In this document: positions 1-64,000 of the stretch, one piece after another
Layout of the letters: each line of letters begins with the position of its first letter
Position numbering within the stretch: the first letter of the stretch is position 1
Assembly (NCBI GenBank): GCA_029247315.1
Contig: JAQWLM010000002.1
Location: 201,785-265,784 of the forward strand
Reading direction: 5' to 3'
Source: Verrucomicrobiota bacterium
GTDB taxonomy: Bacteria > Verrucomicrobiota > Verrucomicrobiia > Limisphaerales > AAA164-E04
DNA: 64,000 nucleotides
Notes under the pieces: generated by a model
The model's database searches: none
What the model saw: the letters and a program-made list of their open reading frames with translations, nothing else
Told to the model about the DNA's origin: nothing
Made by a program: the position numbers and the translations under genes

Positions 1-98
1 GAAATCATAAGCTACATGTGGCTGCATAGAAAATCAAAATAACAGGGCTACGTGCCGAATTGTCAGGAAGCGGAAATCATGCAGAATAGTCCCATGGT

Positions 99-710
99 AT
101 GAGCAAGCCTTCTTTCCATTTACGTCGTGCGACACTCGAAGATCTCGAATTACTGCGGGGACTTTGGCAGATTGCCCTCTTTTCCCATTCAGACCTGGAA
201 AAACACTTGACGGAATTTCAAGTGATTGAGGGAGACGATGGTCGCTTACTGGGAGCCATTGGGATCAGGATTCGCCAGGAGAATGCCTGGATCCATCACG
301 CTGCCTTTACGCGTCCACACACTGGAATTGCCCTGCGCGAGATACTTTGGGACCGACTCAAGTCCATGTTTCGCCAACACGGCGTGCATCGAATGTGGAT
401 ATCTCAATCCGAGGACTACTGGAGTGCCGTTGGATTCCGTACTCCAACGGCCGAAGAACGCAACAGCGTCCCCCCGCCGTTCGAAACCCTGGAAAAGACC
501 CTCAAGGTGTTTGTCCTGAGGGACGAAAAATCTCAAAGGATGATCGAGCGCAAAATGCTCGAACTCCAGTCGCTGCGTGAAGAGGAAACAGCACAACTGA
601 ATCACCGAACAAGATTGGCACGAATCATGGCGTGGTCGTTTACAGGTTTTTTCATCGTCATATTGATCTACCTTACACTGAGGAGCTTGATCGCCCTTCC
701 TCGACTGTGA
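99..710 (+). CDS. GNAT-like N-acetyltransferase domain protein with C-terminal transmembrane helix
   Basis: 203-aa ORF. The N-terminal ~140 aa look acetyltransferase-like (RRATLEDLELLRGLW, LLGAIGIRIRQENAWIHH, GIALREILWDRL). Hydrophobic tail FTGFFIVILIYLTL. The 3' end overlaps the convergent lipA 3' end by 38 nt. Confidence 0.5.
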   Translation: MSKPSFHLRRATLEDLELLRGLWQIALFSHSDLEKHLTEFQVIEGDDGRLLGAIGIRIRQENAWIHHAAFTRPHTGIALREILWDRLKSMFRQHGVHRMWISQSEDYWSAVGFRTPTAEERNSVPPPFETLEKTLKVFVLRDEKSQRMIERKMLELQSLREEETAQLNHRTRLARIMAWSFTGFFIVILIYLTLRSLIALPRL

Positions 711-1596
711 AACCTGCGTTAAAGGCATCTGCGTGATACGAACTTCGCACCATGGGACCACTCGCCACGTGCACAAACCCCATGGATTCAGCGCTGGATT
801 TCAGGCGATCAAAGGTTTCCGGACGAATGAAGGCCTTGACTGGTAGGTGCGTCAGAGAAGGCTGAAGATACTGACCAAGAGTCAGAATATCACAGTCCAC
901 ATGACGTAAATCCTTCATCACCTGAAGGATTTCCTCCTCAGTCTCCCCAAGGCCCAGCATGAGACCGGATTTTGTATAGACCCGGTAGGAAGCACGTTTC
1001 CTGACCATCCCAAGAAGGGAAAGCGACCGCTCGTAGATGGCCCTGGAGCGCACCGCAGGGGTAAGACGACGCACCGTTTCCATGTTGTGGTTGAACACGT
1101 GCGGTTCCGCCGACAGCACCTTGTCCACGGCTTCTTCCTTGAGCAGGAAATCAGGAGTCAGCACTTCAATCACCATCTCCGGCACACGTGAACGGACAGC
1201 TTGAATGGTCTGCGCGAAATGCTCCGCTCCCCCGTCAGCGAGATCATCCCTCGCGACGGCTGTGATCACAACATGCCGCAAATGCATCCTGGCGGCAGCC
1301 TCGGCCACACGTCCGGGCTCCTGCGCGTCCAGAGCCAGTGGTTTCAATGTAGAGATGGCACAGAATCCACACGCACGCGTGCACCGGTCGCCGGCAATCA
1401 TGAAAGAAGCCGTACCTTTACTCCAGCACTCCCAATGATTGGGACATTTGGCACTCTCGCAAACGGTATGAAGATTCAACTCTTCCAGCAGACCACGCGT
1501 CTGTGCAAATGTGTGCTCACTGGGCAGGGCACGCCTCAACCAAGCAGGTAAACGAGGACGTTGAGCCTTTTGAGTCGCATGCATCTCCATGGACAA
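673..1596 (-). CDS. lipA: lipoyl synthase
   Basis: 307 aa. Auxiliary-cluster motif CESAKCPNHWEC (CX4CX5C) and radical-SAM motif CTRACGFC (CX3CX2C). Typical LipA C-terminal half (SGLMLGLGET, TLGQYLQPS). Confidence 0.95.
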   Translation of the reverse strand: MSMEMHATQKAQRPRLPAWLRRALPSEHTFAQTRGLLEELNLHTVCESAKCPNHWECWSKGTASFMIAGDRCTRACGFCAISTLKPLALDAQEPGRVAEAAARMHLRHVVITAVARDDLADGGAEHFAQTIQAVRSRVPEMVIEVLTPDFLLKEEAVDKVLSAEPHVFNHNMETVRRLTPAVRSRAIYERSLSLLGMVRKRASYRVYTKSGLMLGLGETEEEILQVMKDLRHVDCDILTLGQYLQPSLTHLPVKAFIRPETFDRLKSSAESMGFVHVASGPMVRSSYHADAFNAGFTVEEGRSSSSV

Positions 1597-1608
1597 AACC
1601 TGAGTCGC

Positions 1609-1875
1609 TTAGTCAAGCTTGTCAAATCCTTTGGCCCGCCACCAGAGCTCCAGCTCGTCGACACCAAAATCAGCTAGCACTTCTCCGTTCACCTCGATAG
1701 AGGGAGTCATGTCGCGACCGGTAAGCTTTACCAGCTCGTGCATGCCATTCGGATTTGAGATGACTTCAATGGATTCAAAGTTCAGCCCTCGGGATTCAAG
1801 CCAATCGACAGCCTCATGGCACCATCCACAGTAGGATTTGATGAAAAGCCGGATGTTTAGTGTGTGGGTTGTCAT
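1609..1875 (-). CDS. glutaredoxin-like (YruB/NrdH-type) small redox protein
   Basis: 88 aa. Thioredoxin-fold layout with active-site CGWC near the N-terminus (IKSYCGWCHEAVDWLESRGLNFESIEV) and the cis-Pro region TPSIEVNGEVL. 12 nt upstream of lipA. Confidence 0.7.
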   Translation of the reverse strand: MTTHTLNIRLFIKSYCGWCHEAVDWLESRGLNFESIEVISNPNGMHELVKLTGRDMTPSIEVNGEVLADFGVDELELWWRAKGFDKLD

Positions 1876-1877
1876 AT

Positions 1878-2273
1878 TCAGGACTGTTTCGAGGAATGCG
1901 TGGGAGACTTGGGTTCGGTCACGACCGTGTCTTCGTGCTCATAACAAGGTGCACAGCAGCAAAGCAAGCGGAGCGACTGCTTTCCGGTATTCCACAGCTT
2001 GTGCCTCTTTCCGGGTGGAATGGCAATGGCATCACCAACCTGGACAACTTGCTCTTCATCCTCGATCCTCATCCTGCCCTGTCCCTCCAGAATGAAGTAG
2101 ATTTCCTCGCTGCGCTCATGAAAATGCTCATCCGTGGCACAGCCTGAAGGGAGCGTGGCTTCTGCAAGGCTTTGATTGCGAATGTTCGCGTTACGATATG
2201 CCATCAATTCGCGGATGTGCGAACCGTCCTTGGTGATAAAGGAATCCACTTGATTTAGGTTGACCACATTCAT
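1878..2273 (-). CDS. cupin domain protein
   Basis: 131 aa. Cupin motifs DEHFHERSEEIYFILEG and GDAIAIPPGKRHKLWNTG. Ends 2 nt before the glutaredoxin-like gene. Confidence 0.7.
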   Translation of the reverse strand: MNVVNLNQVDSFITKDGSHIRELMAYRNANIRNQSLAEATLPSGCATDEHFHERSEEIYFILEGQGRMRIEDEEQVVQVGDAIAIPPGKRHKLWNTGKQSLRLLCCCAPCYEHEDTVVTEPKSPTHSSKQS

Positions 2274-2380
2274 CTCGGATCAATCTACGGCATGTATAGC
2301 GTGAAGTGAACCCCCTTTCTGAATCGATGAGCCAACCCATCCATGCAGGCACTCCAATGGCAACATGGCCTTGACTCGAG

Positions 2381-2461
2381 ATTAGCATGCTTGTTAACTT
2401 TGTTTTTTTTAATTGAATTTTTAAGCATTATTTGCTCTATTGCTAATATTAAGGATTTTTT
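2381..2461 (+). promoter_or_regulatory. AT-rich putative promoter/leader region of the HTH-kinase-GalU trio
   Basis: About 80 nt, clearly more AT-rich than the surroundings (ttgttaactttgttttttttaattgaatttttaagcattatttgctctattgctaatattaaggatttttt). AAGGA lies 7 nt before ATG 2462. TTGAAT- and TAATAT-like hexamers are present, but I cannot assign exact -35/-10 boxes. Confidence 0.35.
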
Positions 2462-3754
2462 ATGTTGTTTTCGAAATTGTTTTTGCAAATCACACCAAAT
2501 GCAACAGGCGCTGAACTAGCGCGCTTGCTGGGTAAATCAAAACCTTATGTCGCGCAAATTCGCACAGGGAACAGGATTCCTACGGATGAAGATATCATCC
2601 TTCTCGCCAACCATTTTGCGAAGGATCGTCTCGAAGAACTGCTGCTTTCAGCCTATTATGACCGCATTGAAGGAAGGGATTTCAAGGACGTCACCCTGAA
2701 AGAAAAAGGCGCAGCAGCCCTGAAAAAACTCCTGCGCAAGTCCAGTCCCGGGATAGTATGTCAAGGTGAACGCACCTTTAAGGATTTTCCAGGCCAGTTT
2801 TCCCCGCTGGCCATTATCACGGGTGACAAACGAGAAACTCGGGGACGTCACATTGGCGCAGGTGATTTCGGGGTGCACGCCACAACGACAGCGGACAGCC
2901 GGTGGTTGATGAGTCTGGGTCTGGAACAGGACGCAGTGCATTACATCGACAAGGATTTCGTATTACTGGAGGAAGATGTCCTGATCGAGCGCTTTGCCGA
3001 AAAAAACCTACTGGTGATAGGCAGCCCTGCGGTGAATCATCTTTCCCGACGCATCAACCGTTCCTCTATCTTCCGTTTCAACATCAATAGCGAGGTCGAT
3101 GAAGGGCTTGAAAGCATCATTAGAAAGGCAAAGACCAAATCAACGTCCAAGGATGAGCTGGCCCTTTTCTATCAGGAATCCGTTGAGGACCTGACCAAAC
3201 TCATGCGTTACCTGTTCGTCGGTGGCATCGTAGACCCCAGCTATCCCAAAGGAGATTACATCACCTCAACCTACCACCAGATACCTGGTAATACGGACCT
3301 CGATTTTGGGGTGCTTTCCTTTGCAGCAAACCCATTCTACGACATGAAATGCAGGGCGGAGGGACGCCCAAATGATCATCGCTTCGTGTCCATCTTTGCC
3401 GCAGGCGTCCATCACCCCGCAACCGCACACGCCATTCGACAGCTTGGATCCTTTGGCAAAGAAGAAAGGGTATTCGATCAGCATCCCTTCGGCGGGGTTT
3501 TTCGCGTGGAGTTGAACCTGGAACAAACATTTTATTCCGACCGGGTTGGCAATGGCACCTTCCTCTGGGAAGATGACGCAGACGACCAACGCACCCCCAT
3601 CGCCGATCAGGGTGAATGCCTTATTTCCGAACTGGAGTATATCGAGAATGAACGACGCCTGGAAAACCTGAATACCCTGCAAATCAGGCCCGATCATGCC
3701 TTGAAGGCACGCCGACTTTTGGAGACGTTGATCAAAACCGGGACCCACTCATGA
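2462..3754 (+). CDS. XRE-type helix-turn-helix protein with uncharacterised ~350-aa C-terminal domain
   Basis: 430-aa ORF. N-terminal HTH (TGAELARLLGKSKPYVAQIRTGNRIPTDEDIILLANHF). I recognise no family in the remainder (NLLVIGSPAVNHLSRRIN, VSIFAAGVHHPATAHAIRQLG). The stop overlaps the next start (ATGA at 3751-3754). Confidence 0.6.
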   Translation: MLFSKLFLQITPNATGAELARLLGKSKPYVAQIRTGNRIPTDEDIILLANHFAKDRLEELLLSAYYDRIEGRDFKDVTLKEKGAAALKKLLRKSSPGIVCQGERTFKDFPGQFSPLAIITGDKRETRGRHIGAGDFGVHATTTADSRWLMSLGLEQDAVHYIDKDFVLLEEDVLIERFAEKNLLVIGSPAVNHLSRRINRSSIFRFNINSEVDEGLESIIRKAKTKSTSKDELALFYQESVEDLTKLMRYLFVGGIVDPSYPKGDYITSTYHQIPGNTDLDFGVLSFAANPFYDMKCRAEGRPNDHRFVSIFAAGVHHPATAHAIRQLGSFGKEERVFDQHPFGGVFRVELNLEQTFYSDRVGNGTFLWEDDADDQRTPIADQGECLISELEYIENERRLENLNTLQIRPDHALKARRLLETLIKTGTHS

Positions 3755-4782
3755 AAAAACGCCATATCAAGACATGCGCCCATCCTCGCGTGGGATTGGT
3801 TGGAAATCCGAGCGACGGATACTTTGGCCGAACCATTGCCTTTACCTTTACCAACTTCAAGGCAGACATACTGCTGGGTGAGGATTCCACACGTATCAGT
3901 TTCGTCAACAGGGAATCAGAGTTTCAATCCGTGGATGACCTCTGTTCCGATATCCGTATGCATGGCTACTATGGGGGCATCCGGCTGCTCAAGGCCGCCA
4001 TCAAAAGATTCAGAGACTACTGCCGCACCACGGGGCTGGAAGTTGATTTCTCAAGAAAATTCAAGATGGCCTATACATCCGACATTCCACAGCAGGTTGG
4101 GCTTGCTGGGTCCAGTGCCATCATTCTCGCCACTTTCAGGGCCTTGATGGCATTTTACGAAGTGACAATCGATTTTAAGATTCTGCCAGGACTGGTGCGG
4201 GAAGTAGAAACCCTCGAGCTCAAGATACCCGCTGGACTGCAGGATCGTGTGGCCCAAGTCTACGATGATTTCGTTTTCATGGACTTCAACAGGGAACACA
4301 TGGAACAAGAGGGTCATGGGCGCTATGAAACTCTCAAGATACCCAGCATGCCGCTTTTCTACGTAGCTTATCGCAGTGACATGTCGGAGGGAACAGAGAT
4401 TTCCCACAATCGATTAAGGTATAAATATGATGAGGGCGACGAGGATGCACATAAGGCCATGGAGTTTTGGTCCAATCTGACACTGACGGCCAGAAAAGCT
4501 CTCGAGGAGGGAGATTCAAAGGGATTATTCAGCTGTATCAACGCCAATTTCGACACTCGCAGAGAGCTTTATAAGAAACTTAAAATTCCGATCAAGCAAG
4601 AGAACCTGAACATGGTCCAATGGGCGCGAGAGATGGGTGCAAGTGCCAAATTTGCTGGATCAGGCGGTGCCATCGTGGGCACCTACCAGGAGGCCTCAGA
4701 TTTCACGAAGTTGAAAAAGCACCTTGAAAACCGCGGTATCAAAGTCCTCAAACCCAACTTGAGAAAGGATAAAACAGCTTGA
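3751..4782 (+). CDS. GHMP-family sugar-1-kinase, glucuronokinase-like
   Basis: 343 aa. GHMP motif II PQQVGLAGSSAIILA and motif III KFAGSGGAIVG. The blocks GNPSDGYFGRTIAF, GYYGGIRLL and AGLQDRVAQVY recall the plant glucuronokinase subfamily (from memory, not searched). Confidence 0.7.
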   Translation: MKKRHIKTCAHPRVGLVGNPSDGYFGRTIAFTFTNFKADILLGEDSTRISFVNRESEFQSVDDLCSDIRMHGYYGGIRLLKAAIKRFRDYCRTTGLEVDFSRKFKMAYTSDIPQQVGLAGSSAIILATFRALMAFYEVTIDFKILPGLVREVETLELKIPAGLQDRVAQVYDDFVFMDFNREHMEQEGHGRYETLKIPSMPLFYVAYRSDMSEGTEISHNRLRYKYDEGDEDAHKAMEFWSNLTLTARKALEEGDSKGLFSCINANFDTRRELYKKLKIPIKQENLNMVQWAREMGASAKFAGSGGAIVGTYQEASDFTKLKKHLENRGIKVLKPNLRKDKTA

Positions 4783-5645
4783 TCCGCAAAGCCGTCATTC
4801 CAGCAGCAGGTTTTGGCACACGCTTCCTGCCCGCATCGAAATCCATTCCCAAGGAAATGATCCCCGTGGTGGATAAACCCACGATACAATATGTCGTGGA
4901 AGAAGCCGTGCAGGCGGGAATAGAGGAAATCCTGGTGATCGTAAGTAGCGGCAAAGACGCCATCAGAGAGCACTTCGCCCCACATGATGCATTGGAGCAC
5001 TTGCTCGAGAAGAAGGGAAAAGCAAAGGAGTTGAAGTGTGTACGTTCGCTATCGGACATGGCTAAGATGCACTACGTGCATCAGGAATCCATGCGAGGTC
5101 TCGGGGATGCCATACGTTATGCAAAGGATTTTGCAGATGGTGATCCTTTCGCCATCCTGCTTGGCGACACCGTGATCCGCTCCCATACAAAGATCTCCGT
5201 GCTTCAGTCCATGGTGCAAATCCATGACAAACATGAGAGCTCGGTCATCGCCCTCAGGGCCATGCCGCGTTCCAGCATCAGTCAGTATGGCGTGATTTCG
5301 GGAAAAGCGATCGGGGATCGACTCTTTGAAATTGATCAACTGGTCGAAAAACCCGATGCAGCCCAGGCCCCCAGCCTGCTGGCAGTGTCGGCTCGATACA
5401 TCGTCACTTCTCGTATTTTTGAACACCTCGAGGACACACGACCAGGGTTCGGGGGTGAGATCCAGATCACGGATGCCCTCAACACTCTGGCACAGAGAGA
5501 AAAAATGCTGGGTTTTCAATTTGAAGGGGAACGACTGGATATTGGTAACAAGCTTGAGTTCATTAAAAGCAATGTGCTCATGGGCTTGGAGCAACCCGAC
5601 ATGAAGGCGGATCTTGAAGATTTTCTCAGGAAATTGATCGACTGA
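4779..5645 (+). CDS. galU: UTP--glucose-1-phosphate uridylyltransferase (GalU-type UDP-sugar pyrophosphorylase)
   Basis: 288 aa. IRKAVIPAAGFGTRFLPASKSIPKEMIPVVDKPTIQYVVEEAVQAGIEEI is the GalU N-terminal signature. The TTG start overlaps the kinase stop (TTGA at 4779-4782). Confidence 0.85.
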   Translation: MIRKAVIPAAGFGTRFLPASKSIPKEMIPVVDKPTIQYVVEEAVQAGIEEILVIVSSGKDAIREHFAPHDALEHLLEKKGKAKELKCVRSLSDMAKMHYVHQESMRGLGDAIRYAKDFADGDPFAILLGDTVIRSHTKISVLQSMVQIHDKHESSVIALRAMPRSSISQYGVISGKAIGDRLFEIDQLVEKPDAAQAPSLLAVSARYIVTSRIFEHLEDTRPGFGGEIQITDALNTLAQREKMLGFQFEGERLDIGNKLEFIKSNVLMGLEQPDMKADLEDFLRKLID

Positions 5646-5844
5646 ATGCACGGATGACAAAAAGAAGAGGTAACTCCTGCGGGAATCCTCAATCGGCAAT
5701 GTCAGGAAAGAGGGGGGCAAAGCGTTTAACCGTGACAACTAAACCCTAAGTAACCCGAAGTGATGCAAACAATCAAGGCACGCAGGTGGCACAGCTTACG
5801 GTAATGGACCAGGTTTCTTGATCACCTCACCCACACCGAAAACC

Positions 5845-6453
5845 ATGTACATCATCAAATACCTCATTCCATCAGCACTCCTCCTGAGCACTTTCATTTT
5901 GATCTCGACCAAGCTCAAGGGTGAGCGCGGCGATTATTATCAACAAAGCCACAAGGAAATGGTGGGCAGGTTCGATCTGGACGGTGACGGATTCCTTGAT
6001 CGTGAGGAAAGGGAAAAAATGCGGGCCACGCCAAAACCAGCTGGCAAACAATTTAAACGCGGCAGGGAGAAAAAGAGAGTGCGAAGAGACATGCCACGCC
6101 ATTGGATCGAAAAATACGACAAGGACGGGGATGGTGGACTTTCTGATAATGAAGCAGGGATGGGCTACAGGGCCGAACTCAAGCGACTGTTCATGGTTTA
6201 TGACACCAACAAGAATGACAGGCTGGACCCTGAGGAAACAGCCCGTCTTGCCGGGAATATCGAGGCAGGCAAATATGCAAGCTGGGATCATTCTGTTGCC
6301 AACGAAACCCTGAAGGAGGCCACCCGCGACGATAGCCAGGAAAAACGAAACCTGAGCAGACGACAACGAGCGTGGCTCAGGGAGGATCTGGATGGGGATG
6401 GTCGGGCCAGTGAAGAGGAAATTGCCACCATTCGAAACAAGGAGCGAAAGTGA
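5845..6453 (+). CDS. secreted/membrane-anchored EF-hand calcium-binding protein (four EF loops)
   Basis: N-terminal hydrophobic segment YLIPSALLLSTFILIS. Four 12-residue EF loops: DLDGDGFLDREE, DKDGDGGLSDNE, DTNKNDRLDPEE, DLDGDGRASEEE. ATG 5845 is preferred over the TTG at 5818 in the ORF track. Confidence 0.75.
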   Translation: MYIIKYLIPSALLLSTFILISTKLKGERGDYYQQSHKEMVGRFDLDGDGFLDREEREKMRATPKPAGKQFKRGREKKRVRRDMPRHWIEKYDKDGDGGLSDNEAGMGYRAELKRLFMVYDTNKNDRLDPEETARLAGNIEAGKYASWDHSVANETLKEATRDDSQEKRNLSRRQRAWLREDLDGDGRASEEEIATIRNKERK

Positions 6454-6488
6454 TCAGGACCTGCATCCATCCAGTATCTCTTTGGCAC

Positions 6489-8948
6489 ATGTGGTGGCCG
6501 ACTTGTTTTCTGCTTTCAATAAACCTGATCATCTGCGCGCACGCCCAGGAAGCCAGGCCGGCTGGCAACTCAAGCCTCGAACAGGTTGTGATCAGTGAAT
6601 TCCTGGCGATCAATGAAGCAGGAATGAGGGATGATGATGGAGATCTTTGCGACTGGATTGAGTTGCACAACACGGGTGATGCTATCGTCGACTTGACTGA
6701 CTGTTTCCTGACAGATGAGATCGACATGCCCATCAAATGGAAACTGCCGACTCTCCTTATGGAGGCTGGAGAATATGTGCTCATCTTCGCCTCGGGAAAA
6801 GATCGCAGAGACTCCAAAGACCCACTACACACCAACTTTAGCCTGAATGGAGACGGGGAGTATCTCGCCCTGGTGGACCCTGATGGTGAAAGTATCCTGC
6901 ACGGTTTTGGTCCATCCTACCCCAAGCAGAAAAAGGATACTTCCTTCGGTCTACCACCCGAGTGGCATCACGGGACGGGATCTGCGAGTAAACCTGGCTT
7001 CCTGTTGAAACCCAGTCCTGGAGCACCGAACAAAGCGAGATCCTCAGGTAAGGTCAAAGCCGTAAAGTGGAGTCATGACCGTGGTTTTTACAGGAAAGCC
7101 TTCAGATTAAAGCTCACCACATCCACGCCGAATGCACGCATCTATTATACCACCGACGGATCCATACCCGATCAGAAGGCTCGGCCCTACAGTCAACCTT
7201 TGAATCTGCACCAGACAAGCACCCTGCGCGTCAGGGCCTTCAAAAAAGGAAACCGACCCTCTAATATCAAAACCCAGACCTTCCTCTTTCCCGGGGATAT
7301 CATTCACCAGTCACCCGACGGCTTGCCCCCTGTAGGTTTCCCTTATCACTGGGGACGCAACCGGGTGGATTACGGCATGGATCCACGGGTAGTCAATGAT
7401 CCAGACTATCGTGATGAAATTGTCCATGGACTGGAATCGCTTCCCTCCTATTCCATTGTAACAGATATGGACCATCTGTTTGACACCCAGAAGGGTATCT
7501 ATGCCAATGCGCAAAATGATGGTCGTGAATGGGAGCGTCCCGCATCAGTGGAACTCCTGCTTGCCGATGGTCGTGATGGATTCCAAATCGATTGCGGCAT
7601 TCGCATAAGAGGAGGCTTCAGCCGACGGGCCGACAATGCGAAACACGCCTTCAGGCTCTTTTTTCGGGATACCTACGGTAAAGCCAAACTCCAATACCCG
7701 CTTTTTGGCAATGAAGGGGCCAAGTCCTTTGATAACCTCGACCTTCGTTGTTCCTCCAACTACGCGTGGAGCATGGGAGGGGATCCTCATGCCGCCTTAT
7801 GCCGCGACCAGATCAATCGGGATCTGCAACTCTCGCTTGGACATCCGGCAATGCGTGGGTATTTTTGTCACCTTTACATCAATGGCCACTACTGGGGGCT
7901 TTACAACACCTGCGAGCGACCCAAGGCAGGTTATGGAAAGAGCTATTTCGGAGGCAAAAAAGAAGATTATGATGCCGTAAAGGTCAGTAAGGATCGAGGA
8001 GGCATCATGGCAACCGACGGTAACCTTGATGCATGGCGCCGCATTTATAATATCGCAAGGGCCGGCTTGAAGGACAATGCAGCCTACTTTGGACTGGAGG
8101 GAAAAAATGCAAATGGAATCAATGATCCCACCCAAGAAGTCCTGGTCGACATCGACAATGTCATCGACTATGCCCTGGTCATTTTTTACGGGGGCAACCT
8201 TGATGCAGCCATCACTTGGTTTGGCAGAAATCGATGGCATAACAACTGGCATGGTATCCGTAACCGCAAGAGCAGGGACGGCTTCAAGTTTTTCATCTGG
8301 GATGCGGAGCATACCTTTCTTCTGTCAGGCATGAATAAAGGACTTTACGAAGATCGCACAGGACCCTTTGGATCAGGCGAACAATTTGGCTCCAGCAATC
8401 CCCAATGGCTGTGGCAACAATGCCTGGATAACGCTGAATTTCGCATACGCGCATCGGATCGAATCCATGCACTTTTTCATGATGGGGGCTTACTCACCCC
8501 CGAACCGGTCAGGCAGATTGTGACGGATCGCATGCTTGAGATACAGTCAGCCGTGATCTGCGAATCCGCAAGATGGGGTGATAGTTCACGATCTGACACC
8601 CCCCCACGGACCCGCAATGATGACTGGCAAAAGGAAATGGACCGTATTCTCAATGTTTATATCCCACAGCGCAGTGACATTGTGCTGGCGCAACTTTTTC
8701 GCCAGGGGATCATTCCGGATTTCGATCCGCCCAGCATGGTCAGAACCCATGACACGCTCACCATGAAAACACCCCGCGGAACGATCTACTACACCGAGGA
8801 TGGAACCGATCCCCGGCAGATTGGGGGTTCCGTTGCAGGGAGTGCAATCAAGTATCATGCTCCCTTAACCGCAGGCGAAGGCAGACACATCAAGGCTCGC
8901 GCTCGATATCGAAATGAGTGGAGTGTCCTGAAAACCACCAAATTTTAG
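6489..8948 (+). CDS. CotH kinase-family protein with N-terminal lamin-tail domain and chitobiase/HEX C-terminal-like modules
   Basis: Signal peptide MWWPTCFLLSINLIICAHAQE. LTD-like VVISEFLAINE...DWIELHNTGDAIVDLTDCFLTDE. CotH core YFCHLYINGHYWGLYNTCERP. ARIYYTTDGSIPD and GTIYYTEDGTDP modules. ATG 6489 is preferred over GTG 6450. Confidence 0.8.
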   Translation: MWWPTCFLLSINLIICAHAQEARPAGNSSLEQVVISEFLAINEAGMRDDDGDLCDWIELHNTGDAIVDLTDCFLTDEIDMPIKWKLPTLLMEAGEYVLIFASGKDRRDSKDPLHTNFSLNGDGEYLALVDPDGESILHGFGPSYPKQKKDTSFGLPPEWHHGTGSASKPGFLLKPSPGAPNKARSSGKVKAVKWSHDRGFYRKAFRLKLTTSTPNARIYYTTDGSIPDQKARPYSQPLNLHQTSTLRVRAFKKGNRPSNIKTQTFLFPGDIIHQSPDGLPPVGFPYHWGRNRVDYGMDPRVVNDPDYRDEIVHGLESLPSYSIVTDMDHLFDTQKGIYANAQNDGREWERPASVELLLADGRDGFQIDCGIRIRGGFSRRADNAKHAFRLFFRDTYGKAKLQYPLFGNEGAKSFDNLDLRCSSNYAWSMGGDPHAALCRDQINRDLQLSLGHPAMRGYFCHLYINGHYWGLYNTCERPKAGYGKSYFGGKKEDYDAVKVSKDRGGIMATDGNLDAWRRIYNIARAGLKDNAAYFGLEGKNANGINDPTQEVLVDIDNVIDYALVIFYGGNLDAAITWFGRNRWHNNWHGIRNRKSRDGFKFFIWDAEHTFLLSGMNKGLYEDRTGPFGSGEQFGSSNPQWLWQQCLDNAEFRIRASDRIHALFHDGGLLTPEPVRQIVTDRMLEIQSAVICESARWGDSSRSDTPPRTRNDDWQKEMDRILNVYIPQRSDIVLAQLFRQGIIPDFDPPSMVRTHDTLTMKTPRGTIYYTEDGTDPRQIGGSVAGSAIKYHAPLTAGEGRHIKARARYRNEWSVLKTTKF

Positions 8949-8974
8949 CAAGTGCAATGGAGTGATGACGCAAA

Positions 8975-11551
8975 TCATCGCCATGCGTGTTTGGGATATT
9001 TACGCTGCAGTTCCTTCTTGATGCCAGGGTAATGCTCACGCCAGAACCCTGCGAGGTCCTGCGTAATCTGGACGGGACGCATGTTGGGTGCCAGGATATG
9101 AACGGCAACTCCAATTTTCTGAAACGCAATCAAAGGCAATGTTTCAACGTCGTAAAGTTCCTGGATACGCAATGAGATATATGGAGGTGATTCCTTGGAA
9201 TAAACCACCTTGGGGGTTTTGCCGTTGGAAAGGGCGATACGATCTGGTGCCTGTTTTTCGAGCAAATCACGCTGCGTCGGGTTCAACCATTGCTTGAGCA
9301 CGGGAACCACTGGACGCTCCTTGATTTCCTTGTAACTGAAGGCTCCCAGGCAAATCGAGGCAAGAAGGTGCCTTTTGGAATCCTCGTCAATCGTGGGGAG
9401 TTCGAGTTCTGGGCACCACTGAGCCAGGAGGTTCAATCGCATGGTCCACTGGTCAACCTTGGCATCCCAAAGCTTCAGGCTGATTTCCCCTTCCATGATC
9501 TTATCGGCCAGAAGACCCGCAGCGGGTTCCTCCGGTGGAGGCTCCAGTCGCTTGGTCGAAAGCACCATGCCTCTGAAGGTTTGCTGGTTGGCGGCATAAA
9601 CGCGACGCGAAGATGGATCCCAAACCACAGCCACCGTATTTTCAAAATCATCCGGAAAAAAGTCTCTCAACCAGGAAGTATCGATCTCGGTGGCAAGCGA
9701 CAAGATGGTCTGGACCTCTCCATCGTGGTTTCCGATTTCGCGGATTTCGGACGCCACAAACATCTCTGCATGCTGTACCACACTCTCTCGAGCAAGCACA
9801 CCACGCCGACCATGCACCAATTCGCACCGCAGCGTTCCCTTGTCAAGACGCTGCGCCAAGCGATCTGAAAAACCTAAAAGCATGCATTGTTGAATCACCG
9901 CATCTTCAACCTGTCGGGGCTTGGTATCCAGCCCCTCCCGTTTGGCGATCCTGAGAAAATGGTCCAGGAGCGGTTTTACCTGGCGCGCGGACTGGGCATG
10001 AATCCCGAGCTTCCTGCAGGCTTGGAACTGAAACTGGTTCCTTGAGGCATAACTCCATGCACGCATCAGCAGAAAGCAATCAGATACTGAACGTTCTGAA
10101 AGAAATTCCTCCCTTAATTCGCGAACCTTTCGATCCACTTTACGAATCAGAATATCTCTCCCCTGGGTCAGGGCAGCGATGAGCGCTGCCTGGTAGACAC
10201 AACCGAGATCCTCCGCCGCCAAAAGCATCCGCGCGTATCTGGGGTGCAGGGGGAAGGCAAGCATGCGATGGCCCAGTTTCGTAATACCGCCATCGCGATC
10301 CAGAGCTCCAAGGTCCGTCAGAAGCTCGACCGCATCCTGTTGCCGCTTCACATCAGGAGGCTCCAGCCAACGAAAAGCATCGAGATCTCGCACTCCGGCC
10401 GCCTTGAGACTCAGGATGACCTCCGATAAATCCAAACGTTGAACCTCAGGTAACTCCTGCACCGGGCGTTGTGCGTGCTGCCGTTCCGTCCAGAGACGTT
10501 CGCAGATACCGGGACCCGTTCTACCAGCGCGGCCAGCTCGTTGATCTGCCGAGGCCTGGCTGATCTTCTCAACCAGCAGGGTATTAATGCCTCGATATGG
10601 ATCATATCGGGGAATACGCGCCAAGCCGCTGTCGATCACCAGACGAATCCCATCAATGGTCAGGGATGTCTCTGCAACATTGGTTGCCACCACCACCTTG
10701 GGTTGATCCTGATGTGTGACTGCAGCATCCTGGTCCTTGGTTGGCAATTCACCATGCAGGGGCAGCAGGATAAAACCCGCAGATTCCGGAACATGCCGGA
10801 TGGCATCGAGGGTTTTCTGAATCTCGTAACCTCCGGGCATGAACACCAGCACGTCTCCTTGCCCCCCTTGAGCGACAAAATTCGAAAAAGCCCCTGCTGC
10901 CTGCTCCCAGACCGGAACGGCATCATGCGCATCTGCAGGCAAAAGGTAGCGAGTTTCCACGGGAAAGGTCCTTCCCTCGGAATGAATCTGCTGGCAGGGA
11001 GCAAGGTAGCGGGCCAATGCATCAGCATCCAGGGTAGCGGACATGACAAGAATCTTCAGATCCGGACGATGCGTTTGTTGCAGATCAAGAGCCCGGGCGA
11101 GGGTAATGTCACCGTAAAGATGTCGCTCATGAAACTCATCAAAAATCAGCACCTGGATATCCTTGAGTTCAGGATCCTGTATCATCTGTCTCAACAGAAT
11201 GCCTTCGGTGATGAAACGAATTCGGGTCGATCGGCTGGTGACATTTTCAAAGCGGATCTGGTAGCCTACCTCGTCGCCCAGCTTGCACTTACGCTCAGAA
11301 GCAACCCTACTTGCCAACATACGGGTTGCGAGGCGCCTGGGTTGCAGGATCACGACCTGCCGATCTGTTAGGACTCCATGCTGCAATAACATCTGCGGCA
11401 CCTGTGTCGACTTGCCCGAACCGGTCGGCGCAGTAATGATGATCCTTGAGTCCCTCTCCAGTTGCGAGAGGAGTTCATCCTTGATTTCATGTATGGGAAG
11501 TGATTTCACCTGGCGTATGGCTTCCGGAGCAGGGTTATAAATGGTCGTCAC
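8975..11551 (-). CDS. hrpB: ATP-dependent RNA helicase HrpB (DEAH box)
   Basis: 858 aa. Walker A APTGSGKSTQVPQ, DEFHERH box, SATL, TNVAETSLTIDGI, QRAGRAGR. The start is uncertain: GTG 11551 abuts the rpsU terminator, and an alternative GTG lies at 11509. Confidence 0.9.
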   Translation of the reverse strand: MTTIYNPAPEAIRQVKSLPIHEIKDELLSQLERDSRIIITAPTGSGKSTQVPQMLLQHGVLTDRQVVILQPRRLATRMLASRVASERKCKLGDEVGYQIRFENVTSRSTRIRFITEGILLRQMIQDPELKDIQVLIFDEFHERHLYGDITLARALDLQQTHRPDLKILVMSATLDADALARYLAPCQQIHSEGRTFPVETRYLLPADAHDAVPVWEQAAGAFSNFVAQGGQGDVLVFMPGGYEIQKTLDAIRHVPESAGFILLPLHGELPTKDQDAAVTHQDQPKVVVATNVAETSLTIDGIRLVIDSGLARIPRYDPYRGINTLLVEKISQASADQRAGRAGRTGPGICERLWTERQHAQRPVQELPEVQRLDLSEVILSLKAAGVRDLDAFRWLEPPDVKRQQDAVELLTDLGALDRDGGITKLGHRMLAFPLHPRYARMLLAAEDLGCVYQAALIAALTQGRDILIRKVDRKVRELREEFLSERSVSDCFLLMRAWSYASRNQFQFQACRKLGIHAQSARQVKPLLDHFLRIAKREGLDTKPRQVEDAVIQQCMLLGFSDRLAQRLDKGTLRCELVHGRRGVLARESVVQHAEMFVASEIREIGNHDGEVQTILSLATEIDTSWLRDFFPDDFENTVAVVWDPSSRRVYAANQQTFRGMVLSTKRLEPPPEEPAAGLLADKIMEGEISLKLWDAKVDQWTMRLNLLAQWCPELELPTIDEDSKRHLLASICLGAFSYKEIKERPVVPVLKQWLNPTQRDLLEKQAPDRIALSNGKTPKVVYSKESPPYISLRIQELYDVETLPLIAFQKIGVAVHILAPNMRPVQITQDLAGFWREHYPGIKKELQRKYPKHAWR

Positions 11552-11583
11552 AAGAAAAAGCCGAGGTCCCGGGGGACCTCGGC
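11552..11583 (-). terminator. rho-independent terminator downstream of rpsU
   Basis: On the minus strand: GCCGAGGTCC-cccg-GGACCTCGGC (10-bp GC-rich stem, 4-nt loop) followed directly by TTTTTCTT. It lies 31 nt after the rpsU stop. Confidence 0.65.
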
Positions 11584-11614
11584 TGCTTTAGAAAATTCAA
11601 TCTCGCCAGGAGGC

Positions 11615-11812
11615 TCAATAGTCCGCATACCGTGCCGCAAGCATGGCTGAAAACTTGGATACCTTCATCTTGCGTCGTTTGCGTTCACAAGGTTTCTCGA
11701 AATGCCTGTTGTTGCGCACTTGTTTGATGGTACCTTCACGGTCGAGTTTCTTCTTCAACCGACGCAGGGCCTTTTCAACGGATTCACCTTTTTTGATTTT
11801 TACTTCACTCAA
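11615..11812 (-). CDS. rpsU: 30S ribosomal protein S21
   Basis: 65 aa. MSEVKIKKGESVEKALRRLKKKLDREGTIKQVRNNRHFEKPCERKRRK is a typical bS21 sequence. Confidence 0.9.
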   Translation of the reverse strand: MSEVKIKKGESVEKALRRLKKKLDREGTIKQVRNNRHFEKPCERKRRKMKVSKFSAMLAARYADY

Positions 11813-11980
11813 GTCTGTTTCACATCCTCTCTAGTCTGCCAACTAGCCTCTGACAGTACTTTCCAGAGACCACTGGGGATGGAGACGTTGCGGGAAAAAA
11901 ACAGGGATGTCAACCGGTAAAATAGTGTCATGGTCGACTCAGGAAAGTCTGTTTTTTTTAATTCTCAATTCAGAACGACT

Positions 11981-12035
11981 TTCCCTCCAACAGGGCACCT
12001 TGCGATCACATCGCAAGGTGCCCTGTTGGAGGGAA
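11981..12035. repeat. perfect 26-bp inverted repeat (hairpin, 3-nt loop) in the rpsU/glnS divergent intergenic region
   Basis: ttccctccaacagggcaccttgcgat (11981-12006), cac (12007-12009), atcgcaaggtgccctgttggagggaa (12010-12035). The arms are exact reverse complements. No adjacent T-run on either strand. Confidence 0.9.
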
Positions 12036-12129
12036 GCATGAAAGGGTCATATTGACGTTGCCTTGCGTCCCAGCATCGTTATCGTTCCAGAAAGATTGAT
12101 CCGCTTTCGGAACAGTGCATTCAAAACAT

Positions 12130-13824
12130 ATGGCATCGGACGCAACCAACACATCAGGCAACGTATCGGATTTTATCCGCGACATCATCCAGGAAGACCT
12201 CTTAAAAGTTCGGCATGGGCGCATCGTCACTCGCTTTCCACCGGAACCCAACGGCTTCATTCATTTGGGACACGCAAAATCCATTTGCCTTAACTTTGGC
12301 ATCGCAGGTGAACATCAAGGCACCTGCCATCTGCGTTTCGATGATACCAATCCCGCACGTGAAGACACCAAGTATGTAAATTCCATCCAAGAGGATGTCC
12401 GCTGGCTGGGGTTTGACTGGCAGGCATCCCCCTTCTTTACCTCCGATTACTTTGAGAGACTCCATGTTTATGCCCAAACATTGATCCAAAAAGGAAAAGC
12501 CTTCGTTTGCGATTTATCTGCAGAGGACTTCATGCGGACCCGTGGCACGCCCACCCACCCGGGCGAAGCAAGCCCTTTTCGAGACCGTTCAGTGGCAGAT
12601 AACCTCGAGCTTTTCGAACGCATGCGAGCAGGTGCGTTCGAAGACGGTAGCAAGACCCTGCGTGCCAGGATCGACATGGCTTCGCCGAATATCCATATGC
12701 GTGACCCCGCACTCTATCGCATTCGCAGGCTACACCACCATCGAACTGGGGATACTTGGCCAATCTATCCCATGTATGATTTTGCCCACTGTTTAAGCGA
12801 TGCTATTGAAGGTATCACACATTCCCTCTGTACATTGGAGTTTGAGGTTCACCGCCCCCTCTACGAATGGATTCTAGAGCATGCCCTTGGAGAAGAAGCA
12901 CGCCCCCGCCAAATCGAGTTTGCCCGTCTAAACCTTGGATACACGATCCTGAGCAAACGTAAACTCCTGCAACTCGTGGAGGAAAAACATGTGTCGGGAT
13001 GGGATGATCCTCGCATGCCTACGGTTTCCGGATTGCGGCGACGCGGCGTCACCCCAGAGTCCGTAAGGCAATTCTGTAAACGAATTGGTATCACGAAATA
13101 TGACGGCATTACAGACATCGCGGTGTTTGAACACAGCATCAGGGAAGATCTCAACAAACGGGCAATGCGCGTGCTCGGGGTGCTGCACCCTCTGAAGGTG
13201 GTCATCGAGAACTTGCCGGAAGATCATATCGAAAAATTGGATGCTGTAAACAACCCGGAGGACCCTGAATCCGGAACCCGGCAACTGCCCTTCTCACGAG
13301 AAATCTATATTGATCGGAATGATTTTATGGAGGAAGCCCCCAAGAAGTTTTTCCGACTGAAACCCCAGGGGGAGGTTCGACTTCGCTACGCCTACATCCT
13401 CAAGTGCGAAGAGGTCATCAAGGACGACAACGGAAAAATCGTGGAACTGCGGGCCAGCATTGATCCGGACTCCAAACGAGGAGGGGCCACGGCCGGACGC
13501 AAGGTTAAAGGAACCATCCACTGGGTGTCCAAGGCACACGCAGTCGACGCCGAAATTCGACTTTACGATCGCCTTTTCACCGCAGAACAACCCGATTCAG
13601 GTAAGGGAGGGTCAGATTTCAGGAACTTCCTGAACCCCGATTCACTTCAGGTAATCAAGGGGTGCAAGCTGGAATCCAGCCTGGCGCACGCAGTTTCATC
13701 CAAGTCTTATCAGTTCGAACGTGTGGGTTATTTCTGTCTGGACTCCTTCGATTCAGACAAAGAAAATCTGGTTTTTAATCGGACCATCGCACTGAAAGAC
13801 GCCTGGGCAAAAATGAAAAGGTAG
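12130..13824 (+). CDS. glnS: glutamine--tRNA ligase
   Basis: Class I HIGH region FPPEPNGFIHLGHAKSI and KMSKS-type LNLGYTILSKRKL, with overall GlnRS layout. ATG 12130 is preferred over GTG 12115. Confidence 0.95.
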   Translation: MASDATNTSGNVSDFIRDIIQEDLLKVRHGRIVTRFPPEPNGFIHLGHAKSICLNFGIAGEHQGTCHLRFDDTNPAREDTKYVNSIQEDVRWLGFDWQASPFFTSDYFERLHVYAQTLIQKGKAFVCDLSAEDFMRTRGTPTHPGEASPFRDRSVADNLELFERMRAGAFEDGSKTLRARIDMASPNIHMRDPALYRIRRLHHHRTGDTWPIYPMYDFAHCLSDAIEGITHSLCTLEFEVHRPLYEWILEHALGEEARPRQIEFARLNLGYTILSKRKLLQLVEEKHVSGWDDPRMPTVSGLRRRGVTPESVRQFCKRIGITKYDGITDIAVFEHSIREDLNKRAMRVLGVLHPLKVVIENLPEDHIEKLDAVNNPEDPESGTRQLPFSREIYIDRNDFMEEAPKKFFRLKPQGEVRLRYAYILKCEEVIKDDNGKIVELRASIDPDSKRGGATAGRKVKGTIHWVSKAHAVDAEIRLYDRLFTAEQPDSGKGGSDFRNFLNPDSLQVIKGCKLESSLAHAVSSKSYQFERVGYFCLDSFDSDKENLVFNRTIALKDAWAKMKR

Positions 13825-14019
13825 TTTGCCTGAGAAGGAGTGGCCAGTTAAATGAGGTGGCATCCATGGAGGAAAGGCCTGAATGCATGGTCGAAACTCC
13901 ATCGCGATATGGCTGGACACAGCCTGAGCCAGGGTCAAGACAAGCACCGGGACTCCCCAAGCGTGACATCACCTCCAGCCCCCATCAGAGGGTGTCGTGT
14001 CACCTCGGCGTCAGGTGCG

Positions 14020-14922
14020 CTACTCAAGGATACGCCTGCGGAATTGAAATGGTGTGACCCCGCAAACACGCCTGAACCGATGGATAAAAGTACTTTTGTT
14101 CTGAAAGCCCACCTTTTGGGTAATCTCGTCAAGTGCCAACTTGTTTTGGATCAGCAGTGTTTTGCTTAATTCAAGGCGCTGTCGGATGATGTATTGCCGG
14201 GGACTGACTCCCATGTTGATTTTAAATTGCCTGATGAAATAAAACAGGCTCAAGCCGGCGGCATCCGCCATTTTTGCGACCGATAAGCCATTGCTTCCCA
14301 GATGAGCATGTACATATGCCAAAGCTCGTTTGAGCTGAAAAGGGGCAAGACCACCCGATGTGGAGTACTCCTCGGTGATGCCATTTGCGTGAAACATAGC
14401 CAAATGCAAGCCCAAGGTCTTCGCCATGACCGCTGCATACATTTTTCCACACGGTTGCCGGTCCTTCATCTGTTCGTAAATCTGCATGCACGCAGCCTTA
14501 AGAAAACTATCCCCAGTGGCGCAGGTGGGTTGAATGATAACCGAGGCAGATTTGAGGTATTCCGTGCATACCTGAGTCATGAGTCTTGGGGTAGGGGAAA
14601 TGGTGAGGAAATCCAGGGTATCACTTGAATGCATGGAAATGTGGCTTTCTGACGGGTGAATCATGACTTGGCCCCGGGCAAAATCCAATTTTTTGCGCCT
14701 TCCTTTCAATTCCATTTCCACTGTGACAGTTTGCGACATGGGGACCATCAAAACATGGTTTTGAAAAATACCTTCTATGCTAAAGCCCTTGACTCGGTGA
14801 CGTTCCGCGCGAAGGTTCGGCCACTTGAGTGCACGACTCGATTCGACGACACCCTTGGTCAGCGGTCGCCTTTCACCTGTGCCCTGATCCAGGACGATTT
14901 CTTGACTAGACGGATCCACCAT
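14020..14922 (-). CDS. AraC-family transcriptional regulator
   Basis: 300 aa. C-terminal double HTH (VAKMADAAGLSLFYFIRQFKINMGVSPRQYIIRQRL, LDEITQKVGFQNKSTFIHRFRRVCGVTPFQFRR). N-terminal cupin-like sensor half. Confidence 0.85.
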   Translation of the reverse strand: MVDPSSQEIVLDQGTGERRPLTKGVVESSRALKWPNLRAERHRVKGFSIEGIFQNHVLMVPMSQTVTVEMELKGRRKKLDFARGQVMIHPSESHISMHSSDTLDFLTISPTPRLMTQVCTEYLKSASVIIQPTCATGDSFLKAACMQIYEQMKDRQPCGKMYAAVMAKTLGLHLAMFHANGITEEYSTSGGLAPFQLKRALAYVHAHLGSNGLSVAKMADAAGLSLFYFIRQFKINMGVSPRQYIIRQRLELSKTLLIQNKLALDEITQKVGFQNKSTFIHRFRRVCGVTPFQFRRRILE

Positions 14923-15622
14923 GACTGAAAATATAACCTCTTAATCCAATGATTCCTGACATGAAAAGGTTCTTATTTTTCACATACCTGCAATGGTCGC
15001 AGCAGGGACTTGAAACATGACTTACGCGAAAAAAAAGGTTACATGATATTTTAAGTCAGGTACAAAAACCCACCCGGATCACAGAGGAACCAAATACCGT
15101 ATTTCCAATGCCAGCACGGGCTCTTTTATGTCATGCAGGAATCCCTGTCCCAAACCATACGCTTCACCAAAGGGAGAACGGACGACATCAAAACTTGGAA
15201 GGCATGATCCAGGGTGATGATGAAGATGGGTGGAGTCCTTTACCTACCCGAACGCCTATCACAGATCCCCTACTGGGCATCATGAGTTGATGAACCAATA
15301 TGGGTGCATGTCTTTGCGAAAAGACGCATTCTTCGAAGACAATAAATAGGATTGCGCATTGCCTGGACCTTATCTGAGGAGGTATTTTCTACAAAATCCA
15401 GCATCACCGGGTTTGCGGAAGTTTCACCCCATTGACTGGATGTTCTCTTACCCCGGGAGACTCTGGCGCTGGTTCCAGTCTGCCAAGGAACAAAATCTGC
15501 AATGGTTTTAAGTTGTTGTAAACATGACAAAAAAAGCGAAGGTTTTATGCCCTCGTTGAGTGACATTTTTCAGGACCATGGCAGTGATTGCAATACATGC
15601 TGTAATTTTGTAGCTTTCAAGC

Positions 15623-16531
15623 ATGCATTCCAGAGACCTTGCGCAGCAACATGGTTTTGTGGGAAATACCTTCTCCATGCCTAACTCTTCCGACCAGTGG
15701 AACCGGTTTCAACTGTCACCCGATCAAAGAGCCTTTTACCGAAAAAACGGCTACGTAAGCGGCATCCGTATCCTGACAGATGCCCAGGTGGAAACTTTGC
15801 GCGAGGAATTGACTGTTTTTTTTGATCCCACGCACCCAGGAAACGAGCGGTGGCATGAATACCACTCCAATGAATCCGGGGATCCGGAAAACACCCTCTT
15901 TCACGCATTGGGAAGCTGGAGAATGAGCCCTGGATTTCATGATATCCTTTGGCATCCCGCCTTCACCGTACCGGCTGCCCAGCTCCTCGAGGGCCCCGTC
16001 CGCTTCTGGCATGATCAACTTTTCTGCAAGCCTGCCAAACATGGTGGTGTGGTTGCATGGCATCAGGATTATTCCTACTGGACCCGCACACGGCCGATGG
16101 CACACTTGAGCTGTTGGATTGGTCTTGATGACGCAAACCCATCGAATGGCTGCCTCCAATACATACCCGGCAGCCATAGGTGGGATCTGCTTCCCATTAC
16201 CGGACTCGCAGGCGACATGGAGGGAATTCGCAAGGTGCTTACCGATTCGCAGTGGGAGGATCTCCAAAGTCCTGTTGCCATTGAATTAAAGAAAGGGGAG
16301 GCCTCGTTTCATCACCCTCTCATGGTACATGGATCCCGTGAAAACCGCTCGGCATGTCCTCGACGTGCCTTGGTTTTAAATGCTTTCCGCGATGGCACAT
16401 TGAGCAATTCCAATGAAGCCATGCTCCAGGGAATTCCGCCTGTCCCCAGAGGCTCCAAAATGGAGGGACCTTTCTTTCCTCTGCTCTTTGATCCCACAAA
16501 CCATGACCTTGAAATCAAGGCTCGCACATGA
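15623..16531 (+). CDS. phytanoyl-CoA dioxygenase (PhyH) family Fe(II)/2-oxoglutarate oxygenase
   Basis: 302 aa. HxD of the facial triad in [13 protein letters not shown], a distal His in IPGSHRWD or [10 protein letters not shown], and Arg in VHGSRENRS. An alternative ATG lies at 15677. Confidence 0.8.
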
Positions 16532-18984
16532 AAATACAACCTGCACGGTATTTGAGGCCTTCAGTCAACATGCTCCTTATCTGCCTGACAAGCTGTCAAC
16601 TGGCAATGGCTGCCCATTCTTTCCAAAGCACGTGGGAGTCCATTCCTGACCGTGTATGGATCGGGGCCGACTACTGGGCCAATCCCATGGAGGACTGGCA
16701 GATCACGGATGGACGACTGGAATGCCTTCACGGTGCAAGAGACCGGAACGTGCATCTACTGACAGCCGATGCCGCCCTGCGCGAGGGCACACTGGAAATG
16801 GAGGTCCGGCTGGGACGCCTGACAGATCCTGACATCCAAGGATCCGCCGGGTTTCGCATAGGGATTCGTGATGAAATCGACGACTACCGTGCGCGCTGCA
16901 TCATGGGAAAGGGCATTGATATCGGCATCACCCACGATGGCTTCCTTTTCGTGGGTGACCAACGGGCCAAAAACCCCATCGCAGATACTGCCCTGACCGA
17001 TCTTCTCCTGGCGATACGGGGCGAAACTCGGGGCAAAAACTTCCTGATATCCATTGAGGCTCTCAGCACCAGGACCCGTGCCAGCCATGGATTTTTTGCT
17101 GCCCGCCTGAAGGATACCGACACCACGGGCAATGTGGCTCTGGTCAATAACCATCAATCAGGAAAGGCACGCTACTGGTTCCGCCAGTGGAAGGTGGCCG
17201 GTTCCAAGCTGGACCTGCATGCAAACCGCAAATGGGGACCTATCCTCTGGACCATGCACACGCTCCATCACGATGGGCAGCAACATACGCTCTCTCTCAC
17301 CGCCCAGATGCCCCCCTTGGGCAAAAGCGAAGCAAGCGATGCCACGTTCCAATATCGCGTCAATGGTGATTGGATCGATGTGGGGCCTGCCCGTATCGAT
17401 CCCCTGAGCCGCACAGCCAACTGGAACATTATCGACTGGCCTGCAAATCAGGATCGTCCTTATCGCGTTCTTTATAAGACGCACCAGTATGCAGGCACCA
17501 TACGCCGGGATCCGAACGACAGACAAGCCCTGGTCATAGCAGGCTTTACTGGTAACCAGGACACAGGATTTCCAAATCTTGAGACCGTCCGCAACATTGG
17601 CATTCAGGATCCCGATATGCTCTTTTTCTCAGGAGACCAGATTTATGAGAACGTCGGGGGTTACGGTATCCTTCGAGAAGGAGTCGAGCGCCCTGTGCTC
17701 AATTACCTGCGTAAATGGTATCTCCTGGGTTGGGCCTTTGGAGACCTGATGCGTGACCGTATCACGGTCTGCCTACCCGACGATCATGATGTCTATCAGG
17801 GAAACATATGGGGTGAGGGCGGTGCGGCCATGGAAGGAGACAACACCTCAACCAATGGCGGTTACATCCAGCATCCCGCCTTTGTCAACGCCGTGCATCG
17901 CACCCAAACAAGTCATCATCCGAAAATGCCAGACCCGGCACCGATCCTACAGGGCATTCTTCCCTTTCATAACCACCTGGTGTACGGCCGCGTGAGCTTT
18001 GCACTGATTGCCGACCGCATGTTCAAGACAGGACCTAAGGCAGTGGCCACCTGGGAAGGTCGCGCCGACCACCTCAGGGACAAGACTTACGATGTCTCCA
18101 AGCTTGATCAAGCCGGGCTGGAATTACTGGGAAAACGCCAGGAAACTTTCCTGGAATCGTGGATCACCGACTGGCGGGGAGCCGATTTCAAATGTCTACT
18201 CAGTCAGAGCATTTTCGTGAACCTGGCCAATTACCACGGAGCCGATCAAACGTTTATCTATGCCGATCTGGACTCCAACGGATGGCCTCAAACGCCACGA
18301 AACCGAGCCTTATCCATCCTGCGAAAAGGGTTCGTTTTCCATTACGCGGGAGATCAACATCTACCCTCTGTCACGCGCTATGGTGTCGAGCACTGGAACG
18401 ATGCTGGCTACGCCTTTTGCGTACCCTCGATCGCGGCGGGTTATCCTCGTGCATGGAGACCAGATACGGAGGGGCGCCTGGTTCAAAACAGGGGAAACGG
18501 TCCCAATACCGGCGAATATCATGACGCCTTCGGCAATCATGTCACTGTCTGGGCCATTGGCAACCCCGAACAACAATACCGCAGTGGGCGTATGCATACC
18601 CTTCATGACAAGGCATCTGGATATGGTATTGTAAGGTTCAACAAATCAAGCCAAACCATCGATATGGAATGTTACCGACTGGAAACCCAAGCCGACCAAA
18701 CGAAGGAAGGTGACCAGTTTCCCGGTTGGCCACTGAGGATTCACATCACTGACAACGATGGACGCCAGCCTCAGGGGTTTCTCAAGGAATGTCATGTCGA
18801 TGGCGTTCAAAATGCCGTTGTCCAGGTATGGAGCGAGACGGACAACATCCTTCAGTATGTCATGCGGATCCAGGGAAACCGATTCCGTCCATGGGTATTC
18901 ACTGAAGGTATCTACCGAGTGCGTATGGGGGACCCGGATATGGACATATGGAAGACATGGGAACACCTGGAAATCCAACCTTGA
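16528..18984 (+). CDS. secreted PhoD-like/calcineurin-like metallophosphoesterase with N-terminal lectin-like domain
   Basis: 818 aa. Signal-like [18 protein letters not shown]-terminal beta-sandwich-like region ([12 protein letters not shown]...[10 protein letters not shown]). Metallophosphoesterase blocks [32 protein letters not shown]. The start overlaps the PhyH stop (ATGA at 16528-16531). Confidence 0.65.
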
Positions 18985-19012
18985 AATCCGATGCGCATCA
19001 GCGGGAATCCCC

Positions 19013-20182
19013 TTACATCGCCATGTTCACCATGGAACACAACTCATCAGTGCTGAGGGGAACGGGGTTGCCCTTCATGCTGCTGGCCTGTTCGGCTTTC
19101 CCCAGCAACTCAGATAAGGCATCAGACGTCATGCCGTGAGAAGACAGACTGGGAATCTTCAACTGCTCAACCGTTTCCCGCACCCAGTCCAGGGCATCTT
19201 CAAATCGAGCGTCCGGAGACTGCAGCATCAAACCCGCCAGTTCCTCGAACCTCAGATGACATGGATGCTGCGGGTATCTTTCCCGCAACACACGATGGTT
19301 GATTTCCAGAGAAGCAGGCAGAAGAGCGGCACAAACCGCACCATGCGGTGCCTCCGCAAACATGCCACCAAAGGGGCCCGCAATACCATGCACCGCTCCA
19401 AGGCCTGCGTTGGCAAGGGCAAGCCCCCCCAACAGGCTCGCCAGGGCCATATCGGCAAACGCTTTGCGATCACCATCCTGAGCATGAACCCTTCGTATGG
19501 AACGTACCACAAGTGGAATCCCCTGCCGACAAAACGCATCGGTAAGCGGATTGGCCTTACAGGATATAAAGGGCTCGATCAACTGTGTAAGCGCATCCAG
19601 CCCCGTGCATGCGGCAAGGGCTGGTGGACAGGAAACGGTCAGGGCCGGATCCACCAGCGCCAGGGTGGGCAACATCGATGGATGACGCATGCTGACCTTG
19701 AGCCGATGCTCATGGGAAGTCAGAACCGCATTGCGGGTCACCTCGGATCCAGTGCCAGCAGTCGTGGGGACGGCAACAAGCGGTAATCCGGGGCCCTCAA
19801 GGGGTTTTCCTCCACCAACAAGTTCCAGATGATCCGATACCTCGCCAGATTGCCGGGCCATGATGGCAATGGCTTTGGCGGCATCTATCACGCTCCCTCC
19901 GCCAAAACCAAGCAACCAATCAAATCCCTCACGAGCCCTGAGAACACCCTCCTGCACCTGTTCAATGGAGGGTTCACCGCGCACCTGAAAACAAGCCACT
20001 ACCTTTCCATGCGCCTTGAGACGATCGAGGCACGGCTGAACCCTTCCAAGCTTGCTGCCACAGACCACAAGCACCCGTTCACCATGGGAAGCCACCAGAT
20101 CCGGCAGTACATCTAACTGGTCCCAGCCAAATGCAATTCGGCCCGCCGTGGCAAACTCAAAGCGGTTTTCACCAGCCTCCAT
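19013..20182 (-). CDS. iron-containing (group III) alcohol dehydrogenase
   Basis: 389 aa. [18 protein letters not shown]-binding motif, [11 protein letters not shown], and a His-rich metal site (AVHGIAGP). Confidence 0.85.
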
Positions 20183-20474
20183 CGTCAGGAAAACAGTTGT
20201 GGTATTTAATACTTTGACGAGGTTCGGCCATCATGCCGGCGACCGTCTCACGCCAGGCCATGTAATGCGACGTTTCCTTGTGGCGGAGAGGCGCCTCGGC
20301 ATCACGATAGACCTCCAGCAGGAGGAAGCGCCTGGGGTCGTCCTGCTGCTGAATGACATCAAACCGTGCCACGCCGTCTTCGTGAACACTCTTACGTGCA
20401 TTCTCCAGCGAGGCCGCCTTGAAGACTTCCTCCCGGCCCTCCTTGACATGAACAAAAACGTGTACAATCAACAT
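20169..20474 (-). CDS. antibiotic-biosynthesis-monooxygenase (ABM) domain protein
   Basis: About 101 aa from [18 protein letters not shown]. Ferredoxin-like ABM pattern ([22 protein letters not shown]). The 3' end overlaps the ADH start by 14 nt. Confidence 0.7.
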
Positions 20475-20515
20475 GGCTTGGAATCTATAGTTTGTTATAC
20501 CGCATGCCAAGCGCC

Positions 20516-23500
20516 TCAACGCCCCGTCTGCCTGATAAAAGCCACGATCGCAGCAAGTTCCTCGGGTTGAAGGATGTGGGCGAACTGGGCTGGCATGAGG
20601 GAAACCTTGTGGGTGCGCACACGCTCAATGTGTTTTTTCAGAAAGGTAAACTGCTCTCCCCCCGGAAAGCGCAGGGAGATACTGGTCGGAGATTCGCCGG
20701 CCATCAGTCCCATCACGTCGGCACCCTGCCGCATCTCAAGATGAATGGTTTCAAAACCCTCGGTGATGCTTGCATTGGGAAAAAGAATATCACGGGCAAT
20801 GATCTCTGGCGCGCGCTGAAACTCAGAGTCCAGATTGGGACCAGCGACACGACCCAGCCCGGCAGCCTGGTGGCAGGAAGCGCAGTGCTCAATGAAAAGC
20901 GCCTTGCCCTCGACAGGATCTACCTTGGATTCCAGCGCGGACAGATAGAGTGGCAGGCGTTCCTCGATACTTCGCAACGCAGTGGCATCCGGAGGCTCGG
21001 GTGCCTCCAAGGCAAAACGCTCCAGGCGATCCCGGGTATCCTGCAAGCCTGCGTCAAGGATTCGACTGTAAAGTTCCCTCTGAGGCCGTTTGGCAAGGTA
21101 CTGGACCGAGGCCTTGGCTTTGCGAATCTGGATGTCATTTCCCCTCGAGGCGAGCATCTCTGCAAGTAATTCAGCAAGCTCAGAGCCATCTCTCCGCTCC
21201 ACCAGCAACCTTGCAAGTAATCCTTCCTCCCTGAGGTAAACAGAGCTTGCAATCGCCAGATTCATCCAACGAAGCTTCCCATGCTGAAGGGAGAGGTAAG
21301 CAAGCGCATCCAGCGCTCCGGGGGTCCTGAAGGAACCGAGGCTGAGTGCCATCTGGAGCAACAAACGAGGTTCACTCCCATAATGGGAAATCTCAGAAAG
21401 CCATTCCGAGACAGCAAGCGCCTGAGGACTGTGTAATGGAAAGGCATCGCCTACCTGCAGGGCATGACGTTGGACAGACCAGTGCGGATGGGAAAGGGCA
21501 CTGCGTAATGCACCCTGGCCAAGGACCTTCAATCCCTGCAGGGTGTAGAGGGCATTGATCGAGGCCTCGGGGGAGCGATCCTTCTCCAGGTGCCCCATGA
21601 GCAGCGTCTGCATGTCGTCAGCACCACGCTCGATCAGTAAACGCCGAGCCGTCTCCCGCCGCCATGCATGAGGACTCCCCACATCAGCAACAAGTTGCGT
21701 GTTGAACAGATGGGACATGCGAATCACCGGGGTCTCCGGCGCTTCTTCATGGCTGAGTCTCCAAATACGCCCATGGTGCATTCCATTGGTAAGTCCGTAC
21801 TGCTGCTGGAGATAACGTGGGATCGCCGAATAATCCTCGATGATTTCCCGGTAAAAATCGGTGATATAGACAGCCCCGTCCGGACCATGCGTCAAATTCA
21901 TGGGATGAAACCACTGATCCGTAGAGGCCAGGAATTCTCGCTTCGACCGACCCGCCTGGAGGGTCTGGTAATGTTTCTCCAACACACTGAACTGCACGGC
22001 CGTCCAATCCTTCGCCACTACTTTCAGGACTTCACGCACGGAGTCGGGGATAAGGCTCGCCCGCATTTCAAAGTAAAAACCGCTGGTATTGGTCCCGTTG
22101 ACAATTTTCATCAGGAAGGTGTTGTCACCTTTCTTGAGGTTCAAGGTCGCAAATTCCTGATCGGCAGCCGCACCCCGGTTAACATTGTTCTCGAGCAGGA
22201 GCACGCCATTGAGCCAGCACTTGATTGCATCATTACTTCCAAGTGAGAGATGAATGGAAACATCCTCGTCACATGTCAGGATGCGACGCAGGTAGATGGC
22301 TGCGTTTTCAGGAAGGCCCAGGTCAATGATTTTTCCATCCTTGTAGTGATGCTTGTCTTCCCATCGCTTCCCATCGAGGTGCCCTTGAAAATCAATGGCC
22401 TTCTCGGGGCTGAAATGCTTTTCAAACAGGGTGTTTTTATCCTCTCCGAGCAGAGGACCGAGCTGTTGCCATACACTGGCGATGGGTAAGTTGGGTAACT
22501 TTCTGCCTTGCTCGGACATGGCCCAAGCCCTGACACTCTCCGGTTCAGGTGTGTTTCCCCCCTTGATGAGACGGAGTTCTGCTCCCTCCCATTGAGGCAC
22601 GGAATGATGGATGAGATTCTGGGCGGGCTCACATGAAAAGTTATGGCCACGGTAGGCCTCTGGAAATGCAACATCCCGATATATAAAAGGCGAACATGCA
22701 GAGGTGAAAAAACCACTGGGCGTGGATTCAGCCTTGCCATAGTGGTCTGTGTAATACTTGGAGAAACCCGGGTCATTCGCACGACGGGTTCGCCATGGAT
22801 GCGGTGCCGCCACCGGATAGGTGCTCTGGTAGTTGGCTGCATTGCGTTCTACCGAGGGAATGGAAAGTTCGGCGTTGCGCCCAAGATAGCGCCATGGAAG
22901 CGGAATCACCTGGTAACCAGGCGTGCCAGTACTGATGGTCAAACGGTCGCCTGCGGCCGTAAAGGTATGCCCGAAAGTGCCCGTACTGCCCGCAACGGGT
23001 TCGATGGCTGAGCCATCCGGTCGGATACGAAAGTCTGTACGCCCAAGGGCCACCGGCCCTTTCAGGTATGGCCCTGTGATCTGGTCAGCACGTCCACCGC
23101 CACCAATGTAAATCCAGTTATCAAGCCCCCACTGCGGTGCGTTGATCCGCCGTTCAAGAACACCCTCCTGAAAGCCAGTGAAGAGTCGTTCACGCACGTC
23201 AGCGATTCCATCGCTGTCAAGGTCGGCCAGATAATAGATGTGAGGCGCACAGACGACAATGATGCCTTTCCTGGAAGGCACCATTCCAAAACATGGAGGC
23301 AATCCCTCAGCAAAGACACTCGCTCTGTCCATGCGACCATCACCATCCTCATCGGTCAACTGCTTGATCACCCCGTAGGTGCCGGCTTCCGCATCCTTCT
23401 TTGCCTGTTCGTTGGCCTGAATGCGGCGAACGACACGATCCAGTTTGCCCGACTTGTTCAGGGCATCAATGTCATATTGGCCTTCAAGGTTGTAACCATG

Positions 23501-23749
23501 CAGTTCGCTGACATACATCCTGCCATCAGCATCCCAACAGACCCCGGAGGGTTCCTGAATCAAGGGCTCTGCGGCGACCAGATCAACATGAAACCCATCA
23601 GGCACCTGAAAGGAGCGTGCGCTTTCTTCGGGTGAAAGAGGCTTGGGACCATCGGTCGCAAACTCGATCTCGCCGAGCAGTGTCGTGCCACCCTGAAACA
23701 TCAGCAGCAGCAGAGCGATAGCGTAAGCAGTCCCGGTAGTTGGTAGCAT
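20516..23749 (-). CDS. PVC-type membrane-bound dehydrogenase domain / HEAT-repeat / c-type cytochrome fusion protein
   Basis: 1077 aa. N-terminal [36 protein letters not shown] (beta-propeller dehydrogenase-like), a central beta-sandwich, HEAT-like helical repeats, and a C-terminal CASCHQ haem c motif. Confidence 0.8.
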
Positions 23750-23843
23750 GATCCCATGCTACAGTACATGCAGATGGAAGCAAGCCATCCAGAGGCAAAT
23801 GGGATCATCAGCAGGGCGGATGCATGAAGGACAAAAACCGCCC

Positions 23844-24707
23844 CTATAGGTGACGCTGCAGAATCGGGCCCAGCTTTTGGATGGTGGCTTCAGGCCAACA
23901 ACTTCTGTCGGTAAGTATGGCATTGTCCAGTGCACCATGAGCGGGCCACTTGGCGATCTCGGGAATACGAGGAATCACCGCACGCACCAATCGGCGCGCC
24001 GTCGAAGCATTCCGTTGGAGGTATTCGATCACCTGCTCCACGGTGACATGATCGTGGTCCTCATTCCAGGCATCATAATCCGTGACCATCGCCATGGTCG
24101 CATAAGCGATCTCGGCTTCACGAGCACACTTGGCCTCTCCAAGGTTGGTCATGCCAATGACCGCATGACCCGCTTGATGATTGGCCATTGACTCCGCCTT
24201 GGTGCTGAAGGCCGGACCCTCCATGTTCACATAGGTACCCCCATCGTGAGAGCGGATTTCAAGCTCTCGGGCCGCCTCCAGGAGTATCTGGCGCAATGCC
24301 TCGCAGATGGGATTTGCAAAGGCGATGTGCGCCACGATGCCGTTACCGAAAAAAGTATGCTGCAGGGATTGCTTGGTGCGATCCATGAACTGATCAATGA
24401 AAACAATATCGCAGGGTCGATACTGCGCCTGCAGGGACCCGACCGCACTGACACTCAGGATCCACTGCACCCCGACTTGCTTCATGGCCCAGAGGTTGGC
24501 ACGATGGTTGAGTTCACTGGGAAGTAAGCGATGCCCTCGACCATGCCGTGGTAGAAAGGCAAGCTCCCTGCCGTCGAGTTCACCTAATAACAATGCATCT
24601 GAAGGGCTGCCAAACGGCGTTTCCACCTCCTTCCATCTCTGTTGGGTAAGCCCCTCGATCTCGTAGATACCACTGCCGCCGATGATGCCAATCCGATGCC
24701 CACTCAT
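23844..24707 (-). CDS. mtnP: S-methyl-5'-thioadenosine phosphorylase
   Basis: 287 aa. IGIIGGSGIYEIEGL, ETPFGSPSD, FLPRHGRGHRLLPSELNHRANLWAMKQVGV, AVIGMTNLGEAKCAREAEI. Confidence 0.9.
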   Translation of the reverse strand: MSGHRIGIIGGSGIYEIEGLTQQRWKEVETPFGSPSDALLLGELDGRELAFLPRHGRGHRLLPSELNHRANLWAMKQVGVQWILSVSAVGSLQAQYRPCDIVFIDQFMDRTKQSLQHTFFGNGIVAHIAFANPICEALRQILLEAARELEIRSHDGGTYVNMEGPAFSTKAESMANHQAGHAVIGMTNLGEAKCAREAEIAYATMAMVTDYDAWNEDHDHVTVEQVIEYLQRNASTARRLVRAVIPRIPEIAKWPAHGALDNAILTDRSCWPEATIQKLGPILQRHL

Positions 24708-24794
24708 GTGGACATTATGAGTTGAAGCAGAGACAATACAAATGAAAACAACAGGTTCAGATGCATGTTGAAAAAAATATTTTCGACAAAAACC

Positions 24795-25640
24795 TTAGAT
24801 CTTGCTGAAAAACTTCCAGATCAATGCTGCCACACCGACACCCAGTTCCTCATGACCTGGAATACGGTGTCCAAAACCCTCAATCTTGATATGCCATACC
24901 TCGTTACCATGCATTCCACCCTCGTAGAAATGAGCCCGAGTCCGTCCCGATAATTGGACCACTCGTTCCGTTTGGGTACGGTTGAGAGCCGTCCAGAACT
25001 GAATCATCTCATCCTGGTTGGGTGCCCCGCCCCAGCCACCCGCAGGAGACAGGCTGCCATCATAGGGCACCACCTCGTCAGCCATGCCTGATATCTGCAT
25101 GATGGGGGCAGGTCGTATCGACTCACGCGCTTGCCAGCTTGCCCCACTCATCGTTCCAATCACGGATGCAGCCCCGCGAAAAACCCCAGGTTTCTCCGCA
25201 ACCAGGGTGTAGCTCATGAAGCCCCCATTTGAAACACCGCATGCAAACGTCTTTTCCGCATGCAAGCCATGCGTCTCCTGAAGATGCACTGCAAGCTCAG
25301 ACAGAAAACCGATGTCGTCTGTGACGCTGATCTTGAGACGGGCGTTCCAATGGGAAATACCCTCGTTGTCGTGCGCACCCTGCGGGTAACAAACGGCAAA
25401 ACCATGCTTATCGGCCAGTTGATTCAGCCCAAGTTCTCCCATGTAGTCTTGCGCATTCCCTCGATAGCCGTGCAGAACAAATACCAATGGCGCACCGGAG
25501 CTTGGTCCCCCAGGAAGATGCAGAAGATACTTTCTGTCCGTTTTCTTGTGTTTGAATGTCATGAATTTTCCAGGAATCTGCTCGGAATGCACACCAAGGA
25601 TAGCCAGGTAGAACCCAAGGCAACATAGAAAATATCTCAT
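24795..25640 (-). CDS. secreted alpha/beta-hydrolase esterase (PHB-depolymerase/LpqC-like)
   Basis: Signal peptide MRYFLCCLGFYLAILG. LVFVLHGYRGNAQDY. Nucleophile elbow GVSNGGFMSY. ATG 25640 is preferred over the upstream ATG at 25736. Confidence 0.7.
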   Translation of the reverse strand: MRYFLCCLGFYLAILGVHSEQIPGKFMTFKHKKTDRKYLLHLPGGPSSGAPLVFVLHGYRGNAQDYMGELGLNQLADKHGFAVCYPQGAHDNEGISHWNARLKISVTDDIGFLSELAVHLQETHGLHAEKTFACGVSNGGFMSYTLVAEKPGVFRGAASVIGTMSGASWQARESIRPAPIMQISGMADEVVPYDGSLSPAGGWGGAPNQDEMIQFWTALNRTQTERVVQLSGRTRAHFYEGGMHGNEVWHIKIEGFGHRIPGHEELGVGVAALIWKFFSKI

Positions 25641-25774
25641 GGAGAATTCGGTAACATACCGAAGGGGATTGTCAATGCATCGAAAATGAAGCAGGCCCTC
25701 ATGCGAATGCCCTGGCCTCCGAAAGCTTACCTTCAATTAAGGAAGAACATGGACAGGAATGCCCTGGCTGGGGC

Positions 25775-26515
25775 ATGGTGGGATCCATGAGATTCAGAAG
25801 TATGCCAACATCTTTTTTCCTGAAGCTTTTCCTGGTGATCTTTTCTTTGTGTAATGCCACGCCAAGGATGACATCACAGGCACTCACGGAGGAAAAGAGT
25901 GTCAATCCCGGCATCAACGATAATTTCATGGCTGCCGAGCTTAATGTCAGTGAATGGGTCGAGCGCTTCGAACGTGAAGGGCGTGAGGTCTATGATCAGC
26001 GCATGGACATCGTCAGTGCCATTGGACTTGGACCCGGCCAGGACATCGCAGACATAGGTGCTGGAACCGGGCTTTTTACCGGGCTCTTTTCAGATGCCGT
26101 GGGCAAGGATGGTAAGGTCTATGCCGTCGATATCGTCCCTGTCTTTCTCTCCAACATTCTCAAGCGGGCCAAGGAAACCGGACGCACCAATATCAAAACT
26201 GTCTTGGGAACGTCAAAATCCACCCGTCTTCCAAACAAATCGATAGACAAGGTGTTCATTTGCGATACCTACCATCACTTTGAATTCCCAGCGAACACCC
26301 TTGCCTCCATCTCCCGGGCCCTGCGATCGGGTGGAGAAATCATCCTGATCGATTTCAAGCGCGAGGAGGGCGAAAGCTCAGACTGGATCCTCAAACACGT
26401 TCGAGCCGGGGAACCGGTCTTCACTGCCGAAATCGAGGCAGCGGGCTTTGAAAAAATTGCATCATACAAGTTACTCAAGGACAATTACATCCTACGGTTC
26501 CGCAAGCGAAACTAG
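25775..26515 (+). CDS. class I SAM-dependent methyltransferase with N-terminal hydrophobic anchor/signal
   Basis: 246 aa. Motif I IADIGAGTGLFTG and post-I YAVDI. N-terminal SFFLKLFLVIFSLCNA. Confidence 0.8.
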   Translation: MVGSMRFRSMPTSFFLKLFLVIFSLCNATPRMTSQALTEEKSVNPGINDNFMAAELNVSEWVERFEREGREVYDQRMDIVSAIGLGPGQDIADIGAGTGLFTGLFSDAVGKDGKVYAVDIVPVFLSNILKRAKETGRTNIKTVLGTSKSTRLPNKSIDKVFICDTYHHFEFPANTLASISRALRSGGEIILIDFKREEGESSDWILKHVRAGEPVFTAEIEAAGFEKIASYKLLKDNYILRFRKRN

Positions 26516-26810
26516 CAGGACCCCACTGGGGACACCTTCCCCAGCCGATAGAAGGGAAAGGTCCATGCACCCACCCCACGAAGACTTCTCAGTGGTTCCG
26601 CATGCCTGTCATAGACACACTCGTTGGGTGAGCGAGCCATTGGAGGCTTTCTTCAATGCGCACCTGAACTGGTCCTTGATTCAGCCCACAAAGTAGACCA
26701 TGTTTCCGGCCATGGAAAAAACGATATTCAAAGGGCTTTCGATATCACGCCCGGTCGGAAACCATCCAACCGATCACCCCTGAGACCTCCACTGTAGGGT
26801 CGCCCTTGGC

Positions 26811-29531
26811 ATGCCGCGCCGATCATCCCAATCCAGTTCCAGAAACGTCATCCGCATCTCGGGTGCGCGGGAGCACAATCTCAAGGATATTTCCCTGGAA
26901 ATCCCGCGGGATCAATTTGTGGTCGTGACGGGTGTGAGCGGTTCCGGAAAGAGCAGCCTTGCATTTGACATTCTCTTTTCAGAGGGACAACGACGCTTTC
27001 TGGATTCGATGAACGCCTACGCCCGGCAATTCGTGGAGCAGATGGCCCGACCAGAGGTGGATCGGATTGAAGGACTGCCACCCACTGTCAGTATCGAACA
27101 ACGCAACTCACAGGGCGGAGGAAAGAGCACGGTAGGCACGGTGACTGAAATCCACCAATTCCTGCGACTGATGTTCGCAAGACTGGGAACCCCTTACTGC
27201 CCAAAATGTAACCTACCTGCCGTGGGTCAAACTCCCGATGCCATCGTAAGCACACTCGAGCATCAAGCGCGACATCGGGGGAAACTCCACATCCTGGCGC
27301 CGATGATCCGTAATCGGAAAGGGTTTCACAGCGAGGTGGCAGCATGGGCCATGAAACGGGGTTTCAAGCGCCTGCGCGCAGACGGTCAATGGCATCGTGC
27401 CGAACAGCCCTTCAAACTTGACCGTTACAGAGAACACGATGTGGAGGTGGAAATCGGCATCCTTAAAACCGGCAAAGGAGCTGTAAAGGCCACGCATCGT
27501 CGATCCATTGAACAGGGACTGGAACTGGGAAAAGGCATCCTTTATGCACTGGACGAAAAGAATCATCTCACCATGCACTCGACCAAGCAGGCGTGCCCAT
27601 CCTGTGGCTATTCCATGCCACCACTGGATCCCAAACTGTTCTCCTATCATTCTTCAAGGGGATGGTGTCCTGAGTGCCGAGGTTTTGGAGAGCTTTTCCA
27701 CCTTCCAGAGATCGAACACGGGAAGGATGGTGATGCTGTTGAGGAATCCTGGTTTTATTGCCAGGAGGGTAAACGGGAACCCTGCACTTCCTGCTGCGGA
27801 GCCCGGCTGAACCCCGTGGCCCGGTCCGTAAGATTGGCACTTAGCGGGTATCCGAAGCAGGACAAAAGCTGCCCATTCCACCTTGATGCACCCACCATTG
27901 AATCCTTTTCCAAGCTGACAGTAAAGGACGCCCTGGCCTTGTTCCGAGGCATTCGATTGAAAGGTCGGGAAAAGGAGATCGCACGGGATATTCTGCCGGA
28001 AATCAGGGAACGCCTGTTTTTCCTGAGGGAAGTCGGACTGGATTACATGCAACTGGGTCGTAGCGTCCCCACGCTCTCGGGTGGTGAAAACCAGCGCATC
28101 CGGCTAGCCGCCCAGTTGGGTTCCACCCTTTCAGGAGTGCTCTATGTGTTGGACGAACCCACTATCGGACTGCATGCCCGGGACAACGAACAACTCCTCC
28201 ATGCATTGAAGGCGCTACGTGCCAGGGGTAATTCACTGATCGTCGTCGAACACGATGAAGATACCATGCGGGCAGCAGACCACATCATCGACCTTGGCCC
28301 CGGTGCAGGGGTACAGGGGGGTCAGGTGGTCGCAACTGGCACACTGAAACAGCTGGAGAATAATCCCACATCCATCACGGGACAAGCCCTCAAGGAATCA
28401 CGCACATACCCCATGCAGGGGCAGCGACGGCCAGTCAAGCTTCCGGCCCTTGCAGGAAAGCAGAAACGCGGAAAAGCGAGTTCAAAAAAACGAGCCACCG
28501 ATACACCCTGCATGACCCTGCAGCACGTACGACACAATAATATCAAGAACCTGAACGCACACTTTCCCCTCAACCGCTTCATCTTGGTTACCGGGGTGAG
28601 TGGATCCGGTAAAAGCAGCCTGGTCAGGGAATGCCTGGCTCCGATGGCCAAGGCAGCGGTAAGCGCCGGAGGTAGGATTCAACGGGAGGGCATGATCCTT
28701 GAAGGTCTGCAGTCCCTGACGGCTGTTCACGAAGTGGATCAATCCCCTATCGGTCGCACACCTCGCTCCACACCTGGCACTTACGTCGGTTTTTTTGACA
28801 CAATCCGAAAGCTCTTTGCGCAGACACCAGAAGCACGCATGCGGGGTTACCTCCCAGGGCGCTTTTCATTCAACAGCAAGTCGGGTCGTTGTCCGGCATG
28901 CGATGGGATGGGGGCCATCAAGATGGAAATGAACTTTCTTCCCCCTACCTACGCGCTCTGTGAAACGTGCCAGCAAAGCCGCTTTAACCCAGAGACACTG
29001 GATATCCTTTACAAGGATAAGAACATTGCCCAGGTGCTGGCCCTGAGCGTGGCGGAAGGCATTGATTTCTTTGCTGCTGTCCCCAAGGTACGTCGTGCCC
29101 TGGAGGCCCTTCGAGATACCGGCCTGGATTACCTCAGTCTGGGACAGACAAGCCCAACCCTTAGCGGTGGAGAGGCACAGAGACTCAAACTCGTCACCCA
29201 CCTGTTGAGCGGACTCAAGCCCGGAAAAGATACCTTGAGATCCCGTCGACAGGATAAGTTGTTCATCCTCGAAGAACCGACCATCGGACTGCATCATGCC
29301 GACGTCCGAAAATTGGTAGGGGTCCTGCACCGTCTGGTGGACGGAGGTCACACGGTGATTGTCATTGAACACCAGCTCGAATTGGTCGCCGAGGCGGACT
29401 GGGTGTTGGACCTTGGACCGGAGGGGGGAGAGGGTGGAGGCGAAATCGTCGTGCAGGGAACACCCGAAAAAGTTGCTGCTTGCCGACGCAGTCACACCGG
29501 TCGGTTCCTGAAGAAAATTTTGAAGAGGTAG
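26811..29531 (+). CDS. uvrA: UvrA-family excinuclease ABC subunit A (divergent)
   Basis: 906 aa. Two ABC modules (GVSGSGKSSLAFD and GVSGSGKSSLVRE; LSGGENQR and LSGGEAQR). Zn modules CPKC...CPSC, CPEC and CPAC...CETC. Confidence 0.85.
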   Translation: MPRRSSQSSSRNVIRISGAREHNLKDISLEIPRDQFVVVTGVSGSGKSSLAFDILFSEGQRRFLDSMNAYARQFVEQMARPEVDRIEGLPPTVSIEQRNSQGGGKSTVGTVTEIHQFLRLMFARLGTPYCPKCNLPAVGQTPDAIVSTLEHQARHRGKLHILAPMIRNRKGFHSEVAAWAMKRGFKRLRADGQWHRAEQPFKLDRYREHDVEVEIGILKTGKGAVKATHRRSIEQGLELGKGILYALDEKNHLTMHSTKQACPSCGYSMPPLDPKLFSYHSSRGWCPECRGFGELFHLPEIEHGKDGDAVEESWFYCQEGKREPCTSCCGARLNPVARSVRLALSGYPKQDKSCPFHLDAPTIESFSKLTVKDALALFRGIRLKGREKEIARDILPEIRERLFFLREVGLDYMQLGRSVPTLSGGENQRIRLAAQLGSTLSGVLYVLDEPTIGLHARDNEQLLHALKALRARGNSLIVVEHDEDTMRAADHIIDLGPGAGVQGGQVVATGTLKQLENNPTSITGQALKESRTYPMQGQRRPVKLPALAGKQKRGKASSKKRATDTPCMTLQHVRHNNIKNLNAHFPLNRFILVTGVSGSGKSSLVRECLAPMAKAAVSAGGRIQREGMILEGLQSLTAVHEVDQSPIGRTPRSTPGTYVGFFDTIRKLFAQTPEARMRGYLPGRFSFNSKSGRCPACDGMGAIKMEMNFLPPTYALCETCQQSRFNPETLDILYKDKNIAQVLALSVAEGIDFFAAVPKVRRALEALRDTGLDYLSLGQTSPTLSGGEAQRLKLVTHLLSGLKPGKDTLRSRRQDKLFILEEPTIGLHHADVRKLVGVLHRLVDGGHTVIVIEHQLELVAEADWVLDLGPEGGEGGGEIVVQGTPEKVAACRRSHTGRFLKKILKR

Positions 29532-29621
29532 GACGTTTCTGATCAAGGGATTCTGGGTCGACTGTCTTCAACCCAGAAAAAGCTTTTCACTTGGCTCAGA
29601 GCCATTACCGTGTATCGCCCT

Positions 29622-30038
29622 ATGGAACGAACGGTAGTTTTGTTGAAGCCTGATTGTGTTCAGAAAAAAATCATGGGGGAAGTCATCAAGCGATTCGAGG
29701 GTGAAGGCTTTCGCGTTGTGGGCTGCAAGATGGCACAACTGGATGAAAGCACACTTCGAGCGCACTATGCTCATTTAACGGAACTTCCTTTTTTCCCTGA
29801 AATTCTCGGGTTCATGCAAAGTTCCCCCATCCTGGCTCTATCACTTGAGGGAGAATCCGTCATCATGAAGGTCCGGGAGCTCATTGGCCCGACCGATTCC
29901 GCCAAGGCCGAGAAGGGCACCGTCCGCGGAGATCTCGGTGAGGATAAAATGCGCAATGTGGTGCATGCCTCCGATTCGAGAGAGGCAGCGGAAGCAGAGT
30001 TGGGAAGATTTTTCAAGCCCGAGGAACTCATGGTGTAG
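29622..30038 (+). CDS. ndk: nucleoside-diphosphate kinase
   Basis: MERTVVLLKPDCVQ, active-site NVVHASDS. ATG 29622 is preferred over GTG 29610. Confidence 0.95.
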   Translation: MERTVVLLKPDCVQKKIMGEVIKRFEGEGFRVVGCKMAQLDESTLRAHYAHLTELPFFPEILGFMQSSPILALSLEGESVIMKVRELIGPTDSAKAEKGTVRGDLGEDKMRNVVHASDSREAAEAELGRFFKPEELMV

Positions 30039-30088
30039 GAACGCAGGAGCTCAAAAAGATAACAAACGTCTTTGCAGCCCGACGTCAG

Positions 30089-31645
30089 CTAAAGATCAAT
30101 CTGGCTGGTCGCCCCATCAATTTCGGAGGGAGGCCCCTCCACTTCTCCAGCAGGTGCAGCCTCAAGGGCAGTCGCGGCCTTGATTTCCGCCAAGGCCTTC
30201 TTGGGATCGTAATCTTCAGGGAGACTGAGCCGTGTACGAAGCTGATCAGCGAGTAGGGGGTTCAAGCCCTGTTCAGGATCCAGCATCCGAGCCAACAACT
30301 CGATTTTCATTTCCTGAACGGTCGGCAGCTTGATGCGTACGATCTGACTTTGGCTGATCTGGTCGTAATACCGCGAGCGCATCTTGCGCACCAGCATTTC
30401 CCCGGCGATAGCTTTGTCTTCCTGCCCCATCGCGATGTCCATCAGGGCTCGTTCCATGAAGCCCATCAGCATCGCCTTCAGGCGATCCTGTGAGGTACTT
30501 CCAAATTCTTCCTCCACCCTGGCAAAGACATACTCCTCAAGGGTGGTGTCGATGGAATCAGGATATTTTTCCCGAACGTAGTCATACCATTTTTCCGCAG
30601 CCTGCATCCGGTTGTGTGTATAAAGGAAATAGACCGCCGTCCTGAGGAAATTCTTGTGGGCCGTCCTCATGTTGTCAGCGAACTTTTCCTCCTCCTCGAT
30701 CATTTCCTCGTAGGCACTGTTTGTTTTCTCGGCAATATCCAGGTTGGGGCCAAATTCAAAGGCGGTGGTATAAGTGCCGGGATCACCAGGGATTGCCACT
30801 GGAAACTCGATCATTCTGCCGCGATGGAAAGCCGTTTGCATACTCTGGAAAATAACCCGTCTCAGCGTCACGTAGTCTTTGGCACGCTCGGATACCTTCA
30901 AACCAAGATAGGCCCAATAGATGGCATGGGCCTCGGGAAGACGCCATTCGAGGGGGCCATGCTCAGCATCCACCTGCTGCATGACGGCAGGATCCATCTT
31001 GTAGATTTCTCGCAGATTACGCACCCGGTCCTTGTCCTCGGGCGATTCCGGTTGCAGCAGCACTTCGTAGTCAGGTTTGCCATCTGTCAGGAGCTCATTC
31101 CACTCTGCCGCCCAGCGGGACTTGTACAGCATGTTGGCATCGTCCAGATTGGCGCCCATCTTGTGCTGGAAGAACCAGGCAAGCTCTCGATAAATGAGGG
31201 TTTCCTGAGGGTTGTACTTGAGTCCATGGTCACGCAGCAGCTCGATTCCACGCTTAACCCAGAGCCAGCGATCATCATGATCCGGGAACTTAACGGAGAT
31301 ATTGTAGGCGAGGTTCCAGGCCTGGTGCACCCAGACGGTCACAAAATGAGGCTGCAACTTGGTGATCCAGTCCGCGAGCTGGACCATTTCAAAATACTTG
31401 CCTTCGTCCTGTAACTGAGTGGCCCGCACCCACAGCATGTTGGATATCAAACCACGAAACCCACCCAGGGCTACCGTGGTAAAGGCCAGCACCGGTGGGG
31501 CGTTCTCCAGAGGTTGCAAGCGTGTCAGCCCCATGGCTGCACGTGACTGGTTCAGACCCTTCTGCACCATGCCGGCACCGACGAGCATCAACACCACGAA
31601 GATGCTCAGGAAGTATTTGGAATATCGGGCGATCAGACCATTCAT
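30089..31645 (-). CDS. uncharacterised membrane-anchored protein (518 aa)
   Basis: Two N-terminal hydrophobic segments (FLSIFVVLMLVGAGMV, PPVLAFTTVALGGFRGLISNMLW), then a large helical-looking soluble domain. I recognise no family. The start overlaps the upstream permease stop by 4 nt. Confidence 0.5.
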   Translation of the reverse strand: MNGLIARYSKYFLSIFVVLMLVGAGMVQKGLNQSRAAMGLTRLQPLENAPPVLAFTTVALGGFRGLISNMLWVRATQLQDEGKYFEMVQLADWITKLQPHFVTVWVHQAWNLAYNISVKFPDHDDRWLWVKRGIELLRDHGLKYNPQETLIYRELAWFFQHKMGANLDDANMLYKSRWAAEWNELLTDGKPDYEVLLQPESPEDKDRVRNLREIYKMDPAVMQQVDAEHGPLEWRLPEAHAIYWAYLGLKVSERAKDYVTLRRVIFQSMQTAFHRGRMIEFPVAIPGDPGTYTTAFEFGPNLDIAEKTNSAYEEMIEEEEKFADNMRTAHKNFLRTAVYFLYTHNRMQAAEKWYDYVREKYPDSIDTTLEEYVFARVEEEFGSTSQDRLKAMLMGFMERALMDIAMGQEDKAIAGEMLVRKMRSRYYDQISQSQIVRIKLPTVQEMKIELLARMLDPEQGLNPLLADQLRTRLSLPEDYDPKKALAEIKAATALEAAPAGEVEGPPSEIDGATSQIDL

Positions 31646-33021
31646 TGGTTTCCTTGTGCTGTTGCCAGTTCACTCCGTGTGAAGGCCCAGATACCGAAAG
31701 CTGAAAAAATACCCCCCATCAATAAAACGATTTGGGTCAAGGCTTGCCCAAGGATTCCAAGTGTGATGCTGCGGCCGGTACTCAGAAAGCTTATGGGCGA
31801 AAAATCCTTCACTGTGTTGATCGTCTTCAGCATGCCCTTGGCCAAATAGATGGCCAGGGTGTCGAAGGCCGAGGAGCTGTCCTTTCGACCTGTTTCGTGA
31901 TTGATACCACTCACTCCCCCCTGTTCGATCACCTGCGCCAGGGTTCCACCGGAAAACCCGACAATCAGCAACGCGATGGAGACAAAGGCTGCTACCGGAA
32001 AAGAGAGGAAACTGGAGGCAGCCAGTCCGATGGCAGCCAGGAAGCCCATCCAGCAAAGAATCACAAGCATGCCGCGCACGTAGTTCCAGCCGAAACCTCC
32101 ATGCCGGTAGAGTACCTCCATGCCGTCCTCAGGCGGAAAGAGCAAGACCTCCTGGTTGTCGTTGTAGATATCGATCACAAGATTACCCTCGGGATCGAGC
32201 AGGTTCGGCGGAATCTCGAATTCAACGGGAGACTCCGGTGAAATATCCATTTGACGCTGCACCCGTTGCGGGGTTTCAGGAGGCCCAATCTCCCACACCA
32301 CATCATATGTCGAAGTATCATAAGGTTGGCTGGTGAAAAACTTGATCCGGAGGTACATGGGCTGGTCCTTGACATTCTGAGGGTCGGCAACCGGTATCGA
32401 CCAGCGTCGAAGATACCCTGGTCGAACCACCTGCTGGGCTGCCTTGACCTGTTCTTCCACCTGTTGGCGGAAAAACTCTGGATCCAACTTTGCAAGCTCC
32501 GGATTCTCTTCCAGACGCTGCGCCATGTATTCCTGCACGAGGGGATCCGTATCGCGGATAGGCGGCTTGGCAGAAACCCGCGCCACAAAAATTTCATTCT
32601 TAAGAACGCGTTTCTGTGCATCCGATAACTGATTTGCCCGCATGAGGGTAATAGCGTAAACAGCTGACGTGGATACCGCGAGAAGGGCGGCGTTGAGGAT
32701 AACAATGCCACACCATTTTCCCAGCCAGATTTTCCAACGCGGAATGGGTTTCACCACCAGCATTTGAATCTGACAGTCCTGCACTTCGCGGGCAAGACTC
32801 CCACAGGAAATCCACAAGGTTGAAAAACCAAGAAGAAAGGTGATCGTGCCCAGCGTATAGGTAAGCAGGATCTGCGTGAAACCCTGTGCCGACCCGTCAT
32901 GCTTGATCATCCATGGCAGGACCACCACCGAGGCCATGAGGAGTCCGGTGAGTACCATCACCACCCGGTAGCGGACGGCGGCTGTCAAGGTCAAACCAAT
33001 GATGGCAAAAAGTCCCTGCAT
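31642..33021 (-). CDS. ABC-2 type (NosY-like) permease with large extracytoplasmic loop
   Basis: 459 aa. Multiple TM segments at both ends, a ~170-aa soluble insert, and an ABC-2-like block QMLVVKPIPRWKIWLGKW. 30 nt downstream of an ABC ATPase gene. Confidence 0.6.
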   Translation of the reverse strand: MQGLFAIIGLTLTAAVRYRVVMVLTGLLMASVVVLPWMIKHDGSAQGFTQILLTYTLGTITFLLGFSTLWISCGSLAREVQDCQIQMLVVKPIPRWKIWLGKWCGIVILNAALLAVSTSAVYAITLMRANQLSDAQKRVLKNEIFVARVSAKPPIRDTDPLVQEYMAQRLEENPELAKLDPEFFRQQVEEQVKAAQQVVRPGYLRRWSIPVADPQNVKDQPMYLRIKFFTSQPYDTSTYDVVWEIGPPETPQRVQRQMDISPESPVEFEIPPNLLDPEGNLVIDIYNDNQEVLLFPPEDGMEVLYRHGGFGWNYVRGMLVILCWMGFLAAIGLAASSFLSFPVAAFVSIALLIVGFSGGTLAQVIEQGGVSGINHETGRKDSSSAFDTLAIYLAKGMLKTINTVKDFSPISFLSTGRSITLGILGQALTQIVLLMGGIFSAFGIWAFTRSELATAQGNQ

Positions 33022-33051
33022 GTGCGCTTTTAAAAAGTTTCAGTGGCGGAG

Positions 33052-34269
33052 TTAGGAGCCTTTGGAGTCTCCACCATCAAGGAGAGAGGAGAGTTTATCG
33101 TCGGCGGCATCCAGATCTGCCTGGGAAGAAGGCGCTGGTTTCGATTTGAGAGACGACTCCTCCGATCCCCCTGACTGTGACAAATGATCAAGCTTGGAGT
33201 AATCCACCTTGTCCTTTGTAACAGCTGAGGAAGTTGAACGCGGTGCTTGTCCCTCCGCGGCCGTAAGTCGATCCAGCATCTTGTCCTGATTGCTTGACGG
33301 GTCCTCGGAACCTCCCTTGAGGTAGTCCGCCACCCTCCCCGCAAGGGCGCCGGATGTACTGGCTTCAGCAGCGCGCGCCTTCTCGACCACCCCCAGGAAA
33401 TAACTTTCCAGATTCTGGGTTGGATTATCGACGGAAACAGCGTCCTGGGCGACCTCGGAACGGATAATGTCCAGCACTCGCTTCATGGTATCACGCCTGA
33501 GCAGTGGGGAAGTGATGCGGGTCACGTCCGGAGTGGTCAACAGCTCCTTCAAGGTACCCTGGGCCTGAATCTTTCCGCCGTAATAGATCACCACCCGGTC
33601 GCATACGTCCTCCACATCTGAAAGCAAGTGACTACTGAGGATGATGGTCTTTCCTCGCTTGGCCAGGGCAACGATCAAGTCCTTGATTTCGCGGCAGCCG
33701 ATAGGGTCCAGACCCGCGGTGGGTTCATCGAGGATCACCAGGTCCGGATCATTGATCAGGGCCTGAGCCAGGCCGATACGACGCTGCATACCCTTGGAAA
33801 ACTCACCTACCTGGCGCGAACGGGCATTGTTGAGCCCTACCATCTCAATCAGTTGCTCGGCACGTTTACGACGCTCTGGCTTATTCAGATTGAATAGATT
33901 TCCAAAGAAATCGAGAGTCTCCTTTGAATCCAGGTAACGGTAGAGATAGGATTCTTCGGGGAGGTAACCGATGCGTGATTTGGTGGCCACGTGACGAGGT
34001 GAATGACCGAATACCTCGATATGACCGCGAGTGGGGTAAAGGAGTCCCAGCAGCATTTTAATGGTGGTGGATTTTCCGGAACCATTCGGTCCCAGAAGGC
34101 CAAAAACCTCCCCACGTTTCACCTCAAAGTCGACGTTGTTGACCGCCCGTGCCTTGGGCCTCCTCCAGAAATCCTTGAAGACCTTGGTCAGACCTCGCAC
34201 GGAGATCACCGCCTCGCCGTGGGTCTGGTTGAACCGGTCGGAGGATAAATCTGTTTGATTGTTTACCAT
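33052..34269 (-). CDS. ABC transporter ATP-binding protein with ~107-aa low-complexity C-terminal tail
   Basis: Walker A GLLGPNGSGKSTT, signature FSKGMQRRIGLAQAL, Walker B LVILDEPTAGLD. Ser/Asp/Lys-rich tail from about residue 299. Confidence 0.9.
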   Translation of the reverse strand: MVNNQTDLSSDRFNQTHGEAVISVRGLTKVFKDFWRRPKARAVNNVDFEVKRGEVFGLLGPNGSGKSTTIKMLLGLLYPTRGHIEVFGHSPRHVATKSRIGYLPEESYLYRYLDSKETLDFFGNLFNLNKPERRKRAEQLIEMVGLNNARSRQVGEFSKGMQRRIGLAQALINDPDLVILDEPTAGLDPIGCREIKDLIVALAKRGKTIILSSHLLSDVEDVCDRVVIYYGGKIQAQGTLKELLTTPDVTRITSPLLRRDTMKRVLDIIRSEVAQDAVSVDNPTQNLESYFLGVVEKARAAEASTSGALAGRVADYLKGGSEDPSSNQDKMLDRLTAAEGQAPRSTSSAVTKDKVDYSKLDHLSQSGGSEESSLKSKPAPSSQADLDAADDKLSSLLDGGDSKGS

Positions 34270-34318
34270 AAGGTTTTTCCTTTATGCGTGCCCTCTGCTC
34301 ATTCCAAGTGCAAGCGTT

Positions 34319-36334
34319 TCAGACTGGCTGGATGGCTTCCTTTGGGGGCGCAGTCTGGGTGCCCTCATCGGATGCCTGCTCCGACTGTTGAAGGAAAGGC
34401 TCCAGTTCCTCACCGGAGCGAACCAGCCGGAAACTGTTGAATACCACCAGCAGGGATCCCACAACATGCATTACAGCAGCAAGGATGGGGTTGATATAAG
34501 CCATGGAAGCCAGAACAAACCCACCGATCACGAAAACCACTCCGAAGAGAAAGTTCTGATTGATCACTGAGCGAGTCTGTCGGGAAAGTTTGACGAGAAA
34601 TGGCAAACGCCTCAAGTCATTGTTCATCAGTGCGATCGTAGCACTGTGGATGGCGACTTCACTGCCAGCTGCGCCCATGGCAATGCCCAGGTCACCTGCA
34701 GCAAGAGCCGGAGCGTCATTGACACCATCCCCCACTACTGCAACACGATAGCCCTTGGCTTTCAGCTTGTGCACAAACTCAACCTTGTTTTGAGGCAGAC
34801 ACTCCGCCACGACCTCCTCACAACCGATTTCGCGAGCCACCCTGACGGCTACCGGCTCCCGATCCCCCGAGACCATGGCAATCCGACGGATATCGGCATC
34901 CTGCAAAGCTGCCAGGGATTCCTGTGCCTCAGCACGGGTTTGGTCCTGAAGCCCAATCCACCCAACAAATACCCCGTCGCGAGCCACATACAGGAGGCTG
35001 TAACCTTCCGCTTCACTCAGGTCGACACTGGACATGAAGTCGTCCTTCAAACCATTTTCCTGAAGCCAGTTAGCCCGACCTACGGTCAAGGTTTCCGCAC
35101 CAAGCCGAGCCGTGATTCCTTTACCCGCAGTTTCCTTGAAATCCACCGGCTCGGTCAATTCGAGGCCAGCTTCCTGCGCAAGTTGGGCAAGTGCCTTGGC
35201 GGTGGGGTGATTACTGTATTTCTCGGCAGATGCAGCCATATGCAGCAACTCGGCAGGCTTGATTCCCTCCTGGGGTGCCAATCGACTGACGGCAAGCTTA
35301 CCTGTCGTGAGGGTTCCGGTCTTGTCAAAGACAAAGGCGTTGATCTTGGCGGACAACTCGATATCAGCCACGTTCTTGATCAGGATACCCAGGCGGGCAG
35401 CAGAGGAAAGTGCGGCTACCATTGCAGTGGGGGTAGCCAGGATAAAAGCGCAAGGGCAGGCAATGATGAACACGGTAATCACACGACTAAGGTCCTGAGT
35501 AAAGGCCCAAACAAGGGCACCCACCAAGAGGACAAGCGGGGTGTAGAATCCCATGTACTGGTCAACAATGCGCATGATAGGCAACTTTGTTTTCTCAGCT
35601 GCCAAAATCAGATCGTGAACCCGACCCAGCGTGGTATCCGCATCTGCACGGCTCACCTTGACTTCCAGAAGACCGGTCAAGTTCTGTGTTCCCGCAAAAA
35701 CTTCATCCCCTGCCTTCTTGTCAACAGGAAGAGATTCGCCGGTGATATTGGCCTGGTTGATGGTAGCCTCTCCACTGGCGATCAATCCGTCGGCAGCGAT
35801 ATTATCTCCCGGGCGGATGCGGATGACATCACCCACCTTTAAATCCTTGACCTCGACCTCCTCTTCCTTACCACCGTTGACACGGCGTGCCTTGGTTGGG
35901 GTCAACTTCACCAATGACTCGATCGAGGCGCGTGCACCCTCCGCTGTCCTTGTCTCGATGATCTCACCCAGCAGCATGAAGAAAGCCACCAGTCCCGATT
36001 CCTGGTATTCACCGGAAGCGAAGGAGGCCAGAACCGCGAGGGCCACCAGCTCGTTGGTGCTGAGACGTCCCTTTCGCAGGTCCTTGATCGCCGTCCAGAC
36101 AATGGGATAGCCTAGTATCACGGCACCAATCATGGCGTTGATATCGCCCACCACAGCCCCATTTTCGAAGAAATAGTGAATGATAAAGGAATTGATGACA
36201 AAAAGCAGTCCGACGAGGACCTGACCGAGACGAATCTCGGTATGCTCGTGGTCGTGTCCACATCCATCGCAATGATCATCGTGTTGATGGTGATGCTCAC
36301 CGGATTTCTGGCTCAAGAGTGATGTTACTTGCAT
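34319..36334 (-). CDS. heavy-metal-translocating P1B-type ATPase
   Basis: 671 aa. CPC in TM6 (IIACPCAFILATP), DKTGTLT, GDGVNDAPAL. His/Cys-rich N-terminus EHHHQHDDHCDGCGHDHEH. No ferredoxin-like HMA (GMxCxxC) domain. Confidence 0.9.
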   Translation of the reverse strand: MQVTSLLSQKSGEHHHQHDDHCDGCGHDHEHTEIRLGQVLVGLLFVINSFIIHYFFENGAVVGDINAMIGAVILGYPIVWTAIKDLRKGRLSTNELVALAVLASFASGEYQESGLVAFFMLLGEIIETRTAEGARASIESLVKLTPTKARRVNGGKEEEVEVKDLKVGDVIRIRPGDNIAADGLIASGEATINQANITGESLPVDKKAGDEVFAGTQNLTGLLEVKVSRADADTTLGRVHDLILAAEKTKLPIMRIVDQYMGFYTPLVLLVGALVWAFTQDLSRVITVFIIACPCAFILATPTAMVAALSSAARLGILIKNVADIELSAKINAFVFDKTGTLTTGKLAVSRLAPQEGIKPAELLHMAASAEKYSNHPTAKALAQLAQEAGLELTEPVDFKETAGKGITARLGAETLTVGRANWLQENGLKDDFMSSVDLSEAEGYSLLYVARDGVFVGWIGLQDQTRAEAQESLAALQDADIRRIAMVSGDREPVAVRVAREIGCEEVVAECLPQNKVEFVHKLKAKGYRVAVVGDGVNDAPALAAGDLGIAMGAAGSEVAIHSATIALMNNDLRRLPFLVKLSRQTRSVINQNFLFGVVFVIGGFVLASMAYINPILAAVMHVVGSLLVVFNSFRLVRSGEELEPFLQQSEQASDEGTQTAPPKEAIQPV

Positions 36335-36397
36335 GATTCCTTATATGTTAAAATAATGGGTTTCTCGCGGGCGATCTACCATCGATCGTCCAAGTCC

Positions 36398-37537
36398 CTA
36401 CTGGTCTTCTTCCCCTTGTTTGCCGCCCGTGAGAGAGGGTTCACGATTGAGCTGAAGGCGTAATTCCTGCGTCGTACCTGGCTCAATCGCCGGTAGCAAC
36501 CAAGTATCATCAGCATTGGCAAGGACACGCCCCATCCCCTCAATAATCAAACGTTTTCGAAAGAATGCTGGGTTTGCCTCGAAGTGGGGTTGTAACTGGG
36601 TAAAAACCTTGGCATCCGCAATGACCCGACTGGTTATCAGATTGCTGCGAGCGATACCATCGTTGATGATGGCTTGGGCCTGTCCCTGGGCACGCCGCAA
36701 CTGCTCAAGAGCGTCACCCTCGGCCTCGTTACGCACCTGGCTGACTGTTTGCTCGGTCTGGGTTACCTGTTCGAAGGCTTCCTTGACAAAAACAGGGGGA
36801 TAGGTGCGCACGTCCAGCGACTGGAGCGTGATTCCCAGGTTGGCCTTTTCAACCGTCTCCAGAAAACGTTCACGCACCTTTTCCTTGTGCTCCAGGCGAT
36901 TACGGTAGAGGACATCATCCGCATTGAATTGCGCAGAGGCAAAGATCACCGCGTTGTTCAGTGCATTTTCAAGTAATTCTTCTACCCGTAAAAAATTAAA
37001 CTCAAAAGCTACCGGGTCGCTGATACGATACTGGGCGTTGGCCCTTGCATGGACGATGTTGCCGTCAGAAGTCAGGGCATATCCATCCACACCGGGACGC
37101 AGCGACGGCATCGAGTAGGGCAATTCCCCGGTTATTTCCATCTCGGGAGTCACGGCATACCAGCAGTTGGTGGCAACGATGGTGCGCGTCTCCCCACTCG
37201 GAATCCGAATGATTTCACCAATAGGGCTGGGCCACGACCAGTGAAGGCCCTGGTCAAGCACCTGGTCGGCACCACTTCCCACCGGCTTGCCAAATCGCAG
37301 GACCACCGCTACTTCGTTGGGTTCAACGGTGAAGACACCGGACCCTATGAAGAGTATAAAAAGCCCTAACATCAAGACCTTGATGATTTTAAAGCTACTG
37401 GACAAGGCATCGGCAAGGGCTCGTGTGCCAGAGTCCTCCATGGGATGCGAGACGGGCACTTCTTCAGCGGCCTTGTCAGCATGAAGATCAATTTTTTCCG
37501 GTAAATCCGGTAATTCAGGTTTGTTGGAATCACTCAT
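36398..37537 (-). CDS. SPFH/band-7 protein, HflK-like architecture
   Basis: 379 aa. Acidic N-tail, one TM (VLMLGLFILFIGSGVF), an SPFH core (EVAVVLRFGKP...GLHWSWPSPIGE) and a coiled-coil C-terminal region. Confidence 0.75.
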   Translation of the reverse strand: MSDSNKPELPDLPEKIDLHADKAAEEVPVSHPMEDSGTRALADALSSSFKIIKVLMLGLFILFIGSGVFTVEPNEVAVVLRFGKPVGSGADQVLDQGLHWSWPSPIGEIIRIPSGETRTIVATNCWYAVTPEMEITGELPYSMPSLRPGVDGYALTSDGNIVHARANAQYRISDPVAFEFNFLRVEELLENALNNAVIFASAQFNADDVLYRNRLEHKEKVRERFLETVEKANLGITLQSLDVRTYPPVFVKEAFEQVTQTEQTVSQVRNEAEGDALEQLRRAQGQAQAIINDGIARSNLITSRVIADAKVFTQLQPHFEANPAFFRKRLIIEGMGRVLANADDTWLLPAIEPGTTQELRLQLNREPSLTGGKQGEEDQ

Positions 37538-37613
37538 GACACTTGCAACTTAGCAGTTTTGAAAACAGATATTTACCACCTTAAACGTTGGCTCAACCAT
37601 CATCCACAAGCGA

Positions 37614-38519
37614 CTACCGCCCCGTATCCTGCATGGCATCGGCACCCTCTTTCAGGAGGTTGAAGGGGGGCGTGGAGGGATCCGCCACAATGGTGGTTTT
37701 CTCCTTGGTGGCCGCTTCCAAGGCCTCCAGACCTAAGAGCAGCTCAGCAAGTTCCGGGTTTTGCTGGAACACCTTGTAGTATTCGTTGGCCTTGGCCTCC
37801 GCGTCGCCCTCGATTTCGATGGCCTTGGCCCGTGCCTCGTTCAGGATTTTCTTACTCTCGGCGTCTGCCTTGGAACGAATTTCCATGGCGCGACTCTCAC
37901 CTTCACCCTGAAACTGCTTCACCAAGCGCTGGCGATCAGCCCGCATCCGTTCGAAGACCTTCTGGGTGTTACTCTCGGGGAGTCCAAGCTGCTTGATATG
38001 AGCAAATGCCACCTCGATACCGTAATTGTCCTTGGCTGCATTCTGAATGGCCGCAAGGATTTCTGTCTCGATTTCATCAAACTTCAAATCCTCCTCCCGA
38101 GGCGAAATCAAGTCACGAAAGGGGTGCTGCCCGATCACGCTGTTCTTGGCATCCCGCACCAGACTTTCAAGGCTTTGCTGCGCCTTGATCGCGTCGCCAT
38201 TGAAGCGCTCCAGATAGATAGCGGGATCACTGATCTTCCAACCAACGAAAACCTCGATGATCAGCGGCTTGGCATCACCAGTGGTGGTCTGCTCAAACTT
38301 ACGCTCAAAATTCTGCAATCGACTGTCGAATTTGTGTACTTTCTGGATGGGCCAAGGCCACTTGAACTCAAGTCCGGGCTCATCGATCGTCTCGGAGTAT
38401 TTCCCAAAAGTGGTGACCACGGCTACCTCCGCGTTTCGCACTTGGAAACAGAACAGGATCGAAGCAAATATCAACAGCAGGATGCCGCCGGTGACGAGGG
38501 ATATCAGGTTTTTGTTCAT
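37614..38519 (-). CDS. SPFH/band-7 protein, HflC/prohibitin-like
   Basis: 301 aa. N-terminal TM (GGILLLIFASILFCF), VAVVTTFGKY...PGLEFKWPWPIQKV, GIEVAFAHIKQLGLPE, coiled coil QGEGESRAMEIRSKADAESKKILNEARAKA. Confidence 0.8.
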   Translation of the reverse strand: MNKNLISLVTGGILLLIFASILFCFQVRNAEVAVVTTFGKYSETIDEPGLEFKWPWPIQKVHKFDSRLQNFERKFEQTTTGDAKPLIIEVFVGWKISDPAIYLERFNGDAIKAQQSLESLVRDAKNSVIGQHPFRDLISPREEDLKFDEIETEILAAIQNAAKDNYGIEVAFAHIKQLGLPESNTQKVFERMRADRQRLVKQFQGEGESRAMEIRSKADAESKKILNEARAKAIEIEGDAEAKANEYYKVFQQNPELAELLLGLEALEAATKEKTTIVADPSTPPFNLLKEGADAMQDTGR

Positions 38520-38567
38520 AAACTGGATACGAAATAAAGGGTCTTTGTCGTTTGAATCAAATGGGGG

Positions 38568-40505
38568 TTAACGTTCTTCAGGGCGCGCTCCAAGCAGATC
38601 ATAAGCAATCTTGTCTTCAAGATTGAGCAGGAAGGTCTCGTTGCCCTTGGGAACAATGACATATTTGCGTACATTGGTCAGCGAATTCGCCATGGCATCA
38701 AAATACTTGCGCTGTTTGAAAACATCCGGGGCGGACTGATACGCCTTGATCAGATCCTGAAACTGATTCGCTTTGGCCTCGCTGGTCAGGACGCGCTCGT
38801 AGCGAAAACCTTCCGCCATGGAAACCAACCTGGCCGCCTCACCGCGTCTCTTGGGAACGATTTCCGCCGCGTAACCCTCGGCCTGCAGAATTTTGGCCTG
38901 CATTTCCTGCTCAGCACCAATGACCTCCTCAAAGGCCCCCGCCACTGGAGTCATCTTGTCACCCACGGGAGGATGAATATCTTGGAGCCCTACAAAAAGG
39001 ATTTCGACACCCAACTCAAGGGAATCGGCGAGGCTCTGCATCCGCATTTTGAGTTCCTGAGCGGCCTGCAGTCGGCCGGTAGACATAATGTCGATCAAGT
39101 CCACGCTCACAAGATATCGAACCACTTCACGATGTCCAATGGATTGCAGCAACTCAGCAGGTTCAGAGTGGTTGTAGTACCACTGCTCGAAGTCCTTGAC
39201 AACGTATTGCACAGGAACGGCGGCAGTGAGGAAATTGACGGGCACGGTCTGTTCCTGGCCATCCGTCATCGGAGAAGATGCCTGTTCGCGGCTCGCCACC
39301 AGGAAGTTTGTTTCCTCAGCGTAATGCTTGGATGTCCATAGAAGCGTTCGCTCGAATACCCCCTGCATATCCGTTTCGTAGCCCACGTTAAAACTTCTCA
39401 ACTCCCTGGCGGGATGCCGAAAGACCTGGTCGATGGGCCATGGCCACTTGAAGTGCAGGCCCGGCTTGAGCACGGCATCTCCGGATCGCTGGAAAGGCAG
39501 AAGAGGCCATCGGAGTTCTCGAGAAGGGCTGCCAAAACGTTCAAGGATGCCCAGTTCATTGGGCTCGATAATGACGAAAGTGGTGGAAAGCATTAGGATT
39601 CCAAGCTGGAAAAGAACCAACCATGCCAGCGCCTTCTCAAGAAACTTGTAGAACCATGTATCTGAAACCTTGAAGCCAAACTGGTAGTCCAGAGCCTGCG
39701 CGGCTGTGGTTACCAGTCCGGCGGGCTGCCCGAGAAGGCCTACCAGGCGACTCTCGTAGAGAGCCCGTTCGGCCTTGCCCTTCGTGCGGGGGCGGTAGAT
39801 ATCGAGGATCAGATTGATAAACGTCTCCACCGCGGAAAGCCCAAGGAGGACCACCATGATGCGTGCCATGTGAAAATCAAGGCGCGGAACATCAAACCAG
39901 CCAGCTGCAAATGCCATCACCACCACCACACAGATAACGGAACCCAGCAGCAGATAGGCACCGCCGGGACGCAGCAGGCGTAGCTTATCGAGTCGCGCAA
40001 CACCAGAGCTGTATTTGCCCAACATGAACAGCAGCAGGGCAAAGGCCGAAAACGACACCATGACGATGGGGGCCTTGGACAGATCGGGCTGTAAAACGCC
40101 TGGAAGCCAGTTCCAAAGAAGATAAGCACCCACAGCTTGCCCAATGCCCAGTAGGGCGGTGAATATGGGTACGAAAAACCTTTCGAACTGTTCACGAGCC
40201 TTGCGGGCAAGAAACGTGTCATCCCCGGATTCATCAAAGAGAGCCGCACGATTACGATCCTTGGCAATGTCCTCAAACTCCATTGTCTCCAGTTGCTCGC
40301 GATTTTCCAATCGCATCTGGAAATAGCTGATCGCAGCCACCAGGAAACCGATGCCGAGGAAAACGGCACCCACCGCCGCCGTGGCGGAAAGCGCAATCTT
40401 CGCGATGACGGACGCCACCGCGCAGGCAACCAGGAGACCCAACATGTTGACCAATCCGTTTTTCTGTGTATTTCGTTCCATACTTCGCTTCAATCCACCA
40501 CGCAC
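38568..40505 (-). CDS. polytopic membrane domain fused to C-terminal SPFH/band-7 domain
   Basis: 645 aa. About 300 aa with at least 6 hydrophobic segments, then IIEPNELGILERFG...LKPGLHFKWPWPIDQV, VEILFVGLQDIHPP and a coiled coil. Confidence 0.7.
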   Translation of the reverse strand: MRGGLKRSMERNTQKNGLVNMLGLLVACAVASVIAKIALSATAAVGAVFLGIGFLVAAISYFQMRLENREQLETMEFEDIAKDRNRAALFDESGDDTFLARKAREQFERFFVPIFTALLGIGQAVGAYLLWNWLPGVLQPDLSKAPIVMVSFSAFALLLFMLGKYSSGVARLDKLRLLRPGGAYLLLGSVICVVVVMAFAAGWFDVPRLDFHMARIMVVLLGLSAVETFINLILDIYRPRTKGKAERALYESRLVGLLGQPAGLVTTAAQALDYQFGFKVSDTWFYKFLEKALAWLVLFQLGILMLSTTFVIIEPNELGILERFGSPSRELRWPLLPFQRSGDAVLKPGLHFKWPWPIDQVFRHPARELRSFNVGYETDMQGVFERTLLWTSKHYAEETNFLVASREQASSPMTDGQEQTVPVNFLTAAVPVQYVVKDFEQWYYNHSEPAELLQSIGHREVVRYLVSVDLIDIMSTGRLQAAQELKMRMQSLADSLELGVEILFVGLQDIHPPVGDKMTPVAGAFEEVIGAEQEMQAKILQAEGYAAEIVPKRRGEAARLVSMAEGFRYERVLTSEAKANQFQDLIKAYQSAPDVFKQRKYFDAMANSLTNVRKYVIVPKGNETFLLNLEDKIAYDLLGARPEER

Positions 40506-40516
40506 CGGGTGGCTTT

Positions 40517-41659
40517 TTAATTCAATTCACGACTCTCAAAACTCATCACTGCCAGCGCCATCAAGGCACTGAGGTAAAAAAGCACATAGGCAAAAGAGCG
40601 CCCAACATAGGACCAGGGAACGGTCTTGTCGTTCTCCAGAGCGTCCGCGATCCAGAAAAGTTGCCAGTTGGGTATGATGGCGTAGACAATGGAAGCCCAG
40701 ACTTGCCTGTCCAGACCAGCCTCCTTCATGGCGGCAATGTCCTCCGGCAGCAAGGAAGCCATCTCACTCATGTCGATCTTTTTATTGTCATTCGTATCCG
40801 CCTTCGAAATGGTAGAGGAAAGCAATCGCTTCTGCGATTCCGTGAAAGGACCCGACTGGACTGTTTGATGTGAGGGAAAGGACACCCATGCGGGTTCTGC
40901 CCAGCGCCCGAAGAGGTAATCAGACATCAGTCCCAGCAGGAACAGCAGGGTGCAGATGGCAAGTGTAGGCACCACCTCGAGCCGTGTGGAACATACCAGA
41001 GCCAAGCCAGCCAGAAGCAGGAAGGCACATAGAATCAACATGGACGCCGGGATCAAACGCCAGTCCAGATCGATATGATCCTCATACATCGTTCCGTTGC
41101 GCTCTTTGAATGCAATGTAGACAAAGGCAATGGTAACCATCACGGCGACAAAGCACACCGCATCCGAGGTAAAGGTGCGGTTCAGGAAGTAATTGGTAAA
41201 GCCTGCCAGCAGATATGCCAAGGCGATAGCGCCCGTGAAGACAAAGAAGGCCGTCTTGTCGACCTCGCCGTATGCGGTGAAAGATATCTTGCTGGCAACC
41301 AGGGCACTGATCATGTTGACGTAGGTGAGAACGGCTAGAGTAGCTGCCAGACCCACGTACTTCCCCATAAGGAAGCCCACACGGCCCACTGGCTTGGACA
41401 AGACCGCCAGCGCAGTTCCAGTGCGGATCTCATGGGCCACTGAGGTGGAGGCACTGACCACAGCCCCAAACAATCCCACCAGCAGCAAGGTCGCCAAAAC
41501 ACTATCCTTGACAAGTTTGGGATCATCCCCAAAGCCAAAGTAAGGCGTGCTGGCAAGGAAAACAGCAAACACGGCAGAAGAAGTCATCAGCAGGAGAAAG
41601 ACCGGCTGACGCAACAACTCCATGAAGGCGTTCCATGCTATGGTTCTAATCTGTCTCAT
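40517..41659 (-). CDS. ABC-2 type (NosY-like) permease with EF-hand-containing soluble loop
   Basis: 380 aa. ABC-2-like block IRTGTALAVLSKPVGRVGFLMGKY, multiple TMs, and a ~75-aa loop carrying DTNDNKKIDMSE (nt 40763-40798). No adjacent ATPase gene. Confidence 0.6.
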   Translation of the reverse strand: MRQIRTIAWNAFMELLRQPVFLLLMTSSAVFAVFLASTPYFGFGDDPKLVKDSVLATLLLVGLFGAVVSASTSVAHEIRTGTALAVLSKPVGRVGFLMGKYVGLAATLAVLTYVNMISALVASKISFTAYGEVDKTAFFVFTGAIALAYLLAGFTNYFLNRTFTSDAVCFVAVMVTIAFVYIAFKERNGTMYEDHIDLDWRLIPASMLILCAFLLLAGLALVCSTRLEVVPTLAICTLLFLLGLMSDYLFGRWAEPAWVSFPSHQTVQSGPFTESQKRLLSSTISKADTNDNKKIDMSEMASLLPEDIAAMKEAGLDRQVWASIVYAIIPNWQLFWIADALENDKTVPWSYVGRSFAYVLFYLSALMALAVMSFESRELN

Positions 41660-41686
41660 TAAAGATACAAATCACAGGGACCGAGG

Positions 41687-41714
41687 AGAATAATGAACTC
41701 CCGGCCACAGTCAA
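41687..41714 (-). promoter_or_regulatory. candidate sigma70-type promoter for the permease/SPFH cluster
   Basis: Minus strand TTGACT-16 nt-TATTCT, with the -10 ending about 27 nt upstream of ATG 41659. Consensus use in this lineage is unverified. Confidence 0.3.
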
Positions 41715-41815
41715 AGCAGAAATTTTCTTGGCAATTTTATTCAAGACAATCAAAAGGACACGCAACTATTCAAGAAAAGGCAAATTTGCCAATGGGCGTT
41801 TGAAGGCACAGAGCA

Positions 41816-44608
41816 TCACGGAGCCGCATCAGGTGGATGCCTCTGAAGGTCATGGATGACGATGCCTTGAGAGGCATGTCGCGCTGCGGGATCCCTGGAT
41901 CGCGCAAGCGCCACCGCCTGATCCCTCGCATTATCGTCAAAGCGGTACGTCTCGTGCAGTTCACGATGATGGGTGGCCTTGTCCTCATTCCCAAGTTCAG
42001 CATGAATCAGCGAGAGGTTGTAATGCGCAGTCTGGTTTTCTGAGTCCAGTTGAAGGGTATGCTGGAATTGCTGGATCGCAAGGTCGAGAAATTGCCTCTC
42101 TCGCTCGGGCTGCCCGCGCTCCAGCTTGGACCGCAGGTAGTAGGTCTGCCCCAACTCGTTGATGACAACATAGTCCTTGCTGAAGTCAAAACCACGTTCG
42201 TCCAGTTCGGCATAACGATCCTCGAGGATGCTTCGATAATTTTGAATGGCCTCGTCAAGTTCACCATTTTGCGCATGCACCCGACCTGTAAACCATGCAA
42301 TGGTCCAACGGGGAGCAGGTGGATCGAAAGCAGCGGCACGCTGCAGGGCGAGAGCGGCATCATCCACTCTACCCTCCTTGAAGAAGACTCGGGCCATGTT
42401 GACCGGCCCCTCAGGGTAACCCAGTGCCTCAACCTGCGCAAAGGCCTTAGAGGCCTGCTTCAGCTCCCCCTTGTCACTGCCGGCTGAGCCCTTGAGCAAG
42501 AGACCAATGCCGTAATCATTCCAGCGCTGCCAGGTCGGGAATCCAGCTGGAGTAATCTCAGCGGTGAAATCCTGCGGGTCTGGATCGCCGCCTTCGATGC
42601 CAAAGGCCACTGCATCCTCGCAAAGAATGGAAACAGGCAGGTCATTCACATAATCCTTGCCATAAACATACTGCATGTAGGTGGTGTCAAACTTCCGGTA
42701 TTTAAGCTTCACCTGAAGGCGGATGGCCTTTGTCTGCGTATCGGGCACTCTGAACCTGTAATGCACCACCGCAGCCGCACCAGGCGGAATCTGGTTGTTA
42801 TAAAGCGGGGTAAAGATGTCCCCAGCATTTCGCCGGTCAATTCTGTTTCCATCCTTGTCGAGCATGTAAACGTTCACGAAATGCGACCAAGGATCCACAC
42901 GGTTCTGATCTCCAAAACTACCACTTTGGCCCAGGACCTTATCGCCGTCCTCCGCCGTGACCTCCAGCCATACCTGGTTTGAATCCGCAGTCCCTTGTGT
43001 GAAGATGTGACCAAGTTTCAGGGTGCGAATCACGATCTCAAACAGGTAACTCTGGCCGGGCTTGAGGTCAGGAACTTCCGGGCGAAGAGGGGCGATGAGG
43101 GGTGCATCCACCGTGCCTCCTTCCTTGATACCAAAAAGATCCACCCTGAGGTTACCTTCGTGGAATGTTTCATGGGCCTGATTGACCCATTCAGGTGCCT
43201 TGCGGAGATGGGGCAGTGCTGTATTGGCAGATGGAAAGAGATGGTCATGGATCTTGAGTTCTCCGGAATCATCAAAGAACCGGGCCCCAAAATCCTCCGA
43301 AGCCTCCAACTGCATGTGGCAATCGTTGCAGTTGCGTTCTGCCTTGGGAGGATAATAAAAAGCCCTGGCATTGATGCCCGAGACACCACTGAGAAGGAAA
43401 TTGTCGTAGTGATTCTGCCCTCTCAACCATTCCTTGTAATGCGTCAGTTCCCCTGGAAGGCTGACTTTGTGGCACACCGAGCAGTATTCTGAGGTCTTGT
43501 GCAGCGGCTTGAGGAAGGTCTTATTGTGAAAGGCTGGTTTGGCCTTGACCAGGAGCTCATTGACATATTGAAGGGCCGTATTGTCACTGAAGGCAAATGG
43601 ATAATGAATCGGCTCCTCAAGGGTATAGGCCGCGTTTCCCTTGGTACTGTTGACATGGGTCATGGAGTGACACACGGTACACGTAATGCCAGCATGCGCC
43701 GTTGGATGATGACGCATATCAAACTCTGGATCATCAAAGGCGCCACTGAGAAATGGGACGACATCATGGCACCCGGCGCACCATCGGGATGCCTTGACAT
43801 CACCGTCCCGCTTGATAAGCACGTCCCTCAATTCCTTGATGGAAAACAGATATGGTTCATTGTTGAACGAGCTGAAGTGATGTGAGCTGTGGAACCAATC
43901 ATGGTAGGCATCTTCATGACATCGCTGGCAATACTCATCCATCATCAGGGTTTTGGCCGGAACAAACTGACCCGTAGCCGTCCTTGCGAGTGAAGGCTCG
44001 AAATACTGTTCCCCTTCCTTGGGACCTTCAAGGTTCCACCGACGCGGGTCCTGTTTATGCAAGCCAGCCATACCGACGACGACCACCCCAACCGCAAGGG
44101 CCCAACCGGCACCAACCTTCCACTGGAGACGCGGACCCGCCAGGCGATGCAGCACGTACAACCACACCACAAGTATGGGAGTGATGACGTGTGCCCAATA
44201 CAGCCAGAGGCGCGTGTTGGGATTCCTGACCTCAAATCCCTCCACCCGCATGAGGGCAAATCCCGATAAGAGCAGGATCAGGCAAATGACCAGCAGACCA
44301 TAACCCACCTTGACGGCCCGACGATTGCGCCGCTTGTAAGCAAGCCGGAGGTGCGCGAAAGCAAAAAACAAGAATGGGAACACCAGGACAATGCCCAGAA
44401 CCAGGTGCGCCAGGAACATATACTGATAAAAATAGTTTTGATAAAGTTCATCGTACCACCACTCCAACAAGGTGATGGCACTGAGATACGCAGAATTGGC
44501 GCCGAGCACTGCGAACAAGCCCAGCACCGCATAGAGCAGAACCTGAAGCCGAGGCCCCATGGTCGGGCGATAACGGCGATGCCCGTTTGATGAACCCTCC
44601 TGAGTCAT
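41816..44608 (-). CDS. membrane-anchored pentahaem c-type cytochrome fused to TPR repeats
   Basis: Five CxxCH motifs (CQRCH, CAGCH, CTVCH, CSVCH, CNDCH; nt ~43316-43930). N-terminal ~5 TM helices with intramembrane His (FLAHLVLG, YWAHVITP, YVLHRLAG). C-terminal TPR-like repeats. ATG 44608 (MTQEGS) is preferred, and the ORF is open to ATG 44728. Confidence 0.8.
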   Translation of the reverse strand: MTQEGSSNGHRRYRPTMGPRLQVLLYAVLGLFAVLGANSAYLSAITLLEWWYDELYQNYFYQYMFLAHLVLGIVLVFPFLFFAFAHLRLAYKRRNRRAVKVGYGLLVICLILLLSGFALMRVEGFEVRNPNTRLWLYWAHVITPILVVWLYVLHRLAGPRLQWKVGAGWALAVGVVVVGMAGLHKQDPRRWNLEGPKEGEQYFEPSLARTATGQFVPAKTLMMDEYCQRCHEDAYHDWFHSSHHFSSFNNEPYLFSIKELRDVLIKRDGDVKASRWCAGCHDVVPFLSGAFDDPEFDMRHHPTAHAGITCTVCHSMTHVNSTKGNAAYTLEEPIHYPFAFSDNTALQYVNELLVKAKPAFHNKTFLKPLHKTSEYCSVCHKVSLPGELTHYKEWLRGQNHYDNFLLSGVSGINARAFYYPPKAERNCNDCHMQLEASEDFGARFFDDSGELKIHDHLFPSANTALPHLRKAPEWVNQAHETFHEGNLRVDLFGIKEGGTVDAPLIAPLRPEVPDLKPGQSYLFEIVIRTLKLGHIFTQGTADSNQVWLEVTAEDGDKVLGQSGSFGDQNRVDPWSHFVNVYMLDKDGNRIDRRNAGDIFTPLYNNQIPPGAAAVVHYRFRVPDTQTKAIRLQVKLKYRKFDTTYMQYVYGKDYVNDLPVSILCEDAVAFGIEGGDPDPQDFTAEITPAGFPTWQRWNDYGIGLLLKGSAGSDKGELKQASKAFAQVEALGYPEGPVNMARVFFKEGRVDDAALALQRAAAFDPPAPRWTIAWFTGRVHAQNGELDEAIQNYRSILEDRYAELDERGFDFSKDYVVINELGQTYYLRSKLERGQPERERQFLDLAIQQFQHTLQLDSENQTAHYNLSLIHAELGNEDKATHHRELHETYRFDDNARDQAVALARSRDPAARHASQGIVIHDLQRHPPDAAP

Positions 44609-44928
44609 GCCTCCATCAAATCCACAAGTCCTACGCTTTGCAACGTGAAAAAAAAGGGAATTGGATGACAACAACTTGCGCCATCCTCGGAGCAGCACTT
44701 TATCCTGCTTAATCGCTTTTCCCGACAAATCCCCTCAACGAATCCTATCGCCTTAAAGGGAACAAGGAAGGCTTAGAAACGGATGTATTTTTTCCATGCA
44801 ACCACGTTCCGGCGAGATGCAGATTAGGCTCGCGAGGTATGTGATACCGTGCAAGCATGCAGTCTTGGTCCATGGCTCGGACGGCCAGCATAGTGTTTCG
44901 TGCCGGGCTAAGGAACAAACCATAAGCC

Positions 44929-46308
44929 ATGCGACGAATCATTCACTGCCTGTTGATCGGGGCTTGCATCGTTTTGGAAGCCCGTGAAGACAAGGAACCG
45001 GTCATTGAAGCGGGCCTTGCCCAGCTGGACATCACTCCGGAGGAACCCATTTTTCTGGCCGGCTATGCAGCACGCCGAAAACCGAGCGAGGGTGTGGATA
45101 TCCCCCTCAAGGCCCAAGCACTGGCATTGCGGTCCGGTAACCAGCGTTTCGTCTTCGTGGCTCTGGACAACTGCGAAGTCAGCAGACGTTTCATGGAACC
45201 AGTCCTCAAGAAACTGGCTGCAACACACGGCTTACCAAGAGGCTCGGTAATGGTCGTCAGCAGCCATACGCATAGTGCCCCGGTCTTGGCCGACACACTT
45301 GAGGTCATGGCCATCATGCCTGCCAAGGACAAGGAAGTGATACGCCGCTACAGCAAACGCTTGCAGTCACAATTGGCAGAAGTGGTCTCGCTTGCATTGA
45401 AAGACCTGAGTCCTGCCCAGCTCAAGCATGGGGTGGGTGAAGCTACGTTCGCCATGAACAGGCGTATCTACCGCCCGGAGGGCATCCGTTTTGGTGAGAA
45501 CCCTGATGGCCCTGTCGACTGGGATGTCCCTGTCCTGAGCATTTTAAGCACACAAGGTGAACTCAGGGGGATTCTTTTCGGATATGCATGCCACGGCACC
45601 AGCGTTTCGGGGAATGGATTCTTTCAGGTCAGTGGAGATTATATGGCCTATGCACGCGCATCCCTTGAAAACGTGTATCCCGGGGCCATGGCCATCTTTA
45701 TGACCGGCATGGGAGCCGATCAAAACCCATCGCCCAGGGGAGATATCATGGACGCCAAACGACATGGGGTCGAACTGGCCGGGGCTGTCATTGAAGTGCT
45801 CAACAAGCCCATGCGAAGCGTGGAGGGCAGACTCGCACATACCTACAAGGAAATGGATCTGCACTTGGAAGCTGCCCCAGACCGACCCCAGCTTGAGAAA
45901 GACGCAAAAAGCGACGACATCTATGTCCGACGTCGTGCAGAACAATTCCTGGCCATCCTGAACCAGGGTGGGGCAATGCCGCTCTCCATCCCCCTGCCCA
46001 TGTCCATCGTACGTATAGGAACGGACCTGACCTTCATGAACCTTGCTGGTGAGGTCGTGGTCGATTATGCCATCCGACTCAAGCGACAATACGCTGACGA
46101 TCACCCCTGGTGCATTGGCTATGCCTACGAGGTACCGTGCTACATCCCCAACGTGCGAATCCTCAAGGAAGGTGGTTACGAAGCGGAATCTTCCCTCATT
46201 TATTACGGCCTTTATGGACCCTTCCGAACCAGTATCGAGTCCAACATCCTGACACAGGTGAAAGGCCTCATGCAGACCCTTGAAACACCCTCGGATGCAT
46301 TGCCCTGA
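44929..46308 (+). CDS. secreted hydrolase resembling the neutral/alkaline non-lysosomal ceramidase N-terminal domain
   Basis: 459 aa. Signal-like MRRIIHCLLIGACIVLEA. AGLAQLDITPEEPIFLAGYAARRKPSEG, VVSSHTHSAP. Family assignment is from memory only. Confidence 0.5.
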   Translation: MRRIIHCLLIGACIVLEAREDKEPVIEAGLAQLDITPEEPIFLAGYAARRKPSEGVDIPLKAQALALRSGNQRFVFVALDNCEVSRRFMEPVLKKLAATHGLPRGSVMVVSSHTHSAPVLADTLEVMAIMPAKDKEVIRRYSKRLQSQLAEVVSLALKDLSPAQLKHGVGEATFAMNRRIYRPEGIRFGENPDGPVDWDVPVLSILSTQGELRGILFGYACHGTSVSGNGFFQVSGDYMAYARASLENVYPGAMAIFMTGMGADQNPSPRGDIMDAKRHGVELAGAVIEVLNKPMRSVEGRLAHTYKEMDLHLEAAPDRPQLEKDAKSDDIYVRRRAEQFLAILNQGGAMPLSIPLPMSIVRIGTDLTFMNLAGEVVVDYAIRLKRQYADDHPWCIGYAYEVPCYIPNVRILKEGGYEAESSLIYYGLYGPFRTSIESNILTQVKGLMQTLETPSDALP

Positions 46309-47607
46309 ATGAAGACCAGACACCTCCAAAGCGAGGCTTCTGCAGCAATCAAACCTAATGAACCTTCCCCGGAACGGTGTCGCGAGAATGTGGACGTGGT
46401 GGTGGTGGGCGGAGGCGCTGCTGGTTTTTTTGCGGCAATCACCGCAAAGGAACATCATCCAGGACTACGCGTGCTCATCCTCGAGAAAGGGTCCGAGGTA
46501 CTAGTAAAAGTACGCATTTCTGGCGGAGGACGGTGCAACGTCACCCACGCCTGCTTTGATGCAGCCGAGCTGACAACACATTACCCACGCGGTCATCGTG
46601 AGTTATTGGGTCCCTTTCACCGTTGGCAACCCTCGAACACGGTTCAGTGGTTTGAGGAACGCGATGTGGCGCTGAAAACCGAGGAGGACGGACGCATGTT
46701 CCCTGTCTCCGATCGTTCATCCAGCATCGTGACCTGCCTGACGGAAGCAGCACGGCGGGCAGACGTTAAAGTCCGGACAGGGCTGGAGGTCAGGCGCGTG
46801 AGGCCGTTGACAGCGGGCGGATTTATTCTGGAATTACGCAATGCGCCTCCCCTGCGGTGTCGTAGAGTTCTCTGGTCCGCCGGGGGGATGAAGGCGGGCC
46901 CCACAACAGACATGTTTTCAAGACTCGGTCATCACATCGTAGAACCAATTCCCTCGCTCTTTACATTCAAGGTCAGGGACCCCTTGATCGAGGGCCTCCA
47001 GGGCCTCAGCGTGGAGGAGGTAACAGCTCAACTTGTTGGAACCAAGATCCGCTGTGAGGGCCCCCTTCTGATCACTCACTGGGGACTCAGTGGTCCAGCG
47101 ATTCTAAGACTCTCGGCCTGGGCGGCGCGTGAACTGCATGCCAGCAAGGGATCGCTTGCCTGCACGATTCGCTGGATAGCGCACGTGGATGATCCCATGC
47201 AGGCCTTAAAGACCTTTCAATCCAGGCATCCCAAAAAACAGGTTTCCAACACCTCACCATTCTCCCTGCCAAAGCGTCTTTGGCAGCGCATGCTGGCTTC
47301 TGTAAATCACCCCACCGGAAGGACATGGTGCCAGATGAACAGGGCCCAGCTGGAAACACTGACGAATATACTCATGTGCACCCGGTTCAAGGTCATCGGC
47401 AAGAGTCGCAACAAAGATGAGTTTGTCACCTGCGGCGGAGTCCATTTGCGGGAAATCGACTTCAAAACCATGGAAAGCAAAATCCTCCCCGGTCTCTATT
47501 TTGCGGGTGAAGCCTTGGATGTCGATGCCGAGACCGGTGGCTTCAACTTCCAGGCCGCCTGGACCACGGGATACCTTGCAGGCCGTGCCATGGCACAACG
47601 GTTTTGA
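46309..47607 (+). CDS. BaiN/HI0933-family NAD(P)/FAD-dependent oxidoreductase
   Basis: 432 aa. DVVVVGGGAAGFFAA dinucleotide motif, ISGGGRCNVTH hallmark, GLYFAGEALDVDAETGGFNFQAAWTTG. The ATG immediately follows the upstream TGA. Confidence 0.85.
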   Translation: MKTRHLQSEASAAIKPNEPSPERCRENVDVVVVGGGAAGFFAAITAKEHHPGLRVLILEKGSEVLVKVRISGGGRCNVTHACFDAAELTTHYPRGHRELLGPFHRWQPSNTVQWFEERDVALKTEEDGRMFPVSDRSSSIVTCLTEAARRADVKVRTGLEVRRVRPLTAGGFILELRNAPPLRCRRVLWSAGGMKAGPTTDMFSRLGHHIVEPIPSLFTFKVRDPLIEGLQGLSVEEVTAQLVGTKIRCEGPLLITHWGLSGPAILRLSAWAARELHASKGSLACTIRWIAHVDDPMQALKTFQSRHPKKQVSNTSPFSLPKRLWQRMLASVNHPTGRTWCQMNRAQLETLTNILMCTRFKVIGKSRNKDEFVTCGGVHLREIDFKTMESKILPGLYFAGEALDVDAETGGFNFQAAWTTGYLAGRAMAQRF

Positions 47608-47623
47608 GGCTGGAAGACTCTGA

Positions 47624-48760
47624 CTAGGGCTTCAGAAAATGCTCAAAAAAGGCATTCAACTGTTCATTGGAGGCGGGTGTGGGGCCGTGTCCCTTTCGCT
47701 GGGTAAAGAAGACCCGCTGCTCAGAGCCCAGCAGCCTGTTGACATGAACCAGGTGATCGAGGGCATGCCAGCGTTCCAGAGAATCTTCACTGCCTCCTGA
47801 AACAAGGAACGGCCTGGGCGCCATCAAAGCATGGATTTCATGCAGATCCATGCCCCGCTCGATCATGGTACGGTAGGCACCCGTCCTTGGGTTATCCACC
47901 GATGGAATACCAACCTGCGGACGTTGTAGATCAGGGTCCAAGCCAAGATACCAAGGCTCCCAATAGTTGACATCAGGACGTGTTTCGTCAAAGACAATAC
48001 CGGGATCACTGACAGCCACTGCTGCAAATCGATCCCACATTGCCCCGGCGAACATCGCCCATTTACCCCCGTAACTATGCCCGGCAATGCCAATACGCCT
48101 GGGATCTAAAGACGGATGTGCCGCCATGGCAAACCATGCGTTAGCAGCAACATAGGCATGAAAGGAAAGAGGTTGACAGCGAGCCTCCCCCAGCTCGGGT
48201 TTCCATGCGTCGCCTCCGGGAGTTCCAATATTCAGCGTGGCCAAACCTTTCCGAACCAGTTGACGCCCGAAATCCCTGCCTGGCTTATCCGCCTTCAATC
48301 CAATGCTGGTTTCAGGGTCATAGTAAACGACAAGCACCGATGGAAAGGGACCCTCTCCATCTGGAAGTAGAAGCCATCCCTCGGCACGTTGATCGGGTGC
48401 AATACGCAGGCGAACACGCTGCTGACGATAGCCATCCTTTTGTTCTGCGTTCCCCGGCTCGAGTCTCCCCTCCTTGAGCAGCTCAGGCCATGGCCCCATC
48501 AGGCGCATCCATGCATCCAGGATTTCTTCACGACGCCTGGACCAGTCCTCCACACTCACAACCCGTGTCCCATCATCAAACAAGAGCGGGTTTCGGTAGG
48601 CATCGGGAGCTCGATGAAAGGATGCAGGTGGACGATCAAAACCATGGAGGACTAGGGGCAACGGGCTCTCGGAAACGCACGGAATGGCAAGTCCGACATA
48701 AGCCACCAATGGCCACAGAACACCCCATCCCGGCATATACATGAAAGAGGAGGACTGCAT
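47624..48760 (-). CDS. alpha/beta hydrolase (possibly CE15 glucuronoyl-esterase-like)
   Basis: Nucleophile elbow GHSYGGK within IAGHSYGGKWAMFAGAMWDRFAAVAVSDPG. Signal-like GWGVLWPLVAYVGLAIPCVS. ATG 48760 is preferred because it removes the 35-nt overlap with nagB. Confidence 0.6.
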   Translation of the reverse strand: MQSSSFMYMPGWGVLWPLVAYVGLAIPCVSESPLPLVLHGFDRPPASFHRAPDAYRNPLLFDDGTRVVSVEDWSRRREEILDAWMRLMGPWPELLKEGRLEPGNAEQKDGYRQQRVRLRIAPDQRAEGWLLLPDGEGPFPSVLVVYYDPETSIGLKADKPGRDFGRQLVRKGLATLNIGTPGGDAWKPELGEARCQPLSFHAYVAANAWFAMAAHPSLDPRRIGIAGHSYGGKWAMFAGAMWDRFAAVAVSDPGIVFDETRPDVNYWEPWYLGLDPDLQRPQVGIPSVDNPRTGAYRTMIERGMDLHEIHALMAPRPFLVSGGSEDSLERWHALDHLVHVNRLLGSEQRVFFTQRKGHGPTPASNEQLNAFFEHFLKP

Positions 48761-48800
48761 GATTTTCACCGATGCCGGCCCGGGCAGCTCAGGCACCCTG

Positions 48801-49589
48801 TCAGTGGTCAAGCAGCGCCACAGAGTCCTGATCAAGGTACATGGTCGCCTTGGACTGCTGTCTCAAGGCAGAAGCAGGGCAGGCAGTTCCGATGGGTCCC
48901 TCCAGTGCCGCCTTGACCGCTGCGGCCTTACGAGTCTCAGGGCTCAAACATACGATCTTCTCTGCCAAGCAGAGGGCGGGGATCGTGAGCGTGAAGGCGT
49001 AAGGAGGCACCGTTTCCAGACTTTCAAAGTGCCCTTCATTCACTTGTTGCATCTTGCATGCGTCATCGAGCTTGACCAATTTGACCAGGTGAGGGTCCTG
49101 AAAATCCGCCACGGGGGGATCATTGAAAGCAATATGCCCGTTCTCTCCTACACCGAGACAACACAAATCAATAGGTGCCTCCTTGAGAAGGTAGGTGTAA
49201 CGTTCGCATTCATCGAGCGGAAGGGAAGCATCCCCATCCAGGTAGTGAAAGTGCTCCGGTTGAACCAGACTCTCTACCCGCTCCCGCATGTACAACCTGA
49301 AACTGGCCTTGTGGTTTGCCGAAATACCAAGATACTCGTCCATGTGAAAAAGCGTGACCTTGGACCAGTCAACTCCCCCCAGTTCAATCAATGTTTTGAG
49401 GAATTGTATCTGGGAGTTCCCGGTGGCAAGAATGGCCCTGACCGAGCCGTTCAAGGCAAGCCTCTCGATCAGGTATGCCCGCACAGCATGGGCCGCATTC
49501 AGGGCCATGTCCGGCTGTGAATTAAAAACTTCAACGTGCAACGCGTCCTTCTTGAAATGACGCACCGGCTGTGGAACACTGTCTTGCAT
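48801..49589 (-). CDS. nagB: glucosamine-6-phosphate deaminase family protein
   Basis: 262 aa. ILATGNSQIQFL, LFHMDEYLG, CLGVGENGHIAFNDPP, and C-terminal PASALRQ. Confidence 0.8.
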   Translation of the reverse strand: MQDSVPQPVRHFKKDALHVEVFNSQPDMALNAAHAVRAYLIERLALNGSVRAILATGNSQIQFLKTLIELGGVDWSKVTLFHMDEYLGISANHKASFRLYMRERVESLVQPEHFHYLDGDASLPLDECERYTYLLKEAPIDLCCLGVGENGHIAFNDPPVADFQDPHLVKLVKLDDACKMQQVNEGHFESLETVPPYAFTLTIPALCLAEKIVCLSPETRKAAAVKAALEGPIGTACPASALRQQSKATMYLDQDSVALLDH

Positions 49590-49617
49590 GTTTTTCAGGG
49601 GTTATGACTGACTTTTT

Positions 49618-50793
49618 ATGACGACCTGCAAGCTAAGCAAGTTGAGGAGCGCGGGCAAGCACTTTACATGCAGGCTGGCGGCATGCGTCTGCAAGGCAGG
49701 CATCCTCACCATGTTAAAACCTTGTGTCGCCTCCGCCGTTGTCTTCTTCCATACCGGGGATCCACTCCACAACACGACCCCGCCCGAGGATCCCGCTGCC
49801 AGACTCGCATGGGATTTACAGGGACGCTGGGGGACGTGTGCCCAGGGTACGCCAGTCGCACCACATTGGTTCCTCACCTCAAAACATCTGGGAGGTACAA
49901 TTGGTGATATTTTTTTACTGGGCCAGAAGGCATATGTCACCGTGGTGCAACTGAGCGATCCTGAATCAGACCTTGCCCTTTGGGGCGTCTCAGAACCTTT
50001 CCCACATCATGCCCAGATGTATCCCAGGCGCGGGGAAATCGATCAACGGATGCTGGTCTTCGGAAGAGGCCTTGCACGCGGGGAGGCTTTCACCCTGGAA
50101 ACCACCTTGAAAGGCTGGCGTTGGGGAAAGGGTGGCAGTGCCATGCGCTGGGGTGAAAATGTAGTTTCCGAGATTGCAGACGAACCGGAGCTTATTGAGC
50201 TTGGCCTGGGAGAACTGATCGGTGCTGAATTCAACCAGAGCGGCCTCAAAAATGAAGCGGGCCTCAGTCCATGCGATTCCGGGGGAGGCATATTCCTCAT
50301 GGATGGTGATGAGTGGAAACTGGCTGCCGTCAGCTATGCCGCCGGTGGGGAGTACAGCATCGACGGGGAGGGGGATAGCTTTCTTGCCATGCTTTTCGAT
50401 GAAGGAGGACTGCATCGCCTGCAGGAAAGCGAACTGACCGGTGAACCGGAATGGAAGTTTATCCATGATGAGCCCGAAGACCAACCCAGCAGCATCTGGG
50501 GAACGCGATTGATTTTTCGCCACGACTGGATCCATCAAACTCTAGAAACATGGCCCCATCCAACAGACTCAATCCGACTAGAGTCGGCGAAACAGGCTTC
50601 GGGGCCTTTCAAGGAGGAAACCGAATGGACCCTGGGGATTGATCCTTTGGCCATTGAAGTCACTGCGCCATCAGAGACACGTTTTTATCGTGTTCAAGCC
50701 ACTTCTGCACTGACCCTGCTCTCCCCAAGGAAAGAAGAGCAAAAACTCATTCTCCCCATCACAAGCCTCAAGGTAGAGAAAGCAAGCAACTAA
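49618..50793 (+). CDS. trypsin-like (S1 family) serine peptidase domain protein with uncharacterised C-terminal region
   Basis: 391 aa. Candidate triad contexts FLTSKHLGG (His), SDLALWGV (Asp), SPCDSGGGIFL (Ser). No family recognised in the C-terminal ~120 aa. Confidence 0.55.
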   Translation: MTTCKLSKLRSAGKHFTCRLAACVCKAGILTMLKPCVASAVVFFHTGDPLHNTTPPEDPAARLAWDLQGRWGTCAQGTPVAPHWFLTSKHLGGTIGDIFLLGQKAYVTVVQLSDPESDLALWGVSEPFPHHAQMYPRRGEIDQRMLVFGRGLARGEAFTLETTLKGWRWGKGGSAMRWGENVVSEIADEPELIELGLGELIGAEFNQSGLKNEAGLSPCDSGGGIFLMDGDEWKLAAVSYAAGGEYSIDGEGDSFLAMLFDEGGLHRLQESELTGEPEWKFIHDEPEDQPSSIWGTRLIFRHDWIHQTLETWPHPTDSIRLESAKQASGPFKEETEWTLGIDPLAIEVTAPSETRFYRVQATSALTLLSPRKEEQKLILPITSLKVEKASN

Positions 50794-51120
50794 GCTTCAT
50801 ACTTTGGCAAGATGTGCGCACGTCTCACGCCCTGGCTCAGGCAATCCAGAGTTCAAGTCCTGCTTTGCCGCGCATACCTGACTTATCGATTCCAGGGGCT
50901 GAACCAGCGTCTCGCGGTGCTGAATGCCGAGGCAAATATCCTCAATCGTATCCCGAGCTGACCTTGACTGCACAAAAAGATGCCTATCCTTGCTGTCTCG
51001 CTGGGGGGTGCTCATCCAAGGCCATGTTTTGGTTAAGGGGATAAGACCACTCTGTCCGATGGGGTTTGGGATCAACTCTCCGGGAGAGTGACCCTGAACC
51101 CACCCTGGAGTTCTACTGCG

Positions 51121-51357
51121 TCATTTATCTTCCCCCCCGTGTTTCCAAAGGACAATGACGTTTTCGGTTTCACCTCTCTCGACGGACTCATCCAGCGGTG
51201 TTTCACGGCCATGATGCCTCGCATTCACATCCGCAGCAGACACAGTGGAAAAAGCCGATGGAGAACCAAACGAATCATGCAGATGTAAGCTCGCGGCAAT
51301 ATGCTTTTTGCATAGTTTTGATATCCCCCTTTTTGAACCATTTAAATACGAACACAA
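51121..51357 (-). CDS. possible small ankyrin-repeat protein or ankyrin gene remnant
   Basis: The translation ends SLHLHDSFGSPSAFSTVSAADVNARHHGRETPLDESVERGETENVIVLWKHGGEDK, about 1.7 ankyrin repeats (GADVNA-x3-G-x-TPL...G....V..L...G pattern). The only in-frame ATG lies inside the CCP gene. TTG 51357 with an upstream AGGAG is a possible start. Confidence 0.3.
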   Translation of the reverse strand: MCSYLNGSKRGISKLCKKHIAASLHLHDSFGSPSAFSTVSAADVNARHHGRETPLDESVERGETENVIVLWKHGGEDK

Positions 51358-51385
51358 ATACGGTGTATTCTCCTGAAAAAAGGAA

Positions 51386-52678
51386 CTACGGTTCCGGAGG
51401 CTTGAGCAAATCCGCCTCCAATGGTCTTCCTGTGAGCGACTTAAGGAAGGCAACCAGGTCATCGATTTCCCGCGCATCCAGGTGAAGCGGCTGCAGCGAT
51501 TCCTCGCGATGCCCTACCGCTGGTGTATCAGGAAGTGTGGAATAGAACACCACCACTTCACGCAGGGAATGGAAGCGCCCATCATGCATGTAGGGGCCCG
51601 TCCCGGTAACATTCCTGAGGCTGGGTGTCTTGAATTCGCCCAGGTTGTTATCTTTGGGAGCCACATAATGAAGGGATTTGTTGGCTTCCATTGAAGGGTT
51701 ATCGCTGTGGATCCCCTTGCCGTTGAATGGATCTTTCCTGACCTGTTCAATGGCCGGGAATCGCCCCTGATCAAGAGAGCGTCCCCCCCGATTCAGCCCG
51801 ATGTTGTGAAATTCATTGTCCGTAAAATTAGGACCTCCATGGCACAGGGTACACTGGCCTTTTCCCGTGAAGATCTTCATGCCGCGCAGGACCGCGTCCG
51901 ACAGCTTGCCCATACCCTCTGCATCACCCGCCCGAAGTGCCGCTACAAAATGATCAAAAGGGGCATCGGTGGAAATAAGCTGACGCTGAAAGGCCTCGAT
52001 GGCCTTACCGATATGGCTGAAAACACGGTCCACGGCAGTCCGATCCAATGCCGGAAACGATACCCATGCCTTATGCATCGCATCCTGTGGGTTGTCTGGC
52101 ACGGGGCGCGCATCGACCACATCGGTTCCGCCGCTCAAGGCAGGCAACATGCCGAAGACCGATTCGTATGCCTTTAAGTAGGCCGGGGTATCTCGTATCA
52201 AACGGTAGGCTCGAAGACGACTTCCGCCCATTTCTGAGGGATGCTCGATGGGCCCCAATGCCTGAGACCAGAGGGAATCCTTGCGTCCGTCCCAAAAATA
52301 CCAGCGTTGGTAGGCAACGTTCCAAAGCGAAGGTGCATTGCGTTTGACCTGTTCGAGGCCCACAGAAAGGGCTTTTCCATCCGTCCATTCATTCGCGGGT
52401 TGATGACATGTAGCGCAAGAAACCTCTCCATTGGCCGAAAACCGGGTATCAAAGAAAAGCTCCTGGCCCAGTTGCGCAGCAACCGGGTTGTCAGCGTCCT
52501 GATTGGTGGGTTGTGCCGGTCTTGATGGCAATGGGGAAAGCGACAGGATTTCAACAACATTGGTGCTGGGAAGGGTGATATCACGTATCATCACTGGGCC
52601 CGGAGGCCCGTGCTGCCTCTTGCCACAGGCACCCAGACATGGCAGCAAGGCCAGGAGAAGGGCTGAAGATCCTTTCAT
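51386..52678 (-). CDS. di-haem cytochrome c peroxidase / MauG-family lipoprotein
   Basis: 430 aa. Lipobox LPCLGAC. Two haem motifs, CATCHQP and CTLCHGGPNFTDNEFHNIGL. Distal FKTPSLRNV, GPYMHDG. Confidence 0.9.
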   Translation of the reverse strand: MKGSSALLLALLPCLGACGKRQHGPPGPVMIRDITLPSTNVVEILSLSPLPSRPAQPTNQDADNPVAAQLGQELFFDTRFSANGEVSCATCHQPANEWTDGKALSVGLEQVKRNAPSLWNVAYQRWYFWDGRKDSLWSQALGPIEHPSEMGGSRLRAYRLIRDTPAYLKAYESVFGMLPALSGGTDVVDARPVPDNPQDAMHKAWVSFPALDRTAVDRVFSHIGKAIEAFQRQLISTDAPFDHFVAALRAGDAEGMGKLSDAVLRGMKIFTGKGQCTLCHGGPNFTDNEFHNIGLNRGGRSLDQGRFPAIEQVRKDPFNGKGIHSDNPSMEANKSLHYVAPKDNNLGEFKTPSLRNVTGTGPYMHDGRFHSLREVVVFYSTLPDTPAVGHREESLQPLHLDAREIDDLVAFLKSLTGRPLEADLLKPPEP

Positions 52679-52684
52679 GGAGCC

Positions 52685-53092
52685 CTACATTTTGATTGGA
52701 ATGGTCGCACGGTCCGGGATGCCATCCTCCATCACGTCGACAAAGAGTTCCCACTGACCTCCCATATGAAACAGCAATCCCTCCACCTTGTAGACACCGG
52801 GAGAAACCATGGTGACCTCCGGCTGGGTGTTGATGCCATGGCCATGAGCAGGCATGTCCGCATCCACCACAACAGATAATCCGGGCGCAAACTCCAATCC
52901 ATCCTTTCTGGACAGCAAAACGTGCATGACGAAATGTTCATTTCGAGGAATCGGATCGGGCTCAAATTCGTAACGCACAGTGTAGTCCCCGCTGGCAGTG
53001 GTTGCGGAGTCCAGGGTAGGCTCTGGCTCCACGCGACATCCCCCAACCGGAGTCAAGATGAGGGCCACCATAATACAAGATATCCATTTCAT
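52685..53092 (-). CDS. YtkA/FixH-like beta-sandwich lipoprotein
   Basis: 135 aa. Lipobox LTPVGGC. DADMPAHGHGINTQPEVTMVSPGVYKVEGLLFHMGGQWELFVDV matches the YtkA-like pattern. 6 nt upstream of the CCP gene. Confidence 0.6.
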   Translation of the reverse strand: MKWISCIMVALILTPVGGCRVEPEPTLDSATTASGDYTVRYEFEPDPIPRNEHFVMHVLLSRKDGLEFAPGLSVVVDADMPAHGHGINTQPEVTMVSPGVYKVEGLLFHMGGQWELFVDVMEDGIPDRATIPIKM

Positions 53093-55341
53093 ATTCGTTT
53101 ACGTTTGATAAGGAAAGCGCAGGCGAAAGAGATCACAATTAACAACAACAAACTCAAGGCCACGACTTGCCAGGGACTTGCCGTTTGGGACTCCTCCAAA
53201 GCAGACGCCTCTTCTGGGGGTAGCATGGATCTTGGCGCAGGAAGATCAGGGCCCCGCTCGAGGTATCGCATGGCAAAATGCCGGCTGTCACCCACCATGT
53301 CGCTTGAAAGCATCAGGTTCTGTGAAGTCCCAGCTGGCTGCATGCTGATTGTGTAGTCCAGATCCCGCGCCCTGTGAAAGGCAATGGAGGATTGCTCTGG
53401 AAGATTGGTGATCGGTTGATCCGAGTGTTTGACACGATAACGCACAGTTCCTCTGGGAACCTGCCATGTCAAGCGCCAATCGCCGACTGCAAGTTCATCC
53501 ACCTTGATGGGCAACCAGTGCCACGTATACTGACGATGAATACCTTTCACCATGCCTGTCACCGCATTGTTGGGCAGGATCTCCGCCCCATCCCTTTGAA
53601 GCCATTGTTTGCCTTCCTTGAGCAGCGATGTCTCACCGGTAAGTCGATAACCCTCTGCATAGAGGAGGTCGGACGGGAAGGTATCCCGCCCCAGGTGAAT
53701 CAGGGATTCCATCCGGTCAAGCCATCTGTCGTGAAGGGCAGGCTCAAGCCCCCCCTGGCGCAACACATCACCCATCAGGGGCAGGGTATGATTCCCCAGA
53801 GGAAGAAGGTTTTTTTCCTGGTGAAGGCCTGCATCCATCAGCGGCCCTAGCCCCGCCAACATGGTATCCCGAGGCTCGATGGAGCTAGAAAGAAGGTAGG
53901 CATTCCAGAGCCCAAACGCCACATCTCCAGTCAAGGTGTCATCCGGTTCGAGATGCTCTGCCCAATCAAGGCCCCGTTCTCGGAAAGCCTCGTCACCTGT
54001 CAGAAAAAACCAAAGGCTGAAAATAAACGAGGCGTCGTGGCTGTAAGGATGAATCTCTCCAAGAGCATGGTCAGGAACCACCGTTTTAGGAAACCCTTTA
54101 CCTGTTAAATTTGATAGCCATCGACGCATGGCCATCATCGTGGTTGGCCTCGGCAGGATGTCTCCACCCATGATGGCATGCAAGTATCTGGCGGCCTTTT
54201 GGCTTGAAATATCCGCTGCCTGCAGATCAACCCGTTCCTCTCCCTTTCCAGCCAAGAGGGGACGCTCAAGGCAACGTGCATCATTGTAGGCATGGACAGA
54301 TATGGCTCGACCTACAAGCGGATCGAGCATGGCGTATGAATCCTTTCCTGTGGAGAGATCCACGGCGTGCATCTGCCGGACCAGCATACCGGGACGCATC
54401 TCGATCATCTCTGAAATCCCTTGCCGGGACTCCTGCATCTGAAGGATCCTCACGGATTGGTCACCTGAAACAAAATGCTTGCCCCCACGCCCTGATGTTT
54501 TCTCTCCAGCCTCCTGCCAGGAGTTACCAGGTTGGAGACTGAGTGTTGGAAAATGAATAGGCAGCATCCCTTCGGAACTGGAAAGATCTGTGGCGGCTGA
54601 AAGATGCAGGACGGACTCCACCATCAACCCAGCCTGGCCGCGGAAGGCCCGGCAGCGACGTGTGAAAGTCAAATTTCCTCCCGGATGACTGTAGGTTTCA
54701 ACCAGGCGCAGGGTGGCTGTCACCGGACCATTGATCTCCATGAAAACCTCCCTCGAGTGCAGAGCCCCGAGTTCCTTGCCATCACTGGACAAGTGCATGG
54801 AGAATGCGGGCAGCCCCTGGTCCTCCACACTTTCCACTTGGCACAAGATCCGTTCGCCCAGGAGGATCTTGGCCCGCATGCTTCCAGTATCCAAAAAGTA
54901 GCCATCAGCGATTTTGCTGCCCACCTTGGGCAGGGCTGCCACTGCTTGCCCGGTCGTGAGATGCAACGCGGCACGATCCTCCTGCGGCGGCACGTTCACA
55001 ATCGCCTCCACGAATATCCATCGCATGGAGCCATTCGGCCAATAGCTCAGTGGTCGAAGCTGAAAGGATTCGGCCCCAACAAGAATCAGGTCTTCGAGGT
55101 CAACGGGATCCTCAGAGGAGGGCAGTGGTATCCCAAACACGGCTGGTACTGCCTCGACCCCGAAGATACCATCGTTGTAGACCGCCAGTGGCACCATGAG
55201 ATCGTGTCCAGCCCGAAGGGAGCAGACGTCGAAGATCCAACAGATCAGGGCCACAAATACCGTCCTGCCGGCCAGGGAGCTCAATTTAGAGAGCGGTGAC
55301 CGGAGAACCCTTGCATCAATCCAAGGAAATAGAAGACACAT
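53089..55341 (-). CDS. uncharacterised 750-aa extracytoplasmic protein with N-terminal signal/anchor and C-terminal TM anchor
   Basis: N-terminal RTVFVALICWIFDVCSLRA. The block FGIPLPSSEDPVDLEDLILVGAESFQLRPLSYWPNGSMRWIFVE recalls PcRGLX-like lyase N-terminal domains (weak, from memory). C-terminal WQVVALSLLLLIVISFACAFLIKRKRI. The stop overlaps the next start (ATGA). Confidence 0.5.
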   Translation of the reverse strand: MCLLFPWIDARVLRSPLSKLSSLAGRTVFVALICWIFDVCSLRAGHDLMVPLAVYNDGIFGVEAVPAVFGIPLPSSEDPVDLEDLILVGAESFQLRPLSYWPNGSMRWIFVEAIVNVPPQEDRAALHLTTGQAVAALPKVGSKIADGYFLDTGSMRAKILLGERILCQVESVEDQGLPAFSMHLSSDGKELGALHSREVFMEINGPVTATLRLVETYSHPGGNLTFTRRCRAFRGQAGLMVESVLHLSAATDLSSSEGMLPIHFPTLSLQPGNSWQEAGEKTSGRGGKHFVSGDQSVRILQMQESRQGISEMIEMRPGMLVRQMHAVDLSTGKDSYAMLDPLVGRAISVHAYNDARCLERPLLAGKGEERVDLQAADISSQKAARYLHAIMGGDILPRPTTMMAMRRWLSNLTGKGFPKTVVPDHALGEIHPYSHDASFIFSLWFFLTGDEAFRERGLDWAEHLEPDDTLTGDVAFGLWNAYLLSSSIEPRDTMLAGLGPLMDAGLHQEKNLLPLGNHTLPLMGDVLRQGGLEPALHDRWLDRMESLIHLGRDTFPSDLLYAEGYRLTGETSLLKEGKQWLQRDGAEILPNNAVTGMVKGIHRQYTWHWLPIKVDELAVGDWRLTWQVPRGTVRYRVKHSDQPITNLPEQSSIAFHRARDLDYTISMQPAGTSQNLMLSSDMVGDSRHFAMRYLERGPDLPAPRSMLPPEEASALEESQTASPWQVVALSLLLLIVISFACAFLIKRKRI

Positions 55342-55405
55342 GCCTAGCCTGGAGCTCAGTCTACTCTACGAACCATGCAGGCCCCGGTCGGAGCTAGCTG
55401 GTGAG

Positions 55406-56152
55406 CTAACGGCTCCTCTTTTCCCTGCGAAGTTCAGGAGGGGCTGAGAAATTGATACCCTTGCCATTGTCAAACAGCTGAAACATCCTCATACCCTGAT
55501 GGGTGTCCACATGTGCATCAGCGTAGAGGTAGTTGGCACGCCCGGTGGTCTTGTCCTTGTTTTTGTTGGAACTCCCGTGTCGATCCGGCTGGATGTCATC
55601 GATGACATCACGCCAGGTGGGCCAACCCGCACGCCCATGAGTATGGTCGTGGAGGATGTCCATACCCTGTTCCTTGGCAATTTCGAACACAATGATGGTC
55701 TCAGTCGGATACTGAAGTTTATCCAGCAGGTGTGCATGATCGGGCGGATTCGCGGGCTGGAACCCGGCAATCGGTCCTGGCTGAGTGGTCCAGTCATTGA
55801 TGGGATAGCTGGTACCGTTTTTCTCGATGCGTTCCAGGGACTTCTTGTCACTCGGGCAGGCCCGAACCTCATCACTGTTACCAACATAGGGAAGGATTTG
55901 ACGAATCCAGAGCTTGTCCGGATCATCGTGAAACATGTTGCTCAAAGGCATGTGGCCTTCGTTGTCATCCGCATACATCATCGTGGCGATTCCAATTTGA
56001 CGCAGGTTGGAAACGCATTTGATCTTTTTAGCCTGCTCTTTTGCCATCGAGAGCGCTGGCAACAACATACCAGCCAAAATGGCAATGATTGCAATGACAA
56101 CTAGGAGCTCGATGAGGGTGAATGCGGATCTACTTTGGGCCGAAATCTTCAT
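55406..56152 (-). CDS. DUF1559 / type II-secretion prepilin-like N-terminal methylation-domain protein
   Basis: [34 protein letters not shown] prepilin leader plus helix. C-terminal [10 protein letters not shown] (H-X9-DG-type motif region). Typical of PVC bacteria. Confidence 0.85.
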
Positions 56153-56402
56153 AAAAACCTGATCTTTGATGGCTGGATGAGCCAATTAGTTAATGGGACG
56201 AGACAAAAATAAATCATATCACCTCTTTTGCAAGCCATAAAATGAAGATATTGACCACTTGAAATTCGGCGGAGACCATCGTTTTTAGAGACTGATCTGA
56301 GGAAATAAGCAACCAATGACCAGGAACCTGCGATTTCTTGCCGCCCGTGCATAAAAAATCGTTTAAGCAAGACCTCAGACAGTTTACGATGCCAACCTCT
56401 CC

Positions 56403-57848
56403 ATGAAGATCAAAGCTCATCGAATGAAAGGGAACACATACCTCAAAGACTTGTCTCACATGTGCCTTTGGATGGCCTCAGCTCTATCAGCAGGCCTCCT
56501 GGCAACAAAATCCGTCGAGGCTACCCCATCCACCACCCCCCTCCATTTGCTGTTTGTTATGGCAGATGACTGCACCTACAGCGACCTGGAAGTCTATGGT
56601 GGTCAGGCGAGAACACCCCACCTGAAACAACTGGCCAAGGAGGGGATGCAGTTCTCAAGCTGTTTCCAGGCCGCCCCGATGTGCTCCCCAACGCGTCACT
56701 GCCTGTATACCGGGCTGTATCCGGTCAAGTCAGGCGCACACCCGAACCATACCTTTGTGAAGGAAGGCACCCAGAGCATCGCCCACTACCTCAAGAAAGC
56801 AGGGTATCGTGTCGCGCTGAGCGGGAAGACCCACATTAACCCGCGTGGGGCCTTTCCCTTCGAGTTTTCCAGCGCCCAGGGCAAGGAAGGCGGGGGCGGG
56901 AATCCGGATATGGATACCGTCGATGCGCTCTTTGCCCATGCCGCACGCACAAACCAGCCCGTGGCCATGTTCGCCTGTTCCAACGAACCTCATACTCCTT
57001 ACACGCGGGGCGATCCAAGCATCTATCCTCCAGAAGACATCGTATTGCCACCCCATTACGTGGACACACCGCAAACGCGGAGCGCGTTCTCGAAATATCT
57101 GGCCGAAATCAGCTACTTTGACAAACAGGTCGGCCAATGCCTTTCCCTGCTCAAGAAGCACGGTCTCGAAGACAAGACGCTCGTGATGGTACTCAGCGAA
57201 CAGGGTAACGCCTTTCCGTTCGCCAAATGGACGTGTTACGACAAGGGGCTTCAGAGCGGGATGATCGTACGCTGGCCGGAAAAGGTTGCAGCAGGCAGTC
57301 ACACAGATGCGATCGTTGAGTATGTGGACGTAGTTCCAACGTTCATGCAGGCCGCCGGGCTGACGCTACCCAACGTGCTGGAAGGTCGATCCTTCGTCCC
57401 GGTGTTGCTGGGATGGACCCAACGCCACAAACAGTACAGTTTTGGCCTGCAGACCACGCGCGGCATCAACCATGGTTCGGACCATTACGGCATTCGCAGT
57501 GTGCGTTCAAGCCGTTACCGCTACATTCGCAACCTGACCCCGGAGGTAACGTTTCAGAACACGATGATGCGCAGCGACTGGTGGCAATCCTGGCAAAAAG
57601 CAGCTGAGAACGGATCCAACCATGCCCACATTTCAGTACAACGTTTTCAACAGCGACCAGGCGAAGAACTCTATGATGCCATGCGTGATCCATGGAACCT
57701 GAGGAATCTCGCCGAACACCCCGAATACCAAGAAATAAAGATCACGATGTCCAAGGCACTTGAGGCTTGGATGGCGGACCAGGGTGACCAGGGGCAGGAC
57801 ACCGAAATGGAGGCCCTGGAGCGGCAGTGGAAAAACAGAGCACGCTGA
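56403..57848 (+). CDS. secreted Cys-type (formylglycine) sulfatase
   Basis: 481 aa. Signal region, LLFVMADDCTYSDLEVYGG, CxPxR motif MCSPTRHCLYTGLYP, GKTHINP. Confidence 0.9.
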   Translation: MKIKAHRMKGNTYLKDLSHMCLWMASALSAGLLATKSVEATPSTTPLHLLFVMADDCTYSDLEVYGGQARTPHLKQLAKEGMQFSSCFQAAPMCSPTRHCLYTGLYPVKSGAHPNHTFVKEGTQSIAHYLKKAGYRVALSGKTHINPRGAFPFEFSSAQGKEGGGGNPDMDTVDALFAHAARTNQPVAMFACSNEPHTPYTRGDPSIYPPEDIVLPPHYVDTPQTRSAFSKYLAEISYFDKQVGQCLSLLKKHGLEDKTLVMVLSEQGNAFPFAKWTCYDKGLQSGMIVRWPEKVAAGSHTDAIVEYVDVVPTFMQAAGLTLPNVLEGRSFVPVLLGWTQRHKQYSFGLQTTRGINHGSDHYGIRSVRSSRYRYIRNLTPEVTFQNTMMRSDWWQSWQKAAENGSNHAHISVQRFQQRPGEELYDAMRDPWNLRNLAEHPEYQEIKITMSKALEAWMADQGDQGQDTEMEALERQWKNRAR

Positions 57849-57897
57849 GACTTCCGCTCTGCCGAGTCGCTGGAAACAATCGACGCACTGGATGGTC

Positions 57898-60123
57898 TCA
57901 GTGAAGATTCACCGGGTCGATATCCACCTGAGCCTGAACCCCATCAGGCAGAGAGAGGGTTTCCAGAATCACGTTGAGTTGACGGCTGAGCAGCGGCATC
58001 CGTGCCGTTTTTATCATGATCTGGTAGCGATAATGGTTTTCCGCCTTTTCCAGGGGAGCCGGCGCGGGTCCTGCAAGCGTCAAGTCACTGATCGCGACCT
58101 TTGCCTCAATAGTCGCCTTCAGGTGCCCACCACTGAGCTGAACCTTCTGCTCGTTTTTGCCCTTGAGCGTGATCATCGCCATCCTGGTCACCGGCGGATA
58201 CCCGGTTTCCTTGCGAAAGGCCATCTCCTGTTCATAGAAACCTTGAAAATCATGTCGACGCGCATACTGAATGGAGGGGTGGAAGGGCGTGAATGACTGC
58301 ACATACACGTCTCCTTCCACATCGCCTCGCCCAGCCCTCCCTGCGACCTGGGTCAGAAGCTGAAAGGTCCTCTCACCCGCGCGGAAGTCAGGCATGTGCA
58401 GGCTTAAGTCGGCATAAATGATCCCCACCAGCGTGACATTTGGAAAATGAAGGCCCTTGGCAATCATTTGGGTCCCAATCAGGATATCAATTTTTCCTAT
58501 ACGGAATTCCGTGAGGATACGTTTGTAATCCTCCTTTTTTTTCAAAGCATCCGAATCCATGCGCTGAATGCCAGCCTTGGGAAAAAGCGTCTTGAGTGTG
58601 GCCTCGACTCTCTCTGTGCCAATACCCGCGAAACGGATTTCAGGGCTTCGACAGGTTTCAACCGGACAGTGCTTGAGAGCCCGATTGGCATGCCCACAGA
58701 TATGACATCGCAGCATTTGTTCACCACGGTGGTAAGTCAGGGAGATACTGCAGTTGGGACATCCACACACGTGCCCGCATTGCGGACACTGCATGGAAGA
58801 AGCATACCCTCGCCGATTGAGAAACAACATGGTTTGTTCACCGGATTCCAAACGCTGCTCGATGGCCTCCTTGAGTTGCTGGGAAAGGATCGGGATCCCC
58901 TTGGCCTTGCGTCCCTCACTGCGCATGTCCACCACGCGCACCCACGGCATAGTCTTGTGATCGGCTCGCGTAGGCATCTCGAGGAGTCGATACTTCCCTT
59001 TGCACGTGTTATGATATGTCTCGAGGGAAGGCGTTGCGGAGCCCAGCACAACCACAGCCTGCTCACGCTGCGCCCGCACCACCGCGACATCCCGAGCATG
59101 ATAGCGCGGCGACTCTTCCTGCTTGTAGGAATGTTCATGTTCCTCGTCCACGATGATCAGCCCCAGCGGTTCCACCGGTGCGAACACCGCACTGCGAGCA
59201 CCGATGGCAATGCGCGCTCGTCCTGCTCGAATCTTGTGCCATTCGTCATGCCTCTCTCCCTCGGAAAGATGGCTGTGCAAAACCGCAACAAGCGTCTGGT
59301 GGGTGCCACTGGAAAACCGTGCCTTGAATCGTTCCACTGTCTGCGGGGTCAATGCAATTTCCGGTACAAGCACGATAGCCCCCTTGCCCTGCTCGAGTGC
59401 ATGCTCAATGGCCTGCAGATAAACCTCTGTCTTGCCGCTTCCTGTCACACCATGGAGTAGGAAAACCGAGGATTGGACGTCTCCCTGTGTTGTGTCCATC
59501 GCACCCAAAATGGCGTCCATGGCCTTGGCCTGGTCCGCCCCCAGTTCCAAGGCCTGGGTGGGGACAATATGCTCGTCGGCGTATGGATCCCGCTCGATGA
59601 CTTCCCGAGTGATGAGGGCCATACCTGCATCCTCCAGCTTTTGCACCGTCTGCTTGGTGGAGCCCGTCATCTTGAGAAACTCCTGCAAGGGAAGTTCCTT
59701 CCACTCCTTCAGGATAGATGCAAGCTCTTGCTGACGCTTGGTGAGCGTGGTTTCCTTTCCACCTGCATCAATGGAGCGGATGAAAAGCTGCTTCTTCCAG
59801 CCTTCCTTTTCCTTCCTGACGGCTACCGGCAACACGCTTTTCAGGGCCGTTTCAACAGGACAACAGTAATAACCGGCCATCCAACGCGCCAACTCGATAA
59901 CTTTGGAAGTCACGAGGCTTCCCTTGCCAACCACTCCAAGGATCGCCTTCAGTTTGGCATGCCCTGAGACTCCAGGCAAACCAGTCACCACTCCCATCAA
60001 TGTGCGGGATCCAAAAGGAATCTTGACGCGGGAGCCAATCTCAACACGCTCCTGAAACTCGCGTGGCACAAGGTAGTCAAACTCCTTGCGAAGGGCTATT
60101 TCCAGGGTGACACGCGCGATCAT
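57898..60123 (-). CDS. priA: primosomal protein N' (replication restart helicase PriA)
   Basis: 741 aa. Walker A HGVTGSGKTEVY, DEEHEHSYKQ, Cys-rich Zn region CPQCGHVCGCPNCSISLTYH...CHICGH, QVAGRAGRG. Confidence 0.9.
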   Translation of the reverse strand: MIARVTLEIALRKEFDYLVPREFQERVEIGSRVKIPFGSRTLMGVVTGLPGVSGHAKLKAILGVVGKGSLVTSKVIELARWMAGYYCCPVETALKSVLPVAVRKEKEGWKKQLFIRSIDAGGKETTLTKRQQELASILKEWKELPLQEFLKMTGSTKQTVQKLEDAGMALITREVIERDPYADEHIVPTQALELGADQAKAMDAILGAMDTTQGDVQSSVFLLHGVTGSGKTEVYLQAIEHALEQGKGAIVLVPEIALTPQTVERFKARFSSGTHQTLVAVLHSHLSEGERHDEWHKIRAGRARIAIGARSAVFAPVEPLGLIIVDEEHEHSYKQEESPRYHARDVAVVRAQREQAVVVLGSATPSLETYHNTCKGKYRLLEMPTRADHKTMPWVRVVDMRSEGRKAKGIPILSQQLKEAIEQRLESGEQTMLFLNRRGYASSMQCPQCGHVCGCPNCSISLTYHRGEQMLRCHICGHANRALKHCPVETCRSPEIRFAGIGTERVEATLKTLFPKAGIQRMDSDALKKKEDYKRILTEFRIGKIDILIGTQMIAKGLHFPNVTLVGIIYADLSLHMPDFRAGERTFQLLTQVAGRAGRGDVEGDVYVQSFTPFHPSIQYARRHDFQGFYEQEMAFRKETGYPPVTRMAMITLKGKNEQKVQLSGGHLKATIEAKVAISDLTLAGPAPAPLEKAENHYRYQIMIKTARMPLLSRQLNVILETLSLPDGVQAQVDIDPVNLH

Positions 60124-60480
60124 GACAATGTTGTATCAGTCCATTCCAGGATGCCAAGCCGGTAGAATACCCCAGACAGACATGCTTCCCTGAAGCAATT
60201 CCAGTGATCCAGGCTCCCCTCTTACTAGAAAAAGTATCAGAAAACGCACACGCAAACCGCATTGCTTCCTCTGATTTATTGTGGGTTACTGGTGCGCAAG
60301 GCGAAGGTGACACAGGACCCTTGAGGCCCAAGAGCGCGTTACCGAGGCGAAAAACCACTCGGTTTGAGATCGTATGCCGGCGAATATGAACTTTTTTCAT
60401 GCTTCCACACTTGTCTACTTGACCTTTTGCCGAAAGTTTGCAGACTACGCTGCCCTGCCGTTGGGGTTTGTCTCGTTCGT

Positions 60481-62310
60481 ATGAAGCAACATATTCGTAA
60501 TATCGCCATCATCGCCCATGTCGACCATGGGAAAACCACCTTGGTGGATTGTCTCCTGAGACAATCTGGACTGTTCCGTGAAAATCAGGTCTTGGAGGAA
60601 CGCATGATGGACAATATGGACCTTGAAAGGGAAAAGGGCATCACCATCAAGGCCAAGAACGCCTCCTACCGCTATGACGACTGCCACGTCAATATTGTGG
60701 ACACGCCGGGCCACGCGGATTTCGGGGGCGAAGTTGAGCGTATCATGAACATGATCGACGGCGTCATCCTGGTGGTTGATTCCGTGGAGGGTCCCCAGGC
60801 TCAAACCCGCTTTGTGCTCAAAAAAGCATTGGAATGCGGGGCCAGATCCATCGTGGTTATCAACAAGATCGATCGCGAAAATGCGGCACCTGAAGCGGTG
60901 CTCGACAAGGTCTTCGACCTTTTCCTGACGCTACAGGCAAGCGACGAACAACTTAACTTCCCGGTGGTGTATGCCAGCGCCAAGGAAGGCATTGCGATGA
61001 ATAGTCCCAAGGAAAAGGGGACGGACATGAAGCCTCTTTTTGAGGCCATCGTAAAACATATCCCACCTCCTCGCATCCAGCAGTCAGACACGTTCAAGCT
61101 CCTGATTGCCAATCTGGACTATTCCGATTACCTGGGAAGGATCGCCTTCGGAAAAATTGTTTCGGGGAGTATCAAGCTTGGAACCAAAGTATATCGTATC
61201 CAGGGTGACGGAACCCAGAGTACGGGTAAGGCAAGTGCGATTTTCCATTTCGACGGCATGAAACGCATCCAGGTCGAAAGCGCCACTGCCGGAGATATCA
61301 TCGGCTTGACGGGATTCGAACATGTGGAAATTGGCGAAACCATCACGGATAGCGATGAAGCCGAGCCTTTGCCTTTTGTTCCGGTGGATCCGCCCACCAT
61401 CTGCATGCAGTTCGCGGTCAACGATGGCCCCTTTGCAGGTAAGGATGGCAAACTGGTGACCGCCCGCCATATTCGAGAACGCCTGATCCGCGAGACACGC
61501 ACCAATATCTCACTGCGCGTCAATGAAACAGATGCTCCCAACATTTTTGACGTCACCGCCCGTGGGGAAATGCAGATCTCCGTTCTGGTGGAACAAATGC
61601 GTCGTGAAGGATACGAGGTATTGGTCTCACGTCCGGAAGTCATTTATCACAGGTCGGAAGATGGCAAACTGCAAGAGCCCATCGAGAAACTTTTCCTGGA
61701 GACACCCCAGGAAAACATGGGACCTGTCCTTGAAAGCCTTGCAAACCGTAAGGGGGACATTCAGAACATGGAGCATCGCGCGGATACCATCCTGATCGAG
61801 GCCTTGATTCCCATGAGGGGACTGATCGGCTTTGAATCCGATCTGGTCAACATTACTCGGGGCATGGGAATTCTGAGCCATTTGTTTCACGCCTACGGCG
61901 AGGAACGTGGCGAGATCCTGACCCGAAAGACAGGCTCGCTGATCAGCACAGAGAATGGTGAATCCACCGCATACGCCCTTGACCAGGCACAGCAACGGGG
62001 AAAACTCCTGATCGGCCCGGGTGAAAAAATCTATGCCGGGATGGTCATCGGAGAAAACGCACGCGACCAGGATTTACCCGTCAATCCATGCCGCATCAAA
62101 AAATTGACTAATTTTCGTTCATCTGGAGACGGCAAGGGCATTCAACTGGAACCTCCGATGCTGCTCAGTCTGGAAAAAGCCATTGAATTCATTGGCCACG
62201 ATGAGTACGTCGAGGCGACACCACAGCACCTGCGCCTGCGTAAGAAAATCCTTTGCGAACACGCCCGCAAGCGCGCCGAGCAAACCCGCCAGGTCAAGGT
62301 CATGTCCTGA
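60481..62310 (+). CDS. typA: translational GTPase TypA/BipA
   Basis: MKQHIRNIAIIAHVDHGKTTLVD, DTPGHADFGGEV, INKIDR. Full BipA domain order. ATG 60481 is preferred over the upstream start at 60364. Confidence 0.95.
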   Translation: MKQHIRNIAIIAHVDHGKTTLVDCLLRQSGLFRENQVLEERMMDNMDLEREKGITIKAKNASYRYDDCHVNIVDTPGHADFGGEVERIMNMIDGVILVVDSVEGPQAQTRFVLKKALECGARSIVVINKIDRENAAPEAVLDKVFDLFLTLQASDEQLNFPVVYASAKEGIAMNSPKEKGTDMKPLFEAIVKHIPPPRIQQSDTFKLLIANLDYSDYLGRIAFGKIVSGSIKLGTKVYRIQGDGTQSTGKASAIFHFDGMKRIQVESATAGDIIGLTGFEHVEIGETITDSDEAEPLPFVPVDPPTICMQFAVNDGPFAGKDGKLVTARHIRERLIRETRTNISLRVNETDAPNIFDVTARGEMQISVLVEQMRREGYEVLVSRPEVIYHRSEDGKLQEPIEKLFLETPQENMGPVLESLANRKGDIQNMEHRADTILIEALIPMRGLIGFESDLVNITRGMGILSHLFHAYGEERGEILTRKTGSLISTENGESTAYALDQAQQRGKLLIGPGEKIYAGMVIGENARDQDLPVNPCRIKKLTNFRSSGDGKGIQLEPPMLLSLEKAIEFIGHDEYVEATPQHLRLRKKILCEHARKRAEQTRQVKVMS

Positions 62311-62388
62311 CTGGATCGCACACAGGAAACTCCCCTGCTCCATCTCGACATGCCAGGAGTAGATGTCCTTGGAAAATGCCACACGGCC

Positions 62389-64000
62389 TCATTCCACTGG
62401 GTCAACTGCTGGGGACGTCACCTTGAGAAGATACTCTCCGCCTCGATTTTGGCGCATCGAGGTAGCACGTAATATGTATGCCTGTTTGGGTTCCAAGGCA
62501 TATTCCAGGGTGGAGCTGTATGGTGACTCCGTTGCAACCGGAAGCGTCCATGCCAGGATTTCCTGCAATGGGGCTTTCATGACATATACCTCTGGCAAAA
62601 AGGAATCACTGCGGATATCGACCCGAATCTTTCTGCCATCCTCACTTGCCTCAATCCAATAATCCTGAAAAGAGTACCTCTGATCATATACCACGTAGTT
62701 AGGATCCAGTGTTCCCCTGACAAGGTCTCCTTCAAGCAAATCCCCCATCTGGAGTATGGGAATGATCTCGGTCTTCGAGGTGATACGGTAAGCACCCGTT
62801 CCCTGACCGAAAAACGAAGTGGCCCAGATATGCGCTCCTACCCCATTCGGGGAGGTGAAGAAATCAAGTTGTGACTTGCTGACTCCAGCACTCATCGCTC
62901 CAAAATCATCGTTCTCAGCCAGGATCTGTCCTGTTTCCGGGTTCGCGAGGAATAACATGGTATCGATTTCAAAGGCATTGCGCTCGCTCATCTCCACCTG
63001 CCAGCGCATGGGATGTTCTGTAGCACCTGCGAGGTATACATCCCCCAGGAACTGATTCGGCAGGGTATCATCACCAACCTCGATTTTGGCAGACACATCG
63101 ACACCCCCTTCCAGGTCGAGGACCTTGGGTTCATAGATGGGAAGTGGCACTCCTTCCACAAGGCGCAACCGGTAGGTGCCCAGGGTTTCTCCAAAGGTAT
63201 TGGATGAAGCACTCGCCAGAACCAGCAGGTCGACACCAGCTGTTGCTCCGGCCAGGTTATATTGAATCAATGCGTTGGGTTCCATGAAATCTCCCTGACT
63301 TTCGTCCAGAACAATCCCTGTCTCAGGATCCAGAAGACGCAGATGGGGGTTGAATTTTGAGGCTTCCATGGTGAGGGTCACCATGCCGGTTGTCGCGGGC
63401 GCCTCGATGAAATACAGATCGCCTTGAGCCACGGTGGTCACATTCACCTGAATCAAGTCATCCCCCTTGCTTAATTTCCCGGACCATGCTTCATCCAGCA
63501 CCAAGGGACTTGCCGTAGCCTCGAGGATCGGCACGGTTGGGGCCTTCTGCACACTAAGCACGTAAGTTCCCCGTTCACCGCCCATGGATGAAGTTGCCAC
63601 GGCATACAACTTTTCCACACCCCAAAAGCCCTCGGTGGCAGGTGCAATGAACGCGACTTGTGCGTCGAGTTCCGAGTCAAAATCATCATTGTAAACCAAG
63701 GGAAAGGGAGGATCTCCCAGCCCGTATTGTGCGCCATCAATGACCTCCAGTTTGGCATCGAACTCAGGCGATTCCAACCGGATGATGAGGGGGTCGCCCG
63801 TGTTCCATCCCTGGATCTCGAACACGTCAGCGACCCTGTCCGGAACGGGTTCAAAATCCATGAACGAAATATATCTGGAGTCTTCATCTTCAAGGACGCC
63901 ATCACCCACCTTGGAACCCACCTCCAGAAAATCGATGGAGCCCCCGTCCTGAGGAGGTGCCTCACTGGCCTCAATGCTCAGGGTATAGCTCCCCGTGCCA
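62389..64000 (-). CDS. large secreted protein built of tandem pre-peptidase C-terminal (PPC)-like beta-sandwich modules (5' partial)
   Basis: The frame stays open to the window edge (upstream reads ...GSYTLSIEASEAPPQDGGSIDFLEV). At least 5 modules of ~110-130 aa each end in G-x-Y-x-L/I-x-V/L (GSYTLSI, GTYVLSV, GTYRLRL, GAYRITS, GEYLLKV), with DD-containing loops (VYNDDFD, LAENDDFG). Confidence 0.6.
   Translation of the reverse strand, partial: GTGSYTLSIEASEAPPQDGGSIDFLEVGSKVGDGVLEDEDSRYISFMDFEPVPDRVADVFEIQGWNTGDPLIIRLESPEFDAKLEVIDGAQYGLGDPPFPLVYNDDFDSELDAQVAFIAPATEGFWGVEKLYAVATSSMGGERGTYVLSVQKAPTVPILEATASPLVLDEAWSGKLSKGDDLIQVNVTTVAQGDLYFIEAPATTGMVTLTMEASKFNPHLRLLDPETGIVLDESQGDFMEPNALIQYNLAGATAGVDLLVLASASSNTFGETLGTYRLRLVEGVPLPIYEPKVLDLEGGVDVSAKIEVGDDTLPNQFLGDVYLAGATEHPMRWQVEMSERNAFEIDTMLFLANPETGQILAENDDFGAMSAGVSKSQLDFFTSPNGVGAHIWATSFFGQGTGAYRITSKTEIIPILQMGDLLEGDLVRGTLDPNYVVYDQRYSFQDYWIEASEDGRKIRVDIRSDSFLPEVYVMKAPLQEILAWTLPVATESPYSSTLEYALEPKQAYILRATSMRQNRGGEYLLKVTSPAVDPVE

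Follow-up and report, generated by a model that had tools for sequence, protein, structure and literature searches.

At positions 2462–5645 of the window (the whole 64,000-nt stretch of verrucomicrobial DNA that was analysed), three consecutive genes lie on the forward strand. ORF1 (2462–3754, 430 aa) encodes a protein whose XRE-type HTH is followed by a C-terminal domain without a Pfam model. It is followed by a predicted glucuronokinase-family GHMP sugar-1-kinase (3751–4782, 343 aa, EC 2.7.1.43-like; hereafter the kinase) and a predicted GalU-type UTP:sugar-1-phosphate uridylyltransferase of a kinase-linked subfamily (4779–5645, 288 aa, TTG start; hereafter GalU). The ORF1 stop and the kinase start share an ATGA (3751–3754), and the kinase stop and the GalU start share a TTGA (4779–4782). 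Upstream of ORF1 lies a leader (2385–2461, same strand), presumed from its composition to be the promoter/operator region, with a GC content of 22% as compared to 53.5% for the window; just 0.05% of 77-nt windows are equally or more AT-rich. A sequence-only reading had described a stop/start-linked trio behind an AT-rich leader, and the coordinates, both overlaps and the leader composition were all confirmed. A scan of 2100–6000 for promoter and terminator consensus sequences gave the counts expected from shuffled sequence, with none above background, and an operator search of the leader and the window yielded one weak inverted repeat and no conserved operator. TTTTGYAAAT was rejected as an operator: its single copy lies within the ORF1 coding sequence, and the encoded LFLQI accounts for its conservation.

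In favour of the TTG start of GalU, an essential N-terminal loop, AVIPAAGFGTRFLPASK, which aligns with solved GalUs from residue 2, precedes the first ATG (on two other contigs gene callers chose an internal ATG, giving a 262-aa product). Since 4-nt stop/start overlaps are frequent among bacteria, a single one is weak evidence; the overlaps here go beyond chance because they are conserved across related loci. The ATGA recurs in both relatives that have ORF1 (L004 and L005), and of 72 related loci at least 31 have a kinase/GalU overlap of exactly 4 nt. The kinase and GalU are presumably co-transcribed.

Family assignment of the kinase and GalU

The five motif blocks named in the sequence-only reading (GNPSDGYFGRTI at aa 18–29, GYYGGIRLL at 72–80, GLAGSSAI at 117–124, AGLQDRVAQVY at 161–171 and KFAGSGGA at 300–307) are all present in the translation of the kinase. 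GLAGSSAI (the phosphate loop) and KFAGSGGA (the GSGGA motif III), together with a PF00288 match of 40.7 bits, give it the fold and motifs of a GHMP kinase. It is similar over its full length to characterised glucuronokinases (EC 2.7.1.43, KEGG K16190), with 39% identity to both Arabidopsis GlcAK (214 bits, E 3e-71) and the kinase domain of fish GKUP (231 bits). An HMM built from plant GlcAKs only scores 261 bits on the kinase, and no solved GHMP kinase gets above 45.9 bits with it; among those solved proteins the best match to the kinase is 39.6 bits. NCBIfam equivalogs of other GHMP subfamilies reach at most 41.3 bits (cut-offs: 127–600), so that HddA, mevalonate kinase, phosphomevalonate kinase, archaeal shikimate kinase and GalK were rejected as identities. 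Across bacterial and plant sequences 71 columns are invariant, among them an N-terminal GNPSDxYxG(R/K)T block that, by what is generally known of GHMP sugar kinases, probably forms part of the sugar site. The Lilium peptide VGFLGNPSDVYFGR (PMC2823444) corresponds to VGLVGNPSDGYFGR in the kinase, and the characterised plant and fish glucuronokinases are both strictly GlcA-specific (PMC2823444, PMC3938481). By HMM and BLAST scores the kinase is a member of the glucuronokinase (GlcAK) family, grouping with the plant enzyme and not with GalK, MvaK or ThrB, as the sequence-only reading had proposed from its motifs, nor with HddA.

GalU-type enzymes classically act on Glc-1-P. The window's GalU, which has PF00483/PF12804-type matches only, narrowly misses the TIGR01099 equivalog cut-off (322.8 vs 326.8 bits) and scores 247.6 bits against B. 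subtilis YngB (162–248 bits against 16 solved GalUs). With residue roles taken from bioRxiv 10.1101/2020.11.30.405621 and PMC11796359, the catalytic Arg, the Lys/Glu of the uridine site, the Mg-binding Asp, the Glu/Lys of the EKP motif and Gly172 are conserved in it and in 71–72 of 72 kinase-linked GalUs. Apart from two exchanges, Asp134 to Thr (71/72) and His113 to Asp (70/72), the linked set keeps every residue that binds uridine, Mg, phosphate or glucose. The window's GalU carries both exchanges, as Thr131 (LLGD-T) and Asp110 (GLGDA), and Thr131 takes the position of the glucose-contacting Asp (YngB D134, PaUGP D131) behind the Mg-binding Asp. This Asp does not occur throughout the family. 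E. coli and Klebsiella GalUs have Val at this position and yet are UGPases (PMC11796359), so the Thr is no proof of a changed specificity. In an independent metagenome sample drawn from the GalU side, an upstream kinase was found at 4 of 5 Thr loci as compared to 0 of 53 Asp/other loci (Fisher p = 1.2e-5, confounded by phylogeny). GLGDA was discarded as a marker of kinase linkage, being present in 13 kinase-less GDD GalUs too. By these residues the kinase-linked GalUs are a distinct GalU-type subfamily; having every residue of a working UGPase, the linked GalU may also simply be the housekeeping GalU.

Conservation and genomic neighborhood

In 73 of 80 genome loci the gene immediately 3' of the kinase, in the same orientation, is GalU, and the loci with this pair span Verrucomicrobiota, Kiritimatiellia, Lentisphaerae and Planctomycetota; in the cultured Opitutaceae TAV4 the two genes form a clean bicistronic unit. 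Kinase and GalU are translationally coupled and strongly conserved as a unit throughout the PVC superphylum. The sequence-only reading had staked its proposed module partly on conservation of the trio in PVC genomes; the survey retains the kinase-GalU pair and dismisses the trio, since ORF1 is found at only 2 of the 80 loci, those of the window's two closest relatives (L004 and L005, 69–75% protein identity). The kinase has no adjoining GalU at seven loci. One Bacteroidales locus has a kinase without GalU, and its neighbors are putatively fucosidase-like (N-terminal sequences read by eye).

The kinase family is large (more than 8000 matches, vs 82 for the ORF1 family) and comprises, at 50% identity, no fewer than 363 clusters. 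NCBI records call its members 'GHMP kinase' or 'hypothetical protein', and some even 'mevalonate kinase'. Among the best 150 family representatives, 36 are at least 540 aa long with a C-terminal kinase domain, and 7 of 10 long fusion candidates scanned against Pfam contain an N-terminal NTP-transferase domain. One fusion, P0334, has a domain resembling GalU (37% identity, 198 bits) with GLGDA and GD-C. Another candidate (P0107, 590 aa) was dropped: its N-terminal extension is of low complexity, probably an over-extended ORF.

In all 13 Planctomycetota loci an SDR gene lies directly 3' of GalU. Its product scores 217–219 bits against the B. cereus structures 6ZL6/6ZLJ, a UDP-GlcA 4-epimerase (PMC11519531), as compared to ~133 bits against E. 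coli GalE, and this epimerase-like gene points to a uronate product. The Planctomycetota cluster goes on with Gmd and Fcl, given which the neighborhood may be a general nucleotide-sugar cluster.

The N-terminal helical HTH region of ORF1 (2462–2743, aa 1–94) matches only XRE-type HTH structures by Foldseek (DdrO N-domain, C.AhdI, HigA; probability 0.99–1.0); ORF1 matches Pfam HTH_3 (25.8 bits, cut-off 23), and a profile search of PDB with ORF1 returned HTH proteins alone. The AF2 model of the protein has a pLDDT of 90.9, and that of the C-terminal alpha/beta domain alone (2759–3751, aa 100–430; motifs GDKRE, IGSPxxN, GGIxDP, AGxHHPxT and HPxGG) a pLDDT of 92.7 and a pTM of 0.92. This domain has no Foldseek counterpart in PDB (best E 0.13, TM <0.31) or BFVD, no Pfam match among 41 members, and none in NCBIfam or the PDB profile search. 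Its many conserved polar residues are compatible with a ligand pocket, and in P0309 and P0315 it stands behind a TIR domain. Against the PADLOC anti-phage models ORF1 gave only a 13-bit HTH match, and the TIR variants matched just via the TIR head. The 82 ORF1 homologues come from a collection of 5.8 billion proteins; those of 43–48% identity, as well as the TIR-headed variant, are stand-alone genes amid unrelated housekeeping genes. ORF1 is lineage-specific and outside the conserved module, and the earlier proposal of the HTH protein as a dedicated sensor/regulator or third enzyme fails as a general one, because distant homologues stand alone elsewhere. ORF1 is most simply read as a local transcription regulator in the window's clade and no component of the pathway.

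Proposed function and competing explanations

We lean, with moderate confidence, to a salvage role of the pair, from GlcA through GlcA-1-P to UDP-GlcA, both substrate specificities being predictions. The kinase would phosphorylate free D-glucuronate at C1 with ATP, and the coupled GalU would convert the sugar-1-phosphate with UTP to UDP-glucuronate (possibly making UDP-glucose also). Such a route would provide nucleotide sugars of uronic acids with no need for UDP-glucose dehydrogenase, and in Planctomycetota its product would go on to the adjoining UDP-GlcA 4-epimerase-like enzyme. Only in the window's clade does the XRE-HTH protein stand in front, translationally coupled.

The kinase could instead feed GalU with another sugar (galactose, glucose, galacturonate or a pentose) and so yield another UDP-sugar. 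A shift of GHMP kinase specificity is possible at ~39% identity, the UGPase pocket of GalU is complete but for one residue, fucosidase-like genes putatively surround the Bacteroidales kinase, and no assay of any bacterial member was found in the literature. We still regard another sugar as unlikely, given the 71 invariant bacterial/plant columns with the GNPSDxYxG(R/K)T block, the strict GlcA specificity of plant and fish enzymes that are far apart, and the uronate suggested by the epimerase-like gene at 13/13 Planctomycetota loci. Less probable again is that no substrate is handed over, GalU being a housekeeping UDP-glucose pyrophosphorylase, the kinase being co-expressed for reasons of regulation or history and any GlcA-1-P made going elsewhere. 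This would suit a GalU barely under the equivalog cut-off with all catalytic residues, the lack of a second GalU at any of the loci, the Gmd and Fcl genes adjoining in some of them, and the seven loci where the kinase has no adjoining GalU. It fits poorly with a gene order and 4-nt overlap kept in four phylum-level lineages, as is typical of consecutive enzymes, with kinase/nucleotidyltransferase fusions that recur in eukaryotes (plus the one GalU-like case), and with a sugar-pocket Asp to Thr exchange specific to kinase-linked GalUs; moreover, GlcA-1-P has no other known consumer (PMC3938481).

That all three genes form one module, with the HTH protein as a dedicated uronate sensor/regulator or third enzyme, seems the least credible of these explanations: 78 of 80 kinase loci lack ORF1, its family is tiny, its 43–48% homologues and the TIR variant occur by themselves in unrelated gene surroundings, and the exchange of HTH for TIR marks sensor or signalling proteins, not metabolic enzymes. 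On its side are the ATGA that the window shares with L004 and L005 although protein identity is down to 69–75%, the AT-rich leader, and the conserved polar residues that fit a ligand pocket. Only slightly more credible, and in our judgment quite improbable, is a bolder extension in which the GD-T GalUs would be an unrecognised class of UDP-GlcA or dual UDP-Glc/UDP-GlcA pyrophosphorylases, and ORF1 a new-fold one-component sensor (with HTH or TIR output) gating surface-glycan precursors in this verrucomicrobial clade, which would link a conflict-type sensor to nucleotide-sugar salvage.

Significance and comparison with known systems

Bacterial GlcAK homologues, including one from Verrucomicrobium spinosum, were listed in 2009 (PMC2823444), and JGI/IMG labels proteins of the kinase family 'glucuronokinase'; the novelty first attached to a bacterial pathway was therefore overstated. 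Our literature search found no paper on bacterial glucuronokinase activity or on a GlcAK-GalU link.

PVC bacteria are major polysaccharide degraders. If the salvage reading is true, they could turn free glucuronate directly into UDP-glucuronate with ATP and UTP, by a route which to our knowledge has not been drawn for bacteria, and a function would be assigned to a widespread, variously named kinase family. GalU would be the first GalU-fold enzyme using GlcA-1-P, which bears on the question raised in 2014 of which enzyme uridylylates GlcA-1-P outside plants. The pair would also make a compact cassette of two bacterial enzymes for UDP-GlcA synthesis in vitro, for which Arabidopsis GlcAK and USP are currently used, and the Asp to Thr site gives a concrete single-residue hypothesis on sugar specificity.

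One of the closest known systems is the salvage arm of the plant myo-inositol oxygenase pathway, AtGlcAK (At3g01640) and USP. Its kinase and the window's are of one family (39% identity, with motifs in common), and the predicted two-step logic is the same (sugar to sugar-1-P to UDP-sugar). Plant USP is a eukaryotic enzyme of ~600 aa in family PF01704; the second enzyme here is a bacterial GalU-type protein of ~290 aa (PF00483) that lacks the eukaryotic UDPGP-type domain and may work like USP without belonging to its family. The plant genes are unlinked, whereas here the kinase and GalU form an overlapping operon.

In zebrafish/Xenopus GKUP (PMC3938481) a kinase domain 39% identical to ours is tied to a short bacterial-type nucleotidyltransferase domain, the same functional pairing in the opposite order (nucleotidyltransferase first). 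The fish pyrophosphorylase domain was rejected as a GalU homologue, as the best BLASTP match of GalU in Carassius GKUP was not significant (E 1.3). The HMM of the linked GalUs hardly picks up the eukaryotic fusions. The pyrophosphorylase activity of GKUP has never been demonstrated in vitro (PMC3938481), and with a UP domain unlike GalU the fusion argument is only partly transferable.

Canonical GalU, GtaB and YngB share fold, length, and catalytic and uridine/phosphate/Mg residues with the window's GalU, which differs by its TIGR01099 score just under the cut-off and by the Thr replacing the glucose-contacting Asp. ORF1 has in common with XRE-family one-component regulators its N-terminal HTH_3 and its structural matches, and departs from them in a 330-aa C-terminal domain without Pfam, PDB or BFVD counterpart that is TIR-attached in some relatives. 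Bacterial salvage pairs of a sugar-1-kinase and a nucleotidyltransferase include Fkp (fucokinase/GDP-fucose pyrophosphorylase), AmgK-MurU and HddA-HddC; in these, as here, an anomeric/sugar kinase is joined to a PF00483 nucleotidyltransferase by genetic coupling or by fusion, and they differ in kinase subfamily, sugar and nucleotide (the HddA model scores 35.7 bits on the kinase, cut-off 600).

The glucuronokinase-family kinase and its overlapping neighbors

Three genes follow one another on the plus strand of the window: ORF1 (2462-3754, 430 aa), encoding an XRE-type HTH protein, a kinase gene on the same strand as ORF1 (3751-4782, 343 aa) and, on the same strand as the kinase gene, a GalU gene (4779-5645, 288 aa, TTG start). 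Our analysis confirmed the three-ORF layout described in the sequence-only reading, with the ORF1 stop and kinase start sharing ATGA (3751-3754) and the kinase stop and GalU start sharing TTGA (4779-4782), and all five sequence blocks cited for the kinase are found in its ORF. The 77 nt 5' of ORF1 have a GC content of 22% as compared to 53.5% for the window, and equally AT-rich stretches account for only 0.05% of same-size windows. The three genes are also found together on the MAG contig GCA_014239995.1. TTG is the correct GalU start, because the nucleotide-binding loop AVIPAAGFGTRFLPASK sits 5' of the first ATG and aligns to solved GalUs from residue 2. In the related contigs L002 (2786-3574) and L003 (1736-2524), the automatic GalU calls begin at an internal ATG and give 262 aa proteins that lack the GxGTRxLPxxK loop; the overlapping TTG is plausibly the true start in these contigs as well. 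Further downstream, the genes of an EF-hand protein (5818-6453) and an LTD/Fn3-assoc/CotH protein (6450-8948) overlap by 4 nt (GTGA) and are kept side by side on related contigs (L001-L003); they appear unconnected with the kinase-GalU pair.

Pfam assigns only generic GHMP domains to the kinase. Mevalonate kinase is the best NCBIfam equivalog, yet at 41 bits versus a cut-off of 163 it was rejected, as was HddA (36 bits, cut-off 600); the closest solved structure is an HddA-like kinase (39.6 bits). The kinase shares 39% identity over 315 residues with the database sequence of Arabidopsis glucuronokinase (GlcAK; 214 bits, E 3e-71) and 39% identity with the kinase domain of a cyprinid 'glucuronokinase with putative uridyl pyrophosphorylase' (GKUP; 231 bits). 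It reaches 261 bits on an HMM built from 117 plant GlcAKs alone, a profile on which no solved GHMP kinase exceeds 45.9 bits. The Lilium peptide VGFLGNPSDVYFGR, which served to clone the plant GlcAK gene (PMC2823444), corresponds to VGLVGNPSDGYFGR in the window kinase. Sequence comparison, with low scores for other GHMP families and strong matches to plant and fish GlcAKs, thus places the kinase in the GlcAK family, and the sequence-only reading, which put it closer to plant glucuronokinase than to GalK, MvaK or ThrB, was correct.

The family is large (>8000 clusters at 90% identity among scored candidates, and 363 representatives at E <= 1e-30), and three bacterial homologues, Verrucomicrobium spinosum among them, were listed by Pieslinger et al. 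2009 (PMC2823444). Our literature search for a characterised bacterial member found none. JGI uses the name 'glucuronokinase' for members of the family, which appear in NCBI as GHMP kinase, hypothetical protein or mevalonate kinase (the last is the name of P0071, a family member from the Limisphaerales locus L050).

Conservation of the pair and position of ORF1

For synteny we used 80 genome loci with kinase relatives (the top 80 out of at least 580, every one of them from the PVC superphylum), mostly MAGs and a top-scoring subset, with ORF starts set mechanically as the longest ORF. The kinase-GalU pair is conserved: in 73 of the 80 loci, the gene directly 3' of the kinase is a GalU homologue in the same orientation. 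With longest-ORF starts, the exact 4-nt stop/start overlap is seen in 31/72 loci; most of the other junctions either fall within 60 nt or give no information, owing to an over-extended ORF start. No gene besides the kinase and GalU is conserved around the pair in the Verrucomicrobiota loci, and in the cultured Opitutaceae TAV4 the two form a clean two-gene unit with opposite-strand genes on both sides. The cassette is apparently widespread in PVC bacteria. Seven of the 80 loci have a kinase without an adjacent GalU, including L050 and L079 (both Limisphaerales), where the genes 5' of the kinase encode N-termini resembling a Gfo/Idh/MocA oxidoreductase and a TIM-barrel sugar isomerase, by the look of the sequence only.

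ORF1 is outside this conserved module. It is present in only 2/80 kinase loci, L004 (75% kinase identity) and L005 (69%), which are the closest relatives and keep the ORF1/kinase ATGA overlap; homologues at 43-48% identity, and a variant with a TIR domain, are single genes in housekeeping surroundings unrelated to them, and neither a kinase nor a GalU gene lies close by. The proposal that all three genes make up one module is not supported by these loci. With ORF1 confined to one clade and its homologues stand-alone, ORF1 is therefore best seen as an independent sensor/regulator-type protein put before the pair, and it may regulate the operon in that clade. Its N-terminus is an XRE-type HTH (HTH_3, 25.8 bits; Foldseek matches to DdrO, C.AhdI and HigA). 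Residues 100-430 (window 2759-3751; 330 residues) form an alpha/beta domain that is confidently predicted (pLDDT 92.7, pTM 0.92) with conserved motifs GDKRE, IGSPxxN, GGIxDP, AGxHHPxT and HPxGG. We found no match to this domain in PDB (best E 0.13, TM <0.31) or BFVD, nor in Pfam across 41 members, and a PDB profile search with ORF1 returned nothing except the HTH; the domain is a candidate for a sensor module not yet described. The ORF1 family is small (82 matches). Most members carry the HTH, a TIR domain replaces it ahead of the ORF1-type C-terminal domain in P0309 and P0315, and P0320 has a long C-terminal extension instead.

In L005, a palindromic element of the TTTACAttttTGTAAA type occurs twice in direct orientation upstream of the ORF1 homologue (8596-8615 and 8645-8664) and is possibly an operator; the window leader has no equivalent pair. 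L087 has a toxin-antitoxin-like pair of small genes (DUF4258 and HTH_3; 5152-5889) just 5' of its ORF1 homologue; the sister contig L086 does not share this small-gene pair.

Substrate of the pair

The best-supported reading is that the kinase-GalU pair is a putative bacterial glucuronate salvage cassette, in which, as we infer for both substrate specificities, the GlcAK-family kinase would convert glucuronate to glucuronate 1-phosphate (GlcA-1-P) and a specialised GalU-type uridylyltransferase would convert GlcA-1-P to UDP-GlcA. Two main rivals stand beside it: the cassette may act on another sugar, or the GalU may be a housekeeping enzyme that receives no hand-off from the kinase. The window GalU scores 322.8 bits on TIGR01099, just below the cut-off of 326.8, and 162-248 bits against 16 solved GalUs. 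We mapped uridine, Mg, phosphate and glucose sites from papers on YngB (bioRxiv 10.1101/2020.11.30.405621) and Klebsiella/Pseudomonas UGP (PMC11796359), and the mapped sites are kept in the window GalU and 72 kinase-linked GalUs, apart from two systematic exceptions, His113 to Asp (70/72) and Asp134 to Thr (71/72; Thr131 in the window, codon 5169-5171). The equivalent D131 of PaUGP helps coordinate glucose and its D131A mutant is nearly inactive (PMC11796359); Asp134 is not universal, because Klebsiella UGP has Val at this position (PMC11796359). In a reciprocal sample of 80 metagenome loci fetched from the GalU side (42-50% identity to the window GalU), Thr is found at this site in five loci (L092, L094, L095, L105 and L112), four of which have a GlcAK-like kinase 20-51 nt upstream; L094 has Thr, yet no kinase within 4 kb upstream. 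Among non-Thr loci whose upstream sequence spans 1.1 kb or more (all Asp but one), 0/53 have the kinase (Fisher p = 1.2e-5, a statistic that ignores phylogeny). With the Asp134 to Thr change tracking with the kinase, the kinase-linked GalUs can thus be recognised as a subfamily whose sugar pocket is altered, and the residue that follows the Mg-binding Asp is a candidate for a switch in specificity. GLGDA was also considered as a marker of kinase linkage and rejected as not specific, because 13 kinase-less GalUs carry it.

The Asp to Thr change takes one negative charge out of the sugar pocket, which is compatible with, and not proof of, a GalU that accepts a carboxylated sugar. The Planctomycetota loci also point towards a uronate product: an SDR epimerase/dehydratase gene lies immediately 3' of GalU in 13/13 loci (UDP-GlcA-4-epimerase-like; about 890-1290 nt past the kinase end in L011, L014, L018, L038, L040, L043, L044, L054, L057, L059, L060, L081 and L082). 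A representative scores 297 bits against 5U4Q (deposited as dTDP-glucose dehydratase), 217-219 bits against 6ZL6 and 6ZLJ (the series 6ZLD, 6ZLL, 6ZLJ is Bacillus cereus UDP-glucuronic acid 4-epimerase; PMC11519531) and only about 133 bits against E. coli GalE; an NCBIfam scan of the SDR gave no equivalog matches. In one locus, L014, Gmd (548.9 bits) and an Fcl-like gene come next after the SDR, and in nine loci a NusG/KOW (UpxY-like) gene lies just 5' of the kinase. These SDR, Gmd/Fcl and NusG-like neighbors therefore place the pair within a nucleotide-sugar or polysaccharide cluster.

Natural fusions and the plant and animal route

Out of the 150 best GlcAK family representatives, 36 are proteins of at least 540 aa with a C-terminal kinase domain, and 7 of 10 long proteins scanned, among them fish GKUP and proteins from a mucoralean fungus and marine protists, have an N-terminal PF00483 nucleotidyltransferase domain, the same pairing as in the kinase-GalU operon. 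The fish GKUP nucleotidyltransferase domain has no detectable similarity to the window GalU, and Gangl et al. were unable to demonstrate in vitro that the animal fusion acts as a pyrophosphorylase (PMC3938481). The linked-GalU HMM strongly matches one fusion only, P0334 (626 aa, from a 2.2-kb metagenome contig), which combines a GalU-like domain (198 bits, 37% identity to the window GalU, with GLGDA and Cys after the Mg-binding Asp) and a GlcAK-like kinase domain (45% identity) in the order opposite to the operon. An unexpected combination is seen in P0469 (889 aa), with a MoeA (molybdopterin molybdenumtransferase) N-terminal region and a GlcAK-like kinase domain.

As far as we found, a GlcAK-GalU cassette in an overlapping operon has not been described in the literature. 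It resembles the plant and animal route in the family of its kinase and in the classic two-step logic of a kinase followed by a pyrophosphorylase, whereas here the second enzyme has the GalU fold and the genes are arranged in an overlapping operon.

Follow-up and report, generated by a model that had tools for sequence, protein, structure and literature searches.

A cluster of membrane genes that combines SPFH proteins, a metal pump and an ABC system is conserved in two PVC phyla, Verrucomicrobiota and Lentisphaerota, and is modular, with two sub-modules that usually stand head to tail. We analysed it in a stretch of 64,000 nucleotides from a Verrucomicrobiota genome (the window), and a literature search found no published description of it. 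We infer the function of the cluster from domain identities, motif conservation, synteny statistics and gene fusions, which were observed directly. The explanation that we favour, giving it an even chance, is an SPFH scaffold that specifically serves a metal pump and is coupled to a NosFY-like ABC/chaperone module. The cluster may thereby point to the dedicated client of a bacterial SPFH scaffold.

The eight genes, g1 to g8 (Table 1), all lie on the minus strand at 30089-41714, as the first-pass annotation had it. We also recovered its domain assignments (ABC-2 permeases g1 and g7, Band_7/SPFH proteins g2-g4, P1B ATPase g5, ABC ATPase g6) and, for the ORFs as listed, its intergenic gaps of 11, 48, 76, 63, 49 and 30 nt and the 4-nt overlap, which is the ATGA shared by g7 and g8. 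The start of g2 is most likely the ATG at 40481, 24 nt inside the listed start at 40505, because the orthologues in L001 and L002 both begin with MERN, and the gap between g1 and g2 would then be 35 nt instead of 11. The promoter-like site proposed upstream of g1 is present, but such sites are at chance level (8 against 6.6±2.9 in shuffled sequences). We agree that there is no convincing internal terminator; 17 terminator-like sites were found against 14.8±3.8 in shuffles, and none of them was judged convincing.

Table 1. Features of the cluster and its upstream flank (positions in the window).
Feature	Position	Strand	Basis or remark
g8, 518 aa, N-terminal TM helix (31553-31636) and all-alpha TPR-like solenoid	30089..31645	-	AF2 pLDDT 87
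g7, ABC-2 permease, 459 aa	31642..33021	-	PF12679 34.3 bits, cutoff 27.2
g7 domain between TM3 and TM4, ~190 aa	32074-32649	-	hydropathy
g6, ABC ATPase, 405 aa	33052..34269	-	ABC_tran 2.6e-33
g5, P1B-type ATPase, 671 aa	34319..36334	-	TIGR01525 551 bits, TIGR01512 463 bits
g5 M6 motif MHVVGS	34454-34471	-	
g5 DKTGT	35312-35326	-	
g5 CPC in M4	35450-35458	-	
g5 N-terminal His/Cys-rich tail	36242-36295	-	
g4, HflK-like SPFH, 379 aa, one TM segment (aa 51-69)	36398..37537	-	Band_7 2.5e-21
g3, HflC-like SPFH, 301 aa, one N-terminal TM segment	37614..38519	-	Band_7 8.6e-28
g2, HflK-like SPFH with extra N-terminal membrane domain, 637 aa	38568..40481	-	Band_7 2.9e-15; TIGR01933 HflK 143.6 bits
g2 linker YRPR...LDYQFGFKVS	39627-39797		highly conserved
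g1, ABC-2-type permease, 380 aa	40517..41659	-	PF12679 27.2 bits, exactly at cutoff
g1 insertion, ~60 aa, lineage-specific, with EF-hand-like loop DTNDNKKIDMSE	40700..40897 (loop 40763-40798)	-	alignment
TTGACT-16-TATTCT promoter-like site, 5' of g1	41687..41714	-	scan; indistinguishable from chance
Ninth co-directional ORF, 970-aa multihaem-cytochrome/TPR protein	41816-44728	same as g1-g8	156 nt upstream of cluster

The gene order might have been peculiar to this one genome, and comparative genomics shows that it clearly is not. Hundreds of genomes of the two phyla have seven or eight genes in the same order. When loci were anchored on g8, 47 of the 54 informative ones in Verrucomicrobiota had g2-g8 colinear, with median intergenic gaps of at most 54 nt; L089 has gaps of 1-22 nt and an overlap of g7 with g8. 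The same order is found in three Lentisphaerota genomes and in 11 Lentisphaerota-type metagenome loci, 9 of which hold all of g2-g8. Compared with the window, the Lentisphaerota proteins are about 30% identical for g8 and about 55% for g5, and g2 has likewise diverged to about 30% between the two phyla. The genes that flank the cluster differ on both sides among the loci compared.

The conservation is not even along the cluster. Block A (g2-g3-g4-g5), in which the gene of an atypical P1B ATPase follows those of one HflC-like and two HflK-like proteins, is unbroken in all loci scored, with its three successive junctions intact in 67/67, 58/58 and 47/47 cases, and g7-g8, the core of block B, is intact in 24/24 loci of the g2-anchored set. 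The junction between g5 and g6, on the other hand, is intact in only 29 of 41 loci and split in roughly 10-30% of loci. Block B alone (g6-g8) follows unrelated upstream genes in 5 of 54 loci, one of which (L058) adjoins a squalene-hopene cyclase gene, and 8 distinct loci hold g1-g5 without block B. In about 13 loci Doc, RES, PIN-like, DUF2442, DUF413 or AAA_14 genes have been inserted at the g5/g6 junction, and such toxin-type and accessory insertions are consistent with an inter-operon boundary. The g5/g6 gap is 15-49 nt in many loci, the window included. Other Verrucomicrobiota carry g7-g8 alone (L088) or g1-g7-g8 (L087), in both cases with g8 again directly after g7 and with no SPFH or pump gene nearby. 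The earlier proposal of an undescribed SPFH and transporter system thus holds in that the unit is real and looks undescribed, but a single system or operon is too strong a description, as the g5/g6 junction is a breakpoint.

The closest known relatives of the SPFH proteins belong to the HflK/HflC-FtsH complex of E. coli (7vhp, 7wi3, 9cz2). In both sequence and fold g3 is nearest to HflC (best solved chain 7vhp_G, 1.9e-25), while HflK is nearest to g4 (7vhq_E, 1.6e-22) and to the C-terminal half of g2; the SPFH part of g2 matches 7vhq_E in Foldseek at 1.5e-13, and the layout of N-terminal TM helix, SPFH domain and long coiled coil is shared with the complex. All three are nevertheless below the equivalog cutoffs, g2 and g4 (137.4 bits) below the 159.4 bits of TIGR01933 HflK and g3 (130.2 bits) below the 134.4 bits of TIGR01932 HflC. 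The cluster furthermore has three paralogues instead of two, and g2 (AF2 model, pLDDT 75) begins with a novel six-helix membrane domain of about 230 aa, which has no Pfam match and in Foldseek only a weak one to YiiP/ZnT (E 0.02). After this domain comes the conserved linker, which by comparison with HflK is probably cytoplasmic, and then one further TM helix and the HflK-like SPFH domain with its coiled coil. The conserved neighbour of the SPFH genes is the P1B ATPase and not FtsH or HflX; in the neighbourhoods examined FtsH is not linked to the cluster and was sighted once, 5 kb away on the opposite strand. The SPFH-NfeD operons (QmcA-YbbJ, 8z5g) resemble the cluster in that one operon keeps SPFH genes together with the gene of a specific membrane partner, and PaFlo5-7 of P. 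aeruginosa are a precedent for three SPFH genes per operon (PMC2636767; PMC13086221). However, a domain search found no NfeD domain in any of the eight proteins, and the partner is here a pump and an ABC system; P-type ATPases and ABC transporters go unmentioned in both papers.

The g5 pump looks intact and strongly conserved. It is 63-93% identical across Verrucomicrobiota loci, and 57 orthologues from both phyla have DKTGT and CPC intact, an M6 motif of the form H-x-x-G/S-S/T and the CxxC/His tail. Among P1B ATPases the Cu(I) signature is YN in M5 and MxxSS in M6, and the Zn signature is Lys in M5 and Asp in M6. Both are missing from g5, which sets it apart from CopA (P1B-1, 3rfu) and ZntA (P1B-2, 4umv). 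It aligns end to end with sCoaT (P1B-4, 7qbz) and shares with it the M6 His and a His-rich N-terminus that lacks a ferredoxin-fold metal-binding domain, and DKTGT, TGES and GDGVNDAP are intact, but M4 reads CPC where P1B-4 has SPC, and M6 reads H-V/N-V-G-S instead of HEGST, with loss of the Glu. As its M4, M5 and M6 motifs fit no defined subgroup, we leave g5 unclassified within P1B. It passes the cutoff of the TIGR01512 Cd family. No metal-sensor regulator or other resistance gene was found in any neighbourhood examined.

The ATPase g6 has Walker A (GPNGSGKST), signature (FSKGMQRR) and Walker B (LVILDEP) motifs and ends in about 150 aa of low complexity, and its nearest solved NBDs are ABCA7, ABCA4 and ABCA1 (about 1e-64), followed by NosF (5.5e-46). 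Both permeases match PF12679, which we take to be the family of NosY; the similarity is marginal (14-34 bits), and among solved permeases NosY alone resembles g7 at all, at a non-significant E of 0.14. The domain between TM3 and TM4 of g7 is probably periplasmic. Like the copper-delivery machine NosDFY(L) (7o0y), the cluster would have an ABC-2 system with a periplasmic partner, here beside a metal pump, but it is without the NosD beta-helix protein, NosL and NosZ, and its partner protein is a TPR-like solenoid. The order ATPase, permease, accessory protein is also that of the gliding transporter GldA/GldF/GldG, and g6 scores highest in NCBIfam against DrrA, of the DrrAB-type ABC-2 exporters, with 219 bits and against GldA with 207 bits, with a weak match of g7 to GldF, but these scores are far under the cutoffs (312, 403 and 288 bits for DrrA, GldA and GldF), and g8 is not GldG-like.

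The last protein, g8, had been called an orphan, which it is not: it belongs to a large uncharacterised family with more than 4,500 homologues and with 2,732 clusters at 50% identity. It matches no Pfam or NCBIfam family, and Foldseek gave only generic TPR matches (TM-score at most 0.27). In L062, L079 and L082, all with the g2-g8 cluster, g8 is fused in frame to a C-terminal FKBP prolyl isomerase, and it therefore looks like a chaperone-type partner; elsewhere in the family there are fusions to ApbE and fusions that join an M56 peptidase to a secretin domain. The positive-inside rule and these few fusions suggest that g8 is periplasmic, although FKBP domains occur in the cytoplasm too.

The first permease, g1, with about eight hydrophobic segments by hydropathy, lies 5' of g2 in 40/40 Verrucomicrobiota-type loci and in 0/16 Lentisphaerota-type loci. 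It was right that no ATPase adjoins it, but its lack of a partner is partly explained by L087, from another Verrucomicrobiota lineage, in which a g1 orthologue (43% identical) directly adjoins g7-g8. As g1 lies beyond block A in one case and beside g7-g8 in the other, block A is nested inside the genes of the ABC system. The paralogy reported for g1 and g7 is limited to a remote likeness between two ABC-2 permeases (33% identity over 73 aa, E=0.003).

We hypothesize that the two HflK-like proteins and the HflC-like protein of block A assemble into a hetero-oligomeric ring or cage at the inner membrane, on its periplasmic side, where the E. coli HflK/C complex, on which this model and the idea of a ring around a dedicated membrane client are built, also sits. 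The g5 pump would be the client in place of FtsH. Its export substrate would be a transition metal, for which the Zn/Co/Cd/Fe(II) class is likelier than Cu(I). Candidate surfaces for contact are the conserved linker of g2 and the additional N-terminal region of this protein with its seven TM helices. Block B, possibly with g1 as a second permease, would be a type-V (ABC-2/ABCA-like) machine, in which a NosY-like permease with a periplasmic domain is translationally coupled to the membrane-anchored, periplasmic g8. By analogy to NosDFY, ATP hydrolysis could power hand-over or maturation in the periplasm instead of simple efflux, and the two blocks together may couple metal export to the maturation of extracytoplasmic proteins or of the envelope.

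The separability of the blocks speaks against this explanation, and the main alternative, which we think unlikely but take seriously, is that the SPFH/P1B and ABC-2/TPR genes are two independent systems that have inherited their neighbourhood by descent, at most members of one broad envelope-stress regulon and uncoupled physically and mechanistically. It would explain that breaks always fall between g5 and g6 while the junctions within each block are intact throughout, that selfish toxin-type genes have entered at exactly this point, and that L088 has g7-g8 by themselves and L087 has them with g1 as sole companion. Against it, the A-then-B order and orientation have been kept between two phyla in spite of the divergence of g2 and g8 and while all flanking genes differ, block A is nested inside the ABC genes, and the g5/g6 gaps are often short. 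Less probable still is that the parts are housekeeping proteins whose adjacency is meaningless. In that case g2-g4, just under the HflK/HflC cutoffs and with homologues of g2 publicly annotated as 'protease modulator HflK', could be the ordinary FtsH modulators of the lineage, as their best structural matches would also have it, g5 a standard Zn/Cd/Co resistance pump, in line with its TIGR01512 score, and g6-g8 a generic ABC-2 exporter. This fits poorly with a third SPFH gene, with a conserved extra membrane domain of 300 aa without a Pfam family in g2, with a pump attached in 47/47 loci over two phyla, with M5/M6 motifs outside all subgroups, and with neighbourhoods that lack linked FtsH, metal sensors and resistance genes.

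SPFH proteins are classically tied to membrane microdomains (reviews PMC2636767, PMC12624060). A role in membrane-lipid homeostasis, in which g6, together with g7 and g1, is an ABCA-like exporter whose substrate is a lipid or a lipid-linked molecule, the SPFH proteins organise the corresponding microdomain and the pump is incidental or regulatory, would agree with that link, with the lipid transporters nearest to the g6 NBD and with the cyclase beside L058. We find it improbable, as NBD similarity is a poor guide to substrate, the hopanoid neighbour occurs in a single locus, and both the invariant pump and the FKBP fusions of g8 are left unexplained. The Ca-responsive export suggested in the first-pass annotation is the reading that we disfavour most strongly and consider very improbable. 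Its sole basis is the EF-hand-like loop in g1, which has weak matches to S100 EF-hands (E about 1) and lies in an insertion that the window, L004 and L041 have and the other g1 sequences of the alignment (27 in all, from 26 loci and the window) do not; g1 is moreover absent from the Lentisphaerota clusters, and g5 is a P1B heavy-metal ATPase and not a P2 Ca ATPase. As for the ninth co-directional ORF upstream of g1, its position is taken by different genes in both relatives with a readable upstream flank (n=2).

Eight minus-strand reading frames, labelled g1 to g8 with g1 the first, occupy 30089-41659 of the window with the spacing described in the first-pass annotation, whose observation is thus real, with some corrections, while its interpretation is right in part. 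The same eight genes are found near g8 homologues of 64% and 55% identity, where the downstream genes differ. When the g8 family alignment was compared with species-representative genomes, at least 598 genomes matched and the best 80 were mapped by tblastn; among the 54 loci whose sequence reaches 9.8 kb or more upstream of g8, g2 to g8 are colinear in 47, g6-g8 only are present in five and the genes are rearranged in two, with median inter-gene distances of -17 to 54 nt. In Lentisphaerota, a complete genome and two other contigs of megabase size have the order g2-g3-g4-g5-g6-g7-g8 between unrelated flanks and without g1, at identities to the window proteins of about 30% (g2, g8), 35% (g3), 55% (g5) and 60-64% (g6). 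The most conserved genes are g5 and g6, with 61-93% identity within Verrucomicrobiota, and g1 lies ahead of g2 in 40/40 loci of the Verrucomicrobiota type against 0/16 of the Lentisphaerota type. The order is thus kept well beyond the genome in which it was noticed, contrary to the refuting condition named in the first-pass annotation, and judged by it the cluster can be regarded as functionally constrained.

The earlier view of SPFH proteins and transporters as one unit stands in that the arrangement is conserved and apparently undescribed, but to call it one system claims too much. Metagenome contigs were also scanned reciprocally with g2 as the anchor, a Lentisphaerota sequence being used first; there the junctions g2 to g3, g3 to g4 and g4 to g5 were intact in 67/67, 58/58 and 47/47 cases, g6 to g7 in 27/31 and g7 to g8 in 24/24, and g5 to g6 in 29/41. 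Eight distinct Verrucomicrobiota-type loci stop after g5, mostly with an opposite-strand reading frame next, and five g6-g8 loci have variable, unrelated upstream genes (subtilase, squalene-hopene cyclase, PolA, phosphoglucomutase and others). Locus L088, from another Verrucomicrobiota lineage, has g8 with g7 alone, and L087, likewise from another lineage, has g8 with g1 and g7 (43% and 32% identical to the window proteins) and no ATPase, SPFH protein or pump. Extra genes occur between g5 and g6 in about 13 loci: Doc (Fic/DOC) toxin genes in eight (L028, L046, L049, L054, L068, L137, L146, L158), a RES-domain protein gene in L060, and single or paired DUF5615/PIN-like, DUF2442, DUF413 and AAA_14/DUF4143 ATPase genes in L051, L024, L077/L143 and L169. 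The window has no inserted gene there, only a gap of 49 nt. This is the pattern expected of a transcription-unit boundary, or at least of a polarity-tolerant site. Because of the junction counts, the split loci and these insertions, g2-g5 and g7-g8 appear as the invariant blocks, and the order of block A (g2-g5, with g1 where present) before block B (g6-g8) as frequent and ancient but not obligatory. Loci with only A and loci with only B both tend to be GC-rich, as they might if one set of lineages carried the cluster in split form, although this is no proof. Apparent gaps of 600-700 nt between g6 and g7 are probably artefacts of a variable g6 tail and not extra genes, since the tblastn matches stop well short of the g6 C-terminus. 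Two Lentisphaerota-type loci deviate in their own ways: L110 has g2-g6 followed by opposite-strand genes, keeping g6 with g7-g8 absent downstream, and L107 has g2-g5 followed by two other plus-strand reading frames. Two divergent loci, L119 and L161, carry genes for a 23S rRNA-intervening sequence protein (PF05635) between g4 and g5.

Coordinates of the cluster genes, their flanks and features of related loci (L numbers), with predicted assignments
Feature	Sequence	Position (strand)	Length	Predicted assignment or content
g1	window	40517-41659 (-)	380 aa	ABC-2 permease; PF12679 exactly at cutoff
g1 insert, aa 255-320	window	40700-40897	about 60 aa	EF-hand-like loop DTNDNKKIDMSE
g2	window	(-)	645 aa as listed	Band_7, HflK-like
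g2 N-terminal domain	window	39792-40481
g3	window	(-)	301 aa	Band_7, HflC-like
g4	window	(-)	379 aa	Band_7, HflK-like
g5	window	34319-36334 (-)	671 aa	P1B ATPase; TIGR01525 551 bits (cutoff 346)
g6	window	(-)	405 aa	ABC ATPase
g7	window	(-)	459 aa	ABC-2 permease; PF12679 34 bits
g8	window	30089-31645 (-)	518 aa	no family
g0	window	41816-44728 (-)	970 aa	multihaem cytochrome (Cytochrome_C554, MtrC/MtrF-like), C-terminal TPR repeats
Inverted repeat	window	41728-41738 / 41782-41792	11 nt per arm	TTGGCAATTTT / AAATTTGCCAA, spacing 43 nt
UvrA-like gene	window	26811-29531 (+)	906 aa	UvrA interaction domain, two ABC halves
ndk	window	29610-30038 (+)		nucleoside diphosphate kinase
Ceramidase-like frame	window	44929-46308 (+)	459 aa	neutral/alkaline ceramidase N-terminal domain (PF04734, 7e-15)
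g5-g6 insert	L060	4301-6425		RES-domain protein
g5-g6 insert	L051	6687-7025
g5-g6 insert	L024	7000-7344
g5-g6 insert	L169	6772-7917
g4-g5 insert	L119	6643-7062		PF05635
g4-g5 insert	L161	8111-8794		PF05635
g8-FKBP fusion	L062	10001-11890
g8-FKBP fusion	L079	8995-10863
g8-FKBP fusion	L082	10001-11803

With Band_7 (PF01145) scores of 57.2, 98.0 and 76.9 bits against a gathering cutoff of 23.6, g2, g3 and g4 can be placed in the SPFH / Band 7 superfamily. Their scores for HflK (TIGR01933: g2 143.6 and g4 137.4, equivalog cutoff 159.4) and HflC (TIGR01932: g3 130.2, cutoff 134.4) are near misses, and they are best described as HflK/C-like and not as certified equivalogs. E. coli HflC is closest to g3 (1.9e-25), and HflK to g4 (1.6e-22) and to the C-terminal half of g2 (Foldseek 1.5e-13); g2 and g4 share about 25% identity. 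For g2, the AF2 model (pLDDT 75) predicts six N-terminal membrane helices, then a linker, one TM helix and the SPFH domain, and last a coiled-coil helix of 70 residues. The linker, YRPR...ESRL...LDYQFGFKVS.TW.Y.F.EKAL, has low model confidence, is extremely conserved and invariant between the phyla, and would be cytoplasmic given the topology of HflK. The N-terminal domain matches no Pfam family at E<=5. An intramembrane Glu (E219) and a Gln (Q115) are invariant in it among 48 aligned Verrucomicrobiota-type homologues, and E219 and the nearby Asp D202 are invariant in a six-sequence alignment of both phyla. Foldseek aligns the domain with the membrane domain of the zinc transporters YiiP/ZnT (CDF family), which is attractive next to a metal pump, but at E 0.02 and TMt 0.55 the match is not strong enough and is of a kind that helical bundles often give, and we take it as a lead only.

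The motifs of g5, DKTGT (aa 337-341), ITGES, GDGVNDAP and a CPC at 293-295 in M4, assign it to the P1B-type (heavy-metal) ATPases. The protein aligns over its entire length, His-rich N-terminus included, with the P1B-4 pump sCoaT, and its catalytic motifs are intact. Pumps of the P1B-4 (Co/Zn/Fe) type have SPC in M4 and HEGxT in M6. We rejected this class, as g5 has CPC in M4 and HVVGS or HNVGS in M6, where the His aligns with that of HEGST and is all that is kept, the Glu being lost. The two phyla together gave 57 g5 orthologues, all with CPC in M4; their M6 reads H-x-x-G/S-S/T, and a CxxC flanked by His is kept in the N-terminal tail. The Cu+ pumps of P1B-1 have YN in M5 and MxxSS in M6, and the Zn2+ pumps of P1B-2 a Lys in M5 and Asp-x-Gly in M6; neither fits, as M5 of g5, NQNFLFGVVFVIGG, has no YN and no Lys, and M6 has His where ZntA has Asp. 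The pump thus seems to represent a P1B clade outside the P1B-1, P1B-2 and P1B-4 signatures as stated here. We favour a metal of the divalent class, because the Cd family model TIGR01512 scores higher than the Cu family model TIGR01511 and the Cu(I) residues are absent.

In block B, g6 carries the Walker A, ABC signature, Walker B and H-loop expected of an ABC ATPase (GPNGSGKST, FSKGMQRR, LVILDEP and SSHLL; PF00005 115.9 bits), and is most similar to the nucleotide-binding domains of the ABCA family and to NosF. Six TM segments are predicted in g7, and the 190-aa loop that separates TM3 from TM4 should be periplasmic if the N-terminus is cytoplasmic; neither this loop nor the g6 tail gave anything usable in Pfam at E<=5. 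The only solved permease that resembles g7 at all is NosY (E 0.14). The paralogy of g7 and g1 that had been assumed before was rejected as a close one, as the two permeases are only remotely related. The predicted insert in g1 contains a loop that fits the 12-residue pattern D-x-[DN]-x-[DN]-x-x-[ILV]-x-x-x-E of EF-hand loops, which in an EF-hand is set in a helix-loop-helix; it has no Pfam match and finds S100 proteins at an E of about 1 only. It is present in 3/27 aligned g1 sequences, those of the window, L004 and L041 (the latter two with the loop DQDRNNRLEPAE), which makes it a lineage-specific addition to the permease. The cluster does have NosF-like and NosY-like parts, but NosD, NosL and NosZ domains were not found in the eight proteins or the flanks, and g8 is all-alpha while NosD is a beta-helix, so membership in NosDFY(L) was rejected. 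Membership in GldAFG was rejected as well, with GldA at 206.8 against an equivalog cutoff of 402.6, GldF at 21 against 288.5 and no GldG in the cluster. PADLOC matched no defence system, and g6 gave generic ABC-ATPase similarity only.

The last gene, g8, is not the orphan it was taken for. A word-indexed search gave more than 4,500 homologues and an exhaustive one 2,732 clusters at 50% identity, of which 871 have E<1e-30, and all homologues are annotated as hypothetical. All taxon names attached to close relatives are Verrucomicrobiota, and Lentisphaerota/Victivallales are the names around a distant, 30% identical representative. Some cluster-bearing MAG contigs have record titles naming Bifidobacterium/Bifidobacteriaceae (L024, L045, L048, L049, L070, L078), Klebsiella (L079), Chitinophaga pinensis (L082) or Akkermansia (L040/L043); these look like mislabelled or mis-binned public records, since the cluster was otherwise found in Verrucomicrobiota and Lentisphaerota alone. 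The confident AF2 model of g8 (pLDDT 87) predicts one N-terminal TM helix and a solenoid that is all-alpha apart from one beta hairpin. Foldseek returned generic TPR proteins only, with TM-scores of at most 0.27, Pfam including its TPR families gave no match even at E<=5 and a PDB profile search with the family gave nothing; judged by the model, g8 is TPR-like in fold class and not a TPR family member by sequence. Four representatives of 50%-identity clusters (P0125, P0126, P0137, P0143) have a C-terminal FKBP_N/FKBP_C prolyl isomerase, and in-frame g8-FKBP fusions occur in L062, L079 and L082, all with the g2-g8 cluster and L082 also with g1. One family member, P0171, is fused to ApbE, and in P0157 a g8-like domain is flanked by an M56 peptidase and a secretin domain; these are single observations that could be gene-call artefacts. 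Taken together, the FKBP, ApbE and M56/secretin fusions and the basic residues preceding the TM helix suggest that g8 has a chaperone-like role in the periplasm.

We propose a working model in which block A organises the pump, block B hands over and the two cooperate, and we consider it about evenly balanced between right and wrong. By analogy with HflK/C, g2, g3 and g4 would form a mixed SPFH ring, and g5 is the best candidate for an enclosed or organised client, because it is the one gene never parted from the trio; the extra domain and the linker of g2 are candidate docking elements. Block B would be an ABC-2 motor translationally coupled to a periplasmic helical-repeat protein able to carry a PPIase, and would then be nearer to ATP-driven periplasmic hand-over machines such as NosDFY than to a drug exporter. 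That A and B cooperate is suggested by the A-then-B order in two phyla and by the position of A in Verrucomicrobiota, nested with g1 on one side and g6-g8 on the other, and one possibility is metal export coupled to extracytoplasmic protein maturation. The breakpoint between g5 and g6 and the insertions in it are the best evidence for A and B being independent neighbours, a reading which, set beside that order and nesting, we find somewhat unlikely.

A more specific form of the working model, in which an SPFH cage of g2-g4 around g5 directs metal into a confined periplasmic chamber and the NosFY-like motor and TPR/PPIase chaperone (g6-g8 with g1) load or mature extracytoplasmic proteins, is unlikely. 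If true, Verrucomicrobiota and Lentisphaerota would have a metallation compartment of a new kind, in which, for the first time, the client of an SPFH cage is a transporter of the same operon. That the genes amount to an ordinary HflKC with a resistance pump is quite unlikely; FtsH is no conserved neighbour, having been seen once (L086), 5 kb off on the opposite strand. A lipid-homeostasis machine is very unlikely. The Ca-responsive system proposed in the first pass is extremely improbable, and is rejected as a general property, as the EF-hand-like insert is confined to so few g1 sequences.

The closest known systems are HflK/C-FtsH, the SPFH-NfeD operons, the three-SPFH operon of P. aeruginosa, P1B-4 pumps, NosDFY and GldAFG. 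The cluster belongs to the broad classes of SPFH proteins, P1B ATPases and ABC transporters, and falls outside the HflK and HflC equivalogs (by a near miss), P1B-1, -2 and -4, NosDFY and GldAFG. To our knowledge FtsH and NfeD are the only well-defined bacterial SPFH partners, and the function and clients of most bacterial SPFH proteins are an open question. Gene linkage here points to a P1B pump, never parted from three HflK/C-like genes in two phyla, as a candidate client and to the ABC-2/TPR(-PPIase) module as a recurrent second partner, and makes the client question directly testable. The analysis also defines three large unannotated domain families, namely g8 (about 2,700 clusters at 50% identity), the N-terminal domain of g2 and the presumed periplasmic domain of g7, and a P1B clade outside all described subgroups. 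The P. aeruginosa operon is uncharacterised (PMC13086221), and a survey of prokaryotic SPFH operons makes no mention of ATPases or ABC transporters (PMC2636767). Full-text literature searches found no description of an SPFH-P1B-ABC cluster, which may still be published elsewhere.

Some details of the locus could be refined. The g2 start is likely the ATG at 40481, which makes the gap to g1 35 nt, because g2 begins with MERN in both orthologues compared (L001, L002); the g7 stop and the g8 start overlap as ATGA. The TTGACT-16-TATTCT promoter-like site reported upstream of g1 is present, but such sites are no commoner than in shuffled sequence (8 against 6.6±2.9), and terminator-like sites are also at chance level (17 against 14.8); both are therefore uninformative about transcription units and operon structure. 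No Rfam family, riboswitch or other, matched 29000-45500 at a permissive threshold. An inverted-repeat search of the intergenic regions found a single 11-nt pair, upstream of g1, which may be an operator or have arisen by chance. The unit starts at g1, since the genes upstream differ: a HhH-GPD gene in L089, an opposite-strand reading frame with no function assigned in L090 and the cytochrome gene g0, directly upstream on the same strand, in the window. We rejected g0 as a cluster member, other genes being upstream in both relatives with a readable flank. At the other end the UvrA-like gene, followed by ndk, is convergent with g8, and beyond g0 lies the ceramidase-like frame.

Follow-up and report, generated by a model that had tools for sequence, protein, structure and literature searches.

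What role do three consecutive genes for SPFH-domain proteins play in the midst of transporter genes? The question arose from a 64,000-nucleotide stretch of a Verrucomicrobiota genome (the window), for which a preliminary description had reported three adjacent SPFH ORFs on one strand; the coordinates, sizes, and gaps (48 and 76 nt) match that report exactly, as does the motif it quoted from the 645-aa protein, ILERFG...LKPGLHFKWPWPID. All three genes lie on the minus strand: a long, K-like SPFH gene (38568–40505; 645 aa from a GTG start), an HflC-like gene (37614–38519; 301 aa), and a second HflK-like gene (36398–37537; 379 aa). Because homologs of the long protein all begin at MERNTQKNG, its translation probably starts at an ATG at position 40481 (38568–40481), giving 637 aa. 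Hydropathy placed six helices and a seventh anchor helix within residues 1–313 of the 645-aa protein, bearing out the polytopic N-terminus of about 300 residues noticed earlier, and a single N-terminal membrane helix in each of the other two; in the 379-aa protein this helix stands between a cytoplasmic head of about 50 aa and the SPFH domain. Lys and Arg, counted per loop, are concentrated in alternate loops between the predicted helices of the long protein, which points to an N-in, C-out orientation and to a predicted periplasmic location of all three SPFH domains.

The triad forms the center of a conserved seven-to-eight-gene cluster in the order permease A, long SPFH, HflC-like, HflK-like, P1B-type ATPase, ABC ATPase, permease B, and TPR-like protein. 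The spacing (gaps of 11–76 nt and one 4-nt overlap) fits a single operon. Pfam and NCBIfam agree with the earlier view that the neighbors are transporters, with genes for two ABC-2 permeases, an ABC ATPase, and a P1B-type ATPase flanking the triad. Permease A (40517–41659, minus strand; 380 aa, about eight membrane helices by hydropathy), the first gene of the cluster, matched ABC2_membrane_2 right at the cut-off (27.2 bits) and carries, in the window's clade, an insertion of about 60 aa with an EF-hand-like loop. The P1B-type (heavy-metal) P-type ATPase (34319–36334, minus strand; 671 aa; TIGR01525, 551 bits) matched CopA, sCoaT, and ZntA in the PDB at 293–331 bits. Its N-terminus is rich in His and Cys, and it has a CPC motif and an atypical H..GS motif in the last helix; its metal motifs, whose conservation was judged across 71 orthologs, are not known to fit any Cu or Zn signature. 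The wider region, with GlnS, UvrA, PriA, and BipA nearby and an even GC content, resembles a housekeeping setting, not a resistance island.

The ABC transporter ATPase (33052–34269, minus strand; 405 aa; ABC_tran, 115.9 bits) belongs to the ABC-2 class (type V, ABCA/NosF-like). Its nearest solved nucleotide-binding domains are those of ABCA7, ABCA4, and ABCA1 (about 220 bits), followed by NosF, its best bacterial solved relative (161 bits). Permease B (31642–33021, minus strand; 459 aa; ABC2_membrane_2, 34.3 bits) has a large loop separating two helix bundles; among solved structures, NosY is the sole transporter that it matched, and weakly (E = 0.14). Judged by these scores, the likeness to NosF and NosY is generic for ABC-2 systems, with ABCA proteins outscoring NosF. 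LanFEG systems likewise combine a single ATPase gene with two different permease genes, and a galliderm_ABC match (NCBIfam, 186 bits) fell below its cut-off. The ABC-2 (type V) architecture is shared with NosDFY(L) (PDB 7o0y), which serves in assembly of the nitrous oxide reductase copper center. Unlike NosDFY(L) and LanFEG, however, the cluster contains no NosD, NosL, NosZ, or lantibiotic genes, and every score against a specific family falls short of its cut-off. The last gene, whose start is overlapped by the permease B stop by 4 nt, encodes a membrane-anchored, all-helical TPR-like solenoid protein (30089–31645, minus strand; 518 aa) with no Pfam or NCBIfam match. It has 4536 homologs, and among the 120 matches listed every named one is "hypothetical"; its AlphaFold2 model (pLDDT 86.3, pTM 0.80) is all helical, and Foldseek returned generic TPR matches only (Tom71, OGT; E about 1e-3).

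We investigated how widely this arrangement is kept. Searching genomes for the N-terminal domain of the long protein gave matches in at least 576 species genomes, the best 80 of which were nearly all labelled Verrucomicrobiota; these 80 loci, plus five from a protein look-up, were surveyed with the window proteins by tblastn, and presence counts take in only loci long enough to cover the gene in question. The same gene order was found in about 80 species-level Verrucomicrobiota genomes, across which the SPFH proteins share 36–50% identity. Permease A immediately precedes the long SPFH gene in 81 of 82 Verrucomicrobiota loci and the HflC-like gene follows it in 79 of 79, while the second HflK-like gene (73/73) and the P1B-type ATPase (69/69; median identity 71%) are always present. 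The ABC ATPase (58/64), permease B (53/60), and the TPR-like protein (52/60) are somewhat less constant: among about 60 Verrucomicrobiota loci, six to eight have no ABC half beside the P-type ATPase, and therefore the adjacency is not absolute.

The arrangement extends to a second phylum. Six of seven loci from Phycisphaerae (Planctomycetota) keep permease A, the SPFH triad, the ABC ATPase, permease B, and a TPR-like protein of about 660 aa (roughly 500–660 aa across phyla); permease A is divergently transcribed there, still adjacent to the SPFH genes, and in one locus of the seven the arrangement breaks off behind the second SPFH gene. The SPFH proteins are 23–37% identical to their counterparts in this phylum (35–37% for the HflC-like ortholog), and the ABC ATPase about 57%. 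The P1B-type ATPase was absent from all seven loci. Each SPFH paralog found its best Phycisphaerae match in its positional counterpart, whereas the three share only 21–25% identity among themselves (24.5% between the second HflK-like protein and the SPFH half of the long one); by these comparisons they are old paralogs, each with its own ortholog in both phyla. Judged by gene content, the triad is invariably accompanied in both phyla by the ABC-2 system, with its single ATPase and two different permeases, and by the TPR-like protein, and the P1B-type ATPase is a Verrucomicrobiota-specific addition inserted between the SPFH and ABC genes. A lack of synteny in related genomes would have refuted the preliminary description; instead, triad and transporters are syntenic in about 80 Verrucomicrobiota genomes and six of seven Phycisphaerae loci and did not come together by chance; the set of flanking partners first named stands for the ABC-2 system, but has to lose the P-type ATPase outside Verrucomicrobiota and gain the TPR-like protein. 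Because this synteny is kept in both groups, a functional link between the triad and the cluster transporters is well supported by comparative genomics. The physical hetero-oligomer and the gating proposed in the preliminary description are conjectural.

Pfam and NCBIfam searches upheld the SPFH identity of the three proteins and the HflC-like and HflK-like assignments of the 301- and 379-aa proteins. Band_7 scores were 57.2, 98.0, and 76.9 bits for the 645-, 301-, and 379-aa proteins, all above the gathering cut-off of 23.6 bits. Against the NCBIfam models, the 645-aa protein reached 143.6 bits (TIGR01933 hflK, cut-off 159.4; model positions 20–255 of 261), the 301-aa protein 130.2 bits (TIGR01932 hflC, cut-off 134.4), and the 379-aa protein 137.4 bits (TIGR01933, cut-off 159.4). 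Their closest solved structures are HflK, HflC, and HflK, respectively: the long protein matched HflK 7vhp_E (E = 4.7e-20), with HflK 7vhq_E as the top Foldseek match (1.9e-14), and the best PDB relatives of the other two were HflC 7vhp_G (93 bits) and HflK (83 bits). On this evidence, the triad consists of HflK/HflC-subfamily SPFH proteins in the order K-like, C-like, K-like. The SPFH part of the long gene (38568–39566, minus strand; Band_7, TIGR01933) encodes an HflK-like domain together with a long coiled coil and strands at the C-terminus; the AlphaFold2 model shows a 70-residue helix at 514–583.

These proteins thus belong to the same subfamily as Escherichia coli HflK/HflC of the FtsH complex (PDB 7vhp, 7wi3, 9cz2), with which they share a single anchor helix in front of the periplasmic SPFH domain, as well as a long coiled coil, C-terminal strands, and a K-like gene followed by a C-like gene. 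The triad differs in having three paralogs instead of two, one K-like subunit with a six-helix N-terminal domain, and a setting in a transporter cluster rather than beside hflX. Could it simply be the lineage's own HflK/HflC cage for FtsH with an extra K-like paralog, the transporters being co-regulated or clients of FtsH quality control? The canonical hflK-then-hflC order and the closeness of all three proteins to HflK/HflC, in curated families and solved structures alike, speak for this, the scores lying just under the equivalog cut-offs; that they do lie below them, and that hflX context is lacking, speaks against it. As described before, neither FtsH (AAA/Peptidase_M41), NfeD, nor HflX was found among the 39 scanned ORFs of the window (at least 200 aa, excluding those inside a longer opposite-strand ORF). 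The missing protease gene, to which the preliminary description gave weight, is uninformative because hflKC and ftsH do not as a rule lie side by side; in E. coli, hflK and hflC lie in the hfq-hflX-hflK-hflC operon and ftsH elsewhere. Finding no ftsH within 64 kb is therefore still compatible with an FtsH-modulating role. Yet an FtsH cage would explain neither the ABC-2 genes and TPR-like protein kept across two phyla nor the obligate six-helix, transporter-like domain on one subunit, and we consider it unlikely.

That domain (39567–40481, minus strand; residues 1–305 in 637-aa numbering, from hydropathy and AlphaFold2) comprises six helices, a cytoplasmic loop, and the seventh, anchor helix, modelled at 2–30, 33–76, 91–128, 134–162, 168–195, 200–229, and 276–301 (mean pLDDT 82.5). 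The loop, YRPR...SR...G...YQFGF..TW, is very highly conserved. The N-terminal profile matches 1076 clusters at 50% identity; among the best 150, full-profile matches are mostly 590–830 aa long, shorter entries resemble fragments, and no stand-alone polytopic domain is evident. By this survey, the domain is always fused to SPFH and the fusion is obligate. Besides SPFH and vault proteins, the only Foldseek matches were the cation diffusion facilitator (CDF) proteins YiiP 8f6h_B (E = 4e-3, 229 columns), ZnT1 8xma, and SLC30A10 9kvx, spanning 229–241 columns. Pfam Cation_efflux scored above cut-off in two Phycisphaerae orthologs (P0284, 30.3 bits; P0290, 28.8 bits) and matched 13 of 69 long-SPFH family members at E ≤ 0.01, collinear with helices 1–2 and 4–6, and hhalign to E. 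coli YiiP helices 4–6 was collinear and weak (E = 0.009, probability 4.5%). A profile search of the PDB with the domain returned no CDF. The domain looks most like a CDF membrane domain without the canonical metal site, a degenerate character that had gone unnoticed in the preliminary description; by these fold and profile matches, the long paralog is a fusion of a six-helix CDF-like domain with an HflK-like protein.

With CDFs (YiiP/FieF, ZnT1, SLC30A10; PF01545) the long protein shares the six-helix bundle and a cytoplasmic N-terminus and post-helix-6 segment, but sequence similarity is marginal, and in place of the cytoplasmic C-terminal domain it has a conserved loop of about 55 residues, the seventh helix, and the SPFH protein. 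It might nevertheless be an active CDF-type cation transporter, its SPFH half only regulating or oligomerizing it, in an ordinary operon for metal resistance (CDF, P1B ATPase, ABC exporter) that has no special function as a cage. The fold and Cation_efflux matches would suit such a transporter, as would the conserved intramembrane polar residues E219, N223, and D/E227 on helix 6, the additional polar residues of Phycisphaerae orthologs (His on helix 3 in 28/30, N180 and C184 on helix 5, H41 on helix 2 in 14/30), and the P1B ATPase with its His/Cys-rich N-terminus in every Verrucomicrobiota cluster. Conversely, canonical site A (DxxxD/HxxxD, helices 2 and 5) and the C-terminal domain are absent, and the window's own protein has no Cation_efflux match even at E ≤ 10. 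Two further SPFH paralogs and a TPR-like protein would be superfluous in a simple efflux operon, and the chromosomal setting (GlnS, UvrA, PriA, BipA; even GC) looks like that of housekeeping genes rather than a resistance island. We regard this explanation as improbable. A fortuitous adjacency without functional meaning is hardly credible: SPFH paralogs are common, often several per genome (twelve prokaryotic subfamilies, PMC2636767; nine SPFH proteins reported in Pseudomonas aeruginosa), but order and content are kept in about 80 genomes at 36–50% SPFH identity and in a second phylum at 23–37%, and such low identities speak against one recently transferred element.

The cluster order kept across two phyla points to a scaffold for specific transporters. 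On balance, we lean toward a heteromeric cage of the HflK/C type that works together with the pumps encoded in the cluster, and, with similarly guarded preference, toward placing the triad at the heart of a membrane module conserved in the PVC superphylum (Verrucomicrobiota and Phycisphaerae) rather than regarding it as a stray hflKC locus. Modelled on E. coli HflK/C, the C-like subunit would alternate with the two K-like subunits, forming a ring and a dome at the periplasmic side of the membrane. The dome would enclose a membrane patch containing the tethered six-helix bundles of the long subunit and the cluster's pumps, as HflK/C surrounds FtsH and stomatin surrounds AQP1 and UT-B, and would confine or regulate export through these pumps. 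Stomatin, which encapsulates AQP1 and UT-B (PMC12407830), offers the mechanism proposed here, an SPFH dome holding specific channels or transporters within its membrane footprint; it is, however, a cytoplasmic-face homo-oligomer genetically unlinked to its clients, whereas the triad would be a heteromeric periplasmic assembly with an operonic link and a "client-like" domain covalently fused. SPFH–NfeD operons also encode an SPFH scaffold with a dedicated membrane partner (PMC2636767). In such operons (QmcA–YbbJ, PDB 8z5g, which is among the Foldseek matches of the long protein; stomatin PH1511–PH1510) scaffold and partner are likewise together, but the window and cluster have no NfeD gene, the partners being transporters and the TPR-like protein.

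The cargo may be a transition-metal cation, the most speculative step of the proposal. Several features hint at such a cargo: the CDF-like fold, the conserved Glu-Asn-Asp/Glu ladder on helix 6, the His, Cys, and Asn residues in Phycisphaerae helices, the P1B ATPase, and the NosF/NosY-like ABC parts. Since Phycisphaerae lack the P-type ATPase, this enzyme by itself is not enough to argue for a metal role. No description of such an SPFH–transporter cluster was found in the searchable literature, in keeping with the earlier impression that the architecture was undescribed, nor was a characterized member of the 645-aa family found. Directly upstream of the cluster lies a gene for a membrane multihaem cytochrome fused to TPR repeats (41816–44728, minus strand; 970 aa; Cytochrome_C554 and TPR families), of which no genomes but the closest relatives, L001, L002, and L012, have a homolog; by this distribution, it is a peripheral neighbor outside the conserved core.

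We examined three adjacent minus-strand genes in the window, each of which encodes a member of the SPFH/Band 7 superfamily (PF01145). The long SPFH protein (38568–40505, minus strand; 645 aa from a GTG codon), the HflC-like protein (37614–38519, minus strand; 301 aa) and the second HflK-like protein (36398–37537, minus strand; 379 aa) scored 57.2, 98.0 and 76.9 bits, respectively, against Pfam Band_7, for which the gathering score is 23.6 bits. Band_7 was also matched by 68 of 69 long-form homologues. The gaps inside the triad are 48 and 76 nt, and the preliminary description of three adjacent same-strand SPFH genes, including their sizes and spacing, proved correct when the ORFs were re-read. 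NCBIfam models placed all three proteins in the HflK/HflC branch, in line with the HflK- and HflC-like character first noted, yet each narrowly missed its equivalog cut-off: the long and second HflK-like proteins scored 143.6 and 137.4 bits against TIGR01933 hflK (cut-off 159.4), and the HflC-like protein scored 130.2 bits against TIGR01932 hflC (cut-off 134.4). The matches extended to model positions 255 of 261 (hflK) and 310 of 318 (hflC). By sequence, the closest relatives of solved structure were E. coli HflK for the 645-aa protein, HflC for the 301-aa protein and HflK for the 379-aa protein, while pairwise identity among the three was only 21–25%.

Hydropathy analysis predicted seven helices in residues 1–313 of the long protein, in agreement with the polytopic N-terminus reported initially, and a single N-terminal helix for either of the other paralogues. 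Lys/Arg counts in the loops between predicted helices indicate an N-in, C-out orientation, which would place the SPFH domain in the periplasm, like those of the two single-anchor paralogues and E. coli HflK/C. Hydropathy, the positive-inside rule, structural modeling and Foldseek searches together point to the HflK/HflC architecture: an N-terminal anchor, then the SPFH domain in the periplasm, a long coiled coil and a cap at the C-terminus. The GTG start adds eight residues (40481–40505) that are present in no homologue. Because all homologues begin MERNTQKNG, the true start is probably the ATG at 40481 (637 aa), the numbering used here. Where its SPFH domain begins (around 39480–39520; residues ~320–333), the long protein has an insertion of 12 residues, ELRWPLLPFQRS, which is missing from the other homologues shown in the alignment.

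The triad belongs to a series of eight genes on one strand, spaced by 11–76 nt apart from one 4-nt overlap. ABC-2 permease A (40517–41659, minus strand) is the first gene and is followed by the three SPFH genes, a P1B-type ATPase (gene 5; 34319–36334, minus strand), an ABC ATPase (gene 6; 33052–34269, minus strand), ABC-2 permease B (gene 7; 31642–33021, minus strand), and a 518-aa TPR-like protein without a family match (gene 8; 30089–31645, minus strand). A 156-nt gap containing two weak promoter-like sites separates permease A from the gene for a 970-aa membrane multihaem cytochrome–TPR fusion (41816–44728, minus strand; Cytochrome_C554, MtrC-like motifs and TPR families). Promoter and terminator counts across 29500–45200 equaled the shuffled expectation, and the scan therefore says nothing about operon structure.

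HflK and HflC normally occur as a K–C pair, typically downstream of hflX. Here there are three paralogues rather than two: the K-like, C-like order is kept and a third, K-like gene follows. No ftsH, nfeD or hflX was found among the window ORFs of at least 200 aa (ORFs lying inside a longer opposite-strand ORF were excluded), which upholds the earlier claim of their absence. No scanned ORF matched NfeD, so the adjacent gene that defines an SPFH–NfeD operon is lacking. The remaining window is ordinary chromosome, encoding GlnS, UvrA, PriA, BipA, HrpB, a sulfatase and a DUF1559 protein; its GC content is even, and no tRNA or Rfam element was found in it. A mobile resistance island was rejected on the basis of the even GC content, the housekeeping neighbors and the conservation of the cluster at low protein identity. 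Six of the seven proteins tested with PADLOC matched no defense system, and the ABC ATPase showed only generic ATPase similarity.

We investigated the distribution of the cluster among related genomes. The best 120 of several thousand matches to the long protein were nearly all 610–640 aa and covered 97–99% of the query; named records among them were mostly Verrucomicrobiota MAGs, often called "protease modulator HflK", a routine label that needs correction given the sub-threshold family score. When one genome per GTDB species was scanned, the N-terminal domain was present in at least 576 genomes, and the best 80 were almost all labeled Verrucomicrobiota, Limisphaerales or Pedosphaera. Loci at 73% and about 50% identity contained the eight genes in identical order. 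Synteny was counted by tblastn of the window proteins against the best 80 loci and five loci from the protein look-up, taking in only loci long enough to hold a given gene; as the loci were chosen for carrying the long SPFH gene, the figures are conditional on it. Permease A was present in 81 of 82 loci, the HflC-like gene in 79 of 79, the second HflK-like gene in 73 of 73, the P-type ATPase in 69 of 69, the ABC ATPase in 58 of 64, permease B in 53 of 60, and the gene for the 518-aa protein in 52 of 60. Median identities in Verrucomicrobiota were 43–52% for the SPFH genes and 71–74% for the two ATPases. In seven Verrucomicrobiota loci (L026, L027, L030, L031, L064, L070 and L079), the cluster stops after the P-type ATPase, and no ABC ATPase, permease B or TPR-like gene follows despite sufficient locus length.

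The cluster extends to a second phylum. Among 1.84 billion representative proteins, the N-terminal-domain profile matched 1076 clusters (defined at 50% identity) at E ≤ 1e-3 and 581 at E ≤ 1e-30; one distant representative came from a Planctomycetes MAG, and its relatives are Phycisphaerae proteins of about 700–730 aa. In six of seven Phycisphaerae loci, permease A is divergently transcribed and is followed by the long, C-like and K-like SPFH genes, the ABC ATPase, permease B and finally the 518-aa protein's orthologue (~660 aa). The P-type ATPase is absent from all seven. The remaining locus is broken after the second SPFH gene: in this Phycisphaerales genome (CP070744.1), the third SPFH gene is a 93-aa fragment (13149–13427 of the locus) and unrelated genes occupy the place of the ABC genes, the only such break among the seven. 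The triad is thus syntenic across Verrucomicrobiota loci and in six of the seven Phycisphaerae loci, as the preliminary description would predict. Each window SPFH protein best matches the Phycisphaerae gene at the equivalent position, which suggests that the SPFH triplication is older than the lineage split or that the genes moved as one unit. Judged by gene content, seven genes make up the invariant core, to which Verrucomicrobiota consistently add the P1B ATPase.

Full-profile matches to the N-terminal domain (the best 150 listed) were mostly 590–830 aa, and shorter entries look like fragments. No stand-alone form was evident among these 150, and the domain therefore seems to exist only as a fusion with an SPFH protein. 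An AlphaFold2 model of the long protein built with 69 homologues (mean pLDDT 82.5) opens with six long helices; a cytoplasmic segment of moderate confidence leads to a seventh helix, after which, in the manner of HflK, come an SPFH fold, a helix of 70 residues and short terminal strands. In Foldseek searches against the PDB, HflK (7vhq_E; 1.9e-14) ranked first, followed by stomatin, prohibitin, erlin and QmcA. The only matches outside SPFH and vault proteins were CDF transporters (YiiP 8f6h_B, ZnT1 8xma and SLC30A10 9kvx) at E values of 4e-3 to 6e-2; YiiP aligned over 229 columns with an rmsd of 5.0 Å (E 4e-3). Pfam Cation_efflux (PF01545) exceeded its gathering score in two Phycisphaerae orthologues, P0284 (30.3 bits) and P0290 (28.8 bits), with matched stretches collinear with helices 1–2 and 4–6, and it was the sole recurrent non-SPFH family (13 of 69 members at E ≤ 0.01). 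Conversely, the window protein had no Pfam Cation_efflux match, and the N-terminal profile found no CDF among PDB sequences, only a single chance-level match to Vph2. An hhalign comparison with E. coli YiiP (identical to 2qfi_A) was collinear over helices 4–6 but weak (E 0.009, probability 4.5%). Weighing the Foldseek and Pfam matches against these weak sequence-only tests, we consider the domain somewhat more probably CDF-like than otherwise.

The CDF site A (DxxxD/HxxxD in helix 2 and HxxxD in helix 5) and the cytoplasmic C-terminal domain are missing. Verrucomicrobiota carry F41, G45, G180 and C184 in helices 2 and 5, whereas Phycisphaerae have partial His, Asn and Cys there: H41 occurs in about half of Phycisphaerae (F/Y41 in Verrucomicrobiota), N180 occurs only in Phycisphaerae (G180 in Verrucomicrobiota), and C184 is common to both phyla. 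In helix 3, Verrucomicrobiota have Q115, against which 28 of 30 Phycisphaerae place a His at position 115 or 119. In helix 6, E219 is invariant, N223 and D/E227 lie one helical face apart, and an invariant YRPR follows. The best-conserved stretch of the long protein is the cytoplasmic segment 239–283 (SR, G255, YQFGF and TW), which is without a known counterpart. The Phycisphaerae bundle, with no P-type ATPase in the cluster, keeps more His, Asn and Cys than the Verrucomicrobiota bundle, which has one; this pattern may reflect a trade-off in which a functional ion site and a recruited pump stand in for each other.

The flanking genes encode recognizable pumps. ABC_tran in the ATPase (115.9 bits) and ABC2_membrane_2 in permeases A and B (27.2 and 34.3 bits; cut-off 27.2) identify an ABC-2 (type V) exporter. 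One ATPase with two different ABC-2 permeases is also the composition of LanFEG-type systems. The closest nucleotide-binding domains to the ABC ATPase were ABCA-type (~220 bits) and then NosF (161 bits), permease B had only a weak NosY match, and every specific NCBIfam family score for the ABC parts fell below its cut-off. Permease A is 380 aa in the clade of the window and ~320 aa elsewhere, owing to a ~60-aa insertion. Its loop DTNDNKKIDMSE (40730–40828, minus strand; residues ~278–310) conforms to a calcium-binding pattern of the EF-hand type and matched S100 proteins weakly in the PDB, with no Pfam EF-hand match at E ≤ 10. The P-type ATPase is of the P1B heavy-metal type (TIGR01525, 551 bits; cut-off 346) and is among the best-conserved cluster proteins (median identity 71%). 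Its N-terminus is rich in His and Cys, CPC and DKTGT are kept across 71 orthologues, and the last helix has a conserved H..GS. In P1B ATPases, YN/MxxSS marks Cu and K/DxG marks Zn transport; neither signature is present despite the CPC motif, and no metal specificity was assigned. The 518-aa protein has 4536 homologues; among the 120 listed, all named ones are "hypothetical" and none has a Pfam domain. Its AlphaFold2 model (pLDDT 86.3, pTM 0.80) is all-helical with one N-terminal membrane helix and matched only generic TPR solenoids in Foldseek, and Pfam, NCBIfam, PDB sequences and Foldseek gave no functional clue or enzyme fold.

The family assignments, the fusion, the predicted topology and the tight, ancient gene linkage are read from sequence, and every mechanistic step beyond that linkage is offered as a proposal. 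The known HflK/C cage consists of 12+12 subunits, and on this model the C-like subunit could alternate with the two K-like subunits to form, on the periplasmic face, a ring and dome of the HflK/C type. The dome would surround a membrane patch where the tethered six-helix bundles sit together with the pumps that the operon encodes, and the enclosure would confine or regulate export. Structural precedents for such a dome are HflK/C, which encloses FtsH, and stomatin, which encloses AQP1 and UT-B (PMC12407830). A further reading, which we hold to be less likely than not, is a dedicated "pump cage", in which a three-subunit HflK/C-type dome would hold its own ABC-2 exporter (and the P1B ATPase in Verrucomicrobiota) inside a closed periplasmic chamber. 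One subunit would covalently tether a transporter-derived six-helix bundle inside the ring. What is exported, most plausibly a transition metal, would pass in the chamber to the TPR-like partner and not be lost by diffusion. The metal is the most speculative step. The P1B ATPase, the CDF-like fold, the acidic ladder on helix 6 and the NosFY-like ABC parts hint at it, and the richer His, Asn and Cys complement of the lineage without the P-type ATPase is suggestive; against it stand the absence of the canonical CDF site, the generic nature of the NosF similarity, and the lack of a P-type ATPase in Phycisphaerae.

The triad may instead be a plain HflK/HflC modulator of FtsH with an extra paralogue. 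Since ftsH is not normally linked to hflKC, its absence from the window is compatible with this explanation, which nevertheless leaves the conserved ABC-2 and TPR-like partners and the obligate fusion unexplained, and we regard it as rather unlikely. A simple metal-efflux operon with an active CDF would explain the ATPase and the bundle, but the CDF ligands are missing and the two further SPFH proteins and the TPR-like protein are left unaccounted for, making it less probable still. Chance adjacency of SPFH and transporter genes is contradicted by the synteny data and is highly improbable.

The three proteins belong with the HflK/C-like SPFH proteins by family, although below the equivalog thresholds, and their proposed mechanism resembles that of the HflK/C and stomatin cages. 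The cluster departs from known SPFH cages in having three paralogues in place of two, a transporter-like domain covalently joined to one subunit, and a hard-wired link to an ABC-2 system and a TPR-like protein, joined in one phylum by a P1B ATPase. SPFH proteins (stomatin, prohibitin and flotillin as well as HflK/C) are found in every domain of life, and beyond protease-holding cages and the recent stomatin–AQP1/UT-B structures, the effect of SPFH domes on enclosed proteins is little understood. The cluster is a natural, genetically defined case in which candidate clients (the ABC-2 exporter, the P1B ATPase and the tethered transporter-like bundle) are encoded beside cage subunits across two phyla. 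This large, deeply conserved, unannotated system would make a client-handling role of SPFH cages directly testable; if the caged-exporter proposal is true, it would be the first genetically hard-wired SPFH–transporter machine and a direct handle on what SPFH cages do to membrane clients. The cluster further delimits two families that lack annotation: the N-terminal CDF-like domain and the TPR-like protein of ~500 aa. Each is a prominent conserved trait of subdivision-3-type Verrucomicrobiota lineages and of Phycisphaerae, which are abundant in soils, freshwaters and sediments and genetically barely studied. A 2009 survey of prokaryotic SPFH subfamilies and operons contains no such arrangement (PMC2636767). 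The initial impression that the architecture had not been described agrees with our finding no description of the cluster or the fusion in the searchable full-text literature, coverage of which is incomplete.

Several minor features were observed around the cluster. In two Limisphaerales MAGs (L016, at 11918–17000, and L017), unrelated lysine-rich hypothetical genes (575, 327 and 166 aa, and others) interrupt the triad at both junctions, long/C-like and C-like/K-like, and leave all three SPFH genes intact. One Verrucomicrobiota-type locus (L004, 3745–4359) and one Phycisphaerae locus (L086, 5882–6493) have a gene for an Fe/Mn superoxide dismutase a few kilobases upstream of the cluster, which may be coincidence. 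The 970-aa cytochrome–TPR protein, with ~5 N-terminal helices, multihaem motifs and C-terminal TPR repeats, is encoded next to the cluster only in the closest relatives. Elsewhere in the window, a 211-aa protein (5818–6453, plus strand) has bona fide EF-hand domains (EF-hand_7, 48 bits) and adjoins a CotH-kinase/lamin-tail-domain protein (6450–8948).
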